Of a stretch of 64,000 nucleotides of DNA, positions 1 through 64,000 are shown piece by piece. The DNA lies in the NCBI GenBank assembly GCA_024704765.1, contig JAKMXF010000297.1:124001-188000 (forward strand), written 5' to 3'. Numbering within the stretch: position 1 is the first letter of the stretch; the number at the start of each line of letters is the position of its first letter. Origin of the DNA: Oopsacas minuta (lineage: Eukaryota > Animalia > Porifera). The notes beneath the pieces were generated by a model. The model worked only from the letters and a program-made list of their open reading frames with translations. It was not told the origin of the DNA and ran no database searches. The translations under genes were made by a program, and so were the position numbers.

Positions 1-2
1 GA

Positions 3-1355
3 CTTAAAGTTGTTTCCATGGAATGCTACGGTCCAATCAGCTCTATAGGCCTTTTCATTAAAGCAGGTCCTCGATTTGATGTGTTCTACCCTTCCGGAAC
101 TTCTCATCTTATCAGCAAACTGGCTTTCCTTAGCACAAATAAATACGAGAGTAGAGAGCGGATTTTAGAAGTGTTAGAGCCAACAGGAAGTGTAACTGAC
201 TGTCAGATGGGCAGGGAAGAGATGATATACAAATTGATGGGATATAGGGACCAGATAGAGATAATGGCAGAGGTTCTGTCAGAAGTTGTATTTCGTCCTC
301 GTATCACTCTTGAGGAGATAGAAAAAGCGCGGAACCTTGTTCTTAACGACTTAAAGACATTTAGTATGAATCCAGACATGGAGCCTCTCCTTACTGATTA
401 CACATATGCATCTGCTTACAGTTTGAATACAGTAGGGCTTCCATCAGTATGTCCTGAGGGAGGTGTCTCTCAGATCAGGAGAGAACATATCCTATGGTAT
501 CTCTCTGCACACTATCGTCCAAACAGGATTGTGCTAGCTGGATTGGGTATTTCACACAGTGCTTTGCTGGACATTGCAGGGAAGTACTTTGAACAGCCAG
601 AGGTCTCTTGGGGAGAAGCTAAAGATGAACCGGACGAATCTATAGCTCAATATACTGGGGGTGAAATTAGAATCGAGAGGAATTTACCTCCAGTAATCGG
701 TCCTAATCCCTTACCTAATCTAGCATACTTTACTATTACTTCAGAATGTGTTTCTTACGAACATCCGTTATTCTTTGCTTATGCTGTCCTCGATATAATG
801 ATGGGCGGAGGATCGTCCTTTTCCGCAGGAGGACCTGGTAAAGGAATGTACTCCCGTCTCTACGCTAACGTTATGAATTACTACACATTTGTATATTCTG
901 CTCAATCAATGCTTCATATTCATGGAGATACTGGTATATATTCTCTCTATGGATCTGTTCCACATGAGTTCTCAAACAAATTATGTCAAATATTGATTGA
1001 GGAAATGAAAAGGTTATCACAGCTCCCTGGTCACGAGGAGTTGAGTAGAGCCAAGAAAATGCTTCAATCAAATATGTTAATGAATCTAGAATCACATGTA
1101 ATTATGTTTGAAGATCTGGGAAGACAAATATTAGTTCACGATAGATATCACAACGCTAAGGAACTTTATGAACGACTAGAAAATGTTACTAGCCTGCAAA
1201 TAGTTGAAGCAGGGGAGAAGTTACTTGAAGGTAAGCTTAGCATGGTAGCTGTTGGTAAGCTTGATTTGATCCCAAGTCTGGAGGAGGTGGAACAAGTATT
1301 GCACAATTCTAAGAAGCGATTAGACAGTTCGAACAGATTCAAGATATTCTCATGA
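3..1355 (+). CDS. PMPCA: Mitochondrial processing peptidase alpha subunit (5'-partial; frame is open to the window edge)
   Basis: M16 family; glycine-rich loop GGGSSFSAGGPGKGMYSRLY diagnostic of MPP-alpha; inactive zinc motif HLISK; upstream in-frame LKVVS shows the ORF begins before the window. Confidence 0.93.
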   Translation, partial: LKVVSMECYGPISSIGLFIKAGPRFDVFYPSGTSHLISKLAFLSTNKYESRERILEVLEPTGSVTDCQMGREEMIYKLMGYRDQIEIMAEVLSEVVFRPRITLEEIEKARNLVLNDLKTFSMNPDMEPLLTDYTYASAYSLNTVGLPSVCPEGGVSQIRREHILWYLSAHYRPNRIVLAGLGISHSALLDIAGKYFEQPEVSWGEAKDEPDESIAQYTGGEIRIERNLPPVIGPNPLPNLAYFTITSECVSYEHPLFFAYAVLDIMMGGGSSFSAGGPGKGMYSRLYANVMNYYTFVYSAQSMLHIHGDTGIYSLYGSVPHEFSNKLCQILIEEMKRLSQLPGHEELSRAKKMLQSNMLMNLESHVIMFEDLGRQILVHDRYHNAKELYERLENVTSLQIVEAGEKLLEGKLSMVAVGKLDLIPSLEEVEQVLHNSKKRLDSSNRFKIFS

Positions 1356-2183
1356 TGAATATTGTATTTTAGGTTAAGTTTCGGTAAAGCAATTTATTTA
1401 ATTAAAATATATCAATTCGAATGAATAGTATTTGAGCTGAGACTTTTGGCTGCAGATTATCTCTTATGGACACAAGTATGTTTCCACAAACATCATTAAA
1501 TTATAGTATATACCTTAGGCTAGATGCAAATTAAGAATAACATTTAGTGATTTTCTGGTATCCTATTGTTTAGAATTGTTATTTCGCTGTTCAAAGAATT
1601 ACTGAATTTCAGAGGTATAGCCAATGTGATGTTGTGGTGCTGTAAGCCAGTAGCATTATCATGTTGTATTGCCACATCATTTTGTAAGCACGCAATAATT
1701 AGCATTAAAAACCGACACAAGCCACGGCATATTCAGGATAATTATCAATGATTACACCACCGTTAAGCTTGTTCATTAGGTGGTATCCATTCCTCGAATT
1801 CAATTTATGCCCCAAGTATGCTATAAAGTTATTTATAGTGCAGAGCCCACTGTAGTGACTCTCAAAAAGTATGTAAGTACCCCAGGACACCTGACAAGGT
1901 TTTCTTGCATTATCGATATTTAATTTAAGCATTTATCCTCTATTCAATCCGTATTTCTTCAAATCAGCTGGATTCTAGCAGTTTCTTGTTAATGAAATCG
2001 CTTATTCTTAAGATCTTGTCACACGGTTTATCCTTTATTCTGGCTAAACCCTTAATAATGCTATCAGAGGTTTCTGCTTCACTAATCAGTTAAATTGCCG
2101 TATGCATTCAATTCTTTCGACAATCATGCTGAATATAAAGAAGGATTTGCCATTAGTGATGCATTGCAACATATATTTCTACT

Positions 2184-3338
2184 ATGATCGGAATTCATAT
2201 ATTCATTTCTCTATTCATCCTCTTCATTGTTCGAGTGCTGGGCACTCCTGATGGTACGATTACTCTATTCAGGGGGAACGGGAAGCAGGACACAATCGAG
2301 GATGTGCAAAAACATCTCGTATCAATCTCCGCTAGATACAACTCTGATTCTGCGACTCTACAAGACTACATGGACGCTCAGTATTTCGGCCCTGTTAGTA
2401 TTGGTACACCCCCGCAATCGTTTAAAGTAGTGTTTGACACTGGTTCATCTAATTTGTGGATACCATCCAAACGAAAGTTTCTTTTTTGCATAGCTTGCAA
2501 ATTTCATTCTACATACGATTACAAAGAGTCATCTACCTATATATCTAATGGGACTTATATTTCCATTCATTACGGAACAGGCAAAGTTAGAGGAGTAGTT
2601 AGCTATGATAACGTGTCCATTGCTAGTTTGATGGTAAAGAAGCAAGGGTTTGGAGAAATGTATAAATTGTCGATAATCCCATTTGCATTATCAAAATTCG
2701 ATGGAATTCTTGGAATGGGATTCCCATCCATTTCTGTAAACGCATTACCACCCGTTTTCGTGAATATGGTTCATCAGAAAGTGATATCTCTTCCCGTATT
2801 TGCGTTTTGGCTTCGTCGCGGTTCAAACTCTAACTACGGTGGGGAGCTCCACCTGGGGGGAATTGACTCAAGCAGATTCTCAGGGGATATCGTGTATGCT
2901 AATATTACTAGTCAGACTTATTGGCAGTTTGATATGGATGCAGTTCAAGTGAATGGAGTGAGCATGGGGGTGTGCCAATCTGGTTGTCAGGCCATTGCAG
3001 ATACAGGAACATCTCTGTTAGTCGGTCCTACCAGTGAGATAAATTACCTTAACTCTAAGTTAGGAGCGAAGAAGAATCTCTTAGGGCAATACTACTTCCC
3101 CTGTAGTTCTGTATCAAGCCTACCAAGTGTATCTTTTGTAATTTCTGGCACAAAACTAACACTCACACCTGAAAATTACATCATGAAAATGAAAGGGATT
3201 TGTCTAAGTGGATTCTACGGACTAGAACTGCTTCGTCCTCTCTGGATACTTGGCGATATTTTTCTAACGAAGTATTATTCTATTTTCGACATGAGTTCTT
3301 CTCCTCCACGGATTGGCTTCGCAGTCAGCGCCGATTAA
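2184..3338 (+). CDS. Cathepsin D-like lysosomal aspartic protease
   Basis: Signal peptide; QYFGPVSIGTPPQSFKVVFDTGSSNLW and IADTGTSLL catalytic Asp motifs; FDGILGMGF; WILGDIF. Confidence 0.92.
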   Translation: MIGIHIFISLFILFIVRVLGTPDGTITLFRGNGKQDTIEDVQKHLVSISARYNSDSATLQDYMDAQYFGPVSIGTPPQSFKVVFDTGSSNLWIPSKRKFLFCIACKFHSTYDYKESSTYISNGTYISIHYGTGKVRGVVSYDNVSIASLMVKKQGFGEMYKLSIIPFALSKFDGILGMGFPSISVNALPPVFVNMVHQKVISLPVFAFWLRRGSNSNYGGELHLGGIDSSRFSGDIVYANITSQTYWQFDMDAVQVNGVSMGVCQSGCQAIADTGTSLLVGPTSEINYLNSKLGAKKNLLGQYYFPCSSVSSLPSVSFVISGTKLTLTPENYIMKMKGICLSGFYGLELLRPLWILGDIFLTKYYSIFDMSSSPPRIGFAVSAD

Positions 3339-4976
3339 CTCACCATATGATGAATCAATCAGAGTTCCCTATTTCTACGTTTTACTTATCCATCTGTTTT
3401 GATACACAATTGATTCTGCATAGTATTTGTTATATTAGTACAACAGCAGGAGTAAGCATCACACTCGCTCTCACTTACTAAACTTCCCTCAAAAGTTAAC
3501 TTGTTTGGTTAAAATACACTAGTTCATTTTGTAAGGTATCGTATAATGTATTGTTGTTGATTCTTTTCTGTTCCTGTCAGTTGTTGTTGAAGAATTTATA
3601 TATAGTGTAGAATCTGTTGTTACAGGCCCAGTTATATTTAATCCATAGGTGTAACACGTGAGCCTAGATCTGTTAATAGGTACAATTTATGCTTAATAGT
3701 TATGTGCTAGATTTGTCCTAATTTCCAAAGATATAAGACAATTTGTGTATTTTGGCAGGCAAAACCTCCCCCACTTATAGAGGCTCTACTGTATTGAGAA
3801 ACGCATGCTATAACTACCGTTCACGAAATCATTAGTATCTTGGAGAGATGGCTATACACATAGTCATCTTTATATCCCTTCAATAGAATAAGAACTATTG
3901 AGAATTCGAGTGTAAACCCTCTTAATTATATTAATAGAAAAGCTGCTACCCTAAAAAATTGTCTTACCTAGTTTAGATCATACGATGTAGGTTAACTTTC
4001 TAGTAGAAACATAATTAGGAACCGAAAATCGACTCGTTTATACGTTTATATTCATTCCTGGTAAATTAGCTCGGTGCCGACTCAACATGCATCCACTACT
4101 ACAACCTTTGGACTCATTGTACAAAAGTTCATTAATTTCTCGCGTTTTTAACATTTATTAGAAATGCTTTTCTAATAATTTATGAATTATAAAATGCTTA
4201 GGTTAGATATTACCAGTTTAGCCCTGAGCAAACAGATCCTGAATGCTTTAATGCATAACCCATATTTTTCAAAATGCTATATAATCTTTATACAATTTGT
4301 AACAATTATTACCTCTACCCACGATAATATTAACTGATATCCTGTTCACTCAGTCTGTAAACTTTGCCTACTAAACGAATTTTTCGTTGAGTGTATGGAA
4401 TTTAATTAGCCTGTAATGGATTTGTATTGCTACTCTATTGGTCAATACATTCTATTAAATATTTATACACTGATTTATCATATGATTAATAGTATTTTCA
4501 CATATTTTGGTTGAACATTTCTAAAATATCTTAAAGATTAGCTTCCACTTGTTAAATAGGGGCAAACAGAGACGTAGAATTCGATTTTGACATTCTTAAA
4601 TGTCTAACAAGCTTAGTAAAAATTCAATTTTATCTTTCTTTGATAAAAATGGATATTTAGTAGAATAGTATAGTTTCAATAATCCTCTAAAATTAATTTG
4701 GTAAAATTTAAGTCGGCACAGACATTGATTTGAGATTTTTATCTTTAAAATTTGCATTTATATTTACCTTTGTACTTACTCTTCAGTTAATATATTCTTG
4801 TACATTTATATTCGTGTACTACAAACATCTGCAATATATTATGGGAGAAATTATTATTTATTGCATATATACATTTCGCATGTAATAATTTATACAAATT
4901 TACACCTTTGATCAATTGTGCTTAATTATTCAATATTTAATTGAAAATATTTGAAATATATTATAGGCAAAATAGA

Positions 4977-6023
4977 ATGTGGAACTGGATAGTTGGAAAT
5001 GTAAATACTTTAACTGAAACTGTACATAATCAAATTTCAACTTCTGAGGAAAATATTGATCCCGAAGCTCAATCTTTTCCGAGTAAGGTATCTTCTCTAG
5101 TTAAAGACGACTTGACCCCAGAGGCAACACAAGATGTGAGTAATATACAGAGTGATTCTAGCGAGCATGAGTTGGATTCTACAGAGCCAATTACCAAGCA
5201 GAAACCTTTAGATCCTGAAAAATCTCCTAAAGTGGATAAAAAAGATTCCAGTATTTTAATGCCGAATCTTAAGGAAGCGACTAATTCTGGATTGAATGCA
5301 TTTACCAGCGGAATTTCTAACATATTCAATGACGTCACTGATGTAGTCAAATCATCGAAACTTGTATCCGAGTTTCTCAGTGCTGAAGAGCAGTTCCAAA
5401 AGAAGAATGAACAAACTAACTCAGTACAAACAAATGCGACAGCTCCTTGGTACGGATACAACGAGGCTGAAGAAATGAAAACTCAAATTCTTGAGATCTC
5501 CTCCAGTCATAGAAACCTTCTCAGAGAGCCGCCTCCAGGCTCTACCCTGAACTATTCACTAGATAGTTGCTTTGGTCAGGCAATGTTGATGTTGTCAGAA
5601 GATCAACGGCTTGAGCAGGCTAGATTTAGTCTAGTCCCACAGAAAATATCAGAAGAGAACTTCTGGAGAAACTATTTTTACCGCGTGCACTTGGTGAAAC
5701 AGTCAATACAGCTTGGAACTCTGAAACGTGAAGAGAAGGACTCTGATACAGAGGGTCGTTCTAACACTACCTCATCTGTAGCAACAGATGAAATAGAGCC
5801 AGATGAGTTTGTTTCTGATGCACTAGATATTCAGAGCAGCTGTGAACACCAGCTAACTCAGGAGGAGCTAAATCAATTGAAATTGACTACCAGTCCTAAA
5901 CCAAATGAAGAATCTAATGTGGATGATGCACTTGCTCAAGAACTCAAAGATTTCAACCCGGATGAAGTCAAAGATGAAGATTTTGACTATGCCGATTTTG
6001 AGAATTTATTGAAAGATAACTAA
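4977..6023 (+). CDS. SYAP1: Synapse-associated protein 1-like BSD domain protein
   Basis: BSD core RFSLVPQKISEENFWRNYFYRVHL, APWYGY motif, acidic C-tail; first ATG at 4977 (track start is TTG). Confidence 0.85.
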   Translation: MWNWIVGNVNTLTETVHNQISTSEENIDPEAQSFPSKVSSLVKDDLTPEATQDVSNIQSDSSEHELDSTEPITKQKPLDPEKSPKVDKKDSSILMPNLKEATNSGLNAFTSGISNIFNDVTDVVKSSKLVSEFLSAEEQFQKKNEQTNSVQTNATAPWYGYNEAEEMKTQILEISSSHRNLLREPPPGSTLNYSLDSCFGQAMLMLSEDQRLEQARFSLVPQKISEENFWRNYFYRVHLVKQSIQLGTLKREEKDSDTEGRSNTTSSVATDEIEPDEFVSDALDIQSSCEHQLTQEELNQLKLTTSPKPNEESNVDDALAQELKDFNPDEVKDEDFDYADFENLLKDN

Positions 6024-6983
6024 TGATACATAAAACAAATTCTTTATTCTGTTTAACATTCATGATTCAGAACCTGTATTTAGCAGTATTTACCTAAATA
6101 AAAGTGGTATGTAAACTGTGTTGGTTTTTGTGTGAGTTTTGCTTGTTGTACCATTTTCCTAGGAATGGATTCATAAGTTTGACAATTTTTTGTTATAGCA
6201 AACATTTCTGTCTGCATCATTTTCTGCTAAGTCATAGATAATAATTACTTGCCCAATCGTCTCCTACACATTCCTAATCTTTCAACAAGGTTAAATTACA
6301 GGAGATGAGTCTAGCCAAAGCAGGTATACGCGTGCTTATCAAATCCAATTTATGTGCAAGTTACAATAATGTTTTCACGAATTATAAGTGTACTTTATTA
6401 ACCAAATTATTTTGCTTCCAGGTACTTTTCATAACCGCATAACTCTCACAGTTATCAGAGAGTATTGTTTCGTAAAATTGGAGATTTTATTTCGTTGTGT
6501 CTCACGTAATAATATACCAACCACTGGATAGTTTTTTGTTGCAGCCAAATTTGTGTATGGATGTTAAGTACTGGTAACATGTTAACATCTACCGCGCTAG
6601 ATGTTAATACAATTGATAGCCGCTGTCTTGAACGAATTTCTTCCCCCCTCTAGTTGCACCTGCTTCCTCGAACAGATAGAGAATTCTGATGGTTTATTTC
6701 AACTAAATATATCCACGGAGAGATATGTGAAGCGAGTATTTGATATTTTATTAAAGCTATTTAGTAGTCTGATAGCCGTCACAATTCCAAATAAATTATT
6801 TGAACACAATAAATATGATTTATATTTAATTATTTTTACCCAACTACACAGTTCATGAACTGACCTGACCTGTCCTGTCCTGACAATAAGTGACCATGTA
6901 AATATCCTACCATATTTTGTCTCTTTAATTATTCTCATTAGATATATGTAAGTTAGTCTAGGGAGATCATACACAACACCTGT

Positions 6984-8432
6984 ATGCCGAGCGATATTAA
7001 AGCCCATAGAGGCTTAGGTAGTACTGATGGGCCCTCTATCTCAGCTGATGCTAAAATACCATCTGTATCGTTCCTTGGAGAAATAAATATAGAAAAAATG
7101 AAAAGTGAATTACACATTGAGAATAATTTAATTAGTGTATCAGAGTTAGTGGGTATCCTTGAGGAGAGATACAATTATGCAATTGCAAAGGAAATCAAAC
7201 TATCAGCACTATCATTATTTAACTCTGACAAACTGACCATGGAACAGGTTCAGACACTCCTTGCTCCTCAGAAAAATCAACTATGGGTTAAATTCTGCCG
7301 CCTTAACAATCATGTTCCTAAATCTGAGGAAGATATCTTGCTTGCGTTTAAACATTTTGGTTTGAACTTTTCACTTGATGAAGCTCGTTATTTCAGAAAT
7401 AAAATGAATTCTCAAGGAGAGTTTGTAATTGGTATGAATGATTGGAGACAGTTTTTGCTACTTCATCCTTACTCGATTGATAAATCAAAGATGAACATTT
7501 GGAGAGAACATGCATCATTCCTTGATATCGGAGAGGATTTTCTAATACCAGATGATTTCTCAGAACATGAAAAAATTTCTGGATTCTGGTGGCGTCAGCT
7601 TGCTTCTGGAGCTGGTGCTGGTATTGTGTCTCGTACCTGTACTGCTCCTCTAGACAGACTTAAAGTTCTGATGCAAACTCAATCACTTATGGAGCGAAAA
7701 CTTAGACTACTGGAGGGGTTCAAGGGAATGTTAGCTGAAGGTGGAGTGCTCTCCTTGTGGAGAGGGAACGGAGTTAATGTACTCAAGATTGCACCTGAAA
7801 CATCTATCAAATTCTACGCATATGAGACTGTAAAGTCCCTCATTAACGAGAACACATCAGAGCTGACCGTAGGACAAAGATTCCTCGCAGGTTCTTTAGC
7901 GGGCTCTTTTGCACAAACAGCAATATACCCATTAGAAGTAGTTAAAACAAGACTTGCTATCGCACACAATAACCAGTACGCAGGCCTGTGGGACTGCGTT
8001 GGTAGAATTCTGTCTGGAGAAGGCGTCCGTGGTTTCTTCAAGGGGTGGGTCCCCAATATGCTTGGAATACTCCCTTATGCTGGTATAGATCTGACGATAT
8101 ATGAAACTAGTAAGAACGAATATCTCAAACGCTATCATCCAAACAGTCATGGAGATCCTGGAGTATTTCTTCCGGTCGCATGTGGAACTTTTTCATGTAC
8201 ATGTGGACAATTGTGTTGCTACCCTCTATCGCTAGTTCGTACTCGTTTGCAAGCTCGAGTTGTTAACAAAGTTTCTATGGTGCAAATATTCAAAGAGATT
8301 ATCAATACTGATGGTATACTTGGGCTCTATCGCGGCCTTTACCCGAACTGTCTCAAGGTTGTGCCAGCAGTCAGTATCAGCTACCTTGTGTATGAGAGAC
8401 TTAGAACTGGACTAGGCGTTTACCGAGGATAA
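6984..8432 (+). CDS. Calcium-binding mitochondrial carrier (SCaMC, SLC25A23/24/25 family; ATP-Mg/Pi carrier) with degenerate EF-hand region
   Basis: IGEDFLIPDDFSEHEKISGFWWRQL, SRTCTAPLDRLKV, LWRGNGVNVLKIAPE, three PxE/DxxKxR carrier repeats, CLKVVPAVSISYLVYE. Confidence 0.9.
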   Translation: MPSDIKAHRGLGSTDGPSISADAKIPSVSFLGEINIEKMKSELHIENNLISVSELVGILEERYNYAIAKEIKLSALSLFNSDKLTMEQVQTLLAPQKNQLWVKFCRLNNHVPKSEEDILLAFKHFGLNFSLDEARYFRNKMNSQGEFVIGMNDWRQFLLLHPYSIDKSKMNIWREHASFLDIGEDFLIPDDFSEHEKISGFWWRQLASGAGAGIVSRTCTAPLDRLKVLMQTQSLMERKLRLLEGFKGMLAEGGVLSLWRGNGVNVLKIAPETSIKFYAYETVKSLINENTSELTVGQRFLAGSLAGSFAQTAIYPLEVVKTRLAIAHNNQYAGLWDCVGRILSGEGVRGFFKGWVPNMLGILPYAGIDLTIYETSKNEYLKRYHPNSHGDPGVFLPVACGTFSCTCGQLCCYPLSLVRTRLQARVVNKVSMVQIFKEIINTDGILGLYRGLYPNCLKVVPAVSISYLVYERLRTGLGVYRG

Positions 8433-9257
8433 ACTTGTCAAAAGTTAGTTCAGATAATAATAATAATAATAATATCCTCAAACACATAAGTCAGATAGCA
8501 CAGAACTGTTTAACGATTAGTAGTGATAATGTATTTATATGTAATCCAAATCTCTTCTAGTACAATTTCAATTCAACTGCACAGTTTTAATGCTATAATT
8601 CTTATATGGAGCTCAGCGTTTTGTAACTAAACTTCTGTATAAGAATTGGTCAAATTTTATTGAACTATCTAATTTGAGAAAAACTTATCCTCATCCTACA
8701 ATATTTTCTGTTGCCAGAGCTGATCTCCATATCTGTATTCTGTATTGCATTAGTTATACTTTATAGGAATTTTAGGTTTTCTATACATGGTAGTTCATGA
8801 CACAGTCCGTACTGGACAGGTTACAACAAGCCTCGGGCAATAAAATGACTAATTAAATTGGTAAGCATTACACAACGAATCTGTTCTTTTACATATTCAG
8901 TGACTTTATAATTCATAAGTAAATGTGGGAGAATAACCACACACTATTGCCTTTATTAACTCTGTTATTTTCCAAAATTAATTTTCCTCACCGAACACAA
9001 CATAATAATATATAATTACTTAGCAGTTATATCGTCTCCTTTTTGATGATTTTTAAGGAATTGTTTGGTCAAATTAGCCATGCACACACACTCTATGCCC
9101 AAAAGTAATTATTGATTTCATGAACATGTTACAATATAATGTACGACTACTCCGTAATCCTCCTAACGTTTGATTTTTATTGAAGTCCTATAGTTATGCT
9201 CCTTGTGATATTAATTACTTGCAATTAATTATGTTGTCAGTGTATATACATGTATTA

Positions 9258-9435
9258 GTAGCAATCTTTAGGAATCATGACTTAGATTATTATCCGTGTT
9301 TAATTATCATGATAGGGAGTAATAAAAAGATAATGTCTTATTATTAGAGTTTATGACCTACATTATCTTTTTATTACTCTCTATCATGATAATTAAACAC
9401 GGATAATCTAAGTCATGATTCCTAAAGATTGCTAC
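9258..9435. mobile_element. Hairpin MITE with about 78-bp inverted arms and TA target duplication
   Basis: gtagcaatctttaggaatcatgacttagatt... mirrored by ...aatctaagtcatgattcctaaagattgctac; TA at 9256-9257 and 9436-9437; short central loop. Confidence 0.8.
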
Positions 9436-10803
9436 TACCAGCACGTAAATATAGTTTTAAAGTATATGGAATAAGTACAGTCAACTCTCCTTATATCGTA
9501 GTAATTATCGCGGTACCTTGTGCTTGGATATATCGGGGATTTACTGTAAGTGTTCATGAGGGTACGTCATATGGCCCTCCATGTGACGTCATCTGTAGTT
9601 CTGTACACACGACCACTATTTGCCAATTGCTAATCACTTGGGTAACCGTTATTAACAATGAACACTTTTTAATTCAGATGTATTTGATAATTGGAGAAAT
9701 CATGAATACATTTGCATAGAAACTTTGCTCAATAATTTCACTAATTCCGATAATATTCTTTGAATATTATGGGCGATCTATATGGCGCAACTTTTATATT
9801 ATGAATAATTTCACGTTTATTAGAAAGAGATTACAACATTGATAGTTTAGACTAATACTCTTATCTCCACATATATGTATCATGATAATTATCCTTCAAC
9901 AACAGAGGCGATATATAAGCCAACCGATTGGTCATCATAAAAGCTATTATCTCTCAATATGTAATTTCAATTGGAATTAGGAAATATGCAAAGTAACAAA
10001 AGATATCTAATTAGTGAGCTAAGCTTAAAGTAAGATACCAATTAATCTGCTTAAAAATGCAACTAGTCCACAATGATTCTAAGCAGGATTCTTCATTAGA
10101 TCAATCATTGACCCTCCTCTTTTTATTGCTCCGATCAATATTCCTACTAGTATAGGTGACAATTGTGTAGGAAACGAAACTTACTGAAGTCATAATTATA
10201 ATTCCTTATACAGTACGTGTATATATAATCTATTAGAAAACTGTCCATTAATTAATTTTCCTACTCAGGAGTACAGAACTGTAGTTTCAGACCAAACTTA
10301 ATGTCATAAAGCTGTACTAGAAGCAATGTCTCTAATTGTTGTAGATAATTAGAGACAAAGATATTGTAAAATATTGTTAACACCTACACATAGATAATAA
10401 TAATATTATTAATAATCTACCTGGAATGCTTAAAACATAACACCGGAATTTACAAATTATACCAAACAATATGCCAAATAGTTCTAATGAATTAAATAAG
10501 TGTTATACATCACATATGTATGTAGTTTGTACATGTTGCTCAATTTTGGAAAAATATTATTTGCTAGGGTCGCTTGGATTATTTCTTACTAATAATATTA
10601 TTATGTGTTAAATTAGTAAGGCTAGTATACTTAATGTCACAATATTGCCAGATGGGCTATTGTGTACATGAGTATTGTCAAATATGCTAGATTATGCCTG
10701 ATAGACAATTGTGAGAAGCATTCTATAAAATTGATGGGCTGTAGTCTGTGTGATACCAGTTTGCTATCACAATTCTTACCATTTTCATATTATTGACAAT
10801 TAC

Positions 10804-10854
10804 AAAATTTTAAATACATTAAAATTTTAAATACATTAAAATTTTAAATATATT
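10804..10854. repeat. 17-bp tandem repeat x3 (aaaattttaaatacatt) just 3' of the Maf-like gene
   Basis: Three direct copies, the last with one mismatch. Confidence 0.9.
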
Positions 10855-11204
10855 TACTCATAATAATAATTCCAGCGACATTCCATCTCTATTAACATGT
10901 TGTAGCATTCTAATTTTGCTTTTGTTTCTTCTAATTCTTCTACTTCTCTTCTCAATGAATCATATTCAGTTCTTAACCGATTTTTCTGGTCAACTAATCC
11001 ATGCATCGATTCTTTCACCTTTCTTCTACTGTCTTTGCCGTATTGTTGCCGCTTCATTTTCCGCCTCATTGATTTTAATTCTTTTACGTAACCAGAAGAC
11101 ACATTTGAGATTTCAATTCGTTTGTTCAACTCTTTAATATCCATATTTTTAATTTCTTCATCTGTGAACATATCATCATATTCGTCATAATATCTGCTTG
11201 CCAT
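10854..11204 (-). CDS. Small Maf-like bZIP protein with non-canonical basic region
   Basis: Extended homology region FTDEEIKNMDIKELNKRI (cf. Maf FSDEQLVSMSVRELNR), basic region RRKMKRQQYGKDSR with the Maf-specific Tyr, followed by a heptad zipper. Confidence 0.7.
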   Translation of the reverse strand: MASRYYDEYDDMFTDEEIKNMDIKELNKRIEISNVSSGYVKELKSMRRKMKRQQYGKDSRRKVKESMHGLVDQKNRLRTEYDSLRREVEELEETKAKLECYNMLIEMECRWNYYYE

Positions 11205-11439
11205 TGTATATTAAATGCAAATCTATGTGTTGTTTTTTGTTTTATAGAATTTACCTTGCATTTTCTTTTTATACTTACTGTGAAAGCTCTCTTCAGCAAA
11301 TTAATATATGACTTAGTTTGCATTTTCACTATTAGTCTCTGTATTTTATATACGTATAATACCAAACAAAATTAATGTGTAAGACAGTAATAATTTATAA
11401 TTATCTCACCTCCCCTGTTACCACCACCCTAGTTATGAG

Positions 11440-11491
11440 TTTTGCTTTATTGTTTTGCTTTATTGTTTTGCTTTGTTGTTTTGCTTTGTTG
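11440..11491. repeat. 13-bp tandem repeat x4 (ttttgcttt[a/g]ttg)
   Basis: Four direct copies upstream of the Maf-like gene. Confidence 0.9.
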
Positions 11492-12387
11492 CATTTCGGA
11501 TACATTATAATTATAATTTTGTGAAGTTGCTGACAAATTGTTAAAATCTTTGTTATTAGTGGTGTTCTATTTAATTATAGTTAATGTCTACCTCCGCACA
11601 AGAAATAGCAAAGATTTATAGCTTATTTCTCCACTCTTTGATAGCTACATATATGCATATTATGGAAATTCATTTGCATGTCCTTATTTGTCGTATTTGG
11701 AACACCTACCATACTAATAATTACTATGTAGGTAGGTTAGATGATATCTCTCGCATAAGAATTTGTAGATATATCTCTGAATATTGAACTGTGATCTGGA
11801 TGATATCCTTAAAATGTCCATATATTATCCAATTATATAACTCACTATATTAACTCGGAAATTATATTAATATTAAGTATTTGACTTCTTGTAACACATT
11901 TAGAGTTCTACTCAATTTCCCATTTATTTCATATTACAAACTTTTTGCAAACTTATCCATACATCATAGATACGTGTTATGACGATCTGTACTGAATTGG
12001 TTCAATTACTTAATATAGCTAAAGTATATCTTAAACTAATTTGTGCCCTCTAAAGAATTGTTTTCTTATCTGATTAAGATTATTGCTCCACTATGACATA
12101 CTTTATTATTGCCATTTTCCAGAAAATATTGATGAAAGATTAAGTGTGCCCTGAAAGAAAATAATGTCGCTACTGCCTTGGGCTAGGTCAGCAATTTACC
12201 TACCATATGGGTATGTCTTATTCCCACTATTAATTAACACTCTACAATAGTACAATAGGCGGCTAAATATTGAATTCAAATTTCTTGATAATACACACGT
12301 GAACTGATAATATATCATGAATGATTTGTTCTCCTAAAAGACAAGATTTACATACGATAGTATAAAAATATTAAATTTAATCCAAAA

Positions 12388-13584
12388 TTAAAATTCTTTA
12401 GATTGACTTTTAAATGAATATATTATCTGAGGGATTACCTTTAGAGCACGTCTCTTTCGAATATTTCTGACTACTTCTTGGAAGAATTCGAATTTTTCTA
12501 ATATTTTCGTATTTGACTCATAATTGTTAATATCAGTGTAGTAGTCTTTACATGAAATGCCTTGTATACCTGGAAATCCACTGATCATATTAATGTATAG
12601 AAACAATGTATCAAGACTCCATTGGTAGTTAACACTCACTGCAGTTGCACTCTTCCTCTCATTGTTTACATTTTCTATTGTAGTAGCATCACATAACGTG
12701 TAACATTGTCTGAATATAATCGGAATAGTAGGTCCTGTAATTTCAAATACTGTAATTCCCAATTGCTCAATTATCCCTAGCTCTTCTATTGGCCATTTAT
12801 ACACTGGGAGCTTGCTGTATAGTTCGTCTGCTGAAAAATTGTATTTGTGTCCGACAAGAGGGAATGCTCTGCTCTCGGGATCCAAAAGGTTGAGTGAGCC
12901 TTGTACATTTAAATTTAGACATAGTTTTAAGTCACTAGATGGCATCACAGATGGAATATAGAGAAAGCTCTTATTCGGGATATCACATAATTCTCTTATT
13001 TTTTTATCTAACTCTTGTAGTTGTGATGATAAATGCATATTTATTTGATACGATCCTCGCCCTGCGAACATTATCACTAGCGCTACTACAGGACTAGTGT
13101 GTACTGTACAGGCGACCTCTTGAGACAGTTTTATTACACAGTCAATCTTTAATGTGTCAATGTCAACTGTCTTCTCAGATGTCAGATGTCTACAGTTGTG
13201 ATATAATTTAATCAATTGAGGTGACATGTGTGGCAATTTATGACAGATCATCCATTCTAGTTCTTTGACTAAAATGTTCCGTTTAACTCTTAATGAAATT
13301 ATCTTGTTCTTTTCTTCATAATTTGGCCAGGTGTAAATAGTTAGATCTAGATACCCACTCGAAGTTAGTGAGTAGGATAGATTGTATGGAAGATTCATTA
13401 TTGGAATAGTTTCCAAGTTTAAGAGTATTGTTCTTTCACATAAAAATGATAATCTGCATGGGTCTCTCTGTACTATTTTCTCTCCATCATGCGTATGAAC
13501 TGACTGTAAGCGACTATCATAAGTGAATTCTAAGCATCTGAAAAAGTGTTGTATAAATCCATATTTAGCATATTTGTTATTCAA
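12388..13584 (-). CDS. Orphan protein with two or three putative ubiquitin-like (beta-grasp) domains; start uncertain (TTG at 13584, first in-frame ATG at 13398)
   Basis: Stop-free 398-codon frame in AT-rich DNA; ISLRVKRNILVKELEWMICHKLPHMSPQLIKLYHNCRHL and YQINMHLSSQLQELDKKIRELCDIP follow the ubiquitin pattern [25 protein letters not shown]. Confidence 0.5.
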   Translation of the reverse strand: MNNKYAKYGFIQHFFRCLEFTYDSRLQSVHTHDGEKIVQRDPCRLSFLCERTILLNLETIPIMNLPYNLSYSLTSSGYLDLTIYTWPNYEEKNKIISLRVKRNILVKELEWMICHKLPHMSPQLIKLYHNCRHLTSEKTVDIDTLKIDCVIKLSQEVACTVHTSPVVALVIMFAGRGSYQINMHLSSQLQELDKKIRELCDIPNKSFLYIPSVMPSSDLKLCLNLNVQGSLNLLDPESRAFPLVGHKYNFSADELYSKLPVYKWPIEELGIIEQLGITVFEITGPTIPIIFRQCYTLCDATTIENVNNERKSATAVSVNYQWSLDTLFLYINMISGFPGIQGISCKDYYTDINNYESNTKILEKFEFFQEVVRNIRKRRALKVIPQIIYSFKSQSKEF

Positions 13585-13738
13585 TTGGAATTTGCCATTA
13601 CTTTATTACTTTAATTGATTACATACTATAATTCCCTATGCATCGCATTAAAATTGCTGATTTAACTGGTTAAAAATTAAAATGCACCAACAAGCAAAAG
13701 CAAACTGAGCCATTATTAATACCATATTCATAGATAAC

Positions 13739-13792
13739 TCTTACATCTATCAGATGATAAATTTCTTACATCTATCAGATGATAAATTTCTT
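13739..13792. repeat. 25-bp direct duplication (tcttacatctatcagatgataaatt x2)
   Basis: Two exact adjacent copies. Confidence 0.9.
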
Positions 13793-13883
13793 GCTCTATC
13801 TACATCAATTCTCAATATATTACTACCACCATGTTAATCTAAGAGTCCGTATTCGTAACTCACGAGTAATCCAAATATCTTAA

Positions 13884-14273
13884 TTAGTCGGTGTTAATTA
13901 AATACCTCAGCTTGAAATCTTTGGTACATAACAACGGGTCGAATAGTTGGAGTTTGTTATCCCTTCCCAAATGTATCTCTATCGTATTGTTCTTGAATAC
14001 GTAGAAATAAACTTCTCTCCCTGCAAGGTTTCCAAAGTATGGAATAACAATCACACAAACATATTTCTCTGTTGCTAAGGAATTTATTTCCACTTTCGCA
14101 AAAGAACGAATTTCTCTTGATAACTCATCACTTGTTAGTTTCCAATGTTCACTCAGTATATCCAGTGACTCGTCTTCCACCATCTGTGAGTAGCGCATGC
14201 TGCTTTTAACTTGGAATTGTGTGAATAACCCGCAGTAAACTACTTCACCTGAATTAGAGAGGTTGTTGCCCAT
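13884..14273 (-). CDS. Small protein with N-myristoylation motif, possibly a divergent dynein light chain LC8 fold
   Basis: ATG start MGNNLS (Gly2, Ser6); KYVCVIVIPYFG and REVYFYVFKNNTIEIH loosely match LC8 WHCIVGRNFG and KHFIYFYLGQVAILLF. Confidence 0.4.
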   Translation of the reverse strand: MGNNLSNSGEVVYCGLFTQFQVKSSMRYSQMVEDESLDILSEHWKLTSDELSREIRSFAKVEINSLATEKYVCVIVIPYFGNLAGREVYFYVFKNNTIEIHLGRDNKLQLFDPLLCTKDFKLRYLINTD

Positions 14274-15029
14274 CCTATAACTCTACCTTGTTTAACCTAA
14301 ATGAGAATCGTGTTTAAGTTACTTTAATGTCTAGGTACTTCCATCACATCCTACTAATTTATTAATGCAATGAATCTTTCTACCCAATTTGACCTTTTCC
14401 AGCATAATCTACATTATTAGCCACCATAGCATAGTTCATAATCATTAATAATTACAACCACTATTTTACTGTCTAATATACAAATTAAACACCTGATTTG
14501 TAGATAATACTAACCTGCGTTTAGTGTATGCAATATCTAATCAGTCTGTTTAATGACTTTTGAGTAATTGTAGTATATTTATTATTTGAAAAATACAAAA
14601 CTGTTGGAATTATTTATTTAAATAGTCAGAGATTGAGAATTCCTACTTGTTCACTCTAAGCCTTAAAGTTGAATAAGAGCAAAAAATCCCCTTACGCTTT
14701 CTTGTACTCTTTGTGGGAAATGGTGTCTGTCTCAAATGGCCTCAGTTTACATGTGAAAACTTAGATGAGTTAATATAATTCCAAATATGTTTACTATATC
14801 AACAAGGAATACCTATATTGAGTGAAAAATACGAATTCATTCAAATTCTACACACAAAATTAGCCATTATTTCTTTGAATGTATTCTTTGTTGACAAATT
14901 CCAATAAACCTGTATGCCATATTGACGTTACTATTAATTGCCTTTAATTAAGCTAATTAATGCCATTTATTATAGTCAGTATTATATTTACAAATTTATG
15001 AATATGCTATACTTTATGTTAGGTAATTA

Positions 15030-16247
15030 ATGTACCAAATAACTGCTTTATCCATTCTATTATATGTATGTGTGTTAACCCCTGTTGGAGTGGGAAGACT
15101 GTCTCCAATTGTGGTGATGCCAGGCCTCGCTGGTTCTCAGCTAGAAGCTAAGCTGACTAAGAATTCTTCTCCTCACTACTTTTGTTATAAACACTTGGAT
15201 TGGTTCACCATCTGGCTTAATGTTGAAGAGTTCCTGCCATACATAGTTGACTGTTTTGCTGAGAATATGATGTTGAGGTTTGACCGTAATACAGGAATCT
15301 TTTCCAATGCATCCCACATAGAAATACGAGCACCAGGATTTGGTAACACCTCTACAATCGAATATATAGACACTGATAGAGTAATTGGAAAGTATTTTTA
15401 CGGATTAATAGAATCTCTAAGGAAGGAGGGTTATGTAAGGGGAGTTAACATACACGGAGCACCTTACGACTGGAGACTTGCACCAGATTCACTCAGTAAA
15501 CTCGGTTACTTTAAAAAGCTTAGCGATTTGATTGAAAAAACTTACCAGAAGAATCACAACATTTCTATAACGTTAATTTGCCATAGTCTCGGTTGCCCTA
15601 CAATTCTATACTTTTTGAATACACATGTGAGTAATGTTTGGAAAGATAAATACATTCATCACTTGATAACTGCAGCTGGTGCTTGGGCTGGTTCAATAGT
15701 TGCAATACAGTCAATAATATCAGGCTCTAACTTTATGATCCCAACTATCGCTCCTCTTAGCCTAAGGCTTCCTGAGAGAACTCTAGCGTCGAATTATTTT
15801 CTCCTTCCTTACCGAGAAGTTTTTGGAAAGGATAACCCTGTTATTAGCGTAGGTAGTGTGGAGTATAAACTAACTGACCTCAACCAATTATTTACCAACC
15901 TCAATGTTTCTAATGCATCAGCCATCTGGAAGCAAGTTAGCAATCTAAACAAAGGATTTTCTGACCCTAGAGTACCCGTGTATTGTATTCACGGAGATTT
16001 TGTACCAACAGGAGAGAAGTTAATATATTCAGAGGATGGATTTCCAGACAAGGCGCCTACCTACATCACAGGTAGAGGAGACGGGACTGTTAACTTAGTT
16101 AGTTTACAAGTTTGTCTCAAGTGGAAAGATTCTACAGCTGGTTTCCAGCATCTGGTAATTGATGGAAAAGAAGGTGAACACAGTACAATCATTAATTCAC
16201 CACAAATTTTAAAAATTATATTAAATATCGTACGCATGGGTAACTGA
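15030..16247 (+). CDS. PLA2G15: Group XV phospholipase A2 / LCAT family lipase
   Basis: Signal peptide; PIVVMPGLAGSQLEAKL, GAPYDWRLAP, nucleophile CHSLG, GDGTVNLVSL, C-terminal EH. Confidence 0.88.
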   Translation: MYQITALSILLYVCVLTPVGVGRLSPIVVMPGLAGSQLEAKLTKNSSPHYFCYKHLDWFTIWLNVEEFLPYIVDCFAENMMLRFDRNTGIFSNASHIEIRAPGFGNTSTIEYIDTDRVIGKYFYGLIESLRKEGYVRGVNIHGAPYDWRLAPDSLSKLGYFKKLSDLIEKTYQKNHNISITLICHSLGCPTILYFLNTHVSNVWKDKYIHHLITAAGAWAGSIVAIQSIISGSNFMIPTIAPLSLRLPERTLASNYFLLPYREVFGKDNPVISVGSVEYKLTDLNQLFTNLNVSNASAIWKQVSNLNKGFSDPRVPVYCIHGDFVPTGEKLIYSEDGFPDKAPTYITGRGDGTVNLVSLQVCLKWKDSTAGFQHLVIDGKEGEHSTIINSPQILKIILNIVRMGN

Positions 16248-16451
16248 ATTAATATTGTACCCTTCATTCATTCATTTATTATAATAAAATATTTATATTC
16301 TACATTTCTATTAGTGTAAATGAATCATCGGGTAGGCTATATAGCCTATATTTGCTGATATCATACTCTCTGTAAGAGTTTATACGTACTTTTCTCCAAA
16401 ACGATTCTTGCACTAATTGTAAAGGAAGAATATTCGAATAAGATTCCTACA

Positions 16452-16658
16452 TCGGTTAAGACCAAGGTTGAAACCGATCAATATCAGTATTCATGAATAG
16501 CAACCTAATCAAATACTGATATTATTCGGTTTGACCAACCGAAGACTGATAATATTCGGTTTAAGTAACCGAATGCTACTGATAATATTCGGTTGCAACC
16601 TTGGTTAAGACGTACTCATTTTCGTTTCCAGGGGGTACGTGTTAACCGAGTTCCACTG
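16452..16658. mobile_element. Degenerate pogo/Tc1-like MITE remnant (right end gagttccactg+TA) hosting a nested insertion
   Basis: Right terminus matches the cagtggaac TIR of the intact MITE at 37668; left terminus eroded. Confidence 0.5.
16462..16604. mobile_element. 143-bp palindromic MITE with apparent 6-bp target duplication TTAAGA
   Basis: TIR ccaaggttg[a/c]aaccga; ttaaga at 16456-16461 and 16605-16610; internal repeats actgat[a/t]tattcggtt-like x3. Confidence 0.7.
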
Positions 16659-17318
16659 TATAATATTTTGTAGACAGATAAAAAGCCTTTTCAACAATTT
16701 GAGGAATTGTTTTGACTAATCCAGATACCATTCGGATTATTCCATGTTATATTATTTTATTCTAAACACAAAATTCCTAGACTTTAGAACAAATCAGCCT
16801 ACCCTCACATGTTTCCCAATTTAATATTTAGATATTGAGGTATTTGTATAAAATGATATTTACTTGTAGTAACTATATGCAGCTGACCTTTACAGATGTG
16901 AATTTGCTAAATAATGTTTACATTCAAACAACAATAGTAAACATCCATAATTGAATTATCCTACTCGAAGGGCATAGTATAATACACATATTTGAATTAT
17001 ATAATCTCTTTCATAAAATGTGTAGTAATTAGTGGTTGGTGTAATTTTGTTTAATAATTGAAGTGATAAATGGTGGGTAGCTTAATTCTTTACACCTAAG
17101 TGCTTGTATAATCAATTACTATACGAACTGTTGTACCACTTTCAAAGTGTCCAATCTTTTTGATTTCGTCGAGAACCTCCTGATAAAACTAAAGCAAGTT
17201 AGGATCCTAGCAAGCCCTAATGATAAATTTAGATCGTACAAGGCCCGAAATACCCGATTTTGAGAGTCAAATCTTGAATATTTTTATACGATATATTTAG
17301 CAGTAATTACTACACCAG

Positions 17319-18848
17319 ATGAGCAGCAAACAGATCGCTCAGGTATTCGACCAATACCAAAAAGCACGTACTAATTTCGTACATACAGTAGCAGACTTAG
17401 CCTCCAGGCCCCAGAACATAGAGGTTCTACAAACAATGGGTGTAATGCAATTGCTACGACCCCTCCTACTTGATGTTGTCCCTACAGTACAACAGACTGC
17501 AGCTCTAGCATTAGGGAAGATAGCTAATCACAATGAAGAGCTTGCTAAGCTAGTTGTTGATGGTGAAATACTTCCACAGCTTGTGTACTCTTTAGCAGAA
17601 CAAAACAGATTCTATAAGAAGGCAGCTGCTTTCGTACTAAGAGCGGTAGCCAAACACTCTCCCGAGTTATCTCAGAAAGTTGTGGAGTGTGGAGCTCTAG
17701 ACGCCCTTGTTATCTGTCTCGAGGACTTTGACCCCGGCGTGAAGGAGGCAGCTGCCTGGGCACTGGGATACATAGCTGGTCACGATGCAGATCTAGCTCA
17801 GTCAGTTGTTGATAGTGGAGCTGTACCCCTGCTAGTTCTATGCATACAGGAGCCAGAGATATCTCTGAAAAGAATATCAGCTTCATCCCTCTCCGATATA
17901 GCTAAACACACCCAGGAGCTTGCTCAGACCGTAGCAGACTCTGGAGCTATTGGACATCTCACACATCTAATCTCTAACCCAGACGCTAGACTCAGAAGAC
18001 AGTTGTTTTCAGCTCTCTCACAAATAGCTAAACACTCCATAGAGTTAGCTGAGATGGTGGTAGAAGCTGAAGTATTCCCTATAGTACTAAACTATCTCAA
18101 AGATCCTGACGAGTATGTGAAGAAGAATACAGCAACACTTATACGCGAAATCGCTAAACACACACCAGAACTTGCTCAGCTGATTGTCAACACAGGTGGA
18201 GTTGCAGCTGTAGTAGACTTTATCGGTGAATCAGCTGGGAGCATCAGATTACCCGGTATCATGATGCTAGGTTACATAGCTGCACACTCAGAGACCCTAT
18301 CGATGGCAGTCATCATGTCTAAGGGTGTGGTTCAGCTAGGTTCTGTCCTTACAGGAGAAACAGAGGGTCATATATTAGGTGCTGCTGCCTGGGCAGTGGG
18401 ACAGATAGGTAGACATTCATCTGAGCATGCACGTCATATAGCTGTAGCCAACATATTCCCTGTACTACTCCAGCTGCACATATCTACTGATAGCTCAGAA
18501 GATTTGAAAAAGAAATGTAAGAAAGCACTCAAGAATGTTCTCAGTAAATGTGTGTATCTTCCCGCTCTAGAACCACTTCTAATCAACGCACCTCCAAGCA
18601 TACTCAAGCACGCTATAGGACAGTTCTCTAAAGTCCTACCGCATGATCCTAACGCCAGACGTCTATTTGTTACGTCAGGCGGGCTCAAGAAAGTTCAGGA
18701 GATAATAGCTGAGCCAGGTTCTCTCCTACAGGAGTATATAAATATAATCAACACCTGCTTCCCTGAGGAAATAGTCCGTTACTATTCACCTGGCTACTCA
18801 GAGACTCTACTAGACCGTGTGGAGAACTACCAGCCTGTGGTAAACTGA
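17319..18848 (+). CDS. SPAG6: Sperm-associated antigen 6 (PF16), axonemal central-pair armadillo protein
   Basis: QVFDQYQKARTNFVHTVADLASRPQNIE N-terminus, ARM repeats, C-terminal EEIVRYYSPGYSETLL; 509 aa as in orthologues. Confidence 0.97.
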   Translation: MSSKQIAQVFDQYQKARTNFVHTVADLASRPQNIEVLQTMGVMQLLRPLLLDVVPTVQQTAALALGKIANHNEELAKLVVDGEILPQLVYSLAEQNRFYKKAAAFVLRAVAKHSPELSQKVVECGALDALVICLEDFDPGVKEAAAWALGYIAGHDADLAQSVVDSGAVPLLVLCIQEPEISLKRISASSLSDIAKHTQELAQTVADSGAIGHLTHLISNPDARLRRQLFSALSQIAKHSIELAEMVVEAEVFPIVLNYLKDPDEYVKKNTATLIREIAKHTPELAQLIVNTGGVAAVVDFIGESAGSIRLPGIMMLGYIAAHSETLSMAVIMSKGVVQLGSVLTGETEGHILGAAAWAVGQIGRHSSEHARHIAVANIFPVLLQLHISTDSSEDLKKKCKKALKNVLSKCVYLPALEPLLINAPPSILKHAIGQFSKVLPHDPNARRLFVTSGGLKKVQEIIAEPGSLLQEYINIINTCFPEEIVRYYSPGYSETLLDRVENYQPVVN

Positions 18849-18888
18849 TCACTTATACCCCAGCTAATTAGTTAACTCACTCTCTGCT

Positions 18889-20535
18889 ATGTACTATTCT
18901 AGTATCTATTCTTCATTGTATTACTCTTACTCTATGATATCTACATTTCTAATATATCCTACTATTTATTTAAATAATGTATTTGTTATAATTATAATTA
19001 GCACAGATCTCTCAGGAAACCTGGAGTTATCTAGTGGATGTGGTAGGTACAGCTACTCAGTTGTACCTGTGTATCTACAGACTGCTAGACATAAGATTAC
19101 AGATCAGGAGCCGAATAGAAGAGGTGTAAATTTGATTTGTGAGAAGATAGACAGTACTTTAAATCTAACCTCTCCACCCCTTCCAGTTTCCTCTAACATT
19201 ATATTCACTTCCCCTTCTGTATTCAATACACCAAAGCATCCACAACTGCTTATTGATAAAATTGACTTTGAGTCTCCGCTAGCACCTCAATCACCTACAG
19301 ACAGAGATAAGAAATTGTCCTATAATTCTGATCGTATTAAATCTCCTATCAAGAGTATGAGACCTCCTGGAAAACTTACCAGAAATAAAAGAATTACAAA
19401 GGGTACACGACCTGCTAAGAAACAGCCTAAGGAGACTAAAAAAGGTGTAAAAATTAAACACAGGGACTTCGATATGGACTCCTCCCCTGGATCAGAATCT
19501 GATCTAGAATCCAAACTGAATTCTTATTTTGATTCTACCTCAAAGTGCTGTGTAACTTCTAGTAACACCCTAGCTGATATGTCCCGTCCTAAGCTGAGTC
19601 ATCAAGAGGTACATAATATACTCTCTTCAGCTCCATCACCTCCTCTCCAACTAATTAGGGACAATTTGTTCAACACTCATAAAATGAAGTTTCAATCATG
19701 GACTGAAATATTAGCACTAGGAATGAATATAATTGTATATGGATTTGGTTCTAAGCGAAATCTCCTCGAGACCTACCGTACAGACCATTTATCAAACTCC
19801 TACCATCTTGTAATCAATGGTTTCTTTCCAACTCTCTCAATCAAGAGTATTTTAACCCAGATCTCTTCTGACGTGATAGGATCAAATAAAACCTTTAAAT
19901 CAATACCAGATGAGTGTAGCTATATTATCAATGAATTCCATACAAGAGATGATCTAGCAGATCTGTACATAATTGTTCATAACATTTGCAGTACAGGACT
20001 ACAAATAGGTCAAGCTCAGATCACACTCAGTCAACTAGCTACGTGCAAACGCATTCACTTTCTAGCTTCTATTGACTTATTTAAAGGACCTCTTATGTGG
20101 GACCAGGGTATACTGTCTAGGTATAAATGGGTTTGGCAATATTGTCCAACATACGCCCCTTATACAGAAGAGATCTCTTACGAGAATTCATTCTTTGTTC
20201 AACAATCAGGTTCAGTTGCCCTCAGTGCTCTGGTACACGTCATGGCTAGCTTGACACCGAATGCTCGTAACATATTTAAACTACTCACACAGCAACAAAA
20301 TGATACAGGTCCTGGAAAGAAATACTCAGCTGCTGGTGTTCCTTTTTACGACCTGTATGCTATGTGTAGAGCTAATTTCTTAGTGAATAGTGAACAGACT
20401 TTAAGATCTCAGCTGACAGAGTTCAAAGATCACAAGCTGGTCAAGGGTAAGAGGGGAGGAGATGGAGTAGAATACCTTAGAGTAACAGTAGATCAGTCAA
20501 CAATAAAGTTATATTTTGAGGAGCATTTTGAGTAA
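18889..20535 (+). CDS. ORC2: Origin recognition complex subunit 2 (true start uncertain)
   Basis: NIIVYGFGSKRNLLE, VINGFFPTLSIK, IHFLASID, TYAPYTEE, LASLTPNARNIFKLL-like motif, QLTEFKDHKL winged helix. Confidence 0.9.
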   Translation: MYYSSIYSSLYYSYSMISTFLIYPTIYLNNVFVIIIISTDLSGNLELSSGCGRYSYSVVPVYLQTARHKITDQEPNRRGVNLICEKIDSTLNLTSPPLPVSSNIIFTSPSVFNTPKHPQLLIDKIDFESPLAPQSPTDRDKKLSYNSDRIKSPIKSMRPPGKLTRNKRITKGTRPAKKQPKETKKGVKIKHRDFDMDSSPGSESDLESKLNSYFDSTSKCCVTSSNTLADMSRPKLSHQEVHNILSSAPSPPLQLIRDNLFNTHKMKFQSWTEILALGMNIIVYGFGSKRNLLETYRTDHLSNSYHLVINGFFPTLSIKSILTQISSDVIGSNKTFKSIPDECSYIINEFHTRDDLADLYIIVHNICSTGLQIGQAQITLSQLATCKRIHFLASIDLFKGPLMWDQGILSRYKWVWQYCPTYAPYTEEISYENSFFVQQSGSVALSALVHVMASLTPNARNIFKLLTQQQNDTGPGKKYSAAGVPFYDLYAMCRANFLVNSEQTLRSQLTEFKDHKLVKGKRGGDGVEYLRVTVDQSTIKLYFEEHFE

Positions 20536-20714
20536 TAGAAAAGGTTTTTGTATTAAATTTGATAATTCATTTGCAAATTCTTGTTTGAAATTCTATCATT
20601 TACATCTTTAAATGGTGTTTGTACGTAGAGACGAAAGATATTGAAGATGTAGGAGAGTATGTTAATGGTTAATTTCCTTAATCGCTAGCTTGCTCTATGC
20701 TCCAATCAACCTAA

Positions 20715-22422
20715 ATGGCGTCAAATAATTTAGATGAATATAACTTAGCGTGGTTATCAGGATGTGTAGAAGAATGGCTGTTAAAGTCAGGAAGACATCA
20801 TGGATTCACTATGAAGGAGAAGAAAGATAATCGTGTGTATCTATGTTGTCCAAATGCATCTGGGGAAGTCTACATTGAACTAGGAGAGCAGGGGCTCTCT
20901 CTTTGGACTGAAAATCCAGCTCTACAGACTATAATTCAAAACAGTAGAGTATTGGATATGCTGGAGGATTCTGCATCTAAAATTTCTGATCCTGTGCCTG
21001 CACTAGAAGCATTAGCTTCTGGTCTTCTTAGTGAACCCAAGAGCGAGCAGAGTACTGATATGGACGAACTTAGTGACGAAGACAATCAACCAGGTCCTTA
21101 CATTTGTTGATAGATAACTGTATATACTGTATCTGCTAATGCAAGATTTCCAAATCAGCTTTTGTAATACAGCTCCTATAGGGAGATGCCCTAATGACAT
21201 GGACATTGTGAGACGTCCGTATGTCTGTCCGTCCGCCCGTCCTGAGAAGAACAAAAATAGATAACCCTGAGCTGCACTACCAGTCTGTCTGCTGGACATT
21301 TTTTCTATCCAATTGCAATTTTGGACTACAATGCATAAGCATATTATCTCCTAATTAGTTAATATGATATTTGGCAAAATATACAACATACTAATACTTA
21401 ATTCGTGCCATATCGCTTATTAGACTGGTAAATCATATGAATAAATCATGCAATTACTGCAACTAACTCAAAGCAATAAACACCATGTTACTAGGCTATA
21501 ACAGCAAATTTATTAACCATAATCATCACATGAGATATCAAACAGAGTTGTAACATTAGTTCAGACTAGTTTAAAATTTTACTGTCTATGGTATGGTAAA
21601 TTGTGTAGTTGATTGGTGTAAATTTAATAGTTTCAATTCCTTTGTTGATTGTTAATTTTCCTGCTAGATGATTACGTTTCAGATGAGGATGTGGACGACT
21701 ACTATGGGCCAGAAGACCTAATTGACGAGGCACCAGGGGAAGTTGTCAAGGAGAAAGAGAAGGAGCCTGATGATGGACTGAGTGCTGATAAGTTCTTCAC
21801 TGGAGATGGAACTCCTATGGCTGTTCAACGATTGCTACATGATTTGAGGAATTTGAATAAAATCGGTACTAAGTAAGTCCAGTAAGGAATGGAATGTAAT
21901 ACACGTTTTATCAAAGAAATTCGTTTTACAATTTTGAATTTGTCAATTAATAAATTCAATAATAAATTTGTTATTTTAATCAGATATGGCTTTCTTGGAG
22001 CTCCAAGAGGAGATAACTTGTTCTTGTGGGATGTAAAATTGATGGATTTTGAAAAGGGAACCAAACTAGCTAAAGATATTCATAAATGGGCCAAAACTAC
22101 AAAACATGATGAATGCATTTACATGGAGATGAAGTTTCCAAAAGATTACCCAATGGCTCCACCCTTCGTGCGAGTTCTCAGACCAAAATTTATGTTCCTA
22201 ACTGGACACATCACAATAGGAGGCAGTGTATGCATGCAGGTGTTGACACGCAGTGGGTGGCAACCAACAAACGACATTGAATCTGTCCTTGTACAGATTC
22301 GAGCCCAAATATGTGCAGATCCTAATGCTAGTCTTAATGTAGCGGACAAAACTGATTACTCCGAATCAGAAGCTAGAAGTGCCTTTGAGAGAATGTGTGC
22401 TAGGTATGGCTGGAAAAATTGA
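20715..22422 (+). CDS. UBE2Q: Ubiquitin-conjugating enzyme E2 Q family; exons 20715-21093, 21668-21872, 21984-22422
   Basis: GT-AG introns 21094-21667 (phase 1) and 21873-21983 (phase 2) join three track ORFs in frame; UBC core FPKDYPMAPPFVRVLRP and GGSVCMQVLTRSGW with catalytic Cys. Confidence 0.88.
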
Positions 22423-22922
22423 TTGATTTTAATCTAGCTGTGGTTTTGAGTTTTGTTATGGCCTAATAAATCAAAGCTTGTAGATATGTTAATATACTCC
22501 TTTGATATTTATAATTAATTAAATAATTATTCGAGAATACAAAATTGAGACTACAAAATTGTTACTTAACTAGCTTGTTAATTTCTATACATGTGCTGTT
22601 ATATTTAATTACCTTTGATTAAAAGTTCAAATAACTACCAAAAGTGTTGGTTAACAGCATGAACTTACATTTATGGAATTCCATAAAACAAAATAGTTTG
22701 CAGTTTCTTTTCAATTGGATCTGATGCAAATTAGATAGTTCCGGTGGCTACTATTATTTTCTTTTCAAATGTTACATATTGCCTCTACGTTGTAATGATT
22801 AAAACATGATTATAAGCCAACTAGATTGTATGTTAAACATTATACAACCAAATTAATTACCTTGTAATGATGCTAGTAATTCACATATGCGAGTTGACCA
22901 TTTAATCTCTAATACGTATTAA

Positions 22923-23051
22923 CCGAATATGTTTTAAGCTCGTAATGAAAAGGAACACTAAAATTTTACCAATTGCCGCACCAAAAACGAGATTTTAGAA
23001 CCTTTTTGATGTCATAAAAATAAAATTACTTATTTTCCTGGCCGTATTTGG
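22923..23051. mobile_element. piggyBac-like MITE, copy 1
   Basis: TTAA on both sides, CC...GG termini (ccgaata / tatttgg); internal sequence shared with the copy at 30310. Confidence 0.7.
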
Positions 23052-23540
23052 TTAAGGTATTTCCTTTGGGTACTCTTATCTTTCCCCCTTGGAGCATGGA
23101 ATATCAACTTAATGATGGTGTCGGACGTCCATTTACGGTTATTAATTAACCCTAGTGCACGTATGGTTACAAGCGTAACGTCAGCGATTCGATTCATTTG
23201 CAGCCATGAACTCTTTAACTATTCAAAGTTAATATTTTCTACCAAATAAATTAATAAATACCACGAGTTTTATACAATTATTTTCGCAAAATAGAAAATC
23301 ATCGGGGCTTATACAAGGGTGTAATCTCGAAAATTGCTTATAGTAATGGAGAGAATGACTTTTGCAGTGCTCTCCAACCCAATATATCTAGTTGTATTTC
23401 AATATATCCCCCTCTAGGAAAAGCACTAAAATTGCTCAGCCCCCGGTAAACACTGAGTCCTCGATGATATTAAATCTATGAGAGAAAACCTCTTATACAT
23501 GTAATTAATATGAATTGTTCTAACTTCTCGATACATACAA

Positions 23541-24926
23541 TTAGTTGTATTGTGGTTTTTCCACTGGAGTCTTGTGCGCTAGATACAAACATCCCATACT
23601 GATGAGTGCACTAATCAGGAAAATCAAATCGAACCACTTATGATAAATATCAAATTGTAGATCTCCGAATACGCTAGTAATAGATTTCCTGTATTTTAAA
23701 GGTAGGTTCATCCTCATAAGCAATATTGTAGAAACGAAATACATTCCCATTATCTCAGCCAAGAACAGAACTATTAGATTACTCGACCGAGTGCTAGACA
23801 CATTGGAGAATAGTTTGGAAAATGTTAACAGTAAACCTCTTATAGATGTTATAACGATAACACCTACCATCAAAAATGAAATGAACTGATTCCAGAATGT
23901 GACGTCTACATTTATCTTCAAATATATCACCATTATTTCCAAGGTTCTAGAGATTGGATCCTTTTTACCTACACGTTGCAATAAAATATTTATTGTAGTC
24001 ATGATTAGCTTGTAACAGCAGTAAGCAGAGAATATGTAACCAACTGCATTGAAGTATTTTCCTTTTAGTGTTTTAGAAAATTCCATTCGTTCCCTAATTG
24101 AATGTAATTCAACTGTTTCTAGGAATAGTTGTCTAGCTAATTCTTCTAGTGATTTTATCTCTGTGGTCAGCTGTCTCGAATCCTGTGAACCCCATCCGCC
24201 AGAAAAATACCCCATTAATCGTCCAAACACCTGCCCTGTCCCTGACCTATTAGCAATTGGTTGGTATGATTCATTATCTAGTAAGACAAGTTTCTTCTTC
24301 TTTACCAAAATGTGTTTCTCCGTTTCAAGTAGTTTGTTTTCCATAGCCTCAATACTCTTCTCATCAATCGGCTTTATAAAATAAGACATGTATGTGTAAG
24401 GAGCATTTACTGCTCCAAAACCGGACAGAGCTCCGATCAAGGTTACGCCCAAAATTCCGATCCTACTAATGCACTGCTCAAGTGATAATAGAAAACCGTC
24501 TCCACTCAAATTAGTGAATGGTTGATCTAGCTTCCAGAATATATACATGAATGTTAGCCATCCTATGACAGATATTATGCGTTGATGTTTTGGCTTGGAT
24601 ATGAAGGGAATCATAGTGGCAAGAAGATAGGCGAAATACATTGGAAGAATGACAATAAGGACAATCGTTATGCCAGTCAAACTCACAGTCCAATAAACTT
24701 CTTTTGAAAGATAGTGAACATAACTGAGTATATCCAATATTATTAGCTCAAACAGTGTACAGGAAAGTGAGAAAGTTATTGAGAATAATGCTTGAACGAT
24801 TCCATTGTGTACTTCATAATTTGCAAAAAGCTGCTTCATAAAAAATACCCATCCAATTGCAAAAAATACCACTTGTGAAGCAAAAATGCACAAACAGTCA
24901 GTTACCAGCTGACCGATATCATCCAT
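23541..24926 (-). CDS. GPR89: Golgi pH regulator (GPHR)
   Basis: FSITFSLSCTLFELIILDI, SRIGILGVTLIGALSGFGAVNAPYTYMSYF, KDPISRTLE, YHKWFDLIFLISAL; ATG at 24926 (track start is TTG). Confidence 0.95.
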   Translation of the reverse strand: MDDIGQLVTDCLCIFASQVVFFAIGWVFFMKQLFANYEVHNGIVQALFSITFSLSCTLFELIILDILSYVHYLSKEVYWTVSLTGITIVLIVILPMYFAYLLATMIPFISKPKHQRIISVIGWLTFMYIFWKLDQPFTNLSGDGFLLSLEQCISRIGILGVTLIGALSGFGAVNAPYTYMSYFIKPIDEKSIEAMENKLLETEKHILVKKKKLVLLDNESYQPIANRSGTGQVFGRLMGYFSGGWGSQDSRQLTTEIKSLEELARQLFLETVELHSIRERMEFSKTLKGKYFNAVGYIFSAYCCYKLIMTTINILLQRVGKKDPISRTLEIMVIYLKINVDVTFWNQFISFLMVGVIVITSIRGLLLTFSKLFSNVSSTRSSNLIVLFLAEIMGMYFVSTILLMRMNLPLKYRKSITSVFGDLQFDIYHKWFDLIFLISALISMGCLYLAHKTPVEKPQYN

Positions 24927-26116
24927 TGAATCCAATGTGTTGTGTTTGTAATGAATTGATGGATTGTGACTATAAAATGGATATAGATTGTGGTTCTACT
25001 ATATAAGCAGGCATATAATTTTGTGTAAACCTGCCAGCTTAAATTCACAACCAAATACTATGGAATGTCAATAGCAAATTTATTAGAAAGATGTCCCACA
25101 TAAAGGGTGCATTTCTCCGCCAACGTCGTGATTTATTATTATTATATTTCAAAAGCTATCTTCAAATATTGAACATGTTGTGTTGCAATGTGACTCTGTA
25201 TTAGGAGAATCAATGGAAGATAGTATTTTACCGACAGCGAAATTGGTCTCTAGCAAAAGATGACCACAAAAATTCCTGTGAGCTCAACAAAATAGTGCTA
25301 AGATATTTTGTTGTTTGTAAGAGATCGTTAATGGCTATACTCAAAATACTTTATCATCGTCATATCCATATATTCAGATGGTGTACTAAAGTGCTACTTC
25401 TTGTGTGATTTAATTAATTCATGAAACGTAGCACTACATGTTACATTAAAAACTAATAAGGAAGATATGTAGCTATGAATATGTCCCCATAACGCTTGAC
25501 GTGTTTGTTAGTGTTGAAAACAGCAGAATATGTGCATGCACGTTGACTTGACTTTTGTGTGCATGCACAATTGTACATTGCACACCTGACTAGTTAATTT
25601 ATACAAACTCAGATTCATAAACCATTGCATTATGGTAGGATTGAAGTATACTGGGTCATCTCCCAGCCTTCATCTGCACCTGATTTTGTAATAATGTTAT
25701 GACTTTGTTATCAACTTATCATCCATCATCTGCATCTGTGGAATTTATATTTCAGTACTCGTATTCATTCGCATTCATACCATGCATAAGTAGAAAGTTT
25801 CCCAATTATTAAACTACTTACTAATCATTGCTATGGACTAGCCTAGGCGGCTAGGCTAGGCTCAATGCTTACAGACTCTACTTTCAATACCTTCAGTAAC
25901 TCGCCACCCTCTAGTATCTCGGATTATTCAGTGATCCCAGAGATTGTTAGTTTTTATATTTTGACAAAATGATTTGTTAAATAGCGTTATCAAGGGTTGT
26001 AACAGCTACAAGCGTTTCTTTATAATCCAGCACCTGTGATTTTATAAATTTATACATAGATACGCAATTTATATGAATGATTTTATTTATGATAGCTGAT
26101 TACACTAATTGATTCA

Positions 26117-28915
26117 ATGACCACCAAACCTCAGACTGCTAATCTATTCGGCAATGAATGGGCACGTGATATCAACATGTTTCTTGCCAATCCTACCAGT
26201 TTCATAAGTAAGTCTAGCAAAACTACAGATCTCCTCATCGACGACATGCTGATGATAATATCGACTAGCTCAACTATTCTATCACTTAAACTTGCTATAT
26301 TGCATGTATTCCTAAATGTTGAGCTTTTTCAGACTAGCAAGAGCTATTTAACAAAGATTGTTACGGCACTAGAATACTTGTCTTCCCAGTTTGTAGAACA
26401 AAAAGACAATCTTTTCCTCCACCAGCTACTGGCTGCACTGACTACCTTATCAATTGAGTTAGATGAACGTTTTTTACATGACTCAATTCAACTTACAAAA
26501 TGTGTGGATCTGCTCCTGATACAGGCTAACCAGGTAGCAGACGGTACTCGTAGTGAGCGAGTACTCGTCAGATCAGCAGCATGTATCTGTCTGTCTGAAT
26601 TAGAAGAGGTGTATCCTGGTATTTTGTACTCTAAACTCAGTTATCTATTCCAGTACTGTCAGCTGGAGAAGACATTCATAAGACAGTATTATTTATCTCT
26701 ATTCTGTACTGTATTACGTCACTCTCTTCTCAAGTTTAAATCTATTGAGTTTGAGGAACAAGCGAATAGCTTACAATTCTTTTTTAGTCCAACTACGGTA
26801 CTCATCCCTTTTATACCCCCTAAGAATTTTCGCGAGGAGAGTGCGCACTTACTCTGTTCCTCAGTAGATTGTGTCATGAGCCCTAACCTTGAGAAGGTGG
26901 ATCTCAAGAAGTCATTCTCCACCCTCCTAGACGCCTCTACGAATATGACCCACACCATGCTAGCTAACACCATGCATAAACTCTCCGATTGCGTTCTCCT
27001 AGCAGGTACACACCCCTCTATCCTGAAGATACTATACCATCGCTACATACACTCATCCAGTATTGTACTCCTCCAGCTGGTGTACTCGCTTAAAGCCAAG
27101 TTCGGACGAGAGCTTTTCGATATTGCAGAAGAGTCTAGTTTCGAGAGGAGTATCTTCTGGGCGCTGAATAATCCGCACAACCTCAACCCACACACCCTCT
27201 TACTCTACACCTGGCTTATACACTTTCCTATTCTAGACCCTATTACTCACCGTGAGGATAATAGAGTACCGAATGGTCTCCCGCTTTTTCAACTCTGCTA
27301 CCCTACTCCTTTCGACTCCATTGACTTGACGGTACGCTGTTTCCATCTCTTTTCTGCTTCAGAGCTTATCCTTGAGGAGCCTCGCTCAATTAACACTCAT
27401 CTCTCAGTATTAGTACAGAGAGTCAAGTCACAACCTGGATCATACGCGACTGCTGCATTCTTTCACACTCTCTATCTATTCTTACACCGTTCACACCCTG
27501 CTTTAATGATTCAATCTATACGTGTTATCCTCACAGATCTATATCTATCCTATCCTATGCTAGCTCCTTATCTGATCAATTTCATGTTGGTGATAACCTC
27601 AATAGTTCCAGCTAATAATTTTGCTATACCAATGCTCAGCTATATAGTCAAACACCTGCAAACACTGAGACAGGTACGAACAGCTGATCTCATGTTCCAT
27701 CTACAGCTCGTAGAGTATGCAGCCCTAACCCCCAAATTCAATTTAGACAGTCTCTTGGTTCTACTGCACTCCGTTTTACAACCTGAAGTCCTGGAGGAGG
27801 GAGATTGGCATTTAGGTCACACAATTTTAGATGTGTGTAGAGCGTTGTTACTAGGAATCCATTCAGATTCTCAATTCCAGAGAGCTTGTGCACTACTATA
27901 CCGAATCCGGGCTAAATATACTGATGTTGATGTGTGTAATGAAGCTGGGTTTCTATTGATATTAATTACATCTGTTTCAACCAAAAAATATCGACCTCTC
28001 CTGTCCAAAGCGAGTGAGACTAACGCAGAGCCGTCTCTTAAAGATCTGGTGGTAGGCACCACATTCCAACTGACTGCTCCTATCACTCACATCCCAGAAG
28101 TAATTCTACAACTCGAGAAGATGCCAAACAAGACATCCTCCTCTTCGACTGCTTATAGCAATCCTCCAACTGTGACTAGAGATCCTACAGAAATACTCAA
28201 ACAGTATTTAACTGCTACAGATCAATTGATAGATACCAGTTTCCAATTGAATTTTAACCTAAGTTACGCCCCTCATGCAAAACCTAGTACTTCAATGCAG
28301 ACTATTTATGCTATCTCTCTTCATTTGAGTGATAATCCTCACTACCATCCTACAGCTAGTATTACTATACCAAAGCTTGTATACAAAGCCCCATCTGAAA
28401 ATGATAAGAGGAATGTTTCATTTGAATTCAGACCAAAACTTCCATTTCCAGCACAATTTTCTGTTTCTGCCATATTCTCTCTCCAGGACGGAGCAACCTA
28501 CCAAACCCCGCTCGCTCATCTTGAGGTCTCATTCTCAGACTTAGTACTCCCTATCCCTCTCCCTCAGGAAATTAGTGAACAAGATACCCCCGCCCTCTTT
28601 GAGGCTCTCTGGTCCCATCTCTCTAGAAAATGTTTCTCCGAGAAGAATACGGAGTCTAAATGTACTGAGAGTTTCATCAAGCTCAACAAACCTTCTGAAA
28701 GTGTTACACGTATTCTCTTACACACATTGTCTCCTAACATAGTGACGTCATCTGATAATTTAATACAGCTGTTATTGTATATCCCGCCCAGACACCATAT
28801 CCTAATGAAGGCTCGTGTTTCCCCAGACAGCACTGACGTGAGTATCCTCACAGATGAATGGAGACTGCTCTCCTATTTCAATCAGTATATGCACACTCTC
28901 CTCGCTCAGATGTAA
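26117..28915 (+). CDS. AP5B1: AP-5 complex subunit beta-1
   Basis: Helical solenoid with RSAACICLSELEEVYPGIL (AP5B1 RAxACECLRELE motif), C-terminal FEALW and LLYIPPRHHILM; size about 930 aa. Confidence 0.78.
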   Translation: MTTKPQTANLFGNEWARDINMFLANPTSFISKSSKTTDLLIDDMLMIISTSSTILSLKLAILHVFLNVELFQTSKSYLTKIVTALEYLSSQFVEQKDNLFLHQLLAALTTLSIELDERFLHDSIQLTKCVDLLLIQANQVADGTRSERVLVRSAACICLSELEEVYPGILYSKLSYLFQYCQLEKTFIRQYYLSLFCTVLRHSLLKFKSIEFEEQANSLQFFFSPTTVLIPFIPPKNFREESAHLLCSSVDCVMSPNLEKVDLKKSFSTLLDASTNMTHTMLANTMHKLSDCVLLAGTHPSILKILYHRYIHSSSIVLLQLVYSLKAKFGRELFDIAEESSFERSIFWALNNPHNLNPHTLLLYTWLIHFPILDPITHREDNRVPNGLPLFQLCYPTPFDSIDLTVRCFHLFSASELILEEPRSINTHLSVLVQRVKSQPGSYATAAFFHTLYLFLHRSHPALMIQSIRVILTDLYLSYPMLAPYLINFMLVITSIVPANNFAIPMLSYIVKHLQTLRQVRTADLMFHLQLVEYAALTPKFNLDSLLVLLHSVLQPEVLEEGDWHLGHTILDVCRALLLGIHSDSQFQRACALLYRIRAKYTDVDVCNEAGFLLILITSVSTKKYRPLLSKASETNAEPSLKDLVVGTTFQLTAPITHIPEVILQLEKMPNKTSSSSTAYSNPPTVTRDPTEILKQYLTATDQLIDTSFQLNFNLSYAPHAKPSTSMQTIYAISLHLSDNPHYHPTASITIPKLVYKAPSENDKRNVSFEFRPKLPFPAQFSVSAIFSLQDGATYQTPLAHLEVSFSDLVLPIPLPQEISEQDTPALFEALWSHLSRKCFSEKNTESKCTESFIKLNKPSESVTRILLHTLSPNIVTSSDNLIQLLLYIPPRHHILMKARVSPDSTDVSILTDEWRLLSYFNQYMHTLLAQM

Positions 28916-29046
28916 TAGTTCTGCTAGTGTTAATGCTGTTTATTTTATATTATTCGAATGAGATGAATATATCCGTTAGTTAGCATATTCTCAATACTTA
29001 ACTTATTTAGTTAACATTTCTTGTAGAACTCACTATTAGAGTTAGA

Positions 29047-29688
29047 ATGGAATGGGAAACTCTATCACTCACTTGTGTAGAGCATCAGAAAGATGATCTA
29101 TTTGCAAAGTTAATGGCTCTATTCTCTCTCTCTCCTCTTGTCATTTCTATATCATTAGCTACATTTATGTTTTGTAAGCGTGATACTTACTCAATAATAT
29201 TCTCTATCGGATTAGTATTGAACTTCGTCATGGTGCAAGTTGAGAAGATCATTATAAAAGAACCACGTCCCCCTGGTGGTCCTGGAGAGCGTTCCCTCTT
29301 TCAATACGGTATGCCTTCTATGCATTGTCAGTTCGTTTCATTTTTTGCTCTTTTTCTTACTCTAAGTATCATCCTGCGTTGGAAAATGAGCCTCTCATCC
29401 AAATCCTTCTATTTATTTGCCATAAACGTTATACTGTTCGGTACATGTGTGAGTAGAGTATATTTATTGTACCATACAGTTAGACAAGTTATTGTGGGTG
29501 TGGTTGTTGGTGCTTGTTTAGGAGTGACATGGTATTACCTTACTAAATGGGTGAGCTATTATGTAAATAGATTTATTTTATCATCAACAATTGCTGAGTA
29601 TTTCTGTATTCGAAATCTTGGGCATTTAGAGGATGCTACACAGTTTGAATATGATATTGCAATGAGAAGTCTTATGAAAAACCAATAA
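29047..29688 (+). CDS. DOLPP1: Dolichyldiphosphatase 1 (PAP2 family)
   Basis: WETLSLTCVEH...DLFAKLMALFSLSP N-terminus, KIIIKEPRP, YGMPSMHCQF, SRVYLLYHTVRQV. Confidence 0.9.
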   Translation: MEWETLSLTCVEHQKDDLFAKLMALFSLSPLVISISLATFMFCKRDTYSIIFSIGLVLNFVMVQVEKIIIKEPRPPGGPGERSLFQYGMPSMHCQFVSFFALFLTLSIILRWKMSLSSKSFYLFAINVILFGTCVSRVYLLYHTVRQVIVGVVVGACLGVTWYYLTKWVSYYVNRFILSSTIAEYFCIRNLGHLEDATQFEYDIAMRSLMKNQ

Positions 29689-30309
29689 TGACATTTATTT
29701 GTATATTGTTTATTTCAAGTTTATAGAAATTATCAAGGTTTTCTTACGAGTCACCTAAATAAACCATTTTCAATCCGTTGTCCCAGTTATTATTGTTTTA
29801 TTAAATTGGTTCCCTCGAACTTTTATGTATATTACATTATTTATTGTAAGTCTGTAACGCCAAGGTGTTGTTTATGAAAATACACTGAGTGGCTGAATTA
29901 CCCCATTGTAATGTCTACTTAGTATGGCTAGAAAACAATAAATCGGTTGCTTTCTTAGAAATGTGTAGTCTTTCAACGCTGTGTATATGCTGAGATCAGT
30001 TGATTGTTATCCATGTGGTCTACGAGTTCATTTTAGAATAGGTATATGAATGCACTTCCTCGAATATGCTGATATATATCACAATTGAGCTGTATTGTGT
30101 TTTCAGGTTATACGAACCTTCTCAATGTGATAGAACAATTAAACTTGGTTATGACGACTTGATATTATTTTTCCTAATCCTTATTATACTCCCATTTCAT
30201 TATCAAGAGAAGATTCGGTGAAAAATAGTAAATCAATTCTCCACCCTCAAATTTGAACAATTGAATGTCCCATATTTCTAATCTGTTTGAACATAGCCAA
30301 GTTAATTAA

Positions 30310-30453
30310 CCGATTACTGCATAAGTGTTACGTTCGTAACGAAAAGGAACACTTAATTTTTAACACTTCGTTTTAATCAATTCCCGCACCAAAAAGACGA
30401 ATTTTAGCACCTTTTTGACGTCATAAAATTATACATTTCCTGGCAGTATTCGG
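30310..30453. mobile_element. piggyBac-like MITE, copy 2
   Basis: TTAA at 30306-30309 and 30454-30457; TIR ccgattactgc / gcagtattcgg; shares gaaaaggaacact and cctttttga[t/c]gtcataaaa with copy 1. Confidence 0.75.
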
Positions 30454-30516
30454 TTAAGAATTGCTATGATCAACCAGAATTATCACAATACACTATACTT
30501 ATATTAAGGTAGCTTC

Positions 30517-33357
30517 ATGTATAATATCCCATTATATCTATCCGCTATCTTATTCTCGTTCTCCGTATGGAACATTGTCGCAGAGGAGTACAGCAATTCA
30601 TGGGCAGTCAGAATCAATGGAGGACACGAAGTAGCAAACCAAATAGCAAAAAGACACGGGTTTAAGTTCGTTAGTCAGACACCTTTTGATGATATTTATC
30701 ATTTCAAATCTCCGATACATCCCGAGAGATCAAGAAGAGCAGCTACTTACCATCACAACAAGCTTAAATCAGATCCCCAGATTCTACATGCAGATCAACA
30801 AGTAATAAAGACAAGACATAAGAGAGATCTGGTAGAACCAGCCCCTAGTTCTGAATCGTCCAAGCCTGAACTATCCTACTCTCCTCCTGTAGACCCATAT
30901 TGGTCACATCAATGGTATCTCCAGGCTACTGAAACCACCATGAATGTGATACCTGCATGGATAATGGGAGTCAGTGGTAAGGGTGTGGTTGTTTCAGTAT
31001 TAGATGATGGACTTGAGTATAAACACAGTGACCTACAAGCTAACTACGATCCACACGCTAGTTTTGATTACAACAGTGAAGACACAGACCCGTCTCCTCG
31101 TCCTGACTACTCTAATACTAACAAACATGGTACCAGGTGTGCTGGAGAGATAGCAGCACTTAAGAACGATCTTTGTATAACTGGTATAGCATTCAATTCC
31201 TCTATAGGAGGTATCCGTATGCTAGATGGTGCTGTTACGGACATGGTAGAGGGATCTAGTTTGGGTTACAGACCTCAGCATATAGACATATACAGCAGCT
31301 CTTGGGGACCTGAAGATGATGGGAGGACAGTAGATGGTCCAGGTAGCCTCGCTAAGAAAGCATTTGAAGACGGTGTGAATAGAGGGAGGTCTGGATTAGG
31401 ATCAATATTCGTATGGGCCTCTGGAAATGGTGGAATACATGATTCATGTAACTGTGATGGTTATGCTCTATCTATATACACAATATCAGTGAGTTCAGTC
31501 TCTCAATCGAATGACAGTCCATGGTACTCTGAGAAGTGCTCATCTACTCTTACTTCTACCTACTCATCAGGACAGAACTCACAGGGTAAAGTCATTAGTA
31601 CTGATTTAAAGAATTCATGCACTACTCAGCATACGGGTACAAGTGCTAGTGCTCCAATGGCTGCTGGTATCCTGGCTCTAGCTCTTGAAGTAAATCCTCA
31701 TCTAACATGGAGGGATATTCAGCATTTAGTGGTGCTATCCTCTAGAAGTAATGGACTGCATGGTACTTGGACTAAGAATGCGATGGGCTATAAGGTATCT
31801 CCTGAGTTTGGATTTGGTGTGTTGGATACATACACTCTGATTAATCGTGCTCGTAACTGGATAACTGTAGGAGATCAGCATTCATGTTCTGAGCAGCCAG
31901 ATGCCGATCAACCCATGTCATTATCTGGAAAAAACACAATATTGATTAAGACTACAACTGATGGTTGTAACTACAGTCAGGAGAAAGACACTCACGTTAA
32001 TTCGCTTGAACATGTCCAAGTTATATTATCACTGACTATCAACAGTGGTACACGAGGTAAGATCGAGATATCTCTTTGTTCACCAGCAGGAACGAAATCT
32101 GTAATTCTCCAGAACAGGATATACGACACAAACAAACAGGGATTTAATCAATGGCCGCTAATGAGTACACATTTCTGGGGGGAGAGACCTCAAGGGGAGT
32201 GGCAGCTATCTATTACTTCTACTGACTACACGACAGCTACTGTTGGATCAATTGAATTTGTATTTTATGGGACCAATGAACAGCCTCCCTCCCTCGATTG
32301 TATCCCAGATAGCTGTCACTCTGAATGTATATCTTCTTGTGCAAATGAATTAAGTTCCGGTTGTGACACCTGCAAGAACTATAGGATACGTGATACATGG
32401 GATTGTGTGACAGAATGTCCGTCTGGCTATTACCCTGATACAATTAATAAAGTATGTTTAAACTGCTCACTTAATTGTAACAAGTGTAATTCTACACATC
32501 CAACTGTGTGTGTGGAATGTAAACAGAACTTTACACTAACTAATAACAGCTGTAGTCCTCTATGCCCAGCTGGGTCCTATTTCAATCACGATTCAGATTT
32601 TCACTGTCAACCTTGTCACGAATCCTGTCTCGCTTGTATTGGTGGTGACAATAGAGAATGCACTAGTTGTAGTGTAGGTCTTTTCCCTTTAGATGGTGTA
32701 TGCATTGATCCAGTCACTGAGTGTGGAGATCGGATGTATAAGGATAGTTATAGCAGCTGTAAGCCTTGTCCTCTTGGCTGTCTCAGATGTACCTCTCATG
32801 ACAACTGCTTGGAATGTACAAAGGAAAGTCATAGTTTAGAACACATGTGTAATATGGACTGTCCTGGTGGATTCTTCTACCAAAAGGCAACACACAAATG
32901 TGAGGAGTGTCATCCGACTTGTCTCACTTGCATGAATGGTAGTGATCCCACTGACTGCTTAACTTGTACTGATGGGTATCAGCTGAGTCTGGAGAAAGCT
33001 TGTCTACCATGTTGCGATTTTAAACACCTTTTAACAGCCTGTTGCAACTGCACTCGTGATCCTAAGGTCTCATTCAAAAACACTTGTTCTCTTATTAAAC
33101 TGAGGGAAGAGTCACTTCTTGGTGAGCTACGTTACATCTTGATGCATACTAAGCCTAATACTTTGATTGGATGGCTCGTTGCTTTCTTCGTTATCCTTGT
33201 AATCGGAGTTATATTTTTGTTCTTCTCCTTCCTTTACATATTCCCAAAGACTAAGAACTGCTGTCCCAAATCAAAGGTATACAATGCTCTACCCATAAAC
33301 CATTTCCAATCTTTGGAAGATATGCAAGAGATGAACTTCAACAAGTATGAGTCATGA
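30517..33357 (+). CDS. Proprotein convertase subtilisin/kexin type 5/6-like (furin family), membrane-anchored
   Basis: Signal and propeptide ending RHKR; catalytic LDDG, HGTRCAGE, GTSASAP; P domain; furin-like Cys-rich repeats; TM; cytosolic YNAL. Confidence 0.92.
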   Translation: MYNIPLYLSAILFSFSVWNIVAEEYSNSWAVRINGGHEVANQIAKRHGFKFVSQTPFDDIYHFKSPIHPERSRRAATYHHNKLKSDPQILHADQQVIKTRHKRDLVEPAPSSESSKPELSYSPPVDPYWSHQWYLQATETTMNVIPAWIMGVSGKGVVVSVLDDGLEYKHSDLQANYDPHASFDYNSEDTDPSPRPDYSNTNKHGTRCAGEIAALKNDLCITGIAFNSSIGGIRMLDGAVTDMVEGSSLGYRPQHIDIYSSSWGPEDDGRTVDGPGSLAKKAFEDGVNRGRSGLGSIFVWASGNGGIHDSCNCDGYALSIYTISVSSVSQSNDSPWYSEKCSSTLTSTYSSGQNSQGKVISTDLKNSCTTQHTGTSASAPMAAGILALALEVNPHLTWRDIQHLVVLSSRSNGLHGTWTKNAMGYKVSPEFGFGVLDTYTLINRARNWITVGDQHSCSEQPDADQPMSLSGKNTILIKTTTDGCNYSQEKDTHVNSLEHVQVILSLTINSGTRGKIEISLCSPAGTKSVILQNRIYDTNKQGFNQWPLMSTHFWGERPQGEWQLSITSTDYTTATVGSIEFVFYGTNEQPPSLDCIPDSCHSECISSCANELSSGCDTCKNYRIRDTWDCVTECPSGYYPDTINKVCLNCSLNCNKCNSTHPTVCVECKQNFTLTNNSCSPLCPAGSYFNHDSDFHCQPCHESCLACIGGDNRECTSCSVGLFPLDGVCIDPVTECGDRMYKDSYSSCKPCPLGCLRCTSHDNCLECTKESHSLEHMCNMDCPGGFFYQKATHKCEECHPTCLTCMNGSDPTDCLTCTDGYQLSLEKACLPCCDFKHLLTACCNCTRDPKVSFKNTCSLIKLREESLLGELRYILMHTKPNTLIGWLVAFFVILVIGVIFLFFSFLYIFPKTKNCCPKSKVYNALPINHFQSLEDMQEMNFNKYES

Positions 33358-33840
33358 TGTAACTCTAATATTCTTACTCATACGCACAGTATTACCATTA
33401 AATTCTTGTTCTTATTAAGTAATGTTATGCAAGGAATCCTCAATTTTATGGAAATTCCCTTGCTGTTGTGTGAAATATTTTTAGCAAATTTGCTTCTGTG
33501 AATCTGTAACAATAACCTGTTACAATGTTCTTTATATTATTTAATTATTCACTGTCTTATACTTTATGAGAATATAGTTAGGGAAATTCAAAAGCAGTAT
33601 AGGTCTCTTGTGAATCCTCTTATTATATAAGTTTAAAGTTCATTTAATATCAAGTATCTAATCACAAACAATTTTGGTCCCCAGAGGATTAATAATATGC
33701 AGCTAGTGGCAACAATTGTACTATACTATGCACTGCAATGTCGTTACAATACACACGCTCAGTTTATGTTTCGTTATTGTATTTTACTGCTATAACTTGT
33801 GTCGTATTTATATACTTTATCCTAATTATATAATTTCAAA

Positions 33841-36093
33841 ATGTTAAGTATGAATAGTGAGACAAATACACGGGCTAACGATTCCACGAAGGATTCTAAC
33901 AACACAGCTCCACAATCTAATAACTCTACAAAAAGTACACCTGTTACAAGACATAACTCTAATAATTCTACAATTAAATATGATAAAGTTAAAGAGGAAC
34001 CATTGGTCCTTATAAATCCTACTCTCGCATATTACCTCTCTCTCATCTGTGTTACTGCTTGCTCAATTGTAACTAGATTCTATAGGATAGATCTGCCATC
34101 ACATGTAGCATGGGATGAAACACATTTCGGGAAACATGCCAACCATTACATAAACGGTAATTTTTTTTTTGATTTGCATCCTCCTCTCGGTAAAATGTTA
34201 ATCGCTCTAGTGGGGTATATAACAGGTTATCAAGGTACATTTTCATTCAAAGAGCCAGGTCTCACATATGAGGATGACTTCTACATTCCTATTCGTATGT
34301 TCTGTGCTTCATTAGGCAGCCTATTAATCCCAATGGTATTTGAGACTGTATGGACTCTAACCACCTCTCTATCTGCTGCGTTAATGGCTAGCTTCCTAGT
34401 TATATTCGATACAGGTACTCTAACATTGTCACAGTATATTCTACTAGATACTCCACTGTTATTCTGCATAATGTCATCTGTCTTATCTGTCACAAAACTT
34501 CACTCTTTATTCCATTCCTCGCCTGGACTCCGTTGGTATTTATGGATGACTATGACTGGTATTTCTATTGCCTGTGCGTTCGGAGTTAAGTGGGTCGGAG
34601 CTTTCACTGTAGTATACGTGGGCCTTATAACAATTAAAGAACTATGGGATCTTATAGGAGATAAGAGGGTTAGTATGATAGAGATATTCGCACACTTTTT
34701 GATTCGAGTTATCTTGTTAATAATTGTACCTATTGTTGTGTATTCGAGCTTCTTTGCTATACATTTTATACTACTCAACAGGTCGGGGGAAGGAGATGGA
34801 TTTTTCAGCTCAAGATTCCAAACTACCTTAATAGGCAATCCTCTACACGACTTAACTGTAGCTAAGTATGTAGCATATGGTTCTAACATTACACTCAAGA
34901 ATAGTAGGCCAGCTGGGGGGTTGTTACACTCACATCCACACTTATATCCAGAAGAGGTGGGGCCTCAACAGCAGCAGATCACCACATACACATTCAAAGA
35001 TGATAACAATTTGTTTCAGGTAAAACCGTATGAGGTAGATTGGCCACCAGACGAAGATCCTGTCATAGTGAAGAGTGGTGATGTCATCCGACTTGAACAT
35101 TTAGGTACCAGACGGAATCTACACAGTCACACGGAACCTGCTCCTATTACAAAGGCTCACTACCAAGTAACAGGATATGGAGAGGATGGGAGTGGAGATT
35201 CTAATGATATATGGATAGTAGAAGTAGTAGGGGAAGATGTAGGAGAACCTGTACAAGCTCTAGCTAGCACAATTAAACTATATCATTATAACATTAAATG
35301 TGCACTACATTCACATAACCTACAGCTACCGAAATGGGGCTGGGAACAGCTGGAAGTTACCTGCAATCCGTCTATATTTGATACCGGAAACTATTGGAAT
35401 GTTGAGTATAACTTTAATGATAAAATGGAGACTATTCAAGCTCACACACAGCAACCCTCATTTATATCAAAACTGCTAGAATCACAGTGGGTAATGGGTG
35501 TTAATAATAACAACTTAAAACCTAAGGAAGGGGAGATCACCTCCCACCCCTTTCACTGGCCTTTTAATTACATGGGGCAACACTTCTCAGCTGGTAATCA
35601 TAGAGTCTATTTGCTTGGAAATCCAATTATATTCTGGGTAAATCTCACACTCATATTTTATTACTTATTCGCATTACTACTGTATTTGTGTGCAATGCAG
35701 AGAGATTTGAATTTACCATCTGAATTAATTGAACTCTGTAATAAGTACATGTCTGCTGGATTTACTCTGCTAGTGGGTTGGGGATTACACTACCTCCCTT
35801 TCTATCTCATGGGGCGTGTCCTTTATTTCCATCACTACTTCCCTGCTCTAATGTTCTCAAGCATGTTATCAGCTACAGCACTTGACTTCACTTTCAAAAT
35901 TTTATCAAAGCCATTAGTTGGTGAACACAATTATTATCTCTTCCTAGGTTTTCTAACCAGTAGCTTAATAGCTGTATTGGGGTATAGCTTCTTTCTATTT
36001 ATGCCTCTTTCCTATGGTATGGGAGCCCTGAAGAGCTCTGAACCAGACAGTCTAATGTACGGACTAAGATGGTTAGACTCATGGGATATTTGA
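33841..36093 (+). CDS. POMT2: Protein O-mannosyltransferase 2
   Basis: WDETHFGKH...FFFDLHPPLGKMLI (POMT2-type DE motif), MIR domains LLHSHPHLYP and RRNLHSH, VLYFHHYFPA. Confidence 0.93.
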   Translation: MLSMNSETNTRANDSTKDSNNTAPQSNNSTKSTPVTRHNSNNSTIKYDKVKEEPLVLINPTLAYYLSLICVTACSIVTRFYRIDLPSHVAWDETHFGKHANHYINGNFFFDLHPPLGKMLIALVGYITGYQGTFSFKEPGLTYEDDFYIPIRMFCASLGSLLIPMVFETVWTLTTSLSAALMASFLVIFDTGTLTLSQYILLDTPLLFCIMSSVLSVTKLHSLFHSSPGLRWYLWMTMTGISIACAFGVKWVGAFTVVYVGLITIKELWDLIGDKRVSMIEIFAHFLIRVILLIIVPIVVYSSFFAIHFILLNRSGEGDGFFSSRFQTTLIGNPLHDLTVAKYVAYGSNITLKNSRPAGGLLHSHPHLYPEEVGPQQQQITTYTFKDDNNLFQVKPYEVDWPPDEDPVIVKSGDVIRLEHLGTRRNLHSHTEPAPITKAHYQVTGYGEDGSGDSNDIWIVEVVGEDVGEPVQALASTIKLYHYNIKCALHSHNLQLPKWGWEQLEVTCNPSIFDTGNYWNVEYNFNDKMETIQAHTQQPSFISKLLESQWVMGVNNNNLKPKEGEITSHPFHWPFNYMGQHFSAGNHRVYLLGNPIIFWVNLTLIFYYLFALLLYLCAMQRDLNLPSELIELCNKYMSAGFTLLVGWGLHYLPFYLMGRVLYFHHYFPALMFSSMLSATALDFTFKILSKPLVGEHNYYLFLGFLTSSLIAVLGYSFFLFMPLSYGMGALKSSEPDSLMYGLRWLDSWDI

Positions 36094-36382
36094 TCTCATT
36101 ATTTCACACACACACACTTATGTTTGTTTATTATTAGAAATTTTATTTGTAGATAAATTAAATAGCGATTCTTCAATACATTTTTATTTCATGCTTTTTA
36201 TTAAGGTAAAATTAATTATTGCTAGGAGAGTCAAGAAGGAAACTGTAATATTACATTATCTGTATTACCTCTCCGACATTATACGTCATAACTATTATAA
36301 TATGCTCTAAATGAAGTGCGTAGAGTATCATTTTCTTTTGACAAAAATCTTAATTAGTTATTATTCCAGTTCTCACTCAGTA

Positions 36383-37453
36383 ATGGCAACAGATAGTCAG
36401 AGCAGCCTTGACACTCGTGAAGTAACAACTTCTATAAGTCAGGTGCAGTTCAGCCAAGCAGAAGCAGAGGTCTACGACAGACAGATCCGTCTCTGGGGGG
36501 TTGAAGCTCAGAAGAGACTCAGGTCCGCTAGAGTCCTGGTATCTGGGGTGTGCGGGTTAGGTGCAGAAATTATAAAGAATCTAGTTCTAGCTGGAGTGAA
36601 GAGTGTTACCATTCTTGATCATGAGTCATATGATCCCGAATCAGTATCAGGTGCTGGGTTCCTGCTATACCATGGAGAGACAGGAGAGAACATAGCTAAA
36701 GTAGCAGTCACTAGATGTCAAGAACTGAATCCAATGGTTAGTGTAGAAGCACAACAAGACAGATTAGACACGAAATCTAACGAATTCTTCTCTCAGTTTG
36801 ATATTGTTTGTGTTACAAATGCAAATAAATCTGAGCTAATTCGAGTGAATCAGATATGTAGAAGTTTAAATGTGAAGTTCTTGTGTGGAGATACTTTTGG
36901 ATTCTACGGGTTTATGGCTTCAGACTTGCTGAATCATAGTTACAACGAAGAGGTATTGAAAGTTAAGGCTGATACGAGTTTGGGAAATGAGAGGAAACGA
37001 AGGAAAATGGAAAATGAGAAATTTGTGGAAATCCACGAAGAACAATTCACACCTATATCAAATATTTTCAATCACAGCTGGGAGCACCTAACTAACAAAC
37101 AAATTCTTAGACTAAATTACTCAGTTTTCATTCTACTGGCTCTCATAGAATTCAAAGAGCAGAAAAACCGCGGACCTAAATACGAAACACTTGAATCAGA
37201 CTCTACAGAACTAGATGAGATTGCTACTCAGTTAGAGAAGAAGCACAATTTAGTTCGAGAGGGAAAACAAAAGTTCATTCCTCGCGGATTAGCGAAATAT
37301 ACTCCAATGGATCTAAGTCCTATCTGCGCTATATTGGGTGGAGTCATTGCTCAGGAAGTGATTAAGGGATTGTCGGGGAAAGATCAACCTCTCAATAATT
37401 TATTTGTGTACAATGGTATTGACAGTAATGCTATTGTAGAGAAGATCAGTTAA
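36383..37453 (+). CDS. SAE1: SUMO-activating enzyme subunit 1 (Aos1)
   Basis: YDRQIRLWGVEAQKRL, GLGAEIIKNLVLAGVKSVT, PICAILGGVIAQEVIK; likely ATG 36383 behind a ttccag/ctcag acceptor. Confidence 0.92.
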   Translation: MATDSQSSLDTREVTTSISQVQFSQAEAEVYDRQIRLWGVEAQKRLRSARVLVSGVCGLGAEIIKNLVLAGVKSVTILDHESYDPESVSGAGFLLYHGETGENIAKVAVTRCQELNPMVSVEAQQDRLDTKSNEFFSQFDIVCVTNANKSELIRVNQICRSLNVKFLCGDTFGFYGFMASDLLNHSYNEEVLKVKADTSLGNERKRRKMENEKFVEIHEEQFTPISNIFNHSWEHLTNKQILRLNYSVFILLALIEFKEQKNRGPKYETLESDSTELDEIATQLEKKHNLVREGKQKFIPRGLAKYTPMDLSPICAILGGVIAQEVIKGLSGKDQPLNNLFVYNGIDSNAIVEKIS

Positions 37454-37667
37454 AAACTGATGTATATTTGACTAGAGGATGGTAACCGCTCAAAATTGAA
37501 GTATTAAATAAGTCTAACACCTTTCAATCAAATATGTTCCAAATGTGAATACTATCTTTACTTAATTACAGGTGGAGACTGTTTTAATATTTATTCTTAA
37601 TTGGATTTTAATTTAATTAGCTAACAGAAAATTTCAAAGCTAGGGTACAGGGCTAGAAACTTTGGTA

Positions 37668-37769
37668 CAGTGGAACCTGTATATCTGACACCTGTATAAT
37701 TCAACAGGGTTTATCGTCCGAGTGAGCTTTTTCCTGTCCCGACAAGTGTCGGATTATCAGGTTCCACTG
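37668..37769. mobile_element. 102-bp pogo/Tc1-mariner-type MITE
   Basis: 24-bp imperfect TIR cagtggaacctg...gacac; TA at 37666-37667 and 37770-37771. Confidence 0.85.
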
Positions 37770-38097
37770 TATATTTAATAGTTTCGATATTTCAATATCA
37801 GAATGTGTTTTAGAATTCGAGTTAAAAGTTTTCTGCGTAAAGTTTAGTTACTGTTTGTTTGTCCACTTCGTACTATAATGATAGGGGAAGATGATCTGTG
37901 TATATAATATAGAGAATAACATATCCTTCTGTTGACGATTTAGGAGAAGTAAACACTATCATTGAGGGTAATCAAGTATGTTAATTCCAATTTTCACACT
38001 TTCGAATTAATCATAGTAAATTTATTTGTTGTTTTTATTAATATAAGTTTACAAATAGTTGAATTCTCGAAATATACTTAAGAGACTTGCTCTTCCG

Positions 38098-38259
38098 GCT
38101 ACAATTGGATAAAGAGTATGCTGAATCCGAATAGTAATGTATTAATTCAATTTTGCAATTTTATACTTTGCTAAGTTCGAGGCACGAAGTGCCGAGTCCC
38201 ATGCGAACACAAAGTGTTCGCAAGCCGCACAGCGCGAGCAAGCGAAGCGGCTCGTTCTA
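38098..38259 (+). mobile_element. Helitron-like repeat end with a cluster of GC-rich hairpins
   Basis: ggcac-gaa-gtgcc, gcgaacac-aaa-gtgttcgc, cgagc...gctcg then ttctaa|t; related to the inverted copy at 41997. Confidence 0.5.
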
Positions 38260-38607
38260 ATTTATCTTTGGTTTCTGGAAAGTGTATCTAACTGTTTTTA
38301 GAAGAATATTGTATAACAATATGATGTCAGCGTGAATAATATTTAACCCAATTACATAAGGAATATATTTTCTTTTTATCTATTTATACTTTCGAGCCTA
38401 TAATTATAGCACAATGTACAGTGTATAATGTTGTAATTTTACCTTTAAATACGTTTTTTCTTGATTACTCAAAATAATTTTTGCTTGACCTGGCACTATA
38501 ATATATTAGACAACTTCCAAGGTATTTACGGTAGAAACTAAAATTTTACCAAAAACCTATAATTTCTATTACGTAAATAATCGTGAACTTCTTACCCCTA
38601 GAATAAC

Positions 38608-40656
38608 ATGCATCATCGCTCGTATCAATCTATCCTCCCCACACACAATAAACTCTTGCAGAAGCGCTGGGATGACACTTATTATGATGAACATCGTCGC
38701 CGTGTCAAGACAGCAAGTCCAATGGTGTCTACAACCGCCCCCAAACAACACCCTCACATCGTGAATAAACTCAAGAAGCAGCAACGTGAGCAAGAGAGAT
38801 ACTTGGAAGTACAGCGGGACAATGAGACACTAATGGGCCACATGTCTGCTATTATGGATAAAGGAAGTGGTGTGGATCATCGTAACAAATATATACACGG
38901 GAGCTTGAATTATGGCAAGCGAGTTGATGAATCGCAACGTATTGAACAGGAGAACAAAAAAATGCTGACACGGATCAAGTCACGGCCTGCTAACTACAGC
39001 GTATCTGAGTGGTTGAGTGATCGTCTTGAGAATGAGAGACTACTCAGTATGATCACTACTCACCCTCCTAACCAGCAAACAAAATCTGCTCGTCTCTATG
39101 TCAGAGATAGAAAGGAACAATCTCAGCCATCCCTGTTTCCTTTACAAGAAGAAAATGGTTCATTAGAAACTTTTGATCCTTCTGTTACTGATACTATCGA
39201 GTCTTTAAAGAGAGAATTAGAGGTTGCTAAAGTTAAACTTGACAAAAGTAATATTGTAAAAGCTGATATTTCAGAGGTGAAATCATTCTCAAGTCCTCCA
39301 AACCTTGTTAAATTAGTGATGGAGGCTTATGCCATTCTATATGGGAAGACAGGAAATAATCTTTGGAGTCAAAGTAAAAAGCTTATAGCACAGGCTCCAG
39401 AGGGTATTGGCATCAATAATATACTTTTACCAACTTTGAAGAAATTGAAATTCTATATTGAAAATCCGAATATTGCACCAGATGAATTGAAGAAAGTATC
39501 TGCAAGCATTGTATCAATTTGGAATTGGATAGTGAGTGTATATAACTATGGAATTATAGCACATAAGTATTGGATAAGAGCTGAAGAGAAAGGAATAATA
39601 CGATCAGAAACATTGGTGATTAGTCCATATAATGCAATGGTTGATAAGCCTTCTCCTGTTAAAGAGAAAACAGAAAAAACTATACATCCTATAGAAATTT
39701 CCGCTACTGACACTTTAGATTCTTTAGAGAAAGAATTAGATGTTGCTAAGGCTAAATTAGCTAAGTGTAATATTTCGAAATATGATATAACAACGTTGAA
39801 GTCATTCTCAAGACCTCCAGCCCTTGTTAAATTAGTACTAGAGGCCTATGCCATTCTATTCGGGAAGACAGGAGATAATCTTTGGTTTCAAGGTATCAAA
39901 TCACTTACCCAGCATAATCCAGACGCTATTGACATTGATAACATGCCTCTACCCATTTTGAACAAATTGAAATGCTACATAGAAAATCCTGATACTACAC
40001 CAGAAGCATTGAAGAAAATATCTTTATGTATTGTATCATTATGGAATTGGATTGAATGTATGTATAATTATGGAATTCTAGCACATAAGTATTGGATAAG
40101 AGCTAAAGAGAAAGGAATAATACGACCAGAAAAATTCATTATTCAAAACGATGCGATTCCTGCTAAGCCTTCTCCTGTGAAAGATAAGACAGTAAAATCT
40201 GTATATCCACTAGAAATAAGTGCTACTGATACTATCGAGTCTTTAGAGAAAGAATTAGCTGTTGCTAAGGCTAAATTAGGTCAGTGTGATGTTAACAAGA
40301 ACGATATAACCGAAGTGAAGTCATACTCAAATCCTCCAGTGCTTGTTAAATTTGTAGTAGAGGCTTATTCTGTTCTACTCGGGAACAGAGGAGATAAACT
40401 ATATCACCAAGGGATGAAATCACTTGCAGCTGTTCTTCCAGAGGTGATAGTTAATGTTGATAATATATCTCTACCAGTTTTGGAGAGATTGAAGTTCTAC
40501 ATTGAAGATCCGAACATAAACCATCAGAGATTAAAGTGTGTTTCCGCTTGCATGTGCTCACTATGGGAATGGATTGAGCATGTATATCACTATGCTGCTA
40601 TAGGTAATAAATTGGATCAACTGCACACAGCAAAATATTCAAAAGATAATTATTAA
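38608..40656 (+). CDS. CFAP97D/Hemingway-like N-terminal domain fused to three dynein microtubule-binding (stalk-tip) domains
   Basis: N-terminal MHHRSYQSILPTHNKLLQKRWD...HRRRVKTASPMV...RDNETL matches the CFAP97D2/KIAA1430 family; repeats ADISEVKSFSSPPNLVKLVMEAYAIL...LWSQSKKL...YIENP...WNWI match axonemal dynein MTBD. Confidence 0.85.
   Translation: MHHRSYQSILPTHNKLLQKRWDDTYYDEHRRRVKTASPMVSTTAPKQHPHIVNKLKKQQREQERYLEVQRDNETLMGHMSAIMDKGSGVDHRNKYIHGSLNYGKRVDESQRIEQENKKMLTRIKSRPANYSVSEWLSDRLENERLLSMITTHPPNQQTKSARLYVRDRKEQSQPSLFPLQEENGSLETFDPSVTDTIESLKRELEVAKVKLDKSNIVKADISEVKSFSSPPNLVKLVMEAYAILYGKTGNNLWSQSKKLIAQAPEGIGINNILLPTLKKLKFYIENPNIAPDELKKVSASIVSIWNWIVSVYNYGIIAHKYWIRAEEKGIIRSETLVISPYNAMVDKPSPVKEKTEKTIHPIEISATDTLDSLEKELDVAKAKLAKCNISKYDITTLKSFSRPPALVKLVLEAYAILFGKTGDNLWFQGIKSLTQHNPDAIDIDNMPLPILNKLKCYIENPDTTPEALKKISLCIVSLWNWIECMYNYGILAHKYWIRAKEKGIIRPEKFIIQNDAIPAKPSPVKDKTVKSVYPLEISATDTIESLEKELAVAKAKLGQCDVNKNDITEVKSYSNPPVLVKFVVEAYSVLLGNRGDKLYHQGMKSLAAVLPEVIVNVDNISLPVLERLKFYIEDPNINHQRLKCVSACMCSLWEWIEHVYHYAAIGNKLDQLHTAKYSKDNY
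39181..40656 (+). repeat. Intragenic tandem triplication with exact 519-nt (173-aa) period
   Basis: S[V/A]TDT[I/L][E/D]SL starts at 39181, 39700 and 40219; third unit ends shortly after the MTBD. Confidence 0.92.
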
Positions 40657-41071
40657 TAATTATCTCTCCAAACTAACATGTTCACAGTCTCCAACCCGAT
40701 CTTCTTATTTTTGTTATTTATTATTATTTATCCCGAACAAACACATTATTTATTTTTATATTCTCTAATCGTATATCACATTCTTTACCTCTAATTTACA
40801 TATTTGAAGATTTATAAGGGAATGGGAATACAGATAACTGTTTGGACGGGACGGATGTTAATCTGAAAAACATATGTATCACAGCTAAGCATTTCCCTGA
40901 ATAGCACTTTTTCGTACAAATGACAAGACACTGGTGTAGAACATGCAGCTGTTAACAACGAAGTTCATATGGCAGTCATGCAGCATAAATTATATAATAT
41001 CAACATATAATTACAGAGAATGTCTAAATCAGCTAATAATACATAATATAGAATAAAAATTATTTAAATTT

Positions 41072-41806
41072 CTATTCCGATTTATTCTTGGCCTCATATT
41101 CTACCCTGATATTGTAACTTCCCCATTTTGACCTCCTAAAAATCACTCCTAACGAGTGAAGGCAAATACATAGAATAGCACATCCTGTAAAGAATAGAGA
41201 TATCTGAATATTGTTCAGCTTCCGCAAGAAAGAATATGGCCACACCCCACTTTGATAGCTAGCCCACGGTAGCCATGCAGTGTAGCATAAAATGAGAGTT
41301 AAGTTACTTAATCTCTCCCATTTCAAAGTTTGAGGAACTGTACAGGGAAAAATCAATAATTCAGTCAGTGCTAAAACAGCACAAATACTATGTAGGGTAT
41401 GGTTCACCCACCATGGATAAATTTCGTCATAGAATTTAGGGAAAATGAGTTCTCTGTTGATAGAATAGAGAAGCCAAAAAATTGCTGTTACAGCAAAAGA
41501 CATGGGTAGAATTATTGAATTGAAAAAGAATTTTGTTACAGATCGCATCCTGTCAAACTTAATGAGAAATGCTATACAAACGGCTGAGAAGTATGTCCTC
41601 TGAATAATTAAGTTCCAATGAGTCAAGTATTTGTAACGACCTCCATAAGACGAATATCCAACCTCATTGAGATACCACTCCCCTTTAGGCAGTTCGCCGA
41701 TTGCAATATACAAATTGTCCAAATAGATAGTGAGTGCCCAATAATACGCGGCAATTATTGTATAGAATACACGGCCAGCCAGCCAACCTTCTGCTTGTGC
41801 ATTCAT
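41072..41806 (-). CDS. Androgen-induced gene 1 / ADTRP family FAHFA hydrolase
   Basis: GGRYKYLTHWNLIIQ (catalytic Thr) and NHTLH (catalytic His), multiple TM helices. Confidence 0.88.
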   Translation of the reverse strand: MNAQAEGWLAGRVFYTIIAAYYWALTIYLDNLYIAIGELPKGEWYLNEVGYSSYGGRYKYLTHWNLIIQRTYFSAVCIAFLIKFDRMRSVTKFFFNSIILPMSFAVTAIFWLLYSINRELIFPKFYDEIYPWWVNHTLHSICAVLALTELLIFPCTVPQTLKWERLSNLTLILCYTAWLPWASYQSGVWPYSFLRKLNNIQISLFFTGCAILCICLHSLGVIFRRSKWGSYNIRVEYEAKNKSE

Positions 41807-41884
41807 TCTCAGGCCAGAAGCTAATTGTGATAAATTACTGAAATTTAGGAAAAATGTTATAAAATTAAGATTTTTCTTATGAGA

Positions 41885-41983
41885 AATATCAGTATAATAT
41901 CAGTATAATATCAGTATAATATCAGTATAATATCAGTATAATATCAGTATAATATCAGTATAATATCAGTATAATATCAGTAT
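41885..41983. repeat. Perfect 11-bp minisatellite x9 (aatatcagtat)
   Basis: Nine identical copies, 99 bp. Confidence 0.97.
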
Positions 41984-41996
41984 AATTGTGGAATTA

Positions 41997-42325
41997 ATAG
42001 AATACGAGCCTTTGGCTCGTCGCTTCGCGATGAACTCGGCGCATTGCGCCTCGAGGTGGGCAAACAACAATTGAGATTTAATATTGATGTTGTTTACAAT
42101 ATTCACACTCAGCATACTCGATTATCCAAGTATAGTCATTGAAAGTATGATTCTACCTCAATTTTGAAATTTGTTTGCTTTATGTACCTAAAAGTAAACA
42201 AATATTCATAACATGTTGTTTACAATACCATATTCGGACTCAGTATACTCGATTACCATAGGAAAGTGGTGAAAGCATGTTTCTACAACAATTTTGAAAT
42301 TTGTTTACTTTATGTTCATAAAAAC
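41997..42325 (-). mobile_element. Helitron-like repeat end, inverted relative of the 38098 copy, with an internal two-unit tandem duplication
   Basis: Hairpins acgagcc-ttt-ggctcgt and ggcgc-att-gcgcc; reverse complement shares ttggataa..gagtatgctga and tcgaggc...gccgagt with 38098-38259; atgttgtttacaata...caattttgaaatttgttt occurs twice. Confidence 0.5.
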
Positions 42326-42457
42326 AACAATAAATTTACATATGAGAAACTTGAAATTACAATAATGAATAATGCTATATTCTACCAATGACTAGATTGT
42401 AATGTTATACATATCTTATTAATTAGGCCTTATTTGTTTCAAATTAGCAGAAACAGA

Positions 42458-43244
42458 ATGACTCATGATCTCCATGCTAAAATATTGATAACAGGAGACG
42501 CTAGTGTAGGAAAGACTTCCCTCATCAATAGATTCATTGATGATAAGTTTAATGATGATCACGTGTACACGATGGGAGTAGACTTCTCACGAGCAGAATG
42601 CAGAGTATCTGGACAGAATGTACTAATAGAAATGAGGGATACAGCTGGTCAGGAGAGGTTTAAAGCTATCACTAGTGCTATGTACAGAGGAACTAATGGA
42701 TTAGTAGTTGTGTATGATATTACAGATGAGGAGAGTTTTGAAAATGTGGCCTATTGGCTTAAAATTGCACAAGAATCAGCTGTTGATGGTACGGATTGTA
42801 CATAATGTAATATACGTAAATAATTATATTTATAATTTATATTTAGACCTCCCTATAATAATAATCGGTAATAAGTTAGACAAGAATGAAGATAGAAAAG
42901 TACCAAGAGAGAGAGGACAAGTTCTTGCTATAAACGAGGGTACACAGTTTATGGAAGTATCTGCTAAGAATAATGATGGTGTACATGCTTGTTTCATGCA
43001 ACTCATCAAAAAGATAATAATGATGCAGAACAACTGTTCCGGAAAAAGTGATAGGAGTCCAACTATTAGACTAGAAGCCACAGCCTCTAGAATATATTCT
43101 CAAATTTATGATAGTGAGTCAGTGAGCTTAGAAAGTAGTCAGGGTTTACGTAGATCTAGACTATACACTATATCTGAATCTGGCATCGAAGAACCAGTTG
43201 CAGTTGCAATGCACAGTTCACCGATGGCAGATCTATGTTGTTAA
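42458..43244 (+). CDS. Atypical Rab GTPase; exons 42458-42788 and 42847-43244
   Basis: 58-nt GT-AG phase-1 intron (42789-42846) joins two track ORFs; GDASVGKTS, TMGVDF, DTAGQERF, NKLD, EVSAK, C-terminal CC. Confidence 0.88.
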
Positions 43245-43471
43245 TAACTGTTGTAGAAATTATTAATGCATGACTACATACATGTTGTAAATAATGGAAT
43301 CTATTTATGATAAATTATAGTAATTCTAGGGGGCGGATCCAGGAGGCTGAAACCCCCTATTTACATACGTTTATGAAGGAGGATAAATTATGAGTAAATA
43401 TATATAAATTCCTAGACAAAGACAATAAATAATCAGAGGTAACCAAACTTACAAAACTTTCCTCATACAGC

Positions 43472-44509
43472 ATGGAGCAAATGATTTCAAAGATAAAAAC
43501 ACTTTCCTTGGATTTCTCAACTCCTCAAAAATCTCTCTCTAAAGCTGGAATAAACTTAGAGCAAGATAGCGAATCATTAGAATTGATAAAAAATTATTTC
43601 AACTCATGCTCACTCCCAAAGCTGAAGTCTTTAGATATCTCATCAGTAGAGAAAGCTGAGAATAGTGGAATACACGTAGCACAAGATCTGAATGGATTCT
43701 ATAAGACATTAACTACGTTACATATCAAAGACTCGAAGGATTTAAGACTTAATGTTGTCAATGTGTATAAATTCACTATCCTCACACAGTTATCGATTAC
43801 GAACTGTAATATTACTATACTACCAGCTGGTGTTGGTAAACTTGTAAATCTTAAAATACTTAATCTCTCTGGTAACAAGCTATTTGATCTGCCTTATTTC
43901 ATTGTATATTGTGAGAACCTTGAGGAGCTAGATCTCTCCCACAATGCATTTGAATACCTCCCAGGGTATATTCTCCGAATACCAAAACTTAAAAGACTAC
44001 GTCGGTTATATAATCCGCTTGAAGATGTAAAGAAGAACTCTCCTCTCTCCAGTGTATGTATTCTGAATATCGATTACACAAAAATTCAGGAAACAAGCTT
44101 TATCCCTCCTCTCCAAACCCTATGTCTCCCTAAGATAATAAGGTCATATCCCAACTATTGGGAATTATCTATAGCACCTACTCTATGTAGGATATTAGAT
44201 CAACATGCTGATAATATTGTTTATTGTGAAAACTGTTTTAAACCAGGGATTAAGTCAGAAGTCTATATCCTGATCGCGGTTATATTTAGATGTTTTGAAC
44301 TCAGTCTAGTTCCTTTTGGACACTACAGCTGTTCTACTGATTGTAACAACATATTAAAGATTAGAATTCAAGAAAAATCTGATTCAATTCGAAGCCAATG
44401 GGAACAGGAATATGATGCAATGGTCCAACGTCACAATCCTCCTCGATCCGTACCAGAAGCCCCATCATCTCAAAATAGGGGTAGAGGACGTATTTGTAAC
44501 ATATTATAA
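43472..44509 (+). CDS. Leucine-rich repeat protein, LRRC58/LRRC28-like
   Basis: LRRs (LKILNLSGNKLFDLP, LEELDLSHNAFEYLP), BC-box-like PPLQTLC, Cys-rich tail CENC...PFGHYSCSTDC (cf. LRRC58 PLMHYLCSPEC). Confidence 0.62.
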   Translation: MEQMISKIKTLSLDFSTPQKSLSKAGINLEQDSESLELIKNYFNSCSLPKLKSLDISSVEKAENSGIHVAQDLNGFYKTLTTLHIKDSKDLRLNVVNVYKFTILTQLSITNCNITILPAGVGKLVNLKILNLSGNKLFDLPYFIVYCENLEELDLSHNAFEYLPGYILRIPKLKRLRRLYNPLEDVKKNSPLSSVCILNIDYTKIQETSFIPPLQTLCLPKIIRSYPNYWELSIAPTLCRILDQHADNIVYCENCFKPGIKSEVYILIAVIFRCFELSLVPFGHYSCSTDCNNILKIRIQEKSDSIRSQWEQEYDAMVQRHNPPRSVPEAPSSQNRGRGRICNIL

Positions 44510-44659
44510 ATGTATTGGTCTGTAATATATTATCTACATACAGTATACGTATATTATTCTTATGTAGTTTTATAATTATGATTATTATACAGATTTACAA
44601 GAAATACGACATAATCCAAAGTATACAAATAATATAATAAAATGAGCTAAAAAATCCAT

Positions 44660-47263
44660 TCAATCAAATTCTCTTTTGATAAAATGTTTATAAATAACAT
44701 CCCGTTTGAGCTTGTAACTTGTAGTAATCTCACCTGTCTTTACAGAGAATCCTCCTCTAGCAAATGCCCAGGTCTTAATGTGATGGTTTTTAGAAATCGC
44801 TTCTTTATTCATCTCCTTCATCTCCCTAGTGATAAATTCACGTACTTGAATATGACTCATGAATGCACCTACATCCAATATAGAGTTAATCCCGAGGTGG
44901 TAGAGACAGGAGTGAGCAGCGAATGCATCTAGTTCCTTAGTCCTATCTCCTTCATCATTGTATTTAACTTTAACAGTGAATAATGCTATCAGTTCTCCTG
45001 TGTCATTTGGTAGAACAATAACATACTCCATAAATGGTAATCTCTCCAGTAGCTTATCCTCCAGTGTAATAGGAAATACTCTCTCTCCGTCCTTCATGCG
45101 GAAATGGTGAATTTTACGTCCGTGATATGTGAGCTTATCGCCTTCTAGCTTACCCAGATCTCCTGTTTTATAGTATGGTATCTCCATGGTATCGATATTT
45201 ACGAAAGCGTCTTGAGTCAGCTTTTCCTCATCGACATACCCCATAAACAAATTCCTACCTGAGATACAAATCTCTCCAATATGCTCATCACCCGGCTCCA
45301 TGAGAATATGATAATCAATCTCACTCATTATTTGTCCATCTGTCAACTTTACATCCTCCGGAGTAGTAGAAGCTACTGTAGCAGTTGCTTCAGTCATTCC
45401 GTATGTATTCAGTACAAATATATTTCTCTTAACTAAGAACTCAAACACTTCTCTAGGTAGAGGAGCGTATGTACTGCAACATATCTTACATTCGTTAAGA
45501 CCAAGTACTCCAGCTATTTTCTCTAAGAATGCAAACCGTACGAAAGAGAAGAATAACTTATGTTTGAGATTCTTGTTTGCATGAGTGACCTCCTTCTCTG
45601 TGATGTTCTCTGCCCATGAATATAATTTCTGCTTCAGGTAGCCAGACATCTCAACCTCAAGAGACAAGCGTTGGTAGATACCCCTCCAGAATTGCTCCCC
45701 TGCAATGATGAAGGTGGGACGGACCTCTTTGAGACACTCTACGAGTCCATAGTCCATCCAGGGTGTGGTACCGATTATATAGACTGTACCTTTCATCATT
45801 AAGTTGAAATATATATCAGACATATGAGCTAAGGTAGTTGACAGAGGGAAATAGTTGAGTATTATACTCCTCTTACTACCTAAATAATTCCGAAGATTGA
45901 AGAACTTCATACTATCAGTCATGTGTCGTGTGATATTATCATGGGAGAGCATAACTCCTTTAGGTGTACCTGTAGTTCCACTGCTGAATAGAATTGTACA
46001 ACATTTGTTTGGCTTTAATCCTCGCATAATTCTTGTAATGTTATCGTTATTCTCTCCACATCCTCTGCTGTTGAACGTGGCCCAGTCTACGCCCCTACTG
46101 TCACCAGGAGAAACATGGGGTGGGAATAGGATCACATGTTCTACCATTACGTCATCAAGAATAGTAAGTACTTTAGAAAAATAATACGCATCTCCTACGA
46201 ATAAGAATTGTAGTTTTGTCATTAAAGCAATCTGCTTAAGTCTAATCTCTGTGGTATTTGGACTGATCGCTACAGATACTCCCCCGGCCATTATAATACC
46301 GAGATTACTGATTATCCAGTAAGGAGAGTTACCTCCGTACAGACCCACACCTCTACCTGATACCAAGCCACATCGTCTCAGAGCCTTAGCTACCTGCAGA
46401 GCAGCATCAAATAACTCCAGATATGTGATCCCCTCCCATTCACCTCTCTCCTTATACTTTATAATGAAATTACCAGGACAAGTAGTAACATATGAGAGTA
46501 GTAATCTAGGGATAGTTAGAGGTACATTTGGATCTACATTGTTCTCTCTCATGTACCTCCTGATCCTCACTTCTCCATTCATGTCAGAAGTATAGTAAGG
46601 AAGATTCTTGTTATAATAGCACTCTTTCATAAGCACATCATCTGCTATGTCTATTTTGAGTAATTTCTCAAGTGGAGATAGCTTCCTAATCACATCATTA
46701 TCTCTCTTTACTCCTTTACCAAGCTTTATTGAGTATTTACTTGGAGAGAATGTAATTCTAGAAATTAAGCTATCTACATGTATAGGATTCTCTGAGTAAT
46801 AATCAATGAGACCATGGATAGTAGTAAACGTATCACCAGTAGATTCTAACTTTACAGAAGGTGTCTGTCTAGGGAAAGAGAGTACTCCCTCTAGTACGTA
46901 TGATTTTTTCAGATGCTTTGGATTATATAGTATGCAGATAGATACACGGTTAATCTCACACTTGTCCATATAGAGGAGGTATGAGCCATTAGGTCTGTTA
47001 TATTTAGTTAGGATCTCCTCAGCTGTATCATTACGTATTATGCCATGAAAGGTAGGCTCCTCGTACAAGGTGGGTATGAGTGGGGAGGAGAGCGCCTCAT
47101 CCTCCAAAGAGCTCACTCTGTATCTGTAAAGTTCGGTGGAGATTGTAGGAGGTCTCTTTGAGTCTGTACTCTCCTGTAAATGAGATGAACACATCTGCAT
47201 TGAATCAGAATTAACATTTTCCACTGATGCAATGTATATCTGGTCATTATCTTGAGTAGCCAT
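44660..47263 (-). CDS. Fusion of a degenerate SH2 domain and a bubblegum-type long-chain acyl-CoA synthetase (ACSBG-like)
   Basis: SH2-like FHGIIRNDTAEEIL...NGSYLL...FTTIHGLIDYYSENP (aa 71-161); ACSBG motifs PNKCCTILFSSGTTGTPKGVMLSHDNIT, YGMTE, TGDLG, GEITTSYKLKR; single uninterrupted ORF. Confidence 0.85.
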   Translation of the reverse strand: MATQDNDQIYIASVENVNSDSMQMCSSHLQESTDSKRPPTISTELYRYRVSSLEDEALSSPLIPTLYEEPTFHGIIRNDTAEEILTKYNRPNGSYLLYMDKCEINRVSICILYNPKHLKKSYVLEGVLSFPRQTPSVKLESTGDTFTTIHGLIDYYSENPIHVDSLISRITFSPSKYSIKLGKGVKRDNDVIRKLSPLEKLLKIDIADDVLMKECYYNKNLPYYTSDMNGEVRIRRYMRENNVDPNVPLTIPRLLLSYVTTCPGNFIIKYKERGEWEGITYLELFDAALQVAKALRRCGLVSGRGVGLYGGNSPYWIISNLGIIMAGGVSVAISPNTTEIRLKQIALMTKLQFLFVGDAYYFSKVLTILDDVMVEHVILFPPHVSPGDSRGVDWATFNSRGCGENNDNITRIMRGLKPNKCCTILFSSGTTGTPKGVMLSHDNITRHMTDSMKFFNLRNYLGSKRSIILNYFPLSTTLAHMSDIYFNLMMKGTVYIIGTTPWMDYGLVECLKEVRPTFIIAGEQFWRGIYQRLSLEVEMSGYLKQKLYSWAENITEKEVTHANKNLKHKLFFSFVRFAFLEKIAGVLGLNECKICCSTYAPLPREVFEFLVKRNIFVLNTYGMTEATATVASTTPEDVKLTDGQIMSEIDYHILMEPGDEHIGEICISGRNLFMGYVDEEKLTQDAFVNIDTMEIPYYKTGDLGKLEGDKLTYHGRKIHHFRMKDGERVFPITLEDKLLERLPFMEYVIVLPNDTGELIALFTVKVKYNDEGDRTKELDAFAAHSCLYHLGINSILDVGAFMSHIQVREFITREMKEMNKEAISKNHHIKTWAFARGGFSVKTGEITTSYKLKRDVIYKHFIKREFD

Positions 47264-47423
47264 TCTATAGAGTGAAATTATAACTATATTATCTAACTTA
47301 ATAGTTAATACGTAGTTTGTCTATAATATAATTTATACGTAGTTAAATATAGCGAAATGGTGTACAGAGTTGATACCATATTATTACGTGATATAAATAG
47401 TGATAATTAAGTAGTATCAGTTA

Positions 47424-48935
47424 TCAAGTACTCCTCATTTTATGCAGATGAGTAGAATCCATCAAGATAGGATCTTTAGACATCATGACACGAGCTCTCA
47501 TAGGGCGTTGTTCTCTCAACATTCGATTGGTGGTAGATGGGAGGATCAGCTGGTCCTCTCCAAGCGAGTGTACCTGTGTACTCTTAGTGTATCCATTGCG
47601 AGGAGGGAATTGGGGAGCAGTAGCTACGCGGTGTACCGGGGGCGTGTCTGTCTTACCAAAGAACTGACCCTTATAATGAGTATCAAATTGGTCTCTTTCT
47701 AGATTAGGATGATCGGCTATTTCCTTATTATTCACAAAGCCAGAAGCTTCTTTGAGTCCTACTTGACTGTCCCAATCCTTAGCAGGATGTGAATCGGTAT
47801 CAGGCACATGTTGAGGGAACGAATCCTTCATTACACTCATCTTATTGGTTGTGTATTTAAGATTCATAAACTCAGCTGGGTTTGATTGCTGAATACGCGG
47901 GATCAGCTGTTGAGGTACCTGTTTGAGAGAAGTGTAAGCTTCTGATTGCTCTGCTTTACGCAGAAGGAACTCTGGTAGGTCTCTATGTCCTTTGGTGAAT
48001 CCATTAGATATCTCAGCTGAGTGACACAGTCTGATCCCGTAATGGGGAGGAGCTACATTTTTCACGTGAGCAGAACTAACATGGAAATCATCCTTCATGG
48101 CACTTCTACTAGTAGGGCGGGTAGTAGTAGTCCCTCGTTCATTTCCTATCAGAGCTTCATGTCTCCTGAAAGTGATCGGTTCGATCTGTTTGCTGTGAGT
48201 AAATCCAGTTTCTTCCTTGCCTCCTAGCATCAAACGCCTAGGTCCCTCATAAGAAAACCTGTTGCTCTTCTGAGTGTATGCAGCTTTCTGTTCTGTTGAG
48301 AAAGCAAAAGGTCCCAAACCTGAGTTCTCCTCCTCTACACGGGTCTTGACAAACCTCCCTTGAGGCTCAGCCTGGTGTGGTAACTTTACTCCCAAAACCT
48401 GTCCTGGACCCTGCTCCCGCGTATCTACATGCACAGACTGTACATTGTTATGAAACGGCCTCGTGCTAGGAATATCCTTGGTGTAACCCATGTCAGTTTG
48501 GTATGTAGTTGTTGGTAGTTGGAGGAAGGCAGGACAATCCCCATGAGCGGGTCTAGGCTGTCCGCTCAGAGCTGGGGGCTGGGATTGAATGAAATTGGCC
48601 TTGTTGGTAGCAAGATCAAAGTCTTGTCTGTATACGGTAGAATCTTTGTTCTTCCTCAGATTCTCTCCCAGAGACGGATTATCTACTGCATCCATTCCGT
48701 AGTTGTAACCAATAGAGGGACGGAAGTTACTCCCGTAACCAGTGGAGTTACCTCTCCATTCAACACGAGGATGGAACTCAGGCTGGCCGAAGTAATGATC
48801 ATAAGCAGTGGAGTAGAAGTCATAAGCTGTCCGTCGTGCTGTACCTCTACTACACAGGATCTCGTGATAGGGTGTTCCGATCTGTCTCTTCCCTGGCTCT
48901 TTCATTTCTGTCGGGCGAACAGCAACTCGTGACAT
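47424..48935 (-). CDS. SAXO4: Stabilizer of axonemal microtubules 4 (PPP1R32/IIIG9)
   Basis: DFYSTAYDHYFGQPEFHPRV...TGYGSNFRP...DAVDNP, VHVDTREQGP and KEETGFT match PPP1R32/SAXO4; TxYxxDF (Mn-like) motifs. Confidence 0.85.
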   Translation of the reverse strand: MSRVAVRPTEMKEPGKRQIGTPYHEILCSRGTARRTAYDFYSTAYDHYFGQPEFHPRVEWRGNSTGYGSNFRPSIGYNYGMDAVDNPSLGENLRKNKDSTVYRQDFDLATNKANFIQSQPPALSGQPRPAHGDCPAFLQLPTTTYQTDMGYTKDIPSTRPFHNNVQSVHVDTREQGPGQVLGVKLPHQAEPQGRFVKTRVEEENSGLGPFAFSTEQKAAYTQKSNRFSYEGPRRLMLGGKEETGFTHSKQIEPITFRRHEALIGNERGTTTTRPTSRSAMKDDFHVSSAHVKNVAPPHYGIRLCHSAEISNGFTKGHRDLPEFLLRKAEQSEAYTSLKQVPQQLIPRIQQSNPAEFMNLKYTTNKMSVMKDSFPQHVPDTDSHPAKDWDSQVGLKEASGFVNNKEIADHPNLERDQFDTHYKGQFFGKTDTPPVHRVATAPQFPPRNGYTKSTQVHSLGEDQLILPSTTNRMLREQRPMRARVMMSKDPILMDSTHLHKMRST

Positions 48936-49085
48936 TGATAGTTTGGTGTCTATAATAATTACAAATTATAAAATGAATATTTAGGTTAAACCACTGTATT
49001 AAGTATAAACTGGATTTCGACAATACACCTATAAAAGTAGTAAAAACAGAGTTACAAAGATGTGTTACAAAATACTTAACAAATG

Positions 49086-51737
49086 TTAGTAAGACAGTAT
49101 GCTGTTCTGTCTAATGGTATCCAGCTGTCTGTCTGATTGGCAAGGGTTGGAGTTAGACAGACTGAAGGAGAGAGAGGTCTGGTATGAGAGAAGCTCGGTT
49201 AAGAAGGGGTGTGAGTCGGCTAGCTTCTCAAGTAGAAATATACCTGATAAATAGCTCTGAAATATATCGTAGTGTGTATTACCGCTTTTCTTCCATAACT
49301 GGATAAGACCATCTAATACCCATTTACAGCAGAGAGCTTGTAGCAACAGGAACAGATCCTTGCTATCTGTCTTAACATCATCATGTTGATAACTACTCCA
49401 TATCAACTCGGTAGCTTCTTGGGAGACACGTACCAATAGTGCGGGACGATGAAGAGGGGATGAGTGTACAGAGATACGAAATCTGCTCGTTAGCAGAAGA
49501 GCCTTAGGTAGAACAAGGGAAGAGTTGATAAGAGAAGATGGCACGTTCTTGAAGAAATTGCTGTATGTTTGTTGATCACTGGCAATTCCTCGCTTCCATT
49601 CAGACGCCATAACTCCTACAGTAGCCCACCAGTGAGTGAGCTCACCAGTAGAGGGAGGAAGAGATTGAATATGAGATGAGAATCTCTGTGCGTGTATAGA
49701 ATCTTGTTTCTGTGTGTGTTGTAATGAAATAGTACTCTGTAGGAGAACTGATAACTCAAAACAGAACACCTGTGTTTGTATTTCTCTGTCAATATCCCAT
49801 TCTTCTGTCTGTGGATTATTACGCCAGAGGGAGAGCTCATGTCTAGAGCAGGTATCTGACGTCACAGTATCTGTACTTCCTACTGATAGCTTCAATACAG
49901 CTATAATAACACGCTCTGTCAGATACTCAGATTTCTTATCCAACAGCTGTAACAGAGATTGTTGTGAATACTGCACTAAGTATAGAGGTAGAGTAGATAT
50001 GTAGCATTGAGCTAGTGTATGAGCAGTGAGAGAAGAGTATATACAGCTGAGAGAACATCTCTTAGCTGTTTGTACTCTCTGAGATAGATGTAGTGATAAT
50101 ATAATCTCGCGAAGGAGAGTGAGATTAAGTTCTGTCTCTCTCTGACAAGGTGTGAAAAAGCGCAGATAAGTGTAGCGTATGAATCTTAGAGCACACAGGT
50201 ATCCAGCTTCTAGCAAAAGGGACAGAACTAGTCGTGGCATAGAGAGTTCTAGATAGAATCCCAATTCCTCAAAAGCTATCCGAAGCAAATATAAACTATG
50301 ATCGAATCTCTTCTCGCGGAATTCGACACCAGCCTGTCCAGTAAGCTTGATAAATTGAGAATGATCAGCTGATAGAGATCTAGGGAATAGTAGCTTTGCT
50401 GAGTATACAAGCACGATGAGTGAGAGAGAGATGAGAGAGAAACGAACACTCCAGGAGAGAAGAGAAAATGGATGAATTAGGGATGAAGATTGTCTGAGAG
50501 AAGTCCCCACAGATGATTCACTCAAGTAGAGGAGTGTACGACTCCTGAACACAGCACTACCTAGTCCTCCGAACTGATCTCTGCTTGCGAATGCACTAGG
50601 TAGCTCCCAGAGAGATACAGGATCAGGTGCACACAGACACAATACAATGGTAAAGAGACAACAGAATATCTTTACTGAATTGTTAATGCGAGGGACTTTA
50701 TGAGCGGGGAAGTATTTGTTAGGAATAACAGTTGATTCAAGAGCAGGGGGAGATGACGTCATTATGGGAGGAGAGGACTCACTAGAGTTTGAGGAGTGTC
50801 CATACCCATTCAACTCAGTTACACGCTCCTCAAGGCATCGATTCCTCTCCTCCAAATCTCGGATGTAGATTAGAGCTTTAGCTAGGATGTTACTCTTGGG
50901 TAGAGGTTCATCAGGTGCTACGATTGATTTGAGTTCTTGAATCTTAGAATTGATACGTTTACGATATCTCTCTTCTATAGCATTATGAGATTGTCTCTTC
51001 TTCACACCCTCTCCTGTTCCCTCTCTCATATCACTGCTGACAGCTGTAGAGGTGGGACTCGTATAGGGTTGTACTCGGGAACTAGAGTTGCGTCTGATAG
51101 GGACTTTATGTGTCTTAGATACCCTGGTATGGGTTACAGGTACTTGTGATTCCTTGGGTATGAAGTCTACTAGGGGTGAGCGAGGATCTGGGAGAGTTAC
51201 TTCAGATCCGAATATAGGAAATATCTGACTCTGCTTGTCGGAGACAATCTCACTTGGAGCAGAGATTGGTACGGAGAAGGGGTCCTGACAAGTGATAATC
51301 TGATCAGTGTGATTAGCTTGATCAATTTTTGAGATTTTGTTCTCGATTATTTTCTTCTCAACATCTAATAGCATCTTCTGATACTCACGATGCATATGGA
51401 CAAGTCTATACTGTTCTGAATCAAACTGATAAGGAACTACAGTACTAGAATTCTGAGGGTAAGGCGCCATATGGTCGTATTCAGTAGGGGAGTGATGTGT
51501 GTAAGAGGGATGTGATCCCATCTGGTATGTGGCAGCACATTGATTATCGATTTGCTTATCAGGTTGAAGAAATTCAGACAATAGTTCTGAGTCCAGAGCA
51601 CAACTCCTGGAGTAGTCCACGTCAGTTTGAACCCCACTGTCTGGGTCTGGATAGGGGAGGACCTCTCTGTTTGTGAGCCAATCGATCGTGTCAGATCCCG
51701 AACTATCCGGTGAGAAGGAGATGGTAGATGAGTTCAT
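49086..51737 (-). CDS. SREBF: Sterol regulatory element-binding protein precursor
   Basis: bHLH-ZIP KRQSHNAIEERYRKRINSKIQEL with the SREBP-specific Tyr, two TM segments flanking a lumenal RSRTLL site-1 motif, long C-terminal regulatory domain. Confidence 0.85.
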   Translation of the reverse strand: MNSSTISFSPDSSGSDTIDWLTNREVLPYPDPDSGVQTDVDYSRSCALDSELLSEFLQPDKQIDNQCAATYQMGSHPSYTHHSPTEYDHMAPYPQNSSTVVPYQFDSEQYRLVHMHREYQKMLLDVEKKIIENKISKIDQANHTDQIITCQDPFSVPISAPSEIVSDKQSQIFPIFGSEVTLPDPRSPLVDFIPKESQVPVTHTRVSKTHKVPIRRNSSSRVQPYTSPTSTAVSSDMREGTGEGVKKRQSHNAIEERYRKRINSKIQELKSIVAPDEPLPKSNILAKALIYIRDLEERNRCLEERVTELNGYGHSSNSSESSPPIMTSSPPALESTVIPNKYFPAHKVPRINNSVKIFCCLFTIVLCLCAPDPVSLWELPSAFASRDQFGGLGSAVFRSRTLLYLSESSVGTSLRQSSSLIHPFSLLSWSVRFSLISLSLIVLVYSAKLLFPRSLSADHSQFIKLTGQAGVEFREKRFDHSLYLLRIAFEELGFYLELSMPRLVLSLLLEAGYLCALRFIRYTYLRFFTPCQRETELNLTLLREIILSLHLSQRVQTAKRCSLSCIYSSLTAHTLAQCYISTLPLYLVQYSQQSLLQLLDKKSEYLTERVIIAVLKLSVGSTDTVTSDTCSRHELSLWRNNPQTEEWDIDREIQTQVFCFELSVLLQSTISLQHTQKQDSIHAQRFSSHIQSLPPSTGELTHWWATVGVMASEWKRGIASDQQTYSNFFKNVPSSLINSSLVLPKALLLTSRFRISVHSSPLHRPALLVRVSQEATELIWSSYQHDDVKTDSKDLFLLLQALCCKWVLDGLIQLWKKSGNTHYDIFQSYLSGIFLLEKLADSHPFLTELLSYQTSLSFSLSNSNPCQSDRQLDTIRQNSILSY

Positions 51738-52451
51738 TCTGAATTAGGATTGTATCTAAATGTCATTCCCTGTATATTTTATACCTAAAATGTAAAATAG
51801 CTCTAATCTGAGAGAAGCCACGAATCAGACTTGTGTCTCTCTTAACGTCATGTATAATATCTTATATATCATTTTATTAACCAGAGGATAGGCCAGAGGT
51901 AACCTCAAGATAGGCAGATTATGTAAATCTAAATTATTAAATATGGATTGTTTGGAAAGATTTCGTTGATTTCAAAAATGTAGCATTCTGTTTATTTGTT
52001 TTGAAGTAATTCCGTAATTCCTCAATTAAGCGCTGGGGTTTTGTATGTACAAAGAATAAATATCAAGCGCTTATACAGGGAACCATGGAGGAGCTTGGGT
52101 CCATTTTTCTTTGAACACTTATTCCTAAATTCGGCATTAATTAAAGACTATTTAGGCGTAAGGGCCGTTTACTAATGAGCAAAGGATGCGAAGCAGCTTT
52201 TCAGCTCTTGTGAGAACTTTTCATATCGATACGATTGATTCAAAGTATTTAGAAAATTAGTTTTGAATTCGAATAGTTGGCCAAGAAAATATGAGTGTAA
52301 AAACCATGTGTAAACATATTGTAACTAATTAACTAAAATAATGCAGAAGAATATGACCATAGCATTAATAATATTACTTCAAATTGGCTAATATAATATC
52401 AGTAATATATCATACCACATCAACCTGATCAGTTGACATAGCATGTTATAC

Positions 52452-52961
52452 TCAGAAATTTGTTGCATAGTTAAACCCACCTTCTGGATATGTGTAGCCA
52501 GATAGCAACAGAATTATATCAATTAACCACCATACTCCGAATCCTCCTAGTGTCAACAACTTACCAATACCAAGAGCAAATTGATTCAGACAGAATCTAT
52601 CCACACCAAATATACCTAGGAAGAAAGCATAGAGAAATATCCGCATGAAATCGCTTGAGTAATAGGAAATACAGGGAACAGTTTGATTGAATATTCTATC
52701 TCCATAACATTCTATATCACCTAGCACACCACATGTAAGATTACCATACAGTGTCTCTGAATAGTAATATACTGAAGAGAATTTGGTTTCTTGCTGGCAC
52801 TGTGAGAATGTTTCATCTCTAATATCAGCACAGATAATGAAGTCTTCAGGCAGGTGTTGACAACGGGGGAGAGCAGAGTTAAAATCGTATTCATTAGGTG
52901 TAGCAAATTTTAATAGGTGAAATATGAATAGAATTGAGAGTAGTTTTGTTGGAATATACAT
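52452..52961 (-). CDS. TM2D2: TM2 domain-containing protein 2
   Basis: CQHLPEDFIIC, IECYGDRIF...PCI, FLYAFFLGIFGVDRFCL, GKLLTLGGFGVWWLIDIILL. Confidence 0.9.
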   Translation of the reverse strand: MYIPTKLLSILFIFHLLKFATPNEYDFNSALPRCQHLPEDFIICADIRDETFSQCQQETKFSSVYYYSETLYGNLTCGVLGDIECYGDRIFNQTVPCISYYSSDFMRIFLYAFFLGIFGVDRFCLNQFALGIGKLLTLGGFGVWWLIDIILLLSGYTYPEGGFNYATNF

Positions 52962-53036
52962 AGTAAAGCTACAGCGTTGTAATGAATAATAACAATACGG
53001 ATATTGAAATAATTATCCCACTAATCACTACATATA

Positions 53037-53951
53037 CTCTAAGTGGACAAAAGTATTTCAAAACACAAATATATTGTCATAAATTGATACTCTTTCCCGT
53101 TCCTATATATTGTGTAGTCTATATTCGTAGCTGCTATGTAGTAATTTGTATAGAATAACATATGTTTTTCAAGAATTTCAAAAAAATATTTTCGATTTAC
53201 ACTTTTGGAAGGTGTTAATTATTAATAATTATTAGATAATTATTGATAATCAAAATACGTGGTAATTCAAAGCCTATTAAGAATCTATAATTTCTGACTT
53301 GATATTTGAATTCTACGTAGGCGAGTTACCCCAGATTGAAATTTCCAATCGGATTGAACAATTTTTACTAAAGTTATAGAAGAATTTCAATTTGTCCTAC
53401 TTGTGCCACTTTTTTCAAAAAGTGGCATAGGTGGCAGGAAAAAGCGCCACTACAAGGAAAGCAACTAGGGCTAGGAGGAATAAGTCGAAGTAATATTTTC
53501 GAATGATATGACTATGCTAACCCTTGAATTCCATAATAACCTCTTGGTAGCTGCCACTTGTGCCACCTTGGGCAAAAGGTGGCACAAATGGCACAAATGG
53601 AAATTCATCTATAACTCTGGTAAAAATTGTTCAATCCGATTGGAAATTTCAATCTGCGGTAACTCGCCTACGTAGAATTCAAATATCAAGTCAGAAATTA
53701 TAGATTCTTAATAGGCTTTGAAATACCACATATTTTGATTATCAATAATTATCTAATAATTATTAATAATTAACACCTTCAAAAAGTGTAAATCGAAAAT
53801 ATTTTTTGAAATTCTTCAAAAACATATGTTATTCTATACAAATTACTACATAGCAGCTACGAATATAGACTACACAATATATAGGAACGGGAAAGAGTAT
53901 ACAATTTATGACAATATATTTGTGTGTTGAAATACTTTTGTCAACTTAGAG
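53037..53951. mobile_element. 915-bp foldback element with about 400-bp inverted arms and a 113-bp spacer
   Basis: Arms 53037-53437 and 53551-53951 are near-identical reverse complements; termini ctctaagt / acttagag flanked by TA(TA). Confidence 0.92.
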
Positions 53952-54097
53952 TATATGAATATAATCATTAAGGGGTAAGAGGGACAATTCCTTCCGGAAT
54001 ATAGGTTGATTTTTACTAATATTTTACAAACTTATATCAAAAAGAAATACGTGTGCTATCAAATTTTGATGATACGAGTGTGTCGAATTGAATAGAA

Positions 54098-56404
54098 CTA
54101 TAAGTCAAATTCAGTGGTTAACTTCAATCCCACATCTAATTGCTGTTTGTTCGATAGAGAAGGGAAGAAATCTACTCCACTCACTCTTTCAATTTCTCTA
54201 ATCGTTGTCATCCTCAACTGATACGCTTCTGCTAAAGAATTTGTATCAATTACAGTGTCTGTATTCTCTACGATATAACCTATAACATTATTCATGTCCA
54301 ATTCACATTTCTCTCCCACCTTTGTACACGGTATAATTACCTGGTAGACATGACTAGGTATAGCTAACCTATTTCCTAACCAAATAGACCATGCATCTTC
54401 TGAGACTCTCTGACCTGAAGTTGAGGAGATGAATACACTACCTGTTACCACAACATAAGTACTACCAATATGTGTTTGTAATCGTAATAACGTATGGTTC
54501 AAAAGGAATGCGGGAAGATATTTTAGAGGGAGTGTAGCAGTAGTGAGACTAGCTCCTCTTCTAGCATATCGTGTGGGTAATAAACTAACCATAGAGTATG
54601 TGGTATTAGATTGATTGTAGTCAGAACAGAAAGGAGAATCTTCCTTGGGTACTCTCGGGTCTTTGAGGATGGTACAATTTTCTATTTCTTGAGAAGTTGT
54701 GTCAGAGTTATCTACCATGTAAGCGGTCCATACAGGCACCTTCAGGTTTAAACTATACTTGATTATTGAGTCTCCATTAACTAGGTAACAGTACTTACTA
54801 CCTCCACCCCCTAAAGGTAATCCTCCTGGTATCAAATTATATTTATTTGAGTTAATCTCTGTCTGAGATAAATCCAGACTGAGTATATACTGCTGATTCT
54901 GTTGAGTAACATTACAAGAGTTACATAGACACTCATTACAGAATACTCTAGTTATTACAGCGTCATGAGAAGGGAATTTACATTCTATCTCCGTATCATT
55001 GCTGTAAGAAGGAGATTCTACCGATGGAATATTACCATTGAAATCTTTACTAATAATATCATTGAGTGCTCCTATACTACCGTTATTAGTTAGAGGTTTT
55101 ATTCTGAGCAGAGTAGTGAGGAGATTGAATATGTGAGTATTTTCGAATGCTCTCTGTTTATAAGCGTGTTTGAATGAGGGTCCTTGTGCTATAAAGAAGG
55201 CTCGCATGTCTTTAGCGTGATTATCCCACCCATGAGTAGCTGATAATGAAGATGCACTACTACGACTGTAAAACATCAGCCAACCTACTCTATTCAATAC
55301 TATTACGTCACAGTAACGAAGAGTTAAACCGTAATGCATTCTCGGTGGGAGACCTGTACTTTTATAAACATCAAAAGAAACACCATGTTTGGGATAAGCC
55401 TTAAGCATATCAATTATCATGTCAGTTTGTGATTGATTTATAACATTGAATGTTATAATAGGACCTTGCTGTACTGGGAAAATAAGAGCGAGATTTATTA
55501 TATCTTCCAAATAGAGTGTCTTGTTTACTGAAACATTAGCAAATCCATGATCTGACACGAATATCTTGTCAACACAATTCCAGACAGAAGTATTACTAAT
55601 AAATACATTCAATTCTGCATCAAGATTCCTCAATGTTTTATTCATTTGATGGGAGTAGTATCCATAAGAGTGAGTCGAGCTATCTGGCTGATATGAGTAC
55701 AACATGATTAGATTAGGTCTCCTCTCTTTAGGCATTAGCAGCCAGGAGTTGACTTGTTGTAATTGTTTACTCAGTTTATCATGTTGGTACGGGAAGAAAT
55801 AATTTGGTTCGATATTAGATACTTCTGATCCTGGCCAGTAATAAATAGCTGAGATCAACCCTTCATCTTTGGCTAATTTCCATATTGGTGTTCCAAACCA
55901 CCATTTTGGATCATTGGTATCTTTAGAGGATACTTTGAATGTTTCATTTAATGTCTTATCATAGAAAGTATTGTCTACTATGCCATGCCATGCTGGATGT
56001 AGTCCTGTGGCTATAGTGAAGTGATTTGGAAAAGTTTTGGTAGGAAATTGACTCATGAGGTAATCAGCCCTCACCCCCTTTTCAGATATCTTGTAGAGGG
56101 TAGGAACCAAACCGGAGTCTAGGTAGTCAGGACGGAACCCATCTAGTGACACTACTAATAACGGAGGTGTGTCTATGTCACATATATCATTCGGTTTTTC
56201 GTGATTATCTTGTGTAAATACAACAACCAGTGAGATAGCCAATAGTGTTAAAGTTAGAATAATAATAGCCGTCAGAAGTACACAAATAAAACGAGCTCTT
56301 GGAAGAGTTATGCTGCTGAAGATTGAGTTCCTGTTTAGGGGTATTGATTCTATTTCCACATCATCATAACCTTCTAGTCGAGAAAATTTTATTGATGTTT
56401 TCAT
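54098..56404 (-). CDS. Type II membrane ectonucleotide pyrophosphatase/phosphodiesterase, ENPP1/3-like
   Basis: N-terminal TM, VVSLDGFR, TKTFPNHFTIATGLHP..HGIVDN, SDHG, HGWDN, nuclease-like C-domain; probable ATG 56404 behind a ctacag acceptor. Confidence 0.9.
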   Translation of the reverse strand: MKTSIKFSRLEGYDDVEIESIPLNRNSIFSSITLPRARFICVLLTAIIILTLTLLAISLVVVFTQDNHEKPNDICDIDTPPLLVVSLDGFRPDYLDSGLVPTLYKISEKGVRADYLMSQFPTKTFPNHFTIATGLHPAWHGIVDNTFYDKTLNETFKVSSKDTNDPKWWFGTPIWKLAKDEGLISAIYYWPGSEVSNIEPNYFFPYQHDKLSKQLQQVNSWLLMPKERRPNLIMLYSYQPDSSTHSYGYYSHQMNKTLRNLDAELNVFISNTSVWNCVDKIFVSDHGFANVSVNKTLYLEDIINLALIFPVQQGPIITFNVINQSQTDMIIDMLKAYPKHGVSFDVYKSTGLPPRMHYGLTLRYCDVIVLNRVGWLMFYSRSSASSLSATHGWDNHAKDMRAFFIAQGPSFKHAYKQRAFENTHIFNLLTTLLRIKPLTNNGSIGALNDIISKDFNGNIPSVESPSYSNDTEIECKFPSHDAVITRVFCNECLCNSCNVTQQNQQYILSLDLSQTEINSNKYNLIPGGLPLGGGGSKYCYLVNGDSIIKYSLNLKVPVWTAYMVDNSDTTSQEIENCTILKDPRVPKEDSPFCSDYNQSNTTYSMVSLLPTRYARRGASLTTATLPLKYLPAFLLNHTLLRLQTHIGSTYVVVTGSVFISSTSGQRVSEDAWSIWLGNRLAIPSHVYQVIIPCTKVGEKCELDMNNVIGYIVENTDTVIDTNSLAEAYQLRMTTIREIERVSGVDFFPSLSNKQQLDVGLKLTTEFDL

Positions 56405-57760
56405 GATAATAACCTGTAGAAAGGTAGAAAGCGATAACCTTTTGATGGCATCATAATTAACGGAACAGAACGGACAATTCAACAAGTTTCCATCTATGTA
56501 ACCATATTATTCTGTCAAATTTTATGTCTAATTATTGATTGTACGTCAGTGATATTTTTTCTAACAAAGGGTTTGGGGGCACCCCGCATCCCGCCCCTGC
56601 TTGTTCTACAGTCAAGACGTAGAATTTGTACATTACATCAATTTATTTTATACTAACGTTTGAATAATATTCGAGTTATACAACACACTTTCGGTATTTG
56701 GTCAGAGCGTCACGGTTAAAGAAATCATAGCTATTTTGAGAATAATAGCCTTAGTTCAGATGGAGGGAACTTTGTCTACCAAACCTAGGTTAGGGGATCA
56801 AGTTCAGTAAAACAAATTAGAATAGGCTAAATTGTATAATTTGAATGATTGGAATATTATGGCTTTCTGAATCATTCTGATAAACAAATTATTATCTACA
56901 TGCTACAAGTTATACGTAGAGTACAGCTGTAGGTATTGGCCAAGTCTACAAAGTGTACATTCTAGCGTTTTTTTGCATTTGAATCATAGAGTAATGCATC
57001 AGTTTGTTTGAAAATGCTCGTCAGCGAATATTAATTGAATAAAATCAAAATAGTAGGGCAGGAGTTAAGATTTTGGACCAATAAGGATAATATTACACAA
57101 ACATATAGCCGTATATTTAAATAATGTTCTGACGCATACAATGTTTCTAATTATAATTATTACGTATCATGAAGTTGATATGATACATGCACAGTGAACT
57201 TCCATTATCTAAATTAATACAATACATTTTTGGGCATTCTAATGGTTCCCCTAATCACGTGTATTGACAGCATCACACGCCACAAAACTCAAGAGACTAA
57301 TTACATATGATTGGGCTTATGTCCAGTAAATTTTGGCATGGTCAAAGTATTGAACAAATTACCAATCTAGCATTTTTAGCTGTCGTATTTATTACATTCA
57401 AGTAATGGCTTCGTATTTCTTTATCCATTGCTTACACAAATGATTTACTCCTTTTCCTTTCTACTTCATCTTTCAATAAATACTTGATGATTATACAAAA
57501 CTCCCCCCTCTTAACTTTCCCAATATGGTATCAATCATTACTTATAATTCCAATAAACACTTTTTGATTAGATTGCATTGACTGAGATTTGAAATTGATT
57601 ATCTGTGCATATTATAATCAATAGACCAGTCATTGCATTATATTTATATGACGTGAGAAATGAAATTGACCGCCTAATATTACGATTATATCTAACTAAA
57701 TCCTGGTTCCCCTATCTAGCAGTCTAGACTTCCGTTGGTACCTAGTCCAGGAAACATATA

Positions 57761-60700
57761 ATGTCTGTGACAACTCCTACTGGTTTGTCTTCTTCCAATA
57801 AAGACAAAAGTAGGCGAAAAAGGCAGAATCCTATGAAACTTGATGTTTCTGTGAATCAAAATTCTCCCACTTCCATTGATCTTTCTAATCCCGCCCTAAC
57901 CCCCACTGAGCCAACTTCTATCCCTGTTTTTCAAAGCGATTCAGGTGACGACACACCTGAACCTCTAGAACCAACTGCTACACCCGTAACACCAATTTTT
58001 ACACCTACATTATCATCTCAATCCCAAACTGTCATCACTCCCACTCCGATGACATTTGAAGCTGATGATCAACCCGTCAACGCCACTAACACGACAACAG
58101 TATTGCCTCCCTCTCTTTTTACCCAGCCGATTGATACCTCTATCTCTATAGCTCCTGATCAGAACCTCAACAACTCAACATCAGATACCAATGCAACAAT
58201 CATATCTGAGTGTACGAGCAAGACTTCTATCAAGACAGAGCATAGACCTGTTCTGAACAAAAGAGTTATTTCAGTCAACATTACTAAAGGCAGTAGTTTT
58301 ACGAAAGACTCTCTCAATCAACCCAGGAAGTCTCAGTTCTCTTCACGACACGAGGATATCTCACTATCTGGACAAGACACTCAAAAGAATGACTCATACT
58401 GCTGGAGCTGTCACGAGGGAGGGAATGTAGTCTGTTGTGATACATGCCCCAGAGTGTTCCATCTAAAGTGTGCGCATATTGACACAGACCCACCAGAAGA
58501 CCGCGAGTGGTTATGTCCTATTTGTACACGGCTACGCTCCTCGAAGCGACGGAAAGGAGAAACTCCTGCTAACCTAAGCGAGTTATTAGGCTTTGTTATG
58601 AAGAAACTAAAATTTGAAGGAACGGAACAATTCCAACAGGAAGTGAAGGAAGAAATAGCACCTGGATACCGGGACCTAGTCTACCACCCAATGGATCTTT
58701 GTAAGATAGAGCGTAACATTAGCAGTTACGAGACTACAATCCATTTGCGTTATGAGGTTGAGTGGTTACTACACAATTGTATTATCTACAATGGAAACAA
58801 ACATGCTCTCACAAAGATAGCTAAACAGATAGTTAAGCTATGTCGTCTTGAACTGAGTGAGATAGAGTATTGTGCTAATTGCTACAAACTATCCTGTTTA
58901 CCTAACACTGGAAGGTTCTCACAGCTCTGTGATCCACCACATTCTATCGTGATGGCGGAACATAGGGAAATGAGAGGGCATCCCTTATGGCCTGGGAAGC
59001 TCATCAACAAAGCCAGGGAAAGATGTGAAATTCGATTCTTCGGTAAGAAGCATTGTCGGGTCACTGTTCCTGTAACTTGTGTGAAACCCCTAGGAAATGT
59101 TGAGATTCCAATGCCTCCCCCCGCCAATAAGATAGCTACTAACTGGCCCGAGGCGATTAGCGAACTCAAACTTTACCAAACAAATCTCCGTCAATGGTTA
59201 TCAGCACATCCATCCTACAAAATGATAGTCCCTGAGATTAATGACAGCGCTGTATTCAGTCCTCCCAATGACAAGCTAAACTCCTCAGAAGAGAATGTAG
59301 GGGATATAAGCTTTGTAGTAAACAAAGTTATGAAAAATTTGGATGAAAATCCGCCTAGACCCGCCGTACTCTTCCCCCCTACTGATCAGTTCCAATCTAA
59401 CATATTCTTTCCTAATTCAGACCCCACGCCTATAGCACTATTTGCTAGCAATTCTTCTACTGTCCCTCCTATATCTAGAATTACCAATAACGATATAGAT
59501 TCAGGTATCAGTAAGTTCCCTATTAGTGATACTAAGAGAGTTCACTTGAAAGATCATTCTATTATCAAAATGGGGACAGATGGACCTCTCCCTCACCTTC
59601 TTTCTGAGACAGCTAGTGAGGATGAGAACGATGATCCTAGTTTCAAAATGAACCAGAAACATCCAGGGCGTAGGAAGAGACCTGGTCCTGGAATGGATCT
59701 TAAACAGAAAAATAAAAAACTAGTGTTCTCCGGAGTACCCACGAGAGTGCTACCCTCTAGCAGAGGACGAGGTAAGAAAACAGACTTATCCAGTAGAAAG
59801 CTCCTTCACTACCAGTTCCCTCCTGACAATCTGAACGATGAACTGAGATCTACTCTTAAACGTGAGCTCATCCCAATCATACAGGAGGTACCCTCGCCTA
59901 ATGTTGAACCTGTCAATGAACTGATGGAGAAGAATCTTAATGTGGCTCTAAAACACTTTGAAACAAAATCTATCGAAGAAAACGAGGAAGAACAGAGTCA
60001 ATCTAAATATTATCGAATGTTTATGGAAAAATTTGATACTCTAATGCTGGATATAATCGCAGATCTAAATTCTGGACAGATTGAACACATACAGAAAATT
60101 TTAGATGATATTGTTGCCAGAGAGTATAGCAATAGAAAACAAATATATCATCAGGTGTATGACAATGTCCGTGAAGATATGCAGCGACTGATAGAGCAAT
60201 GTCACGAGGTTGCTAAGATCGAAGTAGAAAGGCAATCCAATGAAATACAGAGACAATGTGACATACGGTTGGTTGAGCGAGTGAGAGACGCAAAGAAGAA
60301 AACTTGGTGTAGTTACTGTTGGGATGAAGCTTACTATAATTGTTGTTGGAATGTTAACTATTGCAGTGAGAAATGTCAGAAAATCCACTGGCCTGAACAC
60401 AAACCGAATTGTATACAAATGCTTAACTCCCCCGCACCAGCTGAAACGCAGGTTGCCTCAGAACCCCGTCAGGTCCCAGGTCCCTCTTCTAGAGAGAGAG
60501 AGGAAGATCAAACCATGGATGTTGTATTCAAGAAGTCTCATTATACACTACCTGACCCTGAGAAGACTATACACAAGAGGAAGTTATCTGTTGATATAAT
60601 TAAAGAGACTATGAAACAGGAAGAACCATACCAACCTCACTCCCTTATTCCTGTTGAAAGAGAGAGACACCCTGACCAGAATCCTCACCATAGATTCACG

Positions 60701-61543
60701 GCTCCTTCATCAGCTCACACTCTTCCTACCTCTTTTCCACACCTAGAGAAGAGTAAGATAGATTCCTATCCGTCAGTGATTCCACCTGCTCTACTCAACT
60801 CTAATTACCTAAATCATCATAAGACTACTCCTCCACCTACATGTGGTGCTTCTGGAGACACTTCAACTGCTACCACCCCAGTATATGTGAAGGCTCCAAA
60901 TATTTCAATTTCTACCTCGTCTGGCCTCATGACTCATAAGGAACATTTAGATCAATTTTCTCGAGGCGTTAGGTATGCACCCATGTCTGGATCTGGACCA
61001 CACCAGTCCCCTAGAGGACAACCAGCCCCCCTCTCTGTACCCCTAGGCTCTGCCCTCTCTCAAATGGAGACTAACAATCCTAATTCTAATGTTACCAGCA
61101 GGTCTATACTCCCATCTAGTGGACAGCTTAAAGAACCACATGGCAATCACCCTACACCCCCCACTCCTCACAAACGAGTGAGAGAGACCGTCCCCAATAG
61201 AGCAGGTGCTCAATCCCCTCATCCCTCTGTTAACCCTGTCATGTTTTCTTCTCCCACCATTGACGGACACGGGTCTCAACCTACTTCATTTATAATACAC
61301 CCTGGGGGACCACCTGTACCTGGAGCCCCGACAACTCCCACATCAAATCAAGCAAAAGTTTTGCAACAACCTTTTCATCCAAACATTGGGCCACACAATT
61401 TATATCAACTCATGAATGGTGATGTTTCACGTAACTTCATGATGCCATATCCCTATCCTCCTCCACCTGCACAGATAATTCAGAATCAAGGTACATTACA
61501 GCCAAATCCCCACACTATGACACCGAGACCCCACGATCTTTAA
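57761..61543 (+). CDS. ZMYND8: ZMYND8/RACK7-like chromatin reader (PHD-bromodomain-PWWP ... MYND)
   Basis: NDSYCWSCHEGGNVVCCDTCPRVFHLKC (PHD), YRDLVYHPMDL...HNCIIYNG (bromo), HPLWPGK...IRFFG (PWWP), KKKTWCSYCWDEAYYNCCWNVNYCSEKCQKIHWPEH (MYND). Confidence 0.93.
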   Translation: MSVTTPTGLSSSNKDKSRRKRQNPMKLDVSVNQNSPTSIDLSNPALTPTEPTSIPVFQSDSGDDTPEPLEPTATPVTPIFTPTLSSQSQTVITPTPMTFEADDQPVNATNTTTVLPPSLFTQPIDTSISIAPDQNLNNSTSDTNATIISECTSKTSIKTEHRPVLNKRVISVNITKGSSFTKDSLNQPRKSQFSSRHEDISLSGQDTQKNDSYCWSCHEGGNVVCCDTCPRVFHLKCAHIDTDPPEDREWLCPICTRLRSSKRRKGETPANLSELLGFVMKKLKFEGTEQFQQEVKEEIAPGYRDLVYHPMDLCKIERNISSYETTIHLRYEVEWLLHNCIIYNGNKHALTKIAKQIVKLCRLELSEIEYCANCYKLSCLPNTGRFSQLCDPPHSIVMAEHREMRGHPLWPGKLINKARERCEIRFFGKKHCRVTVPVTCVKPLGNVEIPMPPPANKIATNWPEAISELKLYQTNLRQWLSAHPSYKMIVPEINDSAVFSPPNDKLNSSEENVGDISFVVNKVMKNLDENPPRPAVLFPPTDQFQSNIFFPNSDPTPIALFASNSSTVPPISRITNNDIDSGISKFPISDTKRVHLKDHSIIKMGTDGPLPHLLSETASEDENDDPSFKMNQKHPGRRKRPGPGMDLKQKNKKLVFSGVPTRVLPSSRGRGKKTDLSSRKLLHYQFPPDNLNDELRSTLKRELIPIIQEVPSPNVEPVNELMEKNLNVALKHFETKSIEENEEEQSQSKYYRMFMEKFDTLMLDIIADLNSGQIEHIQKILDDIVAREYSNRKQIYHQVYDNVREDMQRLIEQCHEVAKIEVERQSNEIQRQCDIRLVERVRDAKKKTWCSYCWDEAYYNCCWNVNYCSEKCQKIHWPEHKPNCIQMLNSPAPAETQVASEPRQVPGPSSREREEDQTMDVVFKKSHYTLPDPEKTIHKRKLSVDIIKETMKQEEPYQPHSLIPVERERHPDQNPHHRFTAPSSAHTLPTSFPHLEKSKIDSYPSVIPPALLNSNYLNHHKTTPPPTCGASGDTSTATTPVYVKAPNISISTSSGLMTHKEHLDQFSRGVRYAPMSGSGPHQSPRGQPAPLSVPLGSALSQMETNNPNSNVTSRSILPSSGQLKEPHGNHPTPPTPHKRVRETVPNRAGAQSPHPSVNPVMFSSPTIDGHGSQPTSFIIHPGGPPVPGAPTTPTSNQAKVLQQPFHPNIGPHNLYQLMNGDVSRNFMMPYPYPPPPAQIIQNQGTLQPNPHTMTPRPHDL

Positions 61544-62106
61544 TTCCTCGCATTTAGTACTATATTTGTCATTCACTTCAAAGTGACTGATGTTTCATAG
61601 AATTACTACTTCTACAGAAGATTTGTATAATTTTGAATGGGTTATGATTTTTATCTACCTTGATTATAGTCATATGGGTTAAAATGTGCTTAATGATGCC
61701 TTAATTTGAAGATTACTATTAATATCATTGGATTCATGTACGTACCTCTCATTTTTATCCCCAATAATCTTTCCAGGGCATACTATCTGTGCATTATAAG
61801 CTCGCAAGTAGCAAGCTAAATCGAACTAGATTACTTTTAATAATTTGTAATATTGCCTCAATTTAACTGCTACATGTTATGTTGTATTAAATCTGTGTCA
61901 TTAAAATAGTATTGATGAGTTTATAGCTTGTTTCAGTTTATATAGTACATAAGGAAATATCGTGGATGTCTTGGAATTGATAAATGAGCTTCAAATTAAG
62001 AGCAAAGAAAATTGAAATAAAATTAGTAATTTCTAACACAAAATTGAATTTAATACAAAAATGTGTAAAAATATGATTATTCATATTATCAATTCTTATA
62101 ATTATA

Positions 62107-62356
62107 CACTCCCTGGCCAAAAGTATTGGAACACTCGGCCACAATTGACACTTGGCACAAATATGCATTTGCTTTAGTTGTATAGGCTGAAGATAGTTTC
62201 AAACATTTGTGAACTTAATTCTATCATTAATTTTATTATTACAATCGCCTTTTCTGATATATCCACAGACTATTCAATACATATATTCTCACAAAGTTCC
62301 ATATGCCGCATGTGTCATTAGTGGTATGGTGTTCCAATACTTTTGGCCAGGGAGTG
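62107..62356. mobile_element. 250-bp Tc1-like MITE
   Basis: Perfect 28-bp TIR cactccctggccaaaagtattggaacac; TA at 62105-62106 and 62357-62358. Confidence 0.92.
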
Positions 62357-63424
62357 TATATTATCCGCCCTGCTAAGTGCAAACAAATTTTCAATTGTAT
62401 AATTTTTGAGTTTTTACATGATTAATGGCCAAAAAGGTGTGAAATTAGTTCATACCCCCCTTGTGCAAATCTCAAGATATTTAAGGACCAAGATATAGCA
62501 CTGCCACATGGACGGACCCGACTGATGTCCCATATTGTCTCTGTCATAACGGTATCTCCTTATAGAAGTTCCACTAAGATTAATTATTCAGTTATGAACT
62601 GTGTTGATTAATTAACAGATTACAATATTATTCCACGAATCTATACAGTTCTCTTGATCCAATTACAGATAATTGTGCCTCGAGTCGACTTCGGTTTAAT
62701 TATTAGGAAAACGTATGCAAATTATACCTTATGTATATAATAATATCCTTTACAATCTGCTGCCACCAGATTAAGGATATAACATTACTACTGCAATTAA
62801 CATAAAGGAAGTCCTAAGAGCAAAGCTTGCAGGCAAATCGTACAGAGACATCACGCCAGGCTAATTAGCCCGCACCGTTATAACATCCATGCTATACTTT
62901 TTAGTACATTCTAATAATCTGTTTTCTCTCGCATATTTATTGAATCTTGGAATAAATTCCATGCTACGTATATACGTAGTGACAATTGCAATTCTGTACA
63001 TTTAAATGTATGCTAAGTTAGTTAATAACTTAACTTTCGTTTCTTATTTAACCTCTAAAATCTGTTATTTTAGTTATTTTACTTAATTAATTTGTGATTT
63101 AAGTTTATTAGGCAGATTTATTTTATTTGGTAATCCGTAAGCTAATTAATGCTAGTATTATTTCTCCATATAAATACATTTTATCTTTCAACTACACAAA
63201 TTACAGTTTATCTTAATAAATTGCAAATTCCTACTTCCCTTCTTGTAGCTATAATATCTCAAAATTTGACTGTCTGTAAGATTTGAATTTTCATAATGCG
63301 CATTTTCCACTTCTTTCTTCTTTTATAATAGTGCTTGAAATTTATTTCCTATCTTGTTCCTCCTAGCTTTATTCTATGGGCATTAGGTATAGGCCTTATT
63401 AGATTCAAATATTTCTACTTTGTT

Positions 63425-64000
63425 ATGCAAAATTCTATTAAAAATGATGAACCAAGTCTAGAGCAGAAAGTGAGTTGTGTATTTACAGGACAGGGATATA
63501 TTGTCTGTAACGGTCACTGAGGTGACAGGAGATTCAATTTAATCGAATTAAATTGATTAGATTTTCATAATATCTACCCTGTAGCTTGCTCGTTTAGTGA
63601 TTGATTAGTAATACAATATTTATCAATTATTTTAGTTATTGTGTGATTACCATTATCTCTTTCTCACAGGTATCTGCACTAGATATAAACGCAAAACCAT
63701 TTGAACCCATTTGCTTTAATCCGAGTAAGTTGAATATTATTATTATTATATTATTCATAGATCATATAATCTTCTATCATCCTCTTTGTATTGTGTTAAT
63801 TGATCGGTTTAGCGAATCGTTCGTTGTATAAGTTAATAATCCGTATTTTACTCTGTATTTGATAAACAGGCGATCGTACTTATATTCCACCTCACCGTCG
63901 TCAGAGTGGCTCCAGTCCAACAAGAGAAGACAACAACCAGGATTTTGAGTCAAGATACCATTCTTCCTCTTTCAGTGATTCTAACTCCCATTCTTATGGA
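63425..64000 (+). CDS. DDX3: DDX3/PL10/Belle DEAD-box helicase, 5' part; exons 63425-63469, 63670-63724, 63870 to beyond 64000
   Basis: Canonical gtgagt/cacag and gtaagt/aacag splicing gives MQNSIKNDEPSLEQKVSALDINAKPFEPICFNPSDRTYIPPHRRQ; SLEQKVSALDIN resembles the DDX3 NES (GLDQQFAGLDLN) and YIPPH is the eIF4E-binding motif; helicase core lies outside the window. Confidence 0.75.

What the first reader, a model, noticed from the sequence alone, without database searches (positions are those of the whole stretch)
38608..40656. Motor-less protein with three dynein microtubule-binding domains fused to a ciliary CFAP97/Hemingway domain
Seen: one ORF with an N-terminal CFAP97D-like domain and three 173-aa repeats. 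Each repeat has a short coiled coil (LxxELxVAKxKL), H1 (D-I-x-E/T-V/L-K-S), the PP turn, VKLV-E-AY, W-x-S/G-x-K, YIENP and WxW-x-Y, matching the axonemal dynein stalk tip (pattern ADITxVKSMKNPPxGVKLVMxAV...YWxxSKKLL...YxxNPxF...LCKW). There is no AAA ring, linker or tail. Established: MTBD affinity is normally switched by stalk registry driven by the AAA ring, and CFAP97-family proteins are ciliary. Inference: a new multivalent microtubule binder, cross-linker or brake locked in one affinity state, possibly competing with dyneins in the axoneme or on cytoplasmic microtubule tracks. I know of no described animal protein with this architecture.
Basis: partly seen in the sequence, partly recalled or inferred. 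Interest (0 to 1): 0.92.

Follow-up and report, generated by a model that had tools for sequence, protein, structure and literature searches.

The report
Motor-less dynein feet on ciliary anchor
A glass-sponge gene joins a protein known to sit on the outside of flagellar microtubule doublets to three copies of the small "foot" that dynein motors use to grip microtubules, with no motor attached; I found no description of this conserved, apparently transcribed kind of microtubule-binding protein, and motor-less arrays of the same foot also occur in many protists.

Summary
Window 38608-40656 (+) is one intron-less 682-aa ORF. Pfam finds Hmw_CFAP97 (E 8e-19) plus three dynein-stalk/MTBD stretches (E 7e-13), with a 519-nt repeat period.

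- **N-terminus:** residues 1-176 are collinear with, and about 50% identical to, stand-alone animal CFAP97D1. Cryo-EM places that protein on the outer surface of sperm doublets.
- **Repeats:** one modelled repeat folds as a dynein MTBD (pLDDT 82; VIA Z 15.0 and 14.1 to microtubule-bound DNAH7 and dynein-1 MTBDs). By sequence the repeats are closest to flap-less inner-arm DNAH6. The stalk is cut to about 17 residues per strand.
- **No motor:** there is no AAA ring, linker or tail.
- **Reality of the gene:** intact orthologues with 2-6 repeats occur in at least six related assemblies or transcriptomes; the only named one is the glass sponge Vazella. Three are syntenic. Selection is purifying (pN 0.15-0.30, pS about 0.7). 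One RNA-like run covers exactly the ORF.

New here: 61 further short cluster representatives carry 2-5 tandem MTBDs without a motor. Named sources are Diphylleia, Mantamonas, Picozoa and a dinoflagellate. The CFAP97D1 fusion was found only in the glass-sponge family.

Best reading: an ATP-independent, multivalent doublet binder or stabiliser. The function is inferred. I found no literature on it.

The parts
38608..40656 (+). Complete single-exon CDS, 682 aa plus stop
   Evidence: ORF listing. In-frame stop 3 codons upstream. No joints inside the ORF in any run, and RNA-like depth confined to 38614-40780 in run X4. Orthologues are also single ORFs.
38608..39048 (+). CFAP97D1-type N-terminal region (aa 1-147), helical and basic (pI 9.8)
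   Evidence: PF13879 E 7.9e-19. Query residues 3-171 align collinearly with residues 2-170 of sea-urchin sperm-doublet CFAP97 8snb_4T, E 2e-25; also CFAP97D1 9v10_Aa and 8otz_Z. 46-52% identity over 84-96% of the region to stand-alone CFAP97D1-like proteins of 168-304 aa. pN 0.15 against pS 0.6-0.7.
39049..39168 (+). Disordered linker 0 (aa 148-187)
   Evidence: pLDDT below 50 in the full-length AF2 model. Poorly conserved.
39169..39597 (+). MTBD repeat 1 (aa 188-330): 17-residue CC1 stub, H1-H6, CC2 stub
   Evidence: HMM unit score 217. AF2 helices 197-327 with pLDDT 70-86. PF12777 stretch.
39598..39678 (+). Linker 1 (aa 331-357), P/K/E-rich, disordered
   Evidence: pLDDT below 50. Composition. 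Highest pN of the gene.
39679..40122 (+). MTBD repeat 2 (aa 358-505)
   Evidence: AF2 of aa 359-517: pLDDT 82, pTM 0.77. The Foldseek top 50 are all chains of dynein or dynein-bearing axoneme entries; best is 6rzb_C, TM 0.68/0.72, rmsd 2.8. VIA Z 15.0 (6rza_X) and 14.1 (6rzb_C).
40123..40203 (+). Linker 2 (aa 506-532)
   Evidence: pLDDT below 50. Composition.
40204..40653 (+). MTBD repeat 3 (aa 533-682), with a distinct C-terminal tail (KLDQL...SKD) present in every orthologue with a complete C-terminus except the most divergent lineage (P0008 and P0015/P0019 end KLKQL)
   Evidence: HMM unit score 211. Best Pfam PF12777 stretch at aa 549-660. The tail is visible.

Best explanation
This is a real, apparently transcribed gene, found so far only in a small family whose one named member is a glass sponge (Hexactinellida). 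It encodes an ATP-independent, multivalent microtubule binder. The N-terminal ~150-170 residues are the sponge counterpart of CFAP97D1. In sea-urchin and mammalian sperm that short, extended helical protein lies at a fixed address on the outer surface of axonemal doublet microtubules and is needed for axoneme integrity. To its C-terminus evolution has added a string of 2-6 (here 3) dynein-type microtubule-binding domains. Each keeps only a two-to-three-heptad stub of the stalk coiled coil, and flexible 27-40-residue P/K/E-rich linkers separate the domains. With no AAA ring there is nothing to shift the stalk registry. Each foot should therefore bind tubulin constitutively and individually weakly, at the intradimer site used by dyneins, with avidity coming from the array plus the CFAP97D1 anchor. 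The likely result is a staple that reinforces the doublet it sits on, or a passive elastic tether to the neighbouring doublet's B-tubule, where inner-arm dynein feet normally land. Shown: domain identities, fold, lack of motor, conservation, purifying selection, RNA-like coverage. Inferred: tubulin binding, axonemal location, stabiliser/tether role.
For: Domain identity: Pfam and PDB sequence searches. Fold of a repeat equals a dynein MTBD: AF2 pLDDT 82; Foldseek top 50 are all dynein or dynein-bearing axoneme chains; VIA Z 15.0, 14.1 and 13.0, then a drop to 5.7 or less for unrelated folds, apart from two non-dynein axonemal chains at Z 9.9 and 8.0. Beads-on-a-string full-length model with three folded globules and linkers of pLDDT below 50. 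The repeats keep dynein-consensus columns, including K/R at profile positions 31 and 38 (H1) and 93, the PP turn and VS..W of H6. Closest dynein class is flap-less inner-arm DNAH6 (75 bits, only a 4-residue insertion and a 2-residue gap) against cytoplasmic dynein at 52 bits and outer-arm chains at 39-48 bits. The N-terminus is collinear with stand-alone CFAP97D1. CFAP97D1 is an outer-surface doublet MAP acting with TSSK6/EFCAB3, and the family is needed for axoneme integrity (PMC13066092, PMC11779644, PMC13406575, PMC10425847). Reality of the gene: intact orthologous ORFs in L001, L003, L004 and L005, synteny in three of them, pN much lower than pS, Vazella Trinity transcripts carrying both domains, and RNA-like depth over exactly the ORF with no joints. 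An isolated MTBD is 'permanently primed' for binding; only H1 moves (PMC6629372).
Against: There is no direct evidence of tubulin binding or of location. Several basic columns conserved in dyneins are lost or only partly kept in the repeats (profile positions 32, 96, 130, 138 and 139 lost; 70/71, 83 and 110 only 44-62% K/R). Repeat 3 is acidic overall (pI 5.95). No RFX X-box or conserved upstream motif supports a ciliary promoter. Repeat number varies from 2 to 6, so there is no fixed stoichiometry with the 8- or 16-nm lattice. The kind of run X4 is only guessed, its contigs are fragmentary, and no single read spans both halves in this species.
Confidence: 0.6

Rival explanations
1. A cytoplasmic microtubule bundler or dynein competitor. 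The protein decorates the long microtubule bundles of the hexactinellid trabecular syncytium, along which organelles stream. It would cross-link those bundles or compete with cytoplasmic dynein for its binding site, and the CFAP97 part would serve only as a generic basic microtubule-binding helix.
For: The family was found only in glass-sponge-type assemblies, and syncytial organisation is a trait specific to that class (PMC5095125). The MTBD fold matches the cytoplasmic dynein-1 MTBD nearly as well as axonemal ones. Depth in the RNA-like run is similar to that of a housekeeping neighbour, SAE1.
Against: The N-terminus is a full-length, collinear CFAP97D1 orthologue. All solved instances of that protein are on axonemal doublets, and family phenotypes are axonemal. 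By sequence the repeats are closest to inner-arm axonemal dyneins, not cytoplasmic dynein.
Confidence: 0.15
2. A regulated inter-doublet brake. Anchored on one doublet, the MTBD array clamps the neighbouring B-tubule when Ca2+ or phosphorylation changes, stopping sliding. This would contribute to the rapid flagellar arrest that follows Ca2+ action potentials in glass sponges.
For: Glass sponges are the only sponges known to arrest flagellar beating electrically, and the mechanism linking Ca2+ to arrest is unknown (PMC5095125). Mammalian CFAP97D1 works with an EF-hand protein (EFCAB3) and a kinase (TSSK6) (PMC13066092). The feet are of the inner-arm type that lands on the neighbouring B-tubule. 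Three feet on linkers of 27 residues between feet, behind a 40-residue first linker, could in principle span tens of nm (inference).
Against: Nothing in the sequence is a recognisable Ca2+ sensor. No partner was examined. The link rests only on two traits occurring in the same class of animals. Constitutive binding is the simpler expectation.
Confidence: 0.1
3. The MTBD fold has been repurposed. The repeats no longer bind tubulin but another ligand or each other, forming a spacer or scaffold that projects from the doublet.
For: Some dynein-conserved basic positions are lost. Unit pI values fall from 9.2 to 5.95 along the array. A sponge-specific, nearly invariant S-x-TDTIESL cap precedes each unit and has no dynein counterpart; homology to dynein chains in the PDB starts at about profile position 19.
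Against: The positions best conserved between the repeats and dyneins lie in H1, the PP turn and H6, the microtubule-facing elements by established knowledge of the dynein MTBD (Carter 2008, Redwine 2012; not re-checked here). Independent protist lineages keep the same consensus in their tandem arrays.
Confidence: 0.1
4. An artefact: a mis-assembled or pseudogenised dynein fragment, or two separate genes read as one ORF.
For: Tandem repeats are prone to assembly error. Trinity isoforms in Vazella end differently inside the repeats.
Against: Three DNA-like runs cover the locus seamlessly at flat depth with no differences. Five species keep intact ORFs with the same order of parts, three of them in the same gene neighbourhood. 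pN is much lower than pS. A dynein heavy chain has one MTBD, not three separated by short linkers.
Confidence: 0.03

Closest known systems
CFAP97D1 (sperm axonemal maintenance protein; C17orf105) and sea-urchin sperm-doublet 'CFAP97' (PDB 8snb chain 4T; 8otz_Z, 9v10_Aa)
   Same: Query residues 3-171 align collinearly with residues 2-170 of 8snb_4T (E 2e-25). Identity to stand-alone CFAP97D1-like proteins is about 50%. Passes PF13879.
   Different: Known members are stand-alone proteins of about 160-300 aa that recruit partners (TSSK6, EFCAB3) non-covalently. This one carries a covalent 500-residue array of dynein MTBDs.
Microtubule-binding domain of axonemal inner-arm dynein heavy chains, especially DNAH6 (PDB 9fqr_Xz, 9d2f_T, 8j07_g5); also DNAH1 and DNAH2
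   Same: Same six-helix fold on a coiled-coil hairpin. Same consensus in H1, the PP turn, H4 and H6. No H2-H3 flap, as in DNAH6.
   Different: No AAA+ ring, linker, tail or buttress. The stalk is cut to about 17 residues per strand. Three copies sit in tandem. Each unit has a sponge-specific N-cap motif.
Engineered SRS-MTBD chimeras used to study dynein binding (PDB 3err, 6rzb, 6rza)
   Same: An MTBD with a stalk much shorter than native and no motor; the chimeras bind microtubules at the intradimer site when the registry allows (PMC6629372). They are the top structural matches.
   Different: They are artificial, have a single foot, and their registry is fixed by the seryl-tRNA synthetase base. 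Here the hairpin end is free and the feet are multimerised.
Undescribed protist tandem-MTBD proteins (for example Diphylleia rotans EP00002_P001838, Mantamonas plastica EP00003_P028634, Picozoa EP01043_P067298, Yihiella yeosuensis EP00933_P031441)
   Same: 2-5 dynein-type MTBD units in polypeptides of 207-1277 aa, with no AAA domains. They score above true dynein heavy chains against the sponge repeat profile.
   Different: No CFAP97 domain. Many share an unrelated ~400-aa N-terminal region, and others are bare arrays with poly-K linkers. Common descent with the sponge repeats is unresolved.
Classical repeat MAPs (tau/MAP2/MAP4 repeats, tandem doublecortin domains, SAXO Mn repeats)
   Same: Multivalent, nucleotide-independent lattice binding through tandem modules joined by flexible linkers (my own knowledge, an analogy only).
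   Different: Unrelated folds and binding sites. None uses a motor's track-binding domain.

Membership tests
CFAP97/Hemingway family (Pfam PF13879), CFAP97D1 subfamily | Matches the family HMM above the curated threshold | tested here: met
   68.7 bits against a cut-off of 25.6, profile positions 1-99 of 100.
CFAP97/Hemingway family (Pfam PF13879), CFAP97D1 subfamily | Collinear similarity from the N-terminus to proteins annotated or solved as CFAP97D1 | tested here: met
   8snb_4T E 2e-25 (query residues 3-171, chain residues 2-170); 9v10_Aa and 8otz_Z. 46-52% identity to mollusc, brachiopod and annelid CFAP97D1-like proteins.
CFAP97/Hemingway family (Pfam PF13879), CFAP97D1 subfamily | Short stand-alone protein with no other domain | tested here: not met
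   682 aa with three PF12777 units after the CFAP97 part.
CFAP97/Hemingway family (Pfam PF13879), CFAP97D1 subfamily | Binds the outer surface of axonemal doublets | not testable with these tools
   Known for orthologues from cryo-EM (PMC13066092, PMC11779644). Here it is inferred from homology only.
Dynein heavy chain | Microtubule-binding domain (six helices on a coiled-coil hairpin; PF12777) | tested here: met
   Pfam 3 stretches. AF2 with Foldseek and VIA. Profile against PDB.
Dynein heavy chain | AAA+ ring (AAA1-6), linker and tail | tested here: not met
   No such Pfam hit. The ORF is bounded by stops and unrelated genes. The whole protein is 682 aa, against about 4000-4700 aa for dynein chains.
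Dynein heavy chain | Long antiparallel stalk that transmits registry changes | tested here: not met
   The CC1 helix is 17 residues long. H6 plus CC2 form one 29-residue helix, leaving a CC2 stub of about 16 residues. Homology to dynein chains in the PDB covers only about profile positions 19-135, at most 152.
Dynein heavy chain | Binds tubulin at the intradimer interface | not testable with these tools
   The consensus in H1, the PP turn and H6 is retained. Binding itself needs co-sedimentation or cryo-EM.
   Three units here; 61 further non-sponge cluster representatives.
   Sponge units form one clade (SH-aLRT 97). Its attachment among protist units has support of only 71-88, and by path length the nearest rows are dynein chains.

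The most novel reading that the evidence does not exclude
The dynein microtubule-binding domain is a mobile, reusable module that eukaryotes have repeatedly detached from the motor and multimerised into passive track-binders. In glass sponges, welded to the CFAP97D1 doublet anchor, it forms a regulated inter-doublet clamp that helps stop flagellar beating after the Ca2+ action potential. That would supply a molecular handle on the unexplained arrest response of these syncytial animals.
Probability: 0.1. Interest if true: 0.9.

Novelty: new variant of a known kind. Interest (0 to 1): 0.72.

Why it matters
To my knowledge, dynein's microtubule-binding domain has been treated as a part found only at the tip of the motor's stalk, with affinity set by the AAA ring. 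This finding shows a natural, conserved and apparently transcribed protein that uses the same foot without any motor, in tandem, attached to a protein with a known address on the axonemal doublet.

It gives cilia biologists a natural experiment on what an unregulated MTBD does on a doublet. It gives motor biophysicists a natural counterpart of the engineered SRS-MTBD constructs. It also exposes a wider class of motor-less MTBD arrays in protists, for which I found no literature, so MTBD-based MAPs may be a general and overlooked category. For sponge biology it is a class-restricted axonemal component in the one sponge group that can switch its flagella off.

Tried and rejected
- **RFX X-box search** (GTNRCCNNRGYAAC, up to 1 mismatch): 5 hits in the window, none upstream of the gene, no more than chance.
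- **Upstream regions of four orthologues, plus an internal intergenic stretch of L005:** no conserved block in the alignment.
- **Bacterial-type promoter/terminator scan of the 3' flank:** uninformative. No canonical AATAAA is evident after the stop.
- **dN/dS proper:** synonymous sites are saturated (pS 0.6-0.86), so only pN against pS is meaningful.
- **Phylogeny to find the donor dynein or tie the sponge repeats to the protist arrays:** 116 columns for 166 rows, deep nodes unresolved. Class assignment therefore rests on profile scores against named PDB chains.
- **The search for related loci in genome contigs (bacteria/archaea):** no relative, as expected.
- **Literature searches** for motor-less, stand-alone or tandem MTBD proteins, for PF12777, for non-dynein proteins with a dynein-MTBD-like fold, and for dynein MTBDs in Hexactinellida: nothing relevant.
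- **Papers not held:** Leung et al. 2023 (Cell), which would give the exact protofilament address of CFAP97D1, and Gui et al. 2021 on radial spokes.
- **ESM Atlas and AFDB cluster searches:** mostly dynein fragments with masked organisms. They did not settle whether other animals have motor-less MTBD proteins.
- **The search of earlier findings by sequence:** blank.
- **High- versus low-affinity state:** VIA Z is 14.1 to the microtubule-bound structure 6rzb and 13.0 to the low-affinity structure 3err. That gap is too small to call.
Full report

Yes. Window 38608-40656 (+) is a single uninterrupted ORF of 682 codons, with an in-frame stop three codons upstream of the ATG. Pfam gives two families above their curated thresholds:
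- PF13879 Hmw_CFAP97, aa 29-123, 68.7 bits.
- PF12777, the dynein microtubule-binding stalk, three stretches, 48.8 bits.

The DNA contains direct repeats with a 519-522 nt period (519 nt = 173 aa) and 65-81% identity. The neighbours are ordinary, unrelated genes: a protein O-mannosyltransferase, SAE1/ThiF, AIG1/FAR-17a and a small GTPase. A six-frame scan with HMMs built here finds no further MTBD or CFAP97 unit in the window. No AAA, linker or tail domain is present.

**2. Which organism, and is the gene real?**

The word-indexed protein search returns nine relatives, and an exact look-up adds further cluster members. The only named ones are Trinity transcripts of the glass sponge Vazella pourtalesii. 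The window therefore very probably comes from a hexactinellid such as Oopsacas minuta or Aphrocallistes vastus. This is an inference.

Four orthologous loci were fetched.
- L001, L003 and L005 share the window's gene order: PMT, ThiF, this gene, then AIG1, Ras, LRR and an AMP-binding gene.
- L004, the most divergent, lies in another context.
- All are single intact ORFs with the same order of parts.
- In L005 the gene caller had truncated the N-terminus. The true ORF, 5797-7857, encodes a full 686-aa orthologue.

Non-synonymous differences are far below synonymous ones:

| Region | pN | pS |
|---|---|---|
| N-terminus | 0.15 | about 0.6-0.8 overall (saturated) |
| MTBD cores | 0.30 | |
| Linkers | 0.35-0.46 | |

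These pN values are for the three closer orthologues (L001, L003, L005); against L004 they are higher (0.23, 0.42 and 0.52).

Four public runs of one sample hold the locus.
- Three runs have flat depth and contigs identical to the window where laid; there are gaps in the repeat-rich intergenic stretches. They look like DNA.
- The fourth has depth 1400-3950 over 38614-40583, falling to 852 in the 40584-40780 bin, about 100 just upstream and zero in 40781-40977. Its depth is similarly high over the SAE1 coding region and low in the intergenic stretch between the genes. It looks like RNA, although its kind is only guessed.
- No run shows a joint inside the ORF, so the gene is intron-less.

The Vazella transcripts carry the CFAP97 part and MTBD repeats on one mRNA. 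Mis-assembly, pseudogenisation and two separate genes are therefore effectively excluded.

**3. The N-terminal part**

It is not just a generic CFAP97 domain.
- Residues 3-171 align collinearly with residues 2-170 of the 231-aa 'CFAP97' chain of the sea-urchin sperm doublet (8snb_4T, E 2e-25).
- They also align with mammalian CFAP97D1 in sperm doublet structures (9v10_Aa, 8otz_Z) and with trypanosomatid homologues.
- A search with residues 1-180 alone returns stand-alone 'sperm axonemal maintenance protein CFAP97D1-like' proteins of 168-304 aa from molluscs, a brachiopod and an annelid, at 46-52% identity over 84-96% of the query.

The literature places CFAP97D1 on the outer surface of sperm doublets, together with the kinase TSSK6 and the EF-hand protein EFCAB3 (PMC13066092, PMC11779644, PMC13406575). 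Loss of family members gives broken axonemes and missing doublets in mouse and fly (PMC10425847, PMC11549365). The doublet models hold three copies of the chain per entry, which suggests a 16-nm spacing; that is my inference. In the full-length AF2 model this part is helical but of low confidence, as expected for a protein that orders on a lattice.

**4. The repeats**

I aligned 22 repeat units from the family (A1).
- AF2 of repeat 2 (aa 359-517) gives pLDDT 82 and pTM 0.77, with a 17-residue first helix, six short helices and a long last helix.
- The top 50 Foldseek PDB hits are all chains of dynein or dynein-bearing axoneme entries. The best is the mouse dynein-1 MTBD on microtubules (6rzb_C, TM 0.68/0.72, rmsd 2.8 Å).
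- VIA-align gives Z 15.0 (DNAH7 MTBD on microtubules), 14.1 (6rzb), 13.0 (3err) and 12.8 (DNAH1 stalk/MTBD). The remaining dynein MTBD structures follow at Z 12.7-8.8, together with two non-dynein axonemal chains at Z 9.9 and 8.0. Unrelated helical proteins score 5.7 or less.

The repeat profile scores against named PDB chains as follows:

| Chain | Bits |
|---|---|
| DNAH6 (only a 4-residue insertion and a 2-residue gap) | 75 |
| DNAH1 / Chlamydomonas DHC2 (these carry the H2-H3 flap insert) | 67-72 |
| DNAH2 | 63 |
| Cytoplasmic dynein-1 | 52 |
| Outer-arm chains | 39-48 |

The feet are therefore of the flap-less, single-headed inner-arm type. Homology to dynein chains in the PDB starts at about profile position 19 and mostly ends near 135, at most 152. 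Only about 17 residues of CC1 and about 16 of CC2 survive from a stalk that in the solved dynein stalk structures is far longer. The nearly invariant S-x-TDTIESL cap before each unit has no dynein counterpart.

A column-by-column comparison shows what the repeats keep and lose relative to the dynein consensus.
- Kept: the H1 consensus (K31, D-I-x-E, K/R38), the PP turn, V..V.EA, D.DnI....L.K...YI, K93 and VS....W.
- Lost or only partly kept: several other dynein-conserved basic columns.

The full-length model is beads on a string. It has three globules at pLDDT 70-86 and linkers at 148-187, 331-357 and 506-532 with pLDDT below 50. The linkers between the feet are P/K/E-rich.

**5. Evolution of the array**

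Repeat number is 2, 3, 4, 5 or 6 in different orthologues. Units are usually more alike within a protein (51-64% here, 81-96% in P0002, up to 100% in P0011) than between species (32-50%).

In the tree most units cluster by species. Repeat 1 of two species is orthologous. The last repeat carries a distinct tail (KLDQL...SKD) in every orthologue with a complete C-terminus except the most divergent lineage, where P0008 and P0015/P0019 end KLKQL. The array is therefore old, and its internal units have been duplicated or homogenised lineage by lineage. One species also has an upstream tandem paralogue that lost the CFAP97 part but keeps two feet (L005 3356-4402).

**6. A wider class**

An exhaustive HMMER search of 1.84 billion cluster representatives with the repeat profile gave 2262 hits at E ≤ 0.001. 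After the sponge family, the list is headed not by dyneins but by short proteins with several MTBD units.
- 61 of the 143 non-sponge proteins listed have 2-5 units in 207-1277 aa.
- Every dynein-sized protein has exactly one unit, and the first appears only at E 7e-21.
- Ten of the short proteins scanned with Pfam show PF12777 and no other family above its curated cut-off.
- Named sources are Diphylleia rotans, Mantamonas plastica, a picozoan, the dinoflagellate Yihiella yeosuensis and an MMETSP transcriptome. Others come from ocean metatranscriptomes and unnamed assemblies.
- One (P0161, same cluster and length as P0017) is a genomic ORF on a 678-kb contig between unrelated genes.
- Many share an unrelated, conserved N-terminal region of about 400 aa. 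Others are bare arrays with poly-lysine linkers.
- My CFAP97 N-terminal HMM hits only the sponge family. A region-restricted search found the CFAP97+MT architecture nowhere else.

Whether the sponge and protist arrays share one origin or were captured from inner-arm dyneins independently is unresolved. None of the five searches that addressed motor-less MTBD proteins, MTBD-like folds outside dynein, or dynein MTBDs in glass sponges found any description of such proteins; the Oopsacas genome paper does not mention dynein.

**7. How it most likely works**

Shown: a CFAP97D1-type anchor, three correctly folding dynein feet, flexible linkers, no motor, and long-term constraint.

Established elsewhere:
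- The dynein MTBD binds the tubulin intradimer interface.
- Its affinity is switched by a half-heptad shift of CC1 driven by the AAA ring.
- Apart from a movement of H1, it is 'permanently primed' for binding (PMC6629372).

Inferred: with free hairpin ends, each foot binds constitutively and probably weakly. The array plus the anchor supply avidity. The anchor's known address puts the feet on, or within reach of, axonemal doublets.

The simplest role is a staple that reinforces the doublet, consistent with the 'axoneme maintenance' phenotypes of the family. An alternative is a passive elastic tether to the neighbouring B-tubule, where inner-arm feet normally land.

I give this reading about 0.6. 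The identity and architecture claims are near-certain; the function is not. Rivals are a cytoplasmic bundler in the syncytium (0.15), a regulated brake linked to the Ca2+-triggered flagellar arrest peculiar to glass sponges (0.1; PMC5095125), a repurposed fold that no longer binds tubulin (0.1), and artefact (0.03).

**8. Comparison and novelty**

The protein passes the sequence tests for CFAP97D1 but not the family's stand-alone architecture. It has the dynein MTBD but fails every other defining feature of a dynein heavy chain, so it is not a dynein. It works like a repeat MAP built from a motor's foot. I rate it a new variant of a known kind: a tandem-module MAP with a module not previously reported outside the motor. 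It is of high interest to dynein and cilia specialists, and more so because the class extends to many protists.

**9. Earlier notes of this scan**

Two unchecked first-reader notes on other pieces of the same genome may be related:
- a dynein heavy chain said to lack its stalk and MTBD in frame (s1-277109);
- a 'stand-alone dynein MTBD-like domain in a non-motor protein' (s1-209502).

I could not reach those sequences. They are leads only and did not change my scores.

Noticed in passing
window 38179-38254 and 42002-42057: Short GC-rich multi-hairpin elements, for example GGCACGAAGTGCC and CGAGCCTTTGGCTCG. Summed contig depth across the surrounding bins is about 6 to 3,700 times the baseline of about 80-280, depending on run and site, and the excess is seen in all four runs. 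Many loose ends pile up at 42001-42057. They look like members of a very high-copy interspersed element family. Each occurs once in the window at up to 3 mismatches.
   Followed up: partly
window 41900-41987: Tandem repeat of an 11-nt unit (TCAGTATAATA, about 8 copies) directly upstream of the second hairpin element.
   Followed up: no
P0167 (Oscarella lobularis, NCBI 'uncharacterized protein', 651 aa): The same CFAP97D1-type N-terminus (49% identity to the window's) is followed by a long acidic low-complexity stretch and annexin repeats (PF00191). Either sponges have attached different payloads to this doublet anchor more than once, or this is a fused gene model.
   Followed up: no
L005 3356-4402: A tandem paralogue (348 aa) just upstream of the orthologue. 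It keeps the first ~10 residues (MTHHRSYQ...) and two MTBD units but has lost the whole CFAP97 domain.
   Followed up: partly
P0018, P0022, P0025, P0032, P0045, P0044, P0069, P0031, P0099, P0136, P0147: Protist proteins, one of them from the dinoflagellate Yihiella. They share a conserved ~400-aa N-terminal region followed by 2-5 motor-less MTBDs; the seven of them scanned with Pfam show no hit in that region. P0046 instead begins with what looks like WD40 repeats by eye (not scanned).
   Followed up: partly
PDB 7jtk chain C (Chlamydomonas radial spoke 1) and 9e5c chain 2e: Two non-dynein axonemal chains align to the repeat model at VIA Z 9.9 and 8.0 (13-16% identity). That is well above the unrelated background and below the best dynein MTBD structures (Z 10-15), overlapping the weakest of them (Z 8.8-9.6). 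They may be MTBD-like folds in spoke or doublet proteins. I did not identify them.
   Followed up: no
same genome, other pieces (earlier notes s1-277109, s1-209502): First-reader notes of a dynein heavy chain lacking its stalk and MTBD in frame, and of another stand-alone MTBD-like protein. They may be related to the origin or paralogues of this gene. I could not reach the sequences.
   Followed up: no
The syntenic loci L001 and L005 also end in an AMP-binding gene on the minus strand at the corresponding position.
   Followed up: no

Follow-up and report, generated by a model that had tools for sequence, protein, structure and literature searches.

INTRODUCTION

SH2 domains are usually partnered with kinases, phosphatases, adaptors, phosphoinositide enzymes, or transcription factors. 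In PLC-gamma, SHIP1/2, and the PI3K p85 adaptor, they act as targeting modules for lipid-acting enzymes, the domains being of the canonical phosphotyrosine-binding kind and the lipids being phosphoinositides. Some SH2 domains lack the arginine at position betaB5 of the FLVRES motif; those of JAK/TYK2 (FERM-SH2), SH2D5, and RIN2 bind independently of phosphotyrosine. Here, we describe a gene of the glass sponge Oopsacas minuta in which a divergent SH2 domain without this arginine shares one reading frame with an acyl-CoA synthetase resembling ACSBG1 and ACSBG2 ("bubblegum", lipidosin), the long- and very-long-chain acyl-CoA synthetases. The gene lies in a window of 64,000 nucleotides, the whole stretch of DNA that was analyzed. 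As in PLC-gamma, SHIP1/2, and p85, an SH2 targeting module would sit on a lipid-acting enzyme, but the module is Arg-less and the predicted activity is fatty-acid activation. The sponge protein shares with JAK/TYK2, SH2D5, and RIN2 an SH2 fold with its key arginine substituted, presumably forming a constitutive docking surface; in those proteins, however, the domain is joined to a kinase, PTB, or Ras-binding partner, whereas here a tyrosine occupies betaB5 and a metabolic enzyme is attached. An N-terminal SH2 also sets the protein apart from ACSBG enzymes, as none of the 113 non-family relatives listed carries one. Literature searches for architectures combining SH2 with acyl-CoA synthetase or AMP-binding domains returned nothing relevant, and the Oopsacas genome paper makes no mention of SH2 or acyl-CoA. 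With no description found in the searched literature, we rate an SH2 domain on a core lipid-metabolic enzyme as a new domain architecture.

RESULTS AND DISCUSSION

A genuine, transcribed gene confined to glass sponges

A sequence-only reading of the window had placed a single SH2-ACS ORF precisely where the ORF listing gives one, uninterrupted, intronless, and 867 amino acids long plus a stop codon (Table 1). A DNA contig from run X1 (44359-47883) covers the entire ORF with zero differences. In run X4, whose RNA nature we infer from its depth profile and adaptors, the ORF is covered evenly at a depth of 500-790, with no joints. The minus strand immediately before the start reads ...ctatAG followed by aATG, and an X4 contig continues past 47266 with 11 non-genomic letters, the tail of a leader (...AAAAAACTTAC). 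An AG lies at most 3 bases from the ATG in five of six orthologous loci, and the AG found here, one base before the ATG, is a probable spliced-leader trans-splice site. The leader sequence found on the neighboring LRR transcript has no encoding copy within the window. Translation from a downstream methionine behind an internal acceptor is contradicted by the flat RNA-like coverage and by the joining of the leader one base before the first ATG.

Table 1. Features of the SH2-ACS locus and its neighbors (positions within the window)
Feature	Position	Strand	Basis
SH2-ACS fusion gene, complete intronless ORF	44660..47263	-	ORF list; DNA contig; RNA-like coverage
AG splice acceptor 1 base 5' of ATG, probable spliced-leader trans-splice site	47265..47266	-	Non-genomic leader tail
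Variable acidic Ser/Thr-rich leader, residues 1-51, predicted disordered	47111..47263	-	Identity, dN/dS, pLDDT
Conserved pre-SH2 segment (52-65) and divergent SH2 domain (~66-165)	46769..47110	-	Profiles, Pfam, Foldseek
Tyr98 codon, betaB5 (FLVRES Arg) position	46970..46972	-	Alignment to SAP and SYK SH2
Conserved linker, residues 166-199, low-confidence structure	46667..46768	-	pLDDT, dN/dS, invariant residues
Divergent ACSBG-type acyl-CoA synthetase body, residues 200-867	44663..46666	-	Pfam, best named matches, structure match
A3 P-loop SGTTGTPKGV	45953..45982	-	Motif mapping
A5 motif YGMTE	45389..45403	-	Motif mapping
A7 TGD (45158-45166) and family-specific A8 motif GRKIHHFRMKDGER	45089..45166	-	Motif alignment
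A10 catalytic Lys851 (K851), motif TSYKLKR	44711..44713	-	Motif alignment
PPP1R32-family gene, same-strand upstream neighbor, outside the fusion	47424..48935	-	Pfam PPP1R32, E 1.5e-53
LRR protein gene, convergent downstream neighbor	43472..44509	+	Pfam LRR families

Seven orthologues, each a full-length single ORF, align end to end at 57-69% identity, and eight independent assemblies contain the fusion junction. PPP1R32 lies immediately upstream in all five orthologue loci fetched (L001-L005), with an HLH gene farther upstream; LRR and Ras/Arf-like genes follow downstream in four of the five (LRR in L002-L005), accompanied by Far-17a in three of those. An assembly chimera is ruled out by the eight assemblies, the gene neighborhood shared by five loci, and the DNA contigs that span the junction. 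One orthologue comes from the glass sponge Vazella pourtalesii, with a transcript ORF of that species (P0125) matching it without a difference over residues 323-863. This transcript ORF starts at residue 323 and leaves the junction outside its span. Nothing was found in favor of the fusion being an artefact, whether a chimera or a gene with untranslated 5' sequence for its N-terminal part. The same single ORF recurs across the assemblies, the leader is attached at the first ATG, and the N-terminal part shows in-frame purifying selection, leaving an artefactual origin extremely improbable. A profile search of 1.84 billion representative proteins returned no SH2-ACS relatives beyond this one family. 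The gene is genuine, transcribed, lineage-specific, and confined to glass sponges (Hexactinellida).

Recognition of the N-terminal domain as a divergent SH2 domain

A profile of the N-terminal domain had 27 matches with E < 1 in the PDB, every one an SH2 domain, including those of SHIP proteins and p120RasGAP (6pxb). The best matches were the C-terminal SH2 of SYK (2e-4) and SAP/SH2D1A, the latter over the full domain (1.4e-3), but these E-values are modest for best matches, and both proteins have the canonical arginine. Of the three non-family matches that the profile search returned among the 1.84e9 representatives, two are SH2 proteins and the third is a repeat artefact. Pfam SH2 (PF00017) was weakly matched by all eight family members (best E, 6.7e-5); the window domain itself scored 15.9 bits (E 0.014; cut-off, 21 bits) over profile positions 2-77 of 77, and the whole-protein Pfam scan of the window protein gave no SH2 at E <= 1. 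In Foldseek searches, the 50 PDB matches shown and 30 Swiss-Prot matches all aligned to or came from SH2-containing proteins, with match probabilities of 0.99-1.00 and TM by query of 0.37-0.45, for models with a pLDDT of only ~50-70. The feature (protein-language-model) and structure matches in the Atlas were likewise SH2, with a TM of 0.49-0.54 for the Atlas model; the feature matches included Spt6 SH2 families and the structural neighbors included JAK SH2 regions.

AF2 predicted alphaA at residues 78-87, betaB at 94-100, betaC at 107-113, betaD at 122-128, and alphaB at 149-158, an order that agrees with the SH2 topology of alphaA, central beta-sheet (betaB-betaD), and alphaB in models with a pLDDT of 50-70. 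The N-terminal domain modeled from the eight orthologues alone had a pLDDT of 50.8, and the full-length run was no better. Because the SH2 region reached only ~50-70 in both AF2 models, the fold assignment combines low-confidence models with weak-to-moderate sequence scores. Such values would also fit a lineage-specific domain of another fold whose likeness to SH2 is convergent or due to chance, as would the score of the window protein below the Pfam gathering threshold and the whole-library E-values of P0121 and P0122, which are sums of several weak domain matches. We consider this very improbable, given that PDB profiles, Pfam in 8/8 members, language-model features, and the models from ESM and AF2 all return SH2 alone, that the full Pfam profile is covered, and that the signature motifs HG.I.R..AE..L in alphaA and F..I..LI.YY in alphaB are kept. 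On this combined evidence from profiles and predicted folds, the N-terminal domain is a divergent SH2. The span first assigned to it, 46781-47053 (residues 71-161), agrees with our mapping of P70-I161, and the expectation that the N-terminus folds as an SH2 is borne out by sequence profiles and fold search, though the models are of low confidence.

An invariant tyrosine at the phosphotyrosine-binding position

Alignment with the SAP and SYK SH2 domains places YLLYMD at the FLVRES position, with SAP R32 opposite Tyr98. The replacement of the FLVRES arginine that had been noticed in the window protein extends to the whole family: Tyr98 is invariant in 8/8 members, and the canonical arginine is absent from all. 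The betaB7 serine is replaced by Asp or Asn. The accompanying claim that the alphaA arginine is lost holds insofar as the window protein has N78 at alphaA2; it is only partly right because six of the seven orthologues have lysine there and seven of eight members retain R77, the residue next to it. In the BC (phosphate-binding) loop, K101, N105, and R106 are invariant, and, as far as the alignment indicates, these residues plus the alphaA Lys/Arg could still accommodate an anionic ligand in a non-canonical way.

Tyrosine at betaB5 would preclude canonical phosphotyrosine binding. Alternatively, the SH2 could still recognize pTyr, or else pSer/pThr, by means of a non-canonical pocket, in the manner of "FLVR-unique" SH2 domains, in which case fatty-acid activation would be recruited directly by kinase signaling. 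The invariant loop residues, the near-invariant R77, and the alphaA2 lysine of most orthologues are consistent with such a pocket, as are the p120RasGAP SH2 among the profile matches and the Spt6 SH2 among the Atlas feature matches; the p120RasGAP SH2 binds phosphotyrosine without direct use of the FLVR arginine. Set against this are the universal betaB5 tyrosine, the exchanged betaB7 serine, and the alphaA2 asparagine of the window protein, and no SH2 with an aromatic betaB5 residue is known to us to bind phosphotyrosine. We therefore regard this reading as unlikely. Quite unlikely, too, is a proposal in which the Arg-less SH2 keeps a remodeled anion pocket, made up of the invariant Tyr98, K101, N105, and R106, that would recognize phosphorylated proteins or phosphoinositide headgroups, with signaling in the syncytial tissue of glass sponges recruiting very-long-chain fatty-acid activation directly to a membrane site. 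If true, it would constitute a direct physical link between SH2-type signaling modules and lipid anabolism, which we found described nowhere.

The sequence-only reading had also pointed to LYEEP as a site resembling pYEEI. The letters are present (residues 66-70), but the orthologues have LYSEP, LYAEP, LYTES, LYAES, or LHLEP. An intramolecular ligand at this site was rejected, as one orthologue has His in place of Y67, E68 is variable, three have Ser in place of P70, and the segment abuts the first strand of the SH2. The likeness to pYEEI is probably due to chance. The SH2 profile match starts at the HG motif, and LYEEP stands about five residues ahead of it; the segment is therefore most likely the N-terminal edge of the SH2 and not a pYEEI-type ligand.

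A divergent ACSBG-type synthetase with remodeled motifs

Pfam AMP-binding (PF00501) matched residues 270-676 with an E-value of 4.4e-55 (187.5 bits; cut-off, 29.9), and the best named matches were all ACSBG1/2 (E down to 2.5e-71). An Atlas structure match to ACSBG2 reached a TM of 0.85 over residues 218-867. The AF2 model of the enzyme body has a pLDDT mostly of 75-98. Further likeness to ACSBG1/2 lies in the ANL core motifs A3, A5, A7, and A10 and in an N-terminal motif of the W[ST]T..G.V.LR type, here YYTSDMNGEVRIRR. In an alignment of 36 family and ACSBG sequences, A3, A5, A7, the A8 arginine, and the A10 lysine were near-invariant or invariant, with R716 of A8 found in 36/36 and K851 of A10 at least 90% conserved. 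The P-loop, YGMTE, TGD, and terminal catalytic lysine on which a complete ACSBG-type enzyme had been proposed were all present and could be mapped. Because the enzyme half keeps the adenylation and thioester residues, it has most likely retained the ability to turn fatty acids of long or very long chain into acyl-CoA.

The sponge protein shares only 25-29% identity with ACSBG1/2, and AMP-binding_C_3, a Pfam domain found in nearly all relatives, was undetected at E <= 1 in the window protein. Where the A4 motif "PLSH" has histidine, the family has Thr, Val, or Asn, giving PLS[T/V/N]..AH with a histidine three residues later, and A8 takes the form GRKIHHxRMxDGER (GRKIHHFRMKDGER here) versus GRIKELIITAGGEN in ACSBG. 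The canonical A4 histidine and A8 "GRxKE/D" are thus missing, and their replacements are family-specific and invariant or conserved within the family. This remodeling of the A4/gate and A8 motifs suggests that substrate choice or kinetics may be altered.

Selective constraint on the leader, SH2 domain, and linker

The leader, read earlier as acidic, is mildly so, with 10 D/E versus 4 K/R, as well as 17 S/T, in residues 1-65. Over residues 1-51, mean pairwise identity is 39%, dN/dS is 0.48-0.78, and pLDDT is 30-37. Pairwise identity is 72% in the SH2 (dN/dS, 0.20-0.29) and 69-74% in the enzyme domains (dN/dS, 0.10-0.18). By these rates, the SH2 half is under purifying selection. In a relative of ~96% identity, residues 52-215 contain 13 amino-acid differences, all of them outside the 66 positions that are invariant in this region (probability by chance, 0.0012). 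In the close relative X5, codons 28-313 contain 26 non-synonymous versus 9 synonymous differences, an unexpectedly high ratio.

Constraint on the linker equals that on the enzyme (dN/dS, 0.09-0.19 for the 171-215 block), and the invariant linker residues include K180, L181, G184, V185, I192, R193, P197, and L198. Such constraint would suit an SH2 and linker that autoregulate the synthetase from within the same molecule, covering it like a lid or clamping it, for example by restraining rotation of the C-terminal domain, and the invariant, family-specific remodeling of the A8 hinge region could reflect co-adaptation. However, full-length AF2 gave no confident packing of the SH2 onto the enzyme, pLDDT was <50 for residues 162-196, and the leader has no conserved Tyr-containing ligand motif among the eight aligned sequences. 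A lid is, in our view, decidedly unlikely.

Proposed role and implications

We hold with high confidence that the SH2-ACS fusion is real, conserved, and of the architecture described, an SH2-like fold without the betaB5 arginine in one gene with a complete ACSBG-type enzyme, as had been read from the window. The explanation that we favor for the whole, and consider somewhat probable, is a glass-sponge SH2-ACS gene whose SH2 serves as a phosphorylation-independent docking module. The docking mechanism as such is put forward tentatively from the residue patterns: the SH2 would anchor the soluble enzyme, independently of phosphorylation, on a partner protein or at a membrane site, and acyl-CoA would then be made at a particular place. 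The roles put forward in the sequence-only reading for a phosphotyrosine-independent SH2 fold, namely localization, lipid binding, or autoregulation of acyl-CoA synthesis, are reasonable proposals.

The restricted taxonomic range limits the weight of the finding. The family offers a natural example of an SH2 fold retained under selection after loss of the phosphotyrosine-binding arginine, and it may help in understanding what other functions the fold can take on. Glass sponges are rich in unusual very-long-chain fatty acids, and the fusion points to a specialized, possibly localized fatty-acid activation step in these animals.

Results and discussion

The SH2-ACS gene of Oopsacas minuta comprises 867 uninterrupted codons (ORF listing) that join an SH2-like domain to an ACSBG-type acyl-CoA synthetase. 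This fusion, proposed by the sequence-only reading, was upheld by a single contig (44359-47883) of the public sequencing run X1, which covers the whole ORF with zero differences, and by seven orthologues that align throughout. These full-length relatives (852-881 aa; query coverage 99-100%), recovered in a search of 5.8 billion proteins, are all unnamed proteins from ENA assemblies and share 56-69% identity with the window protein by BLASTP and 57-69% in the multiple alignment; the next-best matches were ordinary ACSBG1/2 enzymes (25-29% identity) covering only the C-terminal ~74%. The eight family sequences could be aligned from end to end, residues 52-215 included. One orthologue, P0004, falls in the same 90% cluster as an ORF from a Trinity transcript of Vazella pourtalesii, a glass sponge, and is 100% identical to it over residues 323-863, the ORF stopping short of the junction; V. 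pourtalesii is therefore one host lineage, in which the gene is transcribed. The gene neighbourhood of the five fetched orthologous loci was the same as that of the window: in all five, PPP1R32 is the immediate upstream neighbour, with an HLH gene beyond it; the LRR gene (opposite strand) and a Ras/Arf-like gene lie downstream in four, with Far-17a next in three of those four, and a dynein-MT/CFAP97-type gene follows further along in three loci. The recurrence of both fusion and neighbourhood in five loci, together with the X1 contig, speaks against an assembly chimera, and an artefactual fusion is extremely improbable.

Features in the window (leader tails are from run X4)
Feature	Position	Strand	Remarks
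SH2-ACS gene	44660-47263	-
PPP1R32-family gene	47424-48935	-	upstream of SH2-ACS, same strand; intronless
Leucine-rich-repeat (LRR) gene	43472-44509	+	downstream of SH2-ACS, convergent; intronless
AG acceptor	47265-47266	-	leader tail ...AAAAAACTTAC, before SH2-ACS gene
AG acceptor	43414-43415	+	leader tail ...AACTTTCATAAAACTAAACTAC, upstream of LRR start codon at 43472

Four public runs contain the window stretch. X1 and X3 behave like DNA: they carry Nextera adaptor tails, and their depth stays even (~100) across both genes and spacers. The profile of X4, with depths of 500-790 over the SH2-ACS ORF, 136 in the spacer 47240-47436 and 10,000-30,000 over the PPP1R32 gene, led us to infer that it is RNA-like, and it covers the whole ORF. 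The absence of joints in the ORF in X4 indicates that SH2-ACS lacks introns, and the absence of a rise in depth downstream of the SH2 region counts against a major isoform that lacks the SH2. At 47266, an X4 contig terminates in 11 non-genomic letters (coding strand ...AAAAAACTTAC) where the genome reads ...ctatAG|aATG on the minus strand, so that a foreign leader is joined at an AG acceptor 1 base before the first ATG, and translation should begin at this annotated ATG. Continuous, flat coverage and the leader position speak against a start at a downstream Met after an internal acceptor. An AG lies within 3 bases of the ATG in 5/6 orthologous loci, and the leader joins fit spliced-leader trans-splicing. 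The tails at the LRR and SH2-ACS genes are alike, not identical, which suggests spliced-leader variants; no copy of the longer tail is encoded within the window.

SH2-ACS and the PPP1R32 gene lie 160 bases apart, an adjacency kept in five other assemblies, and PPP1R32 depth in X4 is 20-60 times that of SH2-ACS; if the two form an operon-like pair, their abundances are far from equal. The 3' ends of SH2-ACS and the LRR gene are 150 bases apart (44510-44659), and their 3' UTRs may overlap, because one X4 contig (43850-45733) crosses both ends at even depth.

In a whole-protein Pfam scan, the AMP-binding domain was found at residues 270-676 (E 4.4e-55), the sole N-terminal match was a weak DUF7063 (residues 70-157), and PF00017 was absent at E<=1. 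Scanned singly, all eight N-domains matched Pfam SH2 over the full profile (best E 6.7e-5), although the window's own scored 15.9 bits, below the 21-bit cut-off. The profile A2, built on N-domain residues 50-200 of all eight family sequences, matched 27 PDB sequences at E<1, every one an SH2 domain, including SYK (2e-4), SAP/SH2D1A (1.4e-3, whole domain), FRK, SHIP1/2, SHP2, Src and RasGAP. Against 1.84 billion representative proteins, A2 returned four matches, namely the family's own representative, P0121 (three SH2-like repeats; E 7e-6), P0122 (from Littorina, carrying four canonical SH2 domains; E 3e-5) and P0123. Full-length AF2 gave the order alphaA 78-87, betaB 94-100, betaC 107-113, betaD 122-128, alphaB 149-158. 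The AF2 model of the N-domain built from the orthologues alone was poor (pLDDT 50.8). Foldseek with this poor model nevertheless retrieved SH2-containing proteins in 50/50 PDB matches shown and 30/30 Swiss-Prot matches, the latter aligning on the SH2 domains (probability 0.99-1.00), and the ESM Atlas model and protein-language-model features pointed to SH2 families only. The N-domain is very probably homologous to SH2, the models of this region being of low confidence, and a non-SH2 fold is highly improbable.

P0123 was rejected as an SH2 protein; its 308 aa consist of ~52-residue repeats (CILYP.RLNTN..AADGVYSLPKKT), matched via a short 'CILY...' segment only, a repeat artefact. P0121 (L006:3001-4422; 473 aa), the closest outside relative of the profile, carries a weak F-box-like match in addition to its three SH2-like repeats, in the second of which betaB5 is likewise Tyr (YLFYID). 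The protein is encoded on a 28-kb Logan contig of densely packed genes, where its neighbours are two tyrosine-kinase-like genes and a row of pyruvate-dehydrogenase-like E1/E2 genes.

The proposed replacement of the FLVRES Arg (betaB5) held: Tyr98 stands opposite it in the SAP and SYK alignments and is invariant in 8/8. At betaB7, Asp or Asn replaces Ser. The suggested loss of the alphaA Arg stood for the window protein, where alphaA2 is Asn78, but 6/7 orthologues have Lys there and the adjacent R77 is retained in 7/8; BC-loop K101, N105 and R106 are invariant. These altered residues make canonical phosphotyrosine binding very unlikely. A putative remodelled anion site is conceivable in this pocket, and non-canonical binding of a phospho- or lipid ligand is an unlikely alternative. 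The string LYEEP, once likened to a pYEEI site, reads LYSEP, LYAEP, LYTES, LYAES or LHLEP in orthologues; since it directly precedes the domain's first strand, we regard the likeness as chance.

The enzyme retains the P-loop, YGMTE, TGD, A8 Arg (R716) and A10 Lys (K851), all invariant or nearly so in 36 family and ACSBG sequences, and the ACSBG-type N-terminal motif is discernible as YYTSDMNGEVRIRR. From residue ~200 on, the structure is predicted with confidence, and it superposes on an ACSBG2 model (TM 0.85); AMP-binding_C_3 was not detected in the Pfam scan. The ANL motifs A4 and A8 are remodelled in a family-specific yet conserved manner: the His of A4 'PLSH' is gone and a new His appears three residues later, a change that would fall at the fatty-acid gate seen in the structure of the long-chain acyl-CoA synthetase from Thermus, and A8 reads GRKIHHxRMxDGER. 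These residues suggest an active but specialised synthetase, and a pseudoenzyme reading is not favoured.

Conservation and selection by region (Nei-Gojobori; unsaturated orthologue pairs P0001 vs P0003 / P0004 vs P0005)
Region (residues)	Mean pairwise identity	dN/dS
Leader (1-51)	39%	0.78 / 0.48
SH2 (52-170)	72%	0.20 / 0.29
Linker (171-215)	64%	0.09 / 0.19
Enzyme N-domain (216-705)	69%	0.12 / 0.18
Enzyme C-domain (706-867)	74%	0.10 / 0.13

In the ~96%-identical relative sampled by run X5, 35 listed differences in codons 28-313 (window 46325-47181) comprised 26 non-synonymous and 9 synonymous changes, an unexpectedly high ratio close to the neutral proportion, and coding and spacer DNA diverged to a similar degree. 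Residues 52-215 include 66 invariant positions, and the 13 amino-acid changes in this segment all missed them (chance ~0.0012).

No synthetase outside the SH2-ACS 50%-identity cluster carried the N-domain in the profile search of 1.84 billion representatives, precomputed SH2 annotation was found in 0/113 listed non-family relatives, none of the 100 Atlas clusters closest to the full protein combined SH2 with AMP-binding, and full-text literature searches returned no SH2 plus acyl-CoA synthetase architecture. SH2-ACS is a new domain architecture from two known domains, so far confined to glass sponges. An intramolecular role of the SH2 in autoregulating the synthetase appears quite unlikely. 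Our analysis tentatively favours the SH2 as a candidate phosphotyrosine-independent docking module, which would position an otherwise soluble ACSBG-type enzyme in a manner resembling the proposed docking use of those SH2 domains in JAK-family kinases that lack the Arg or act independently of phosphorylation, and the conserved linker may pass on, or add to, this docking interaction.
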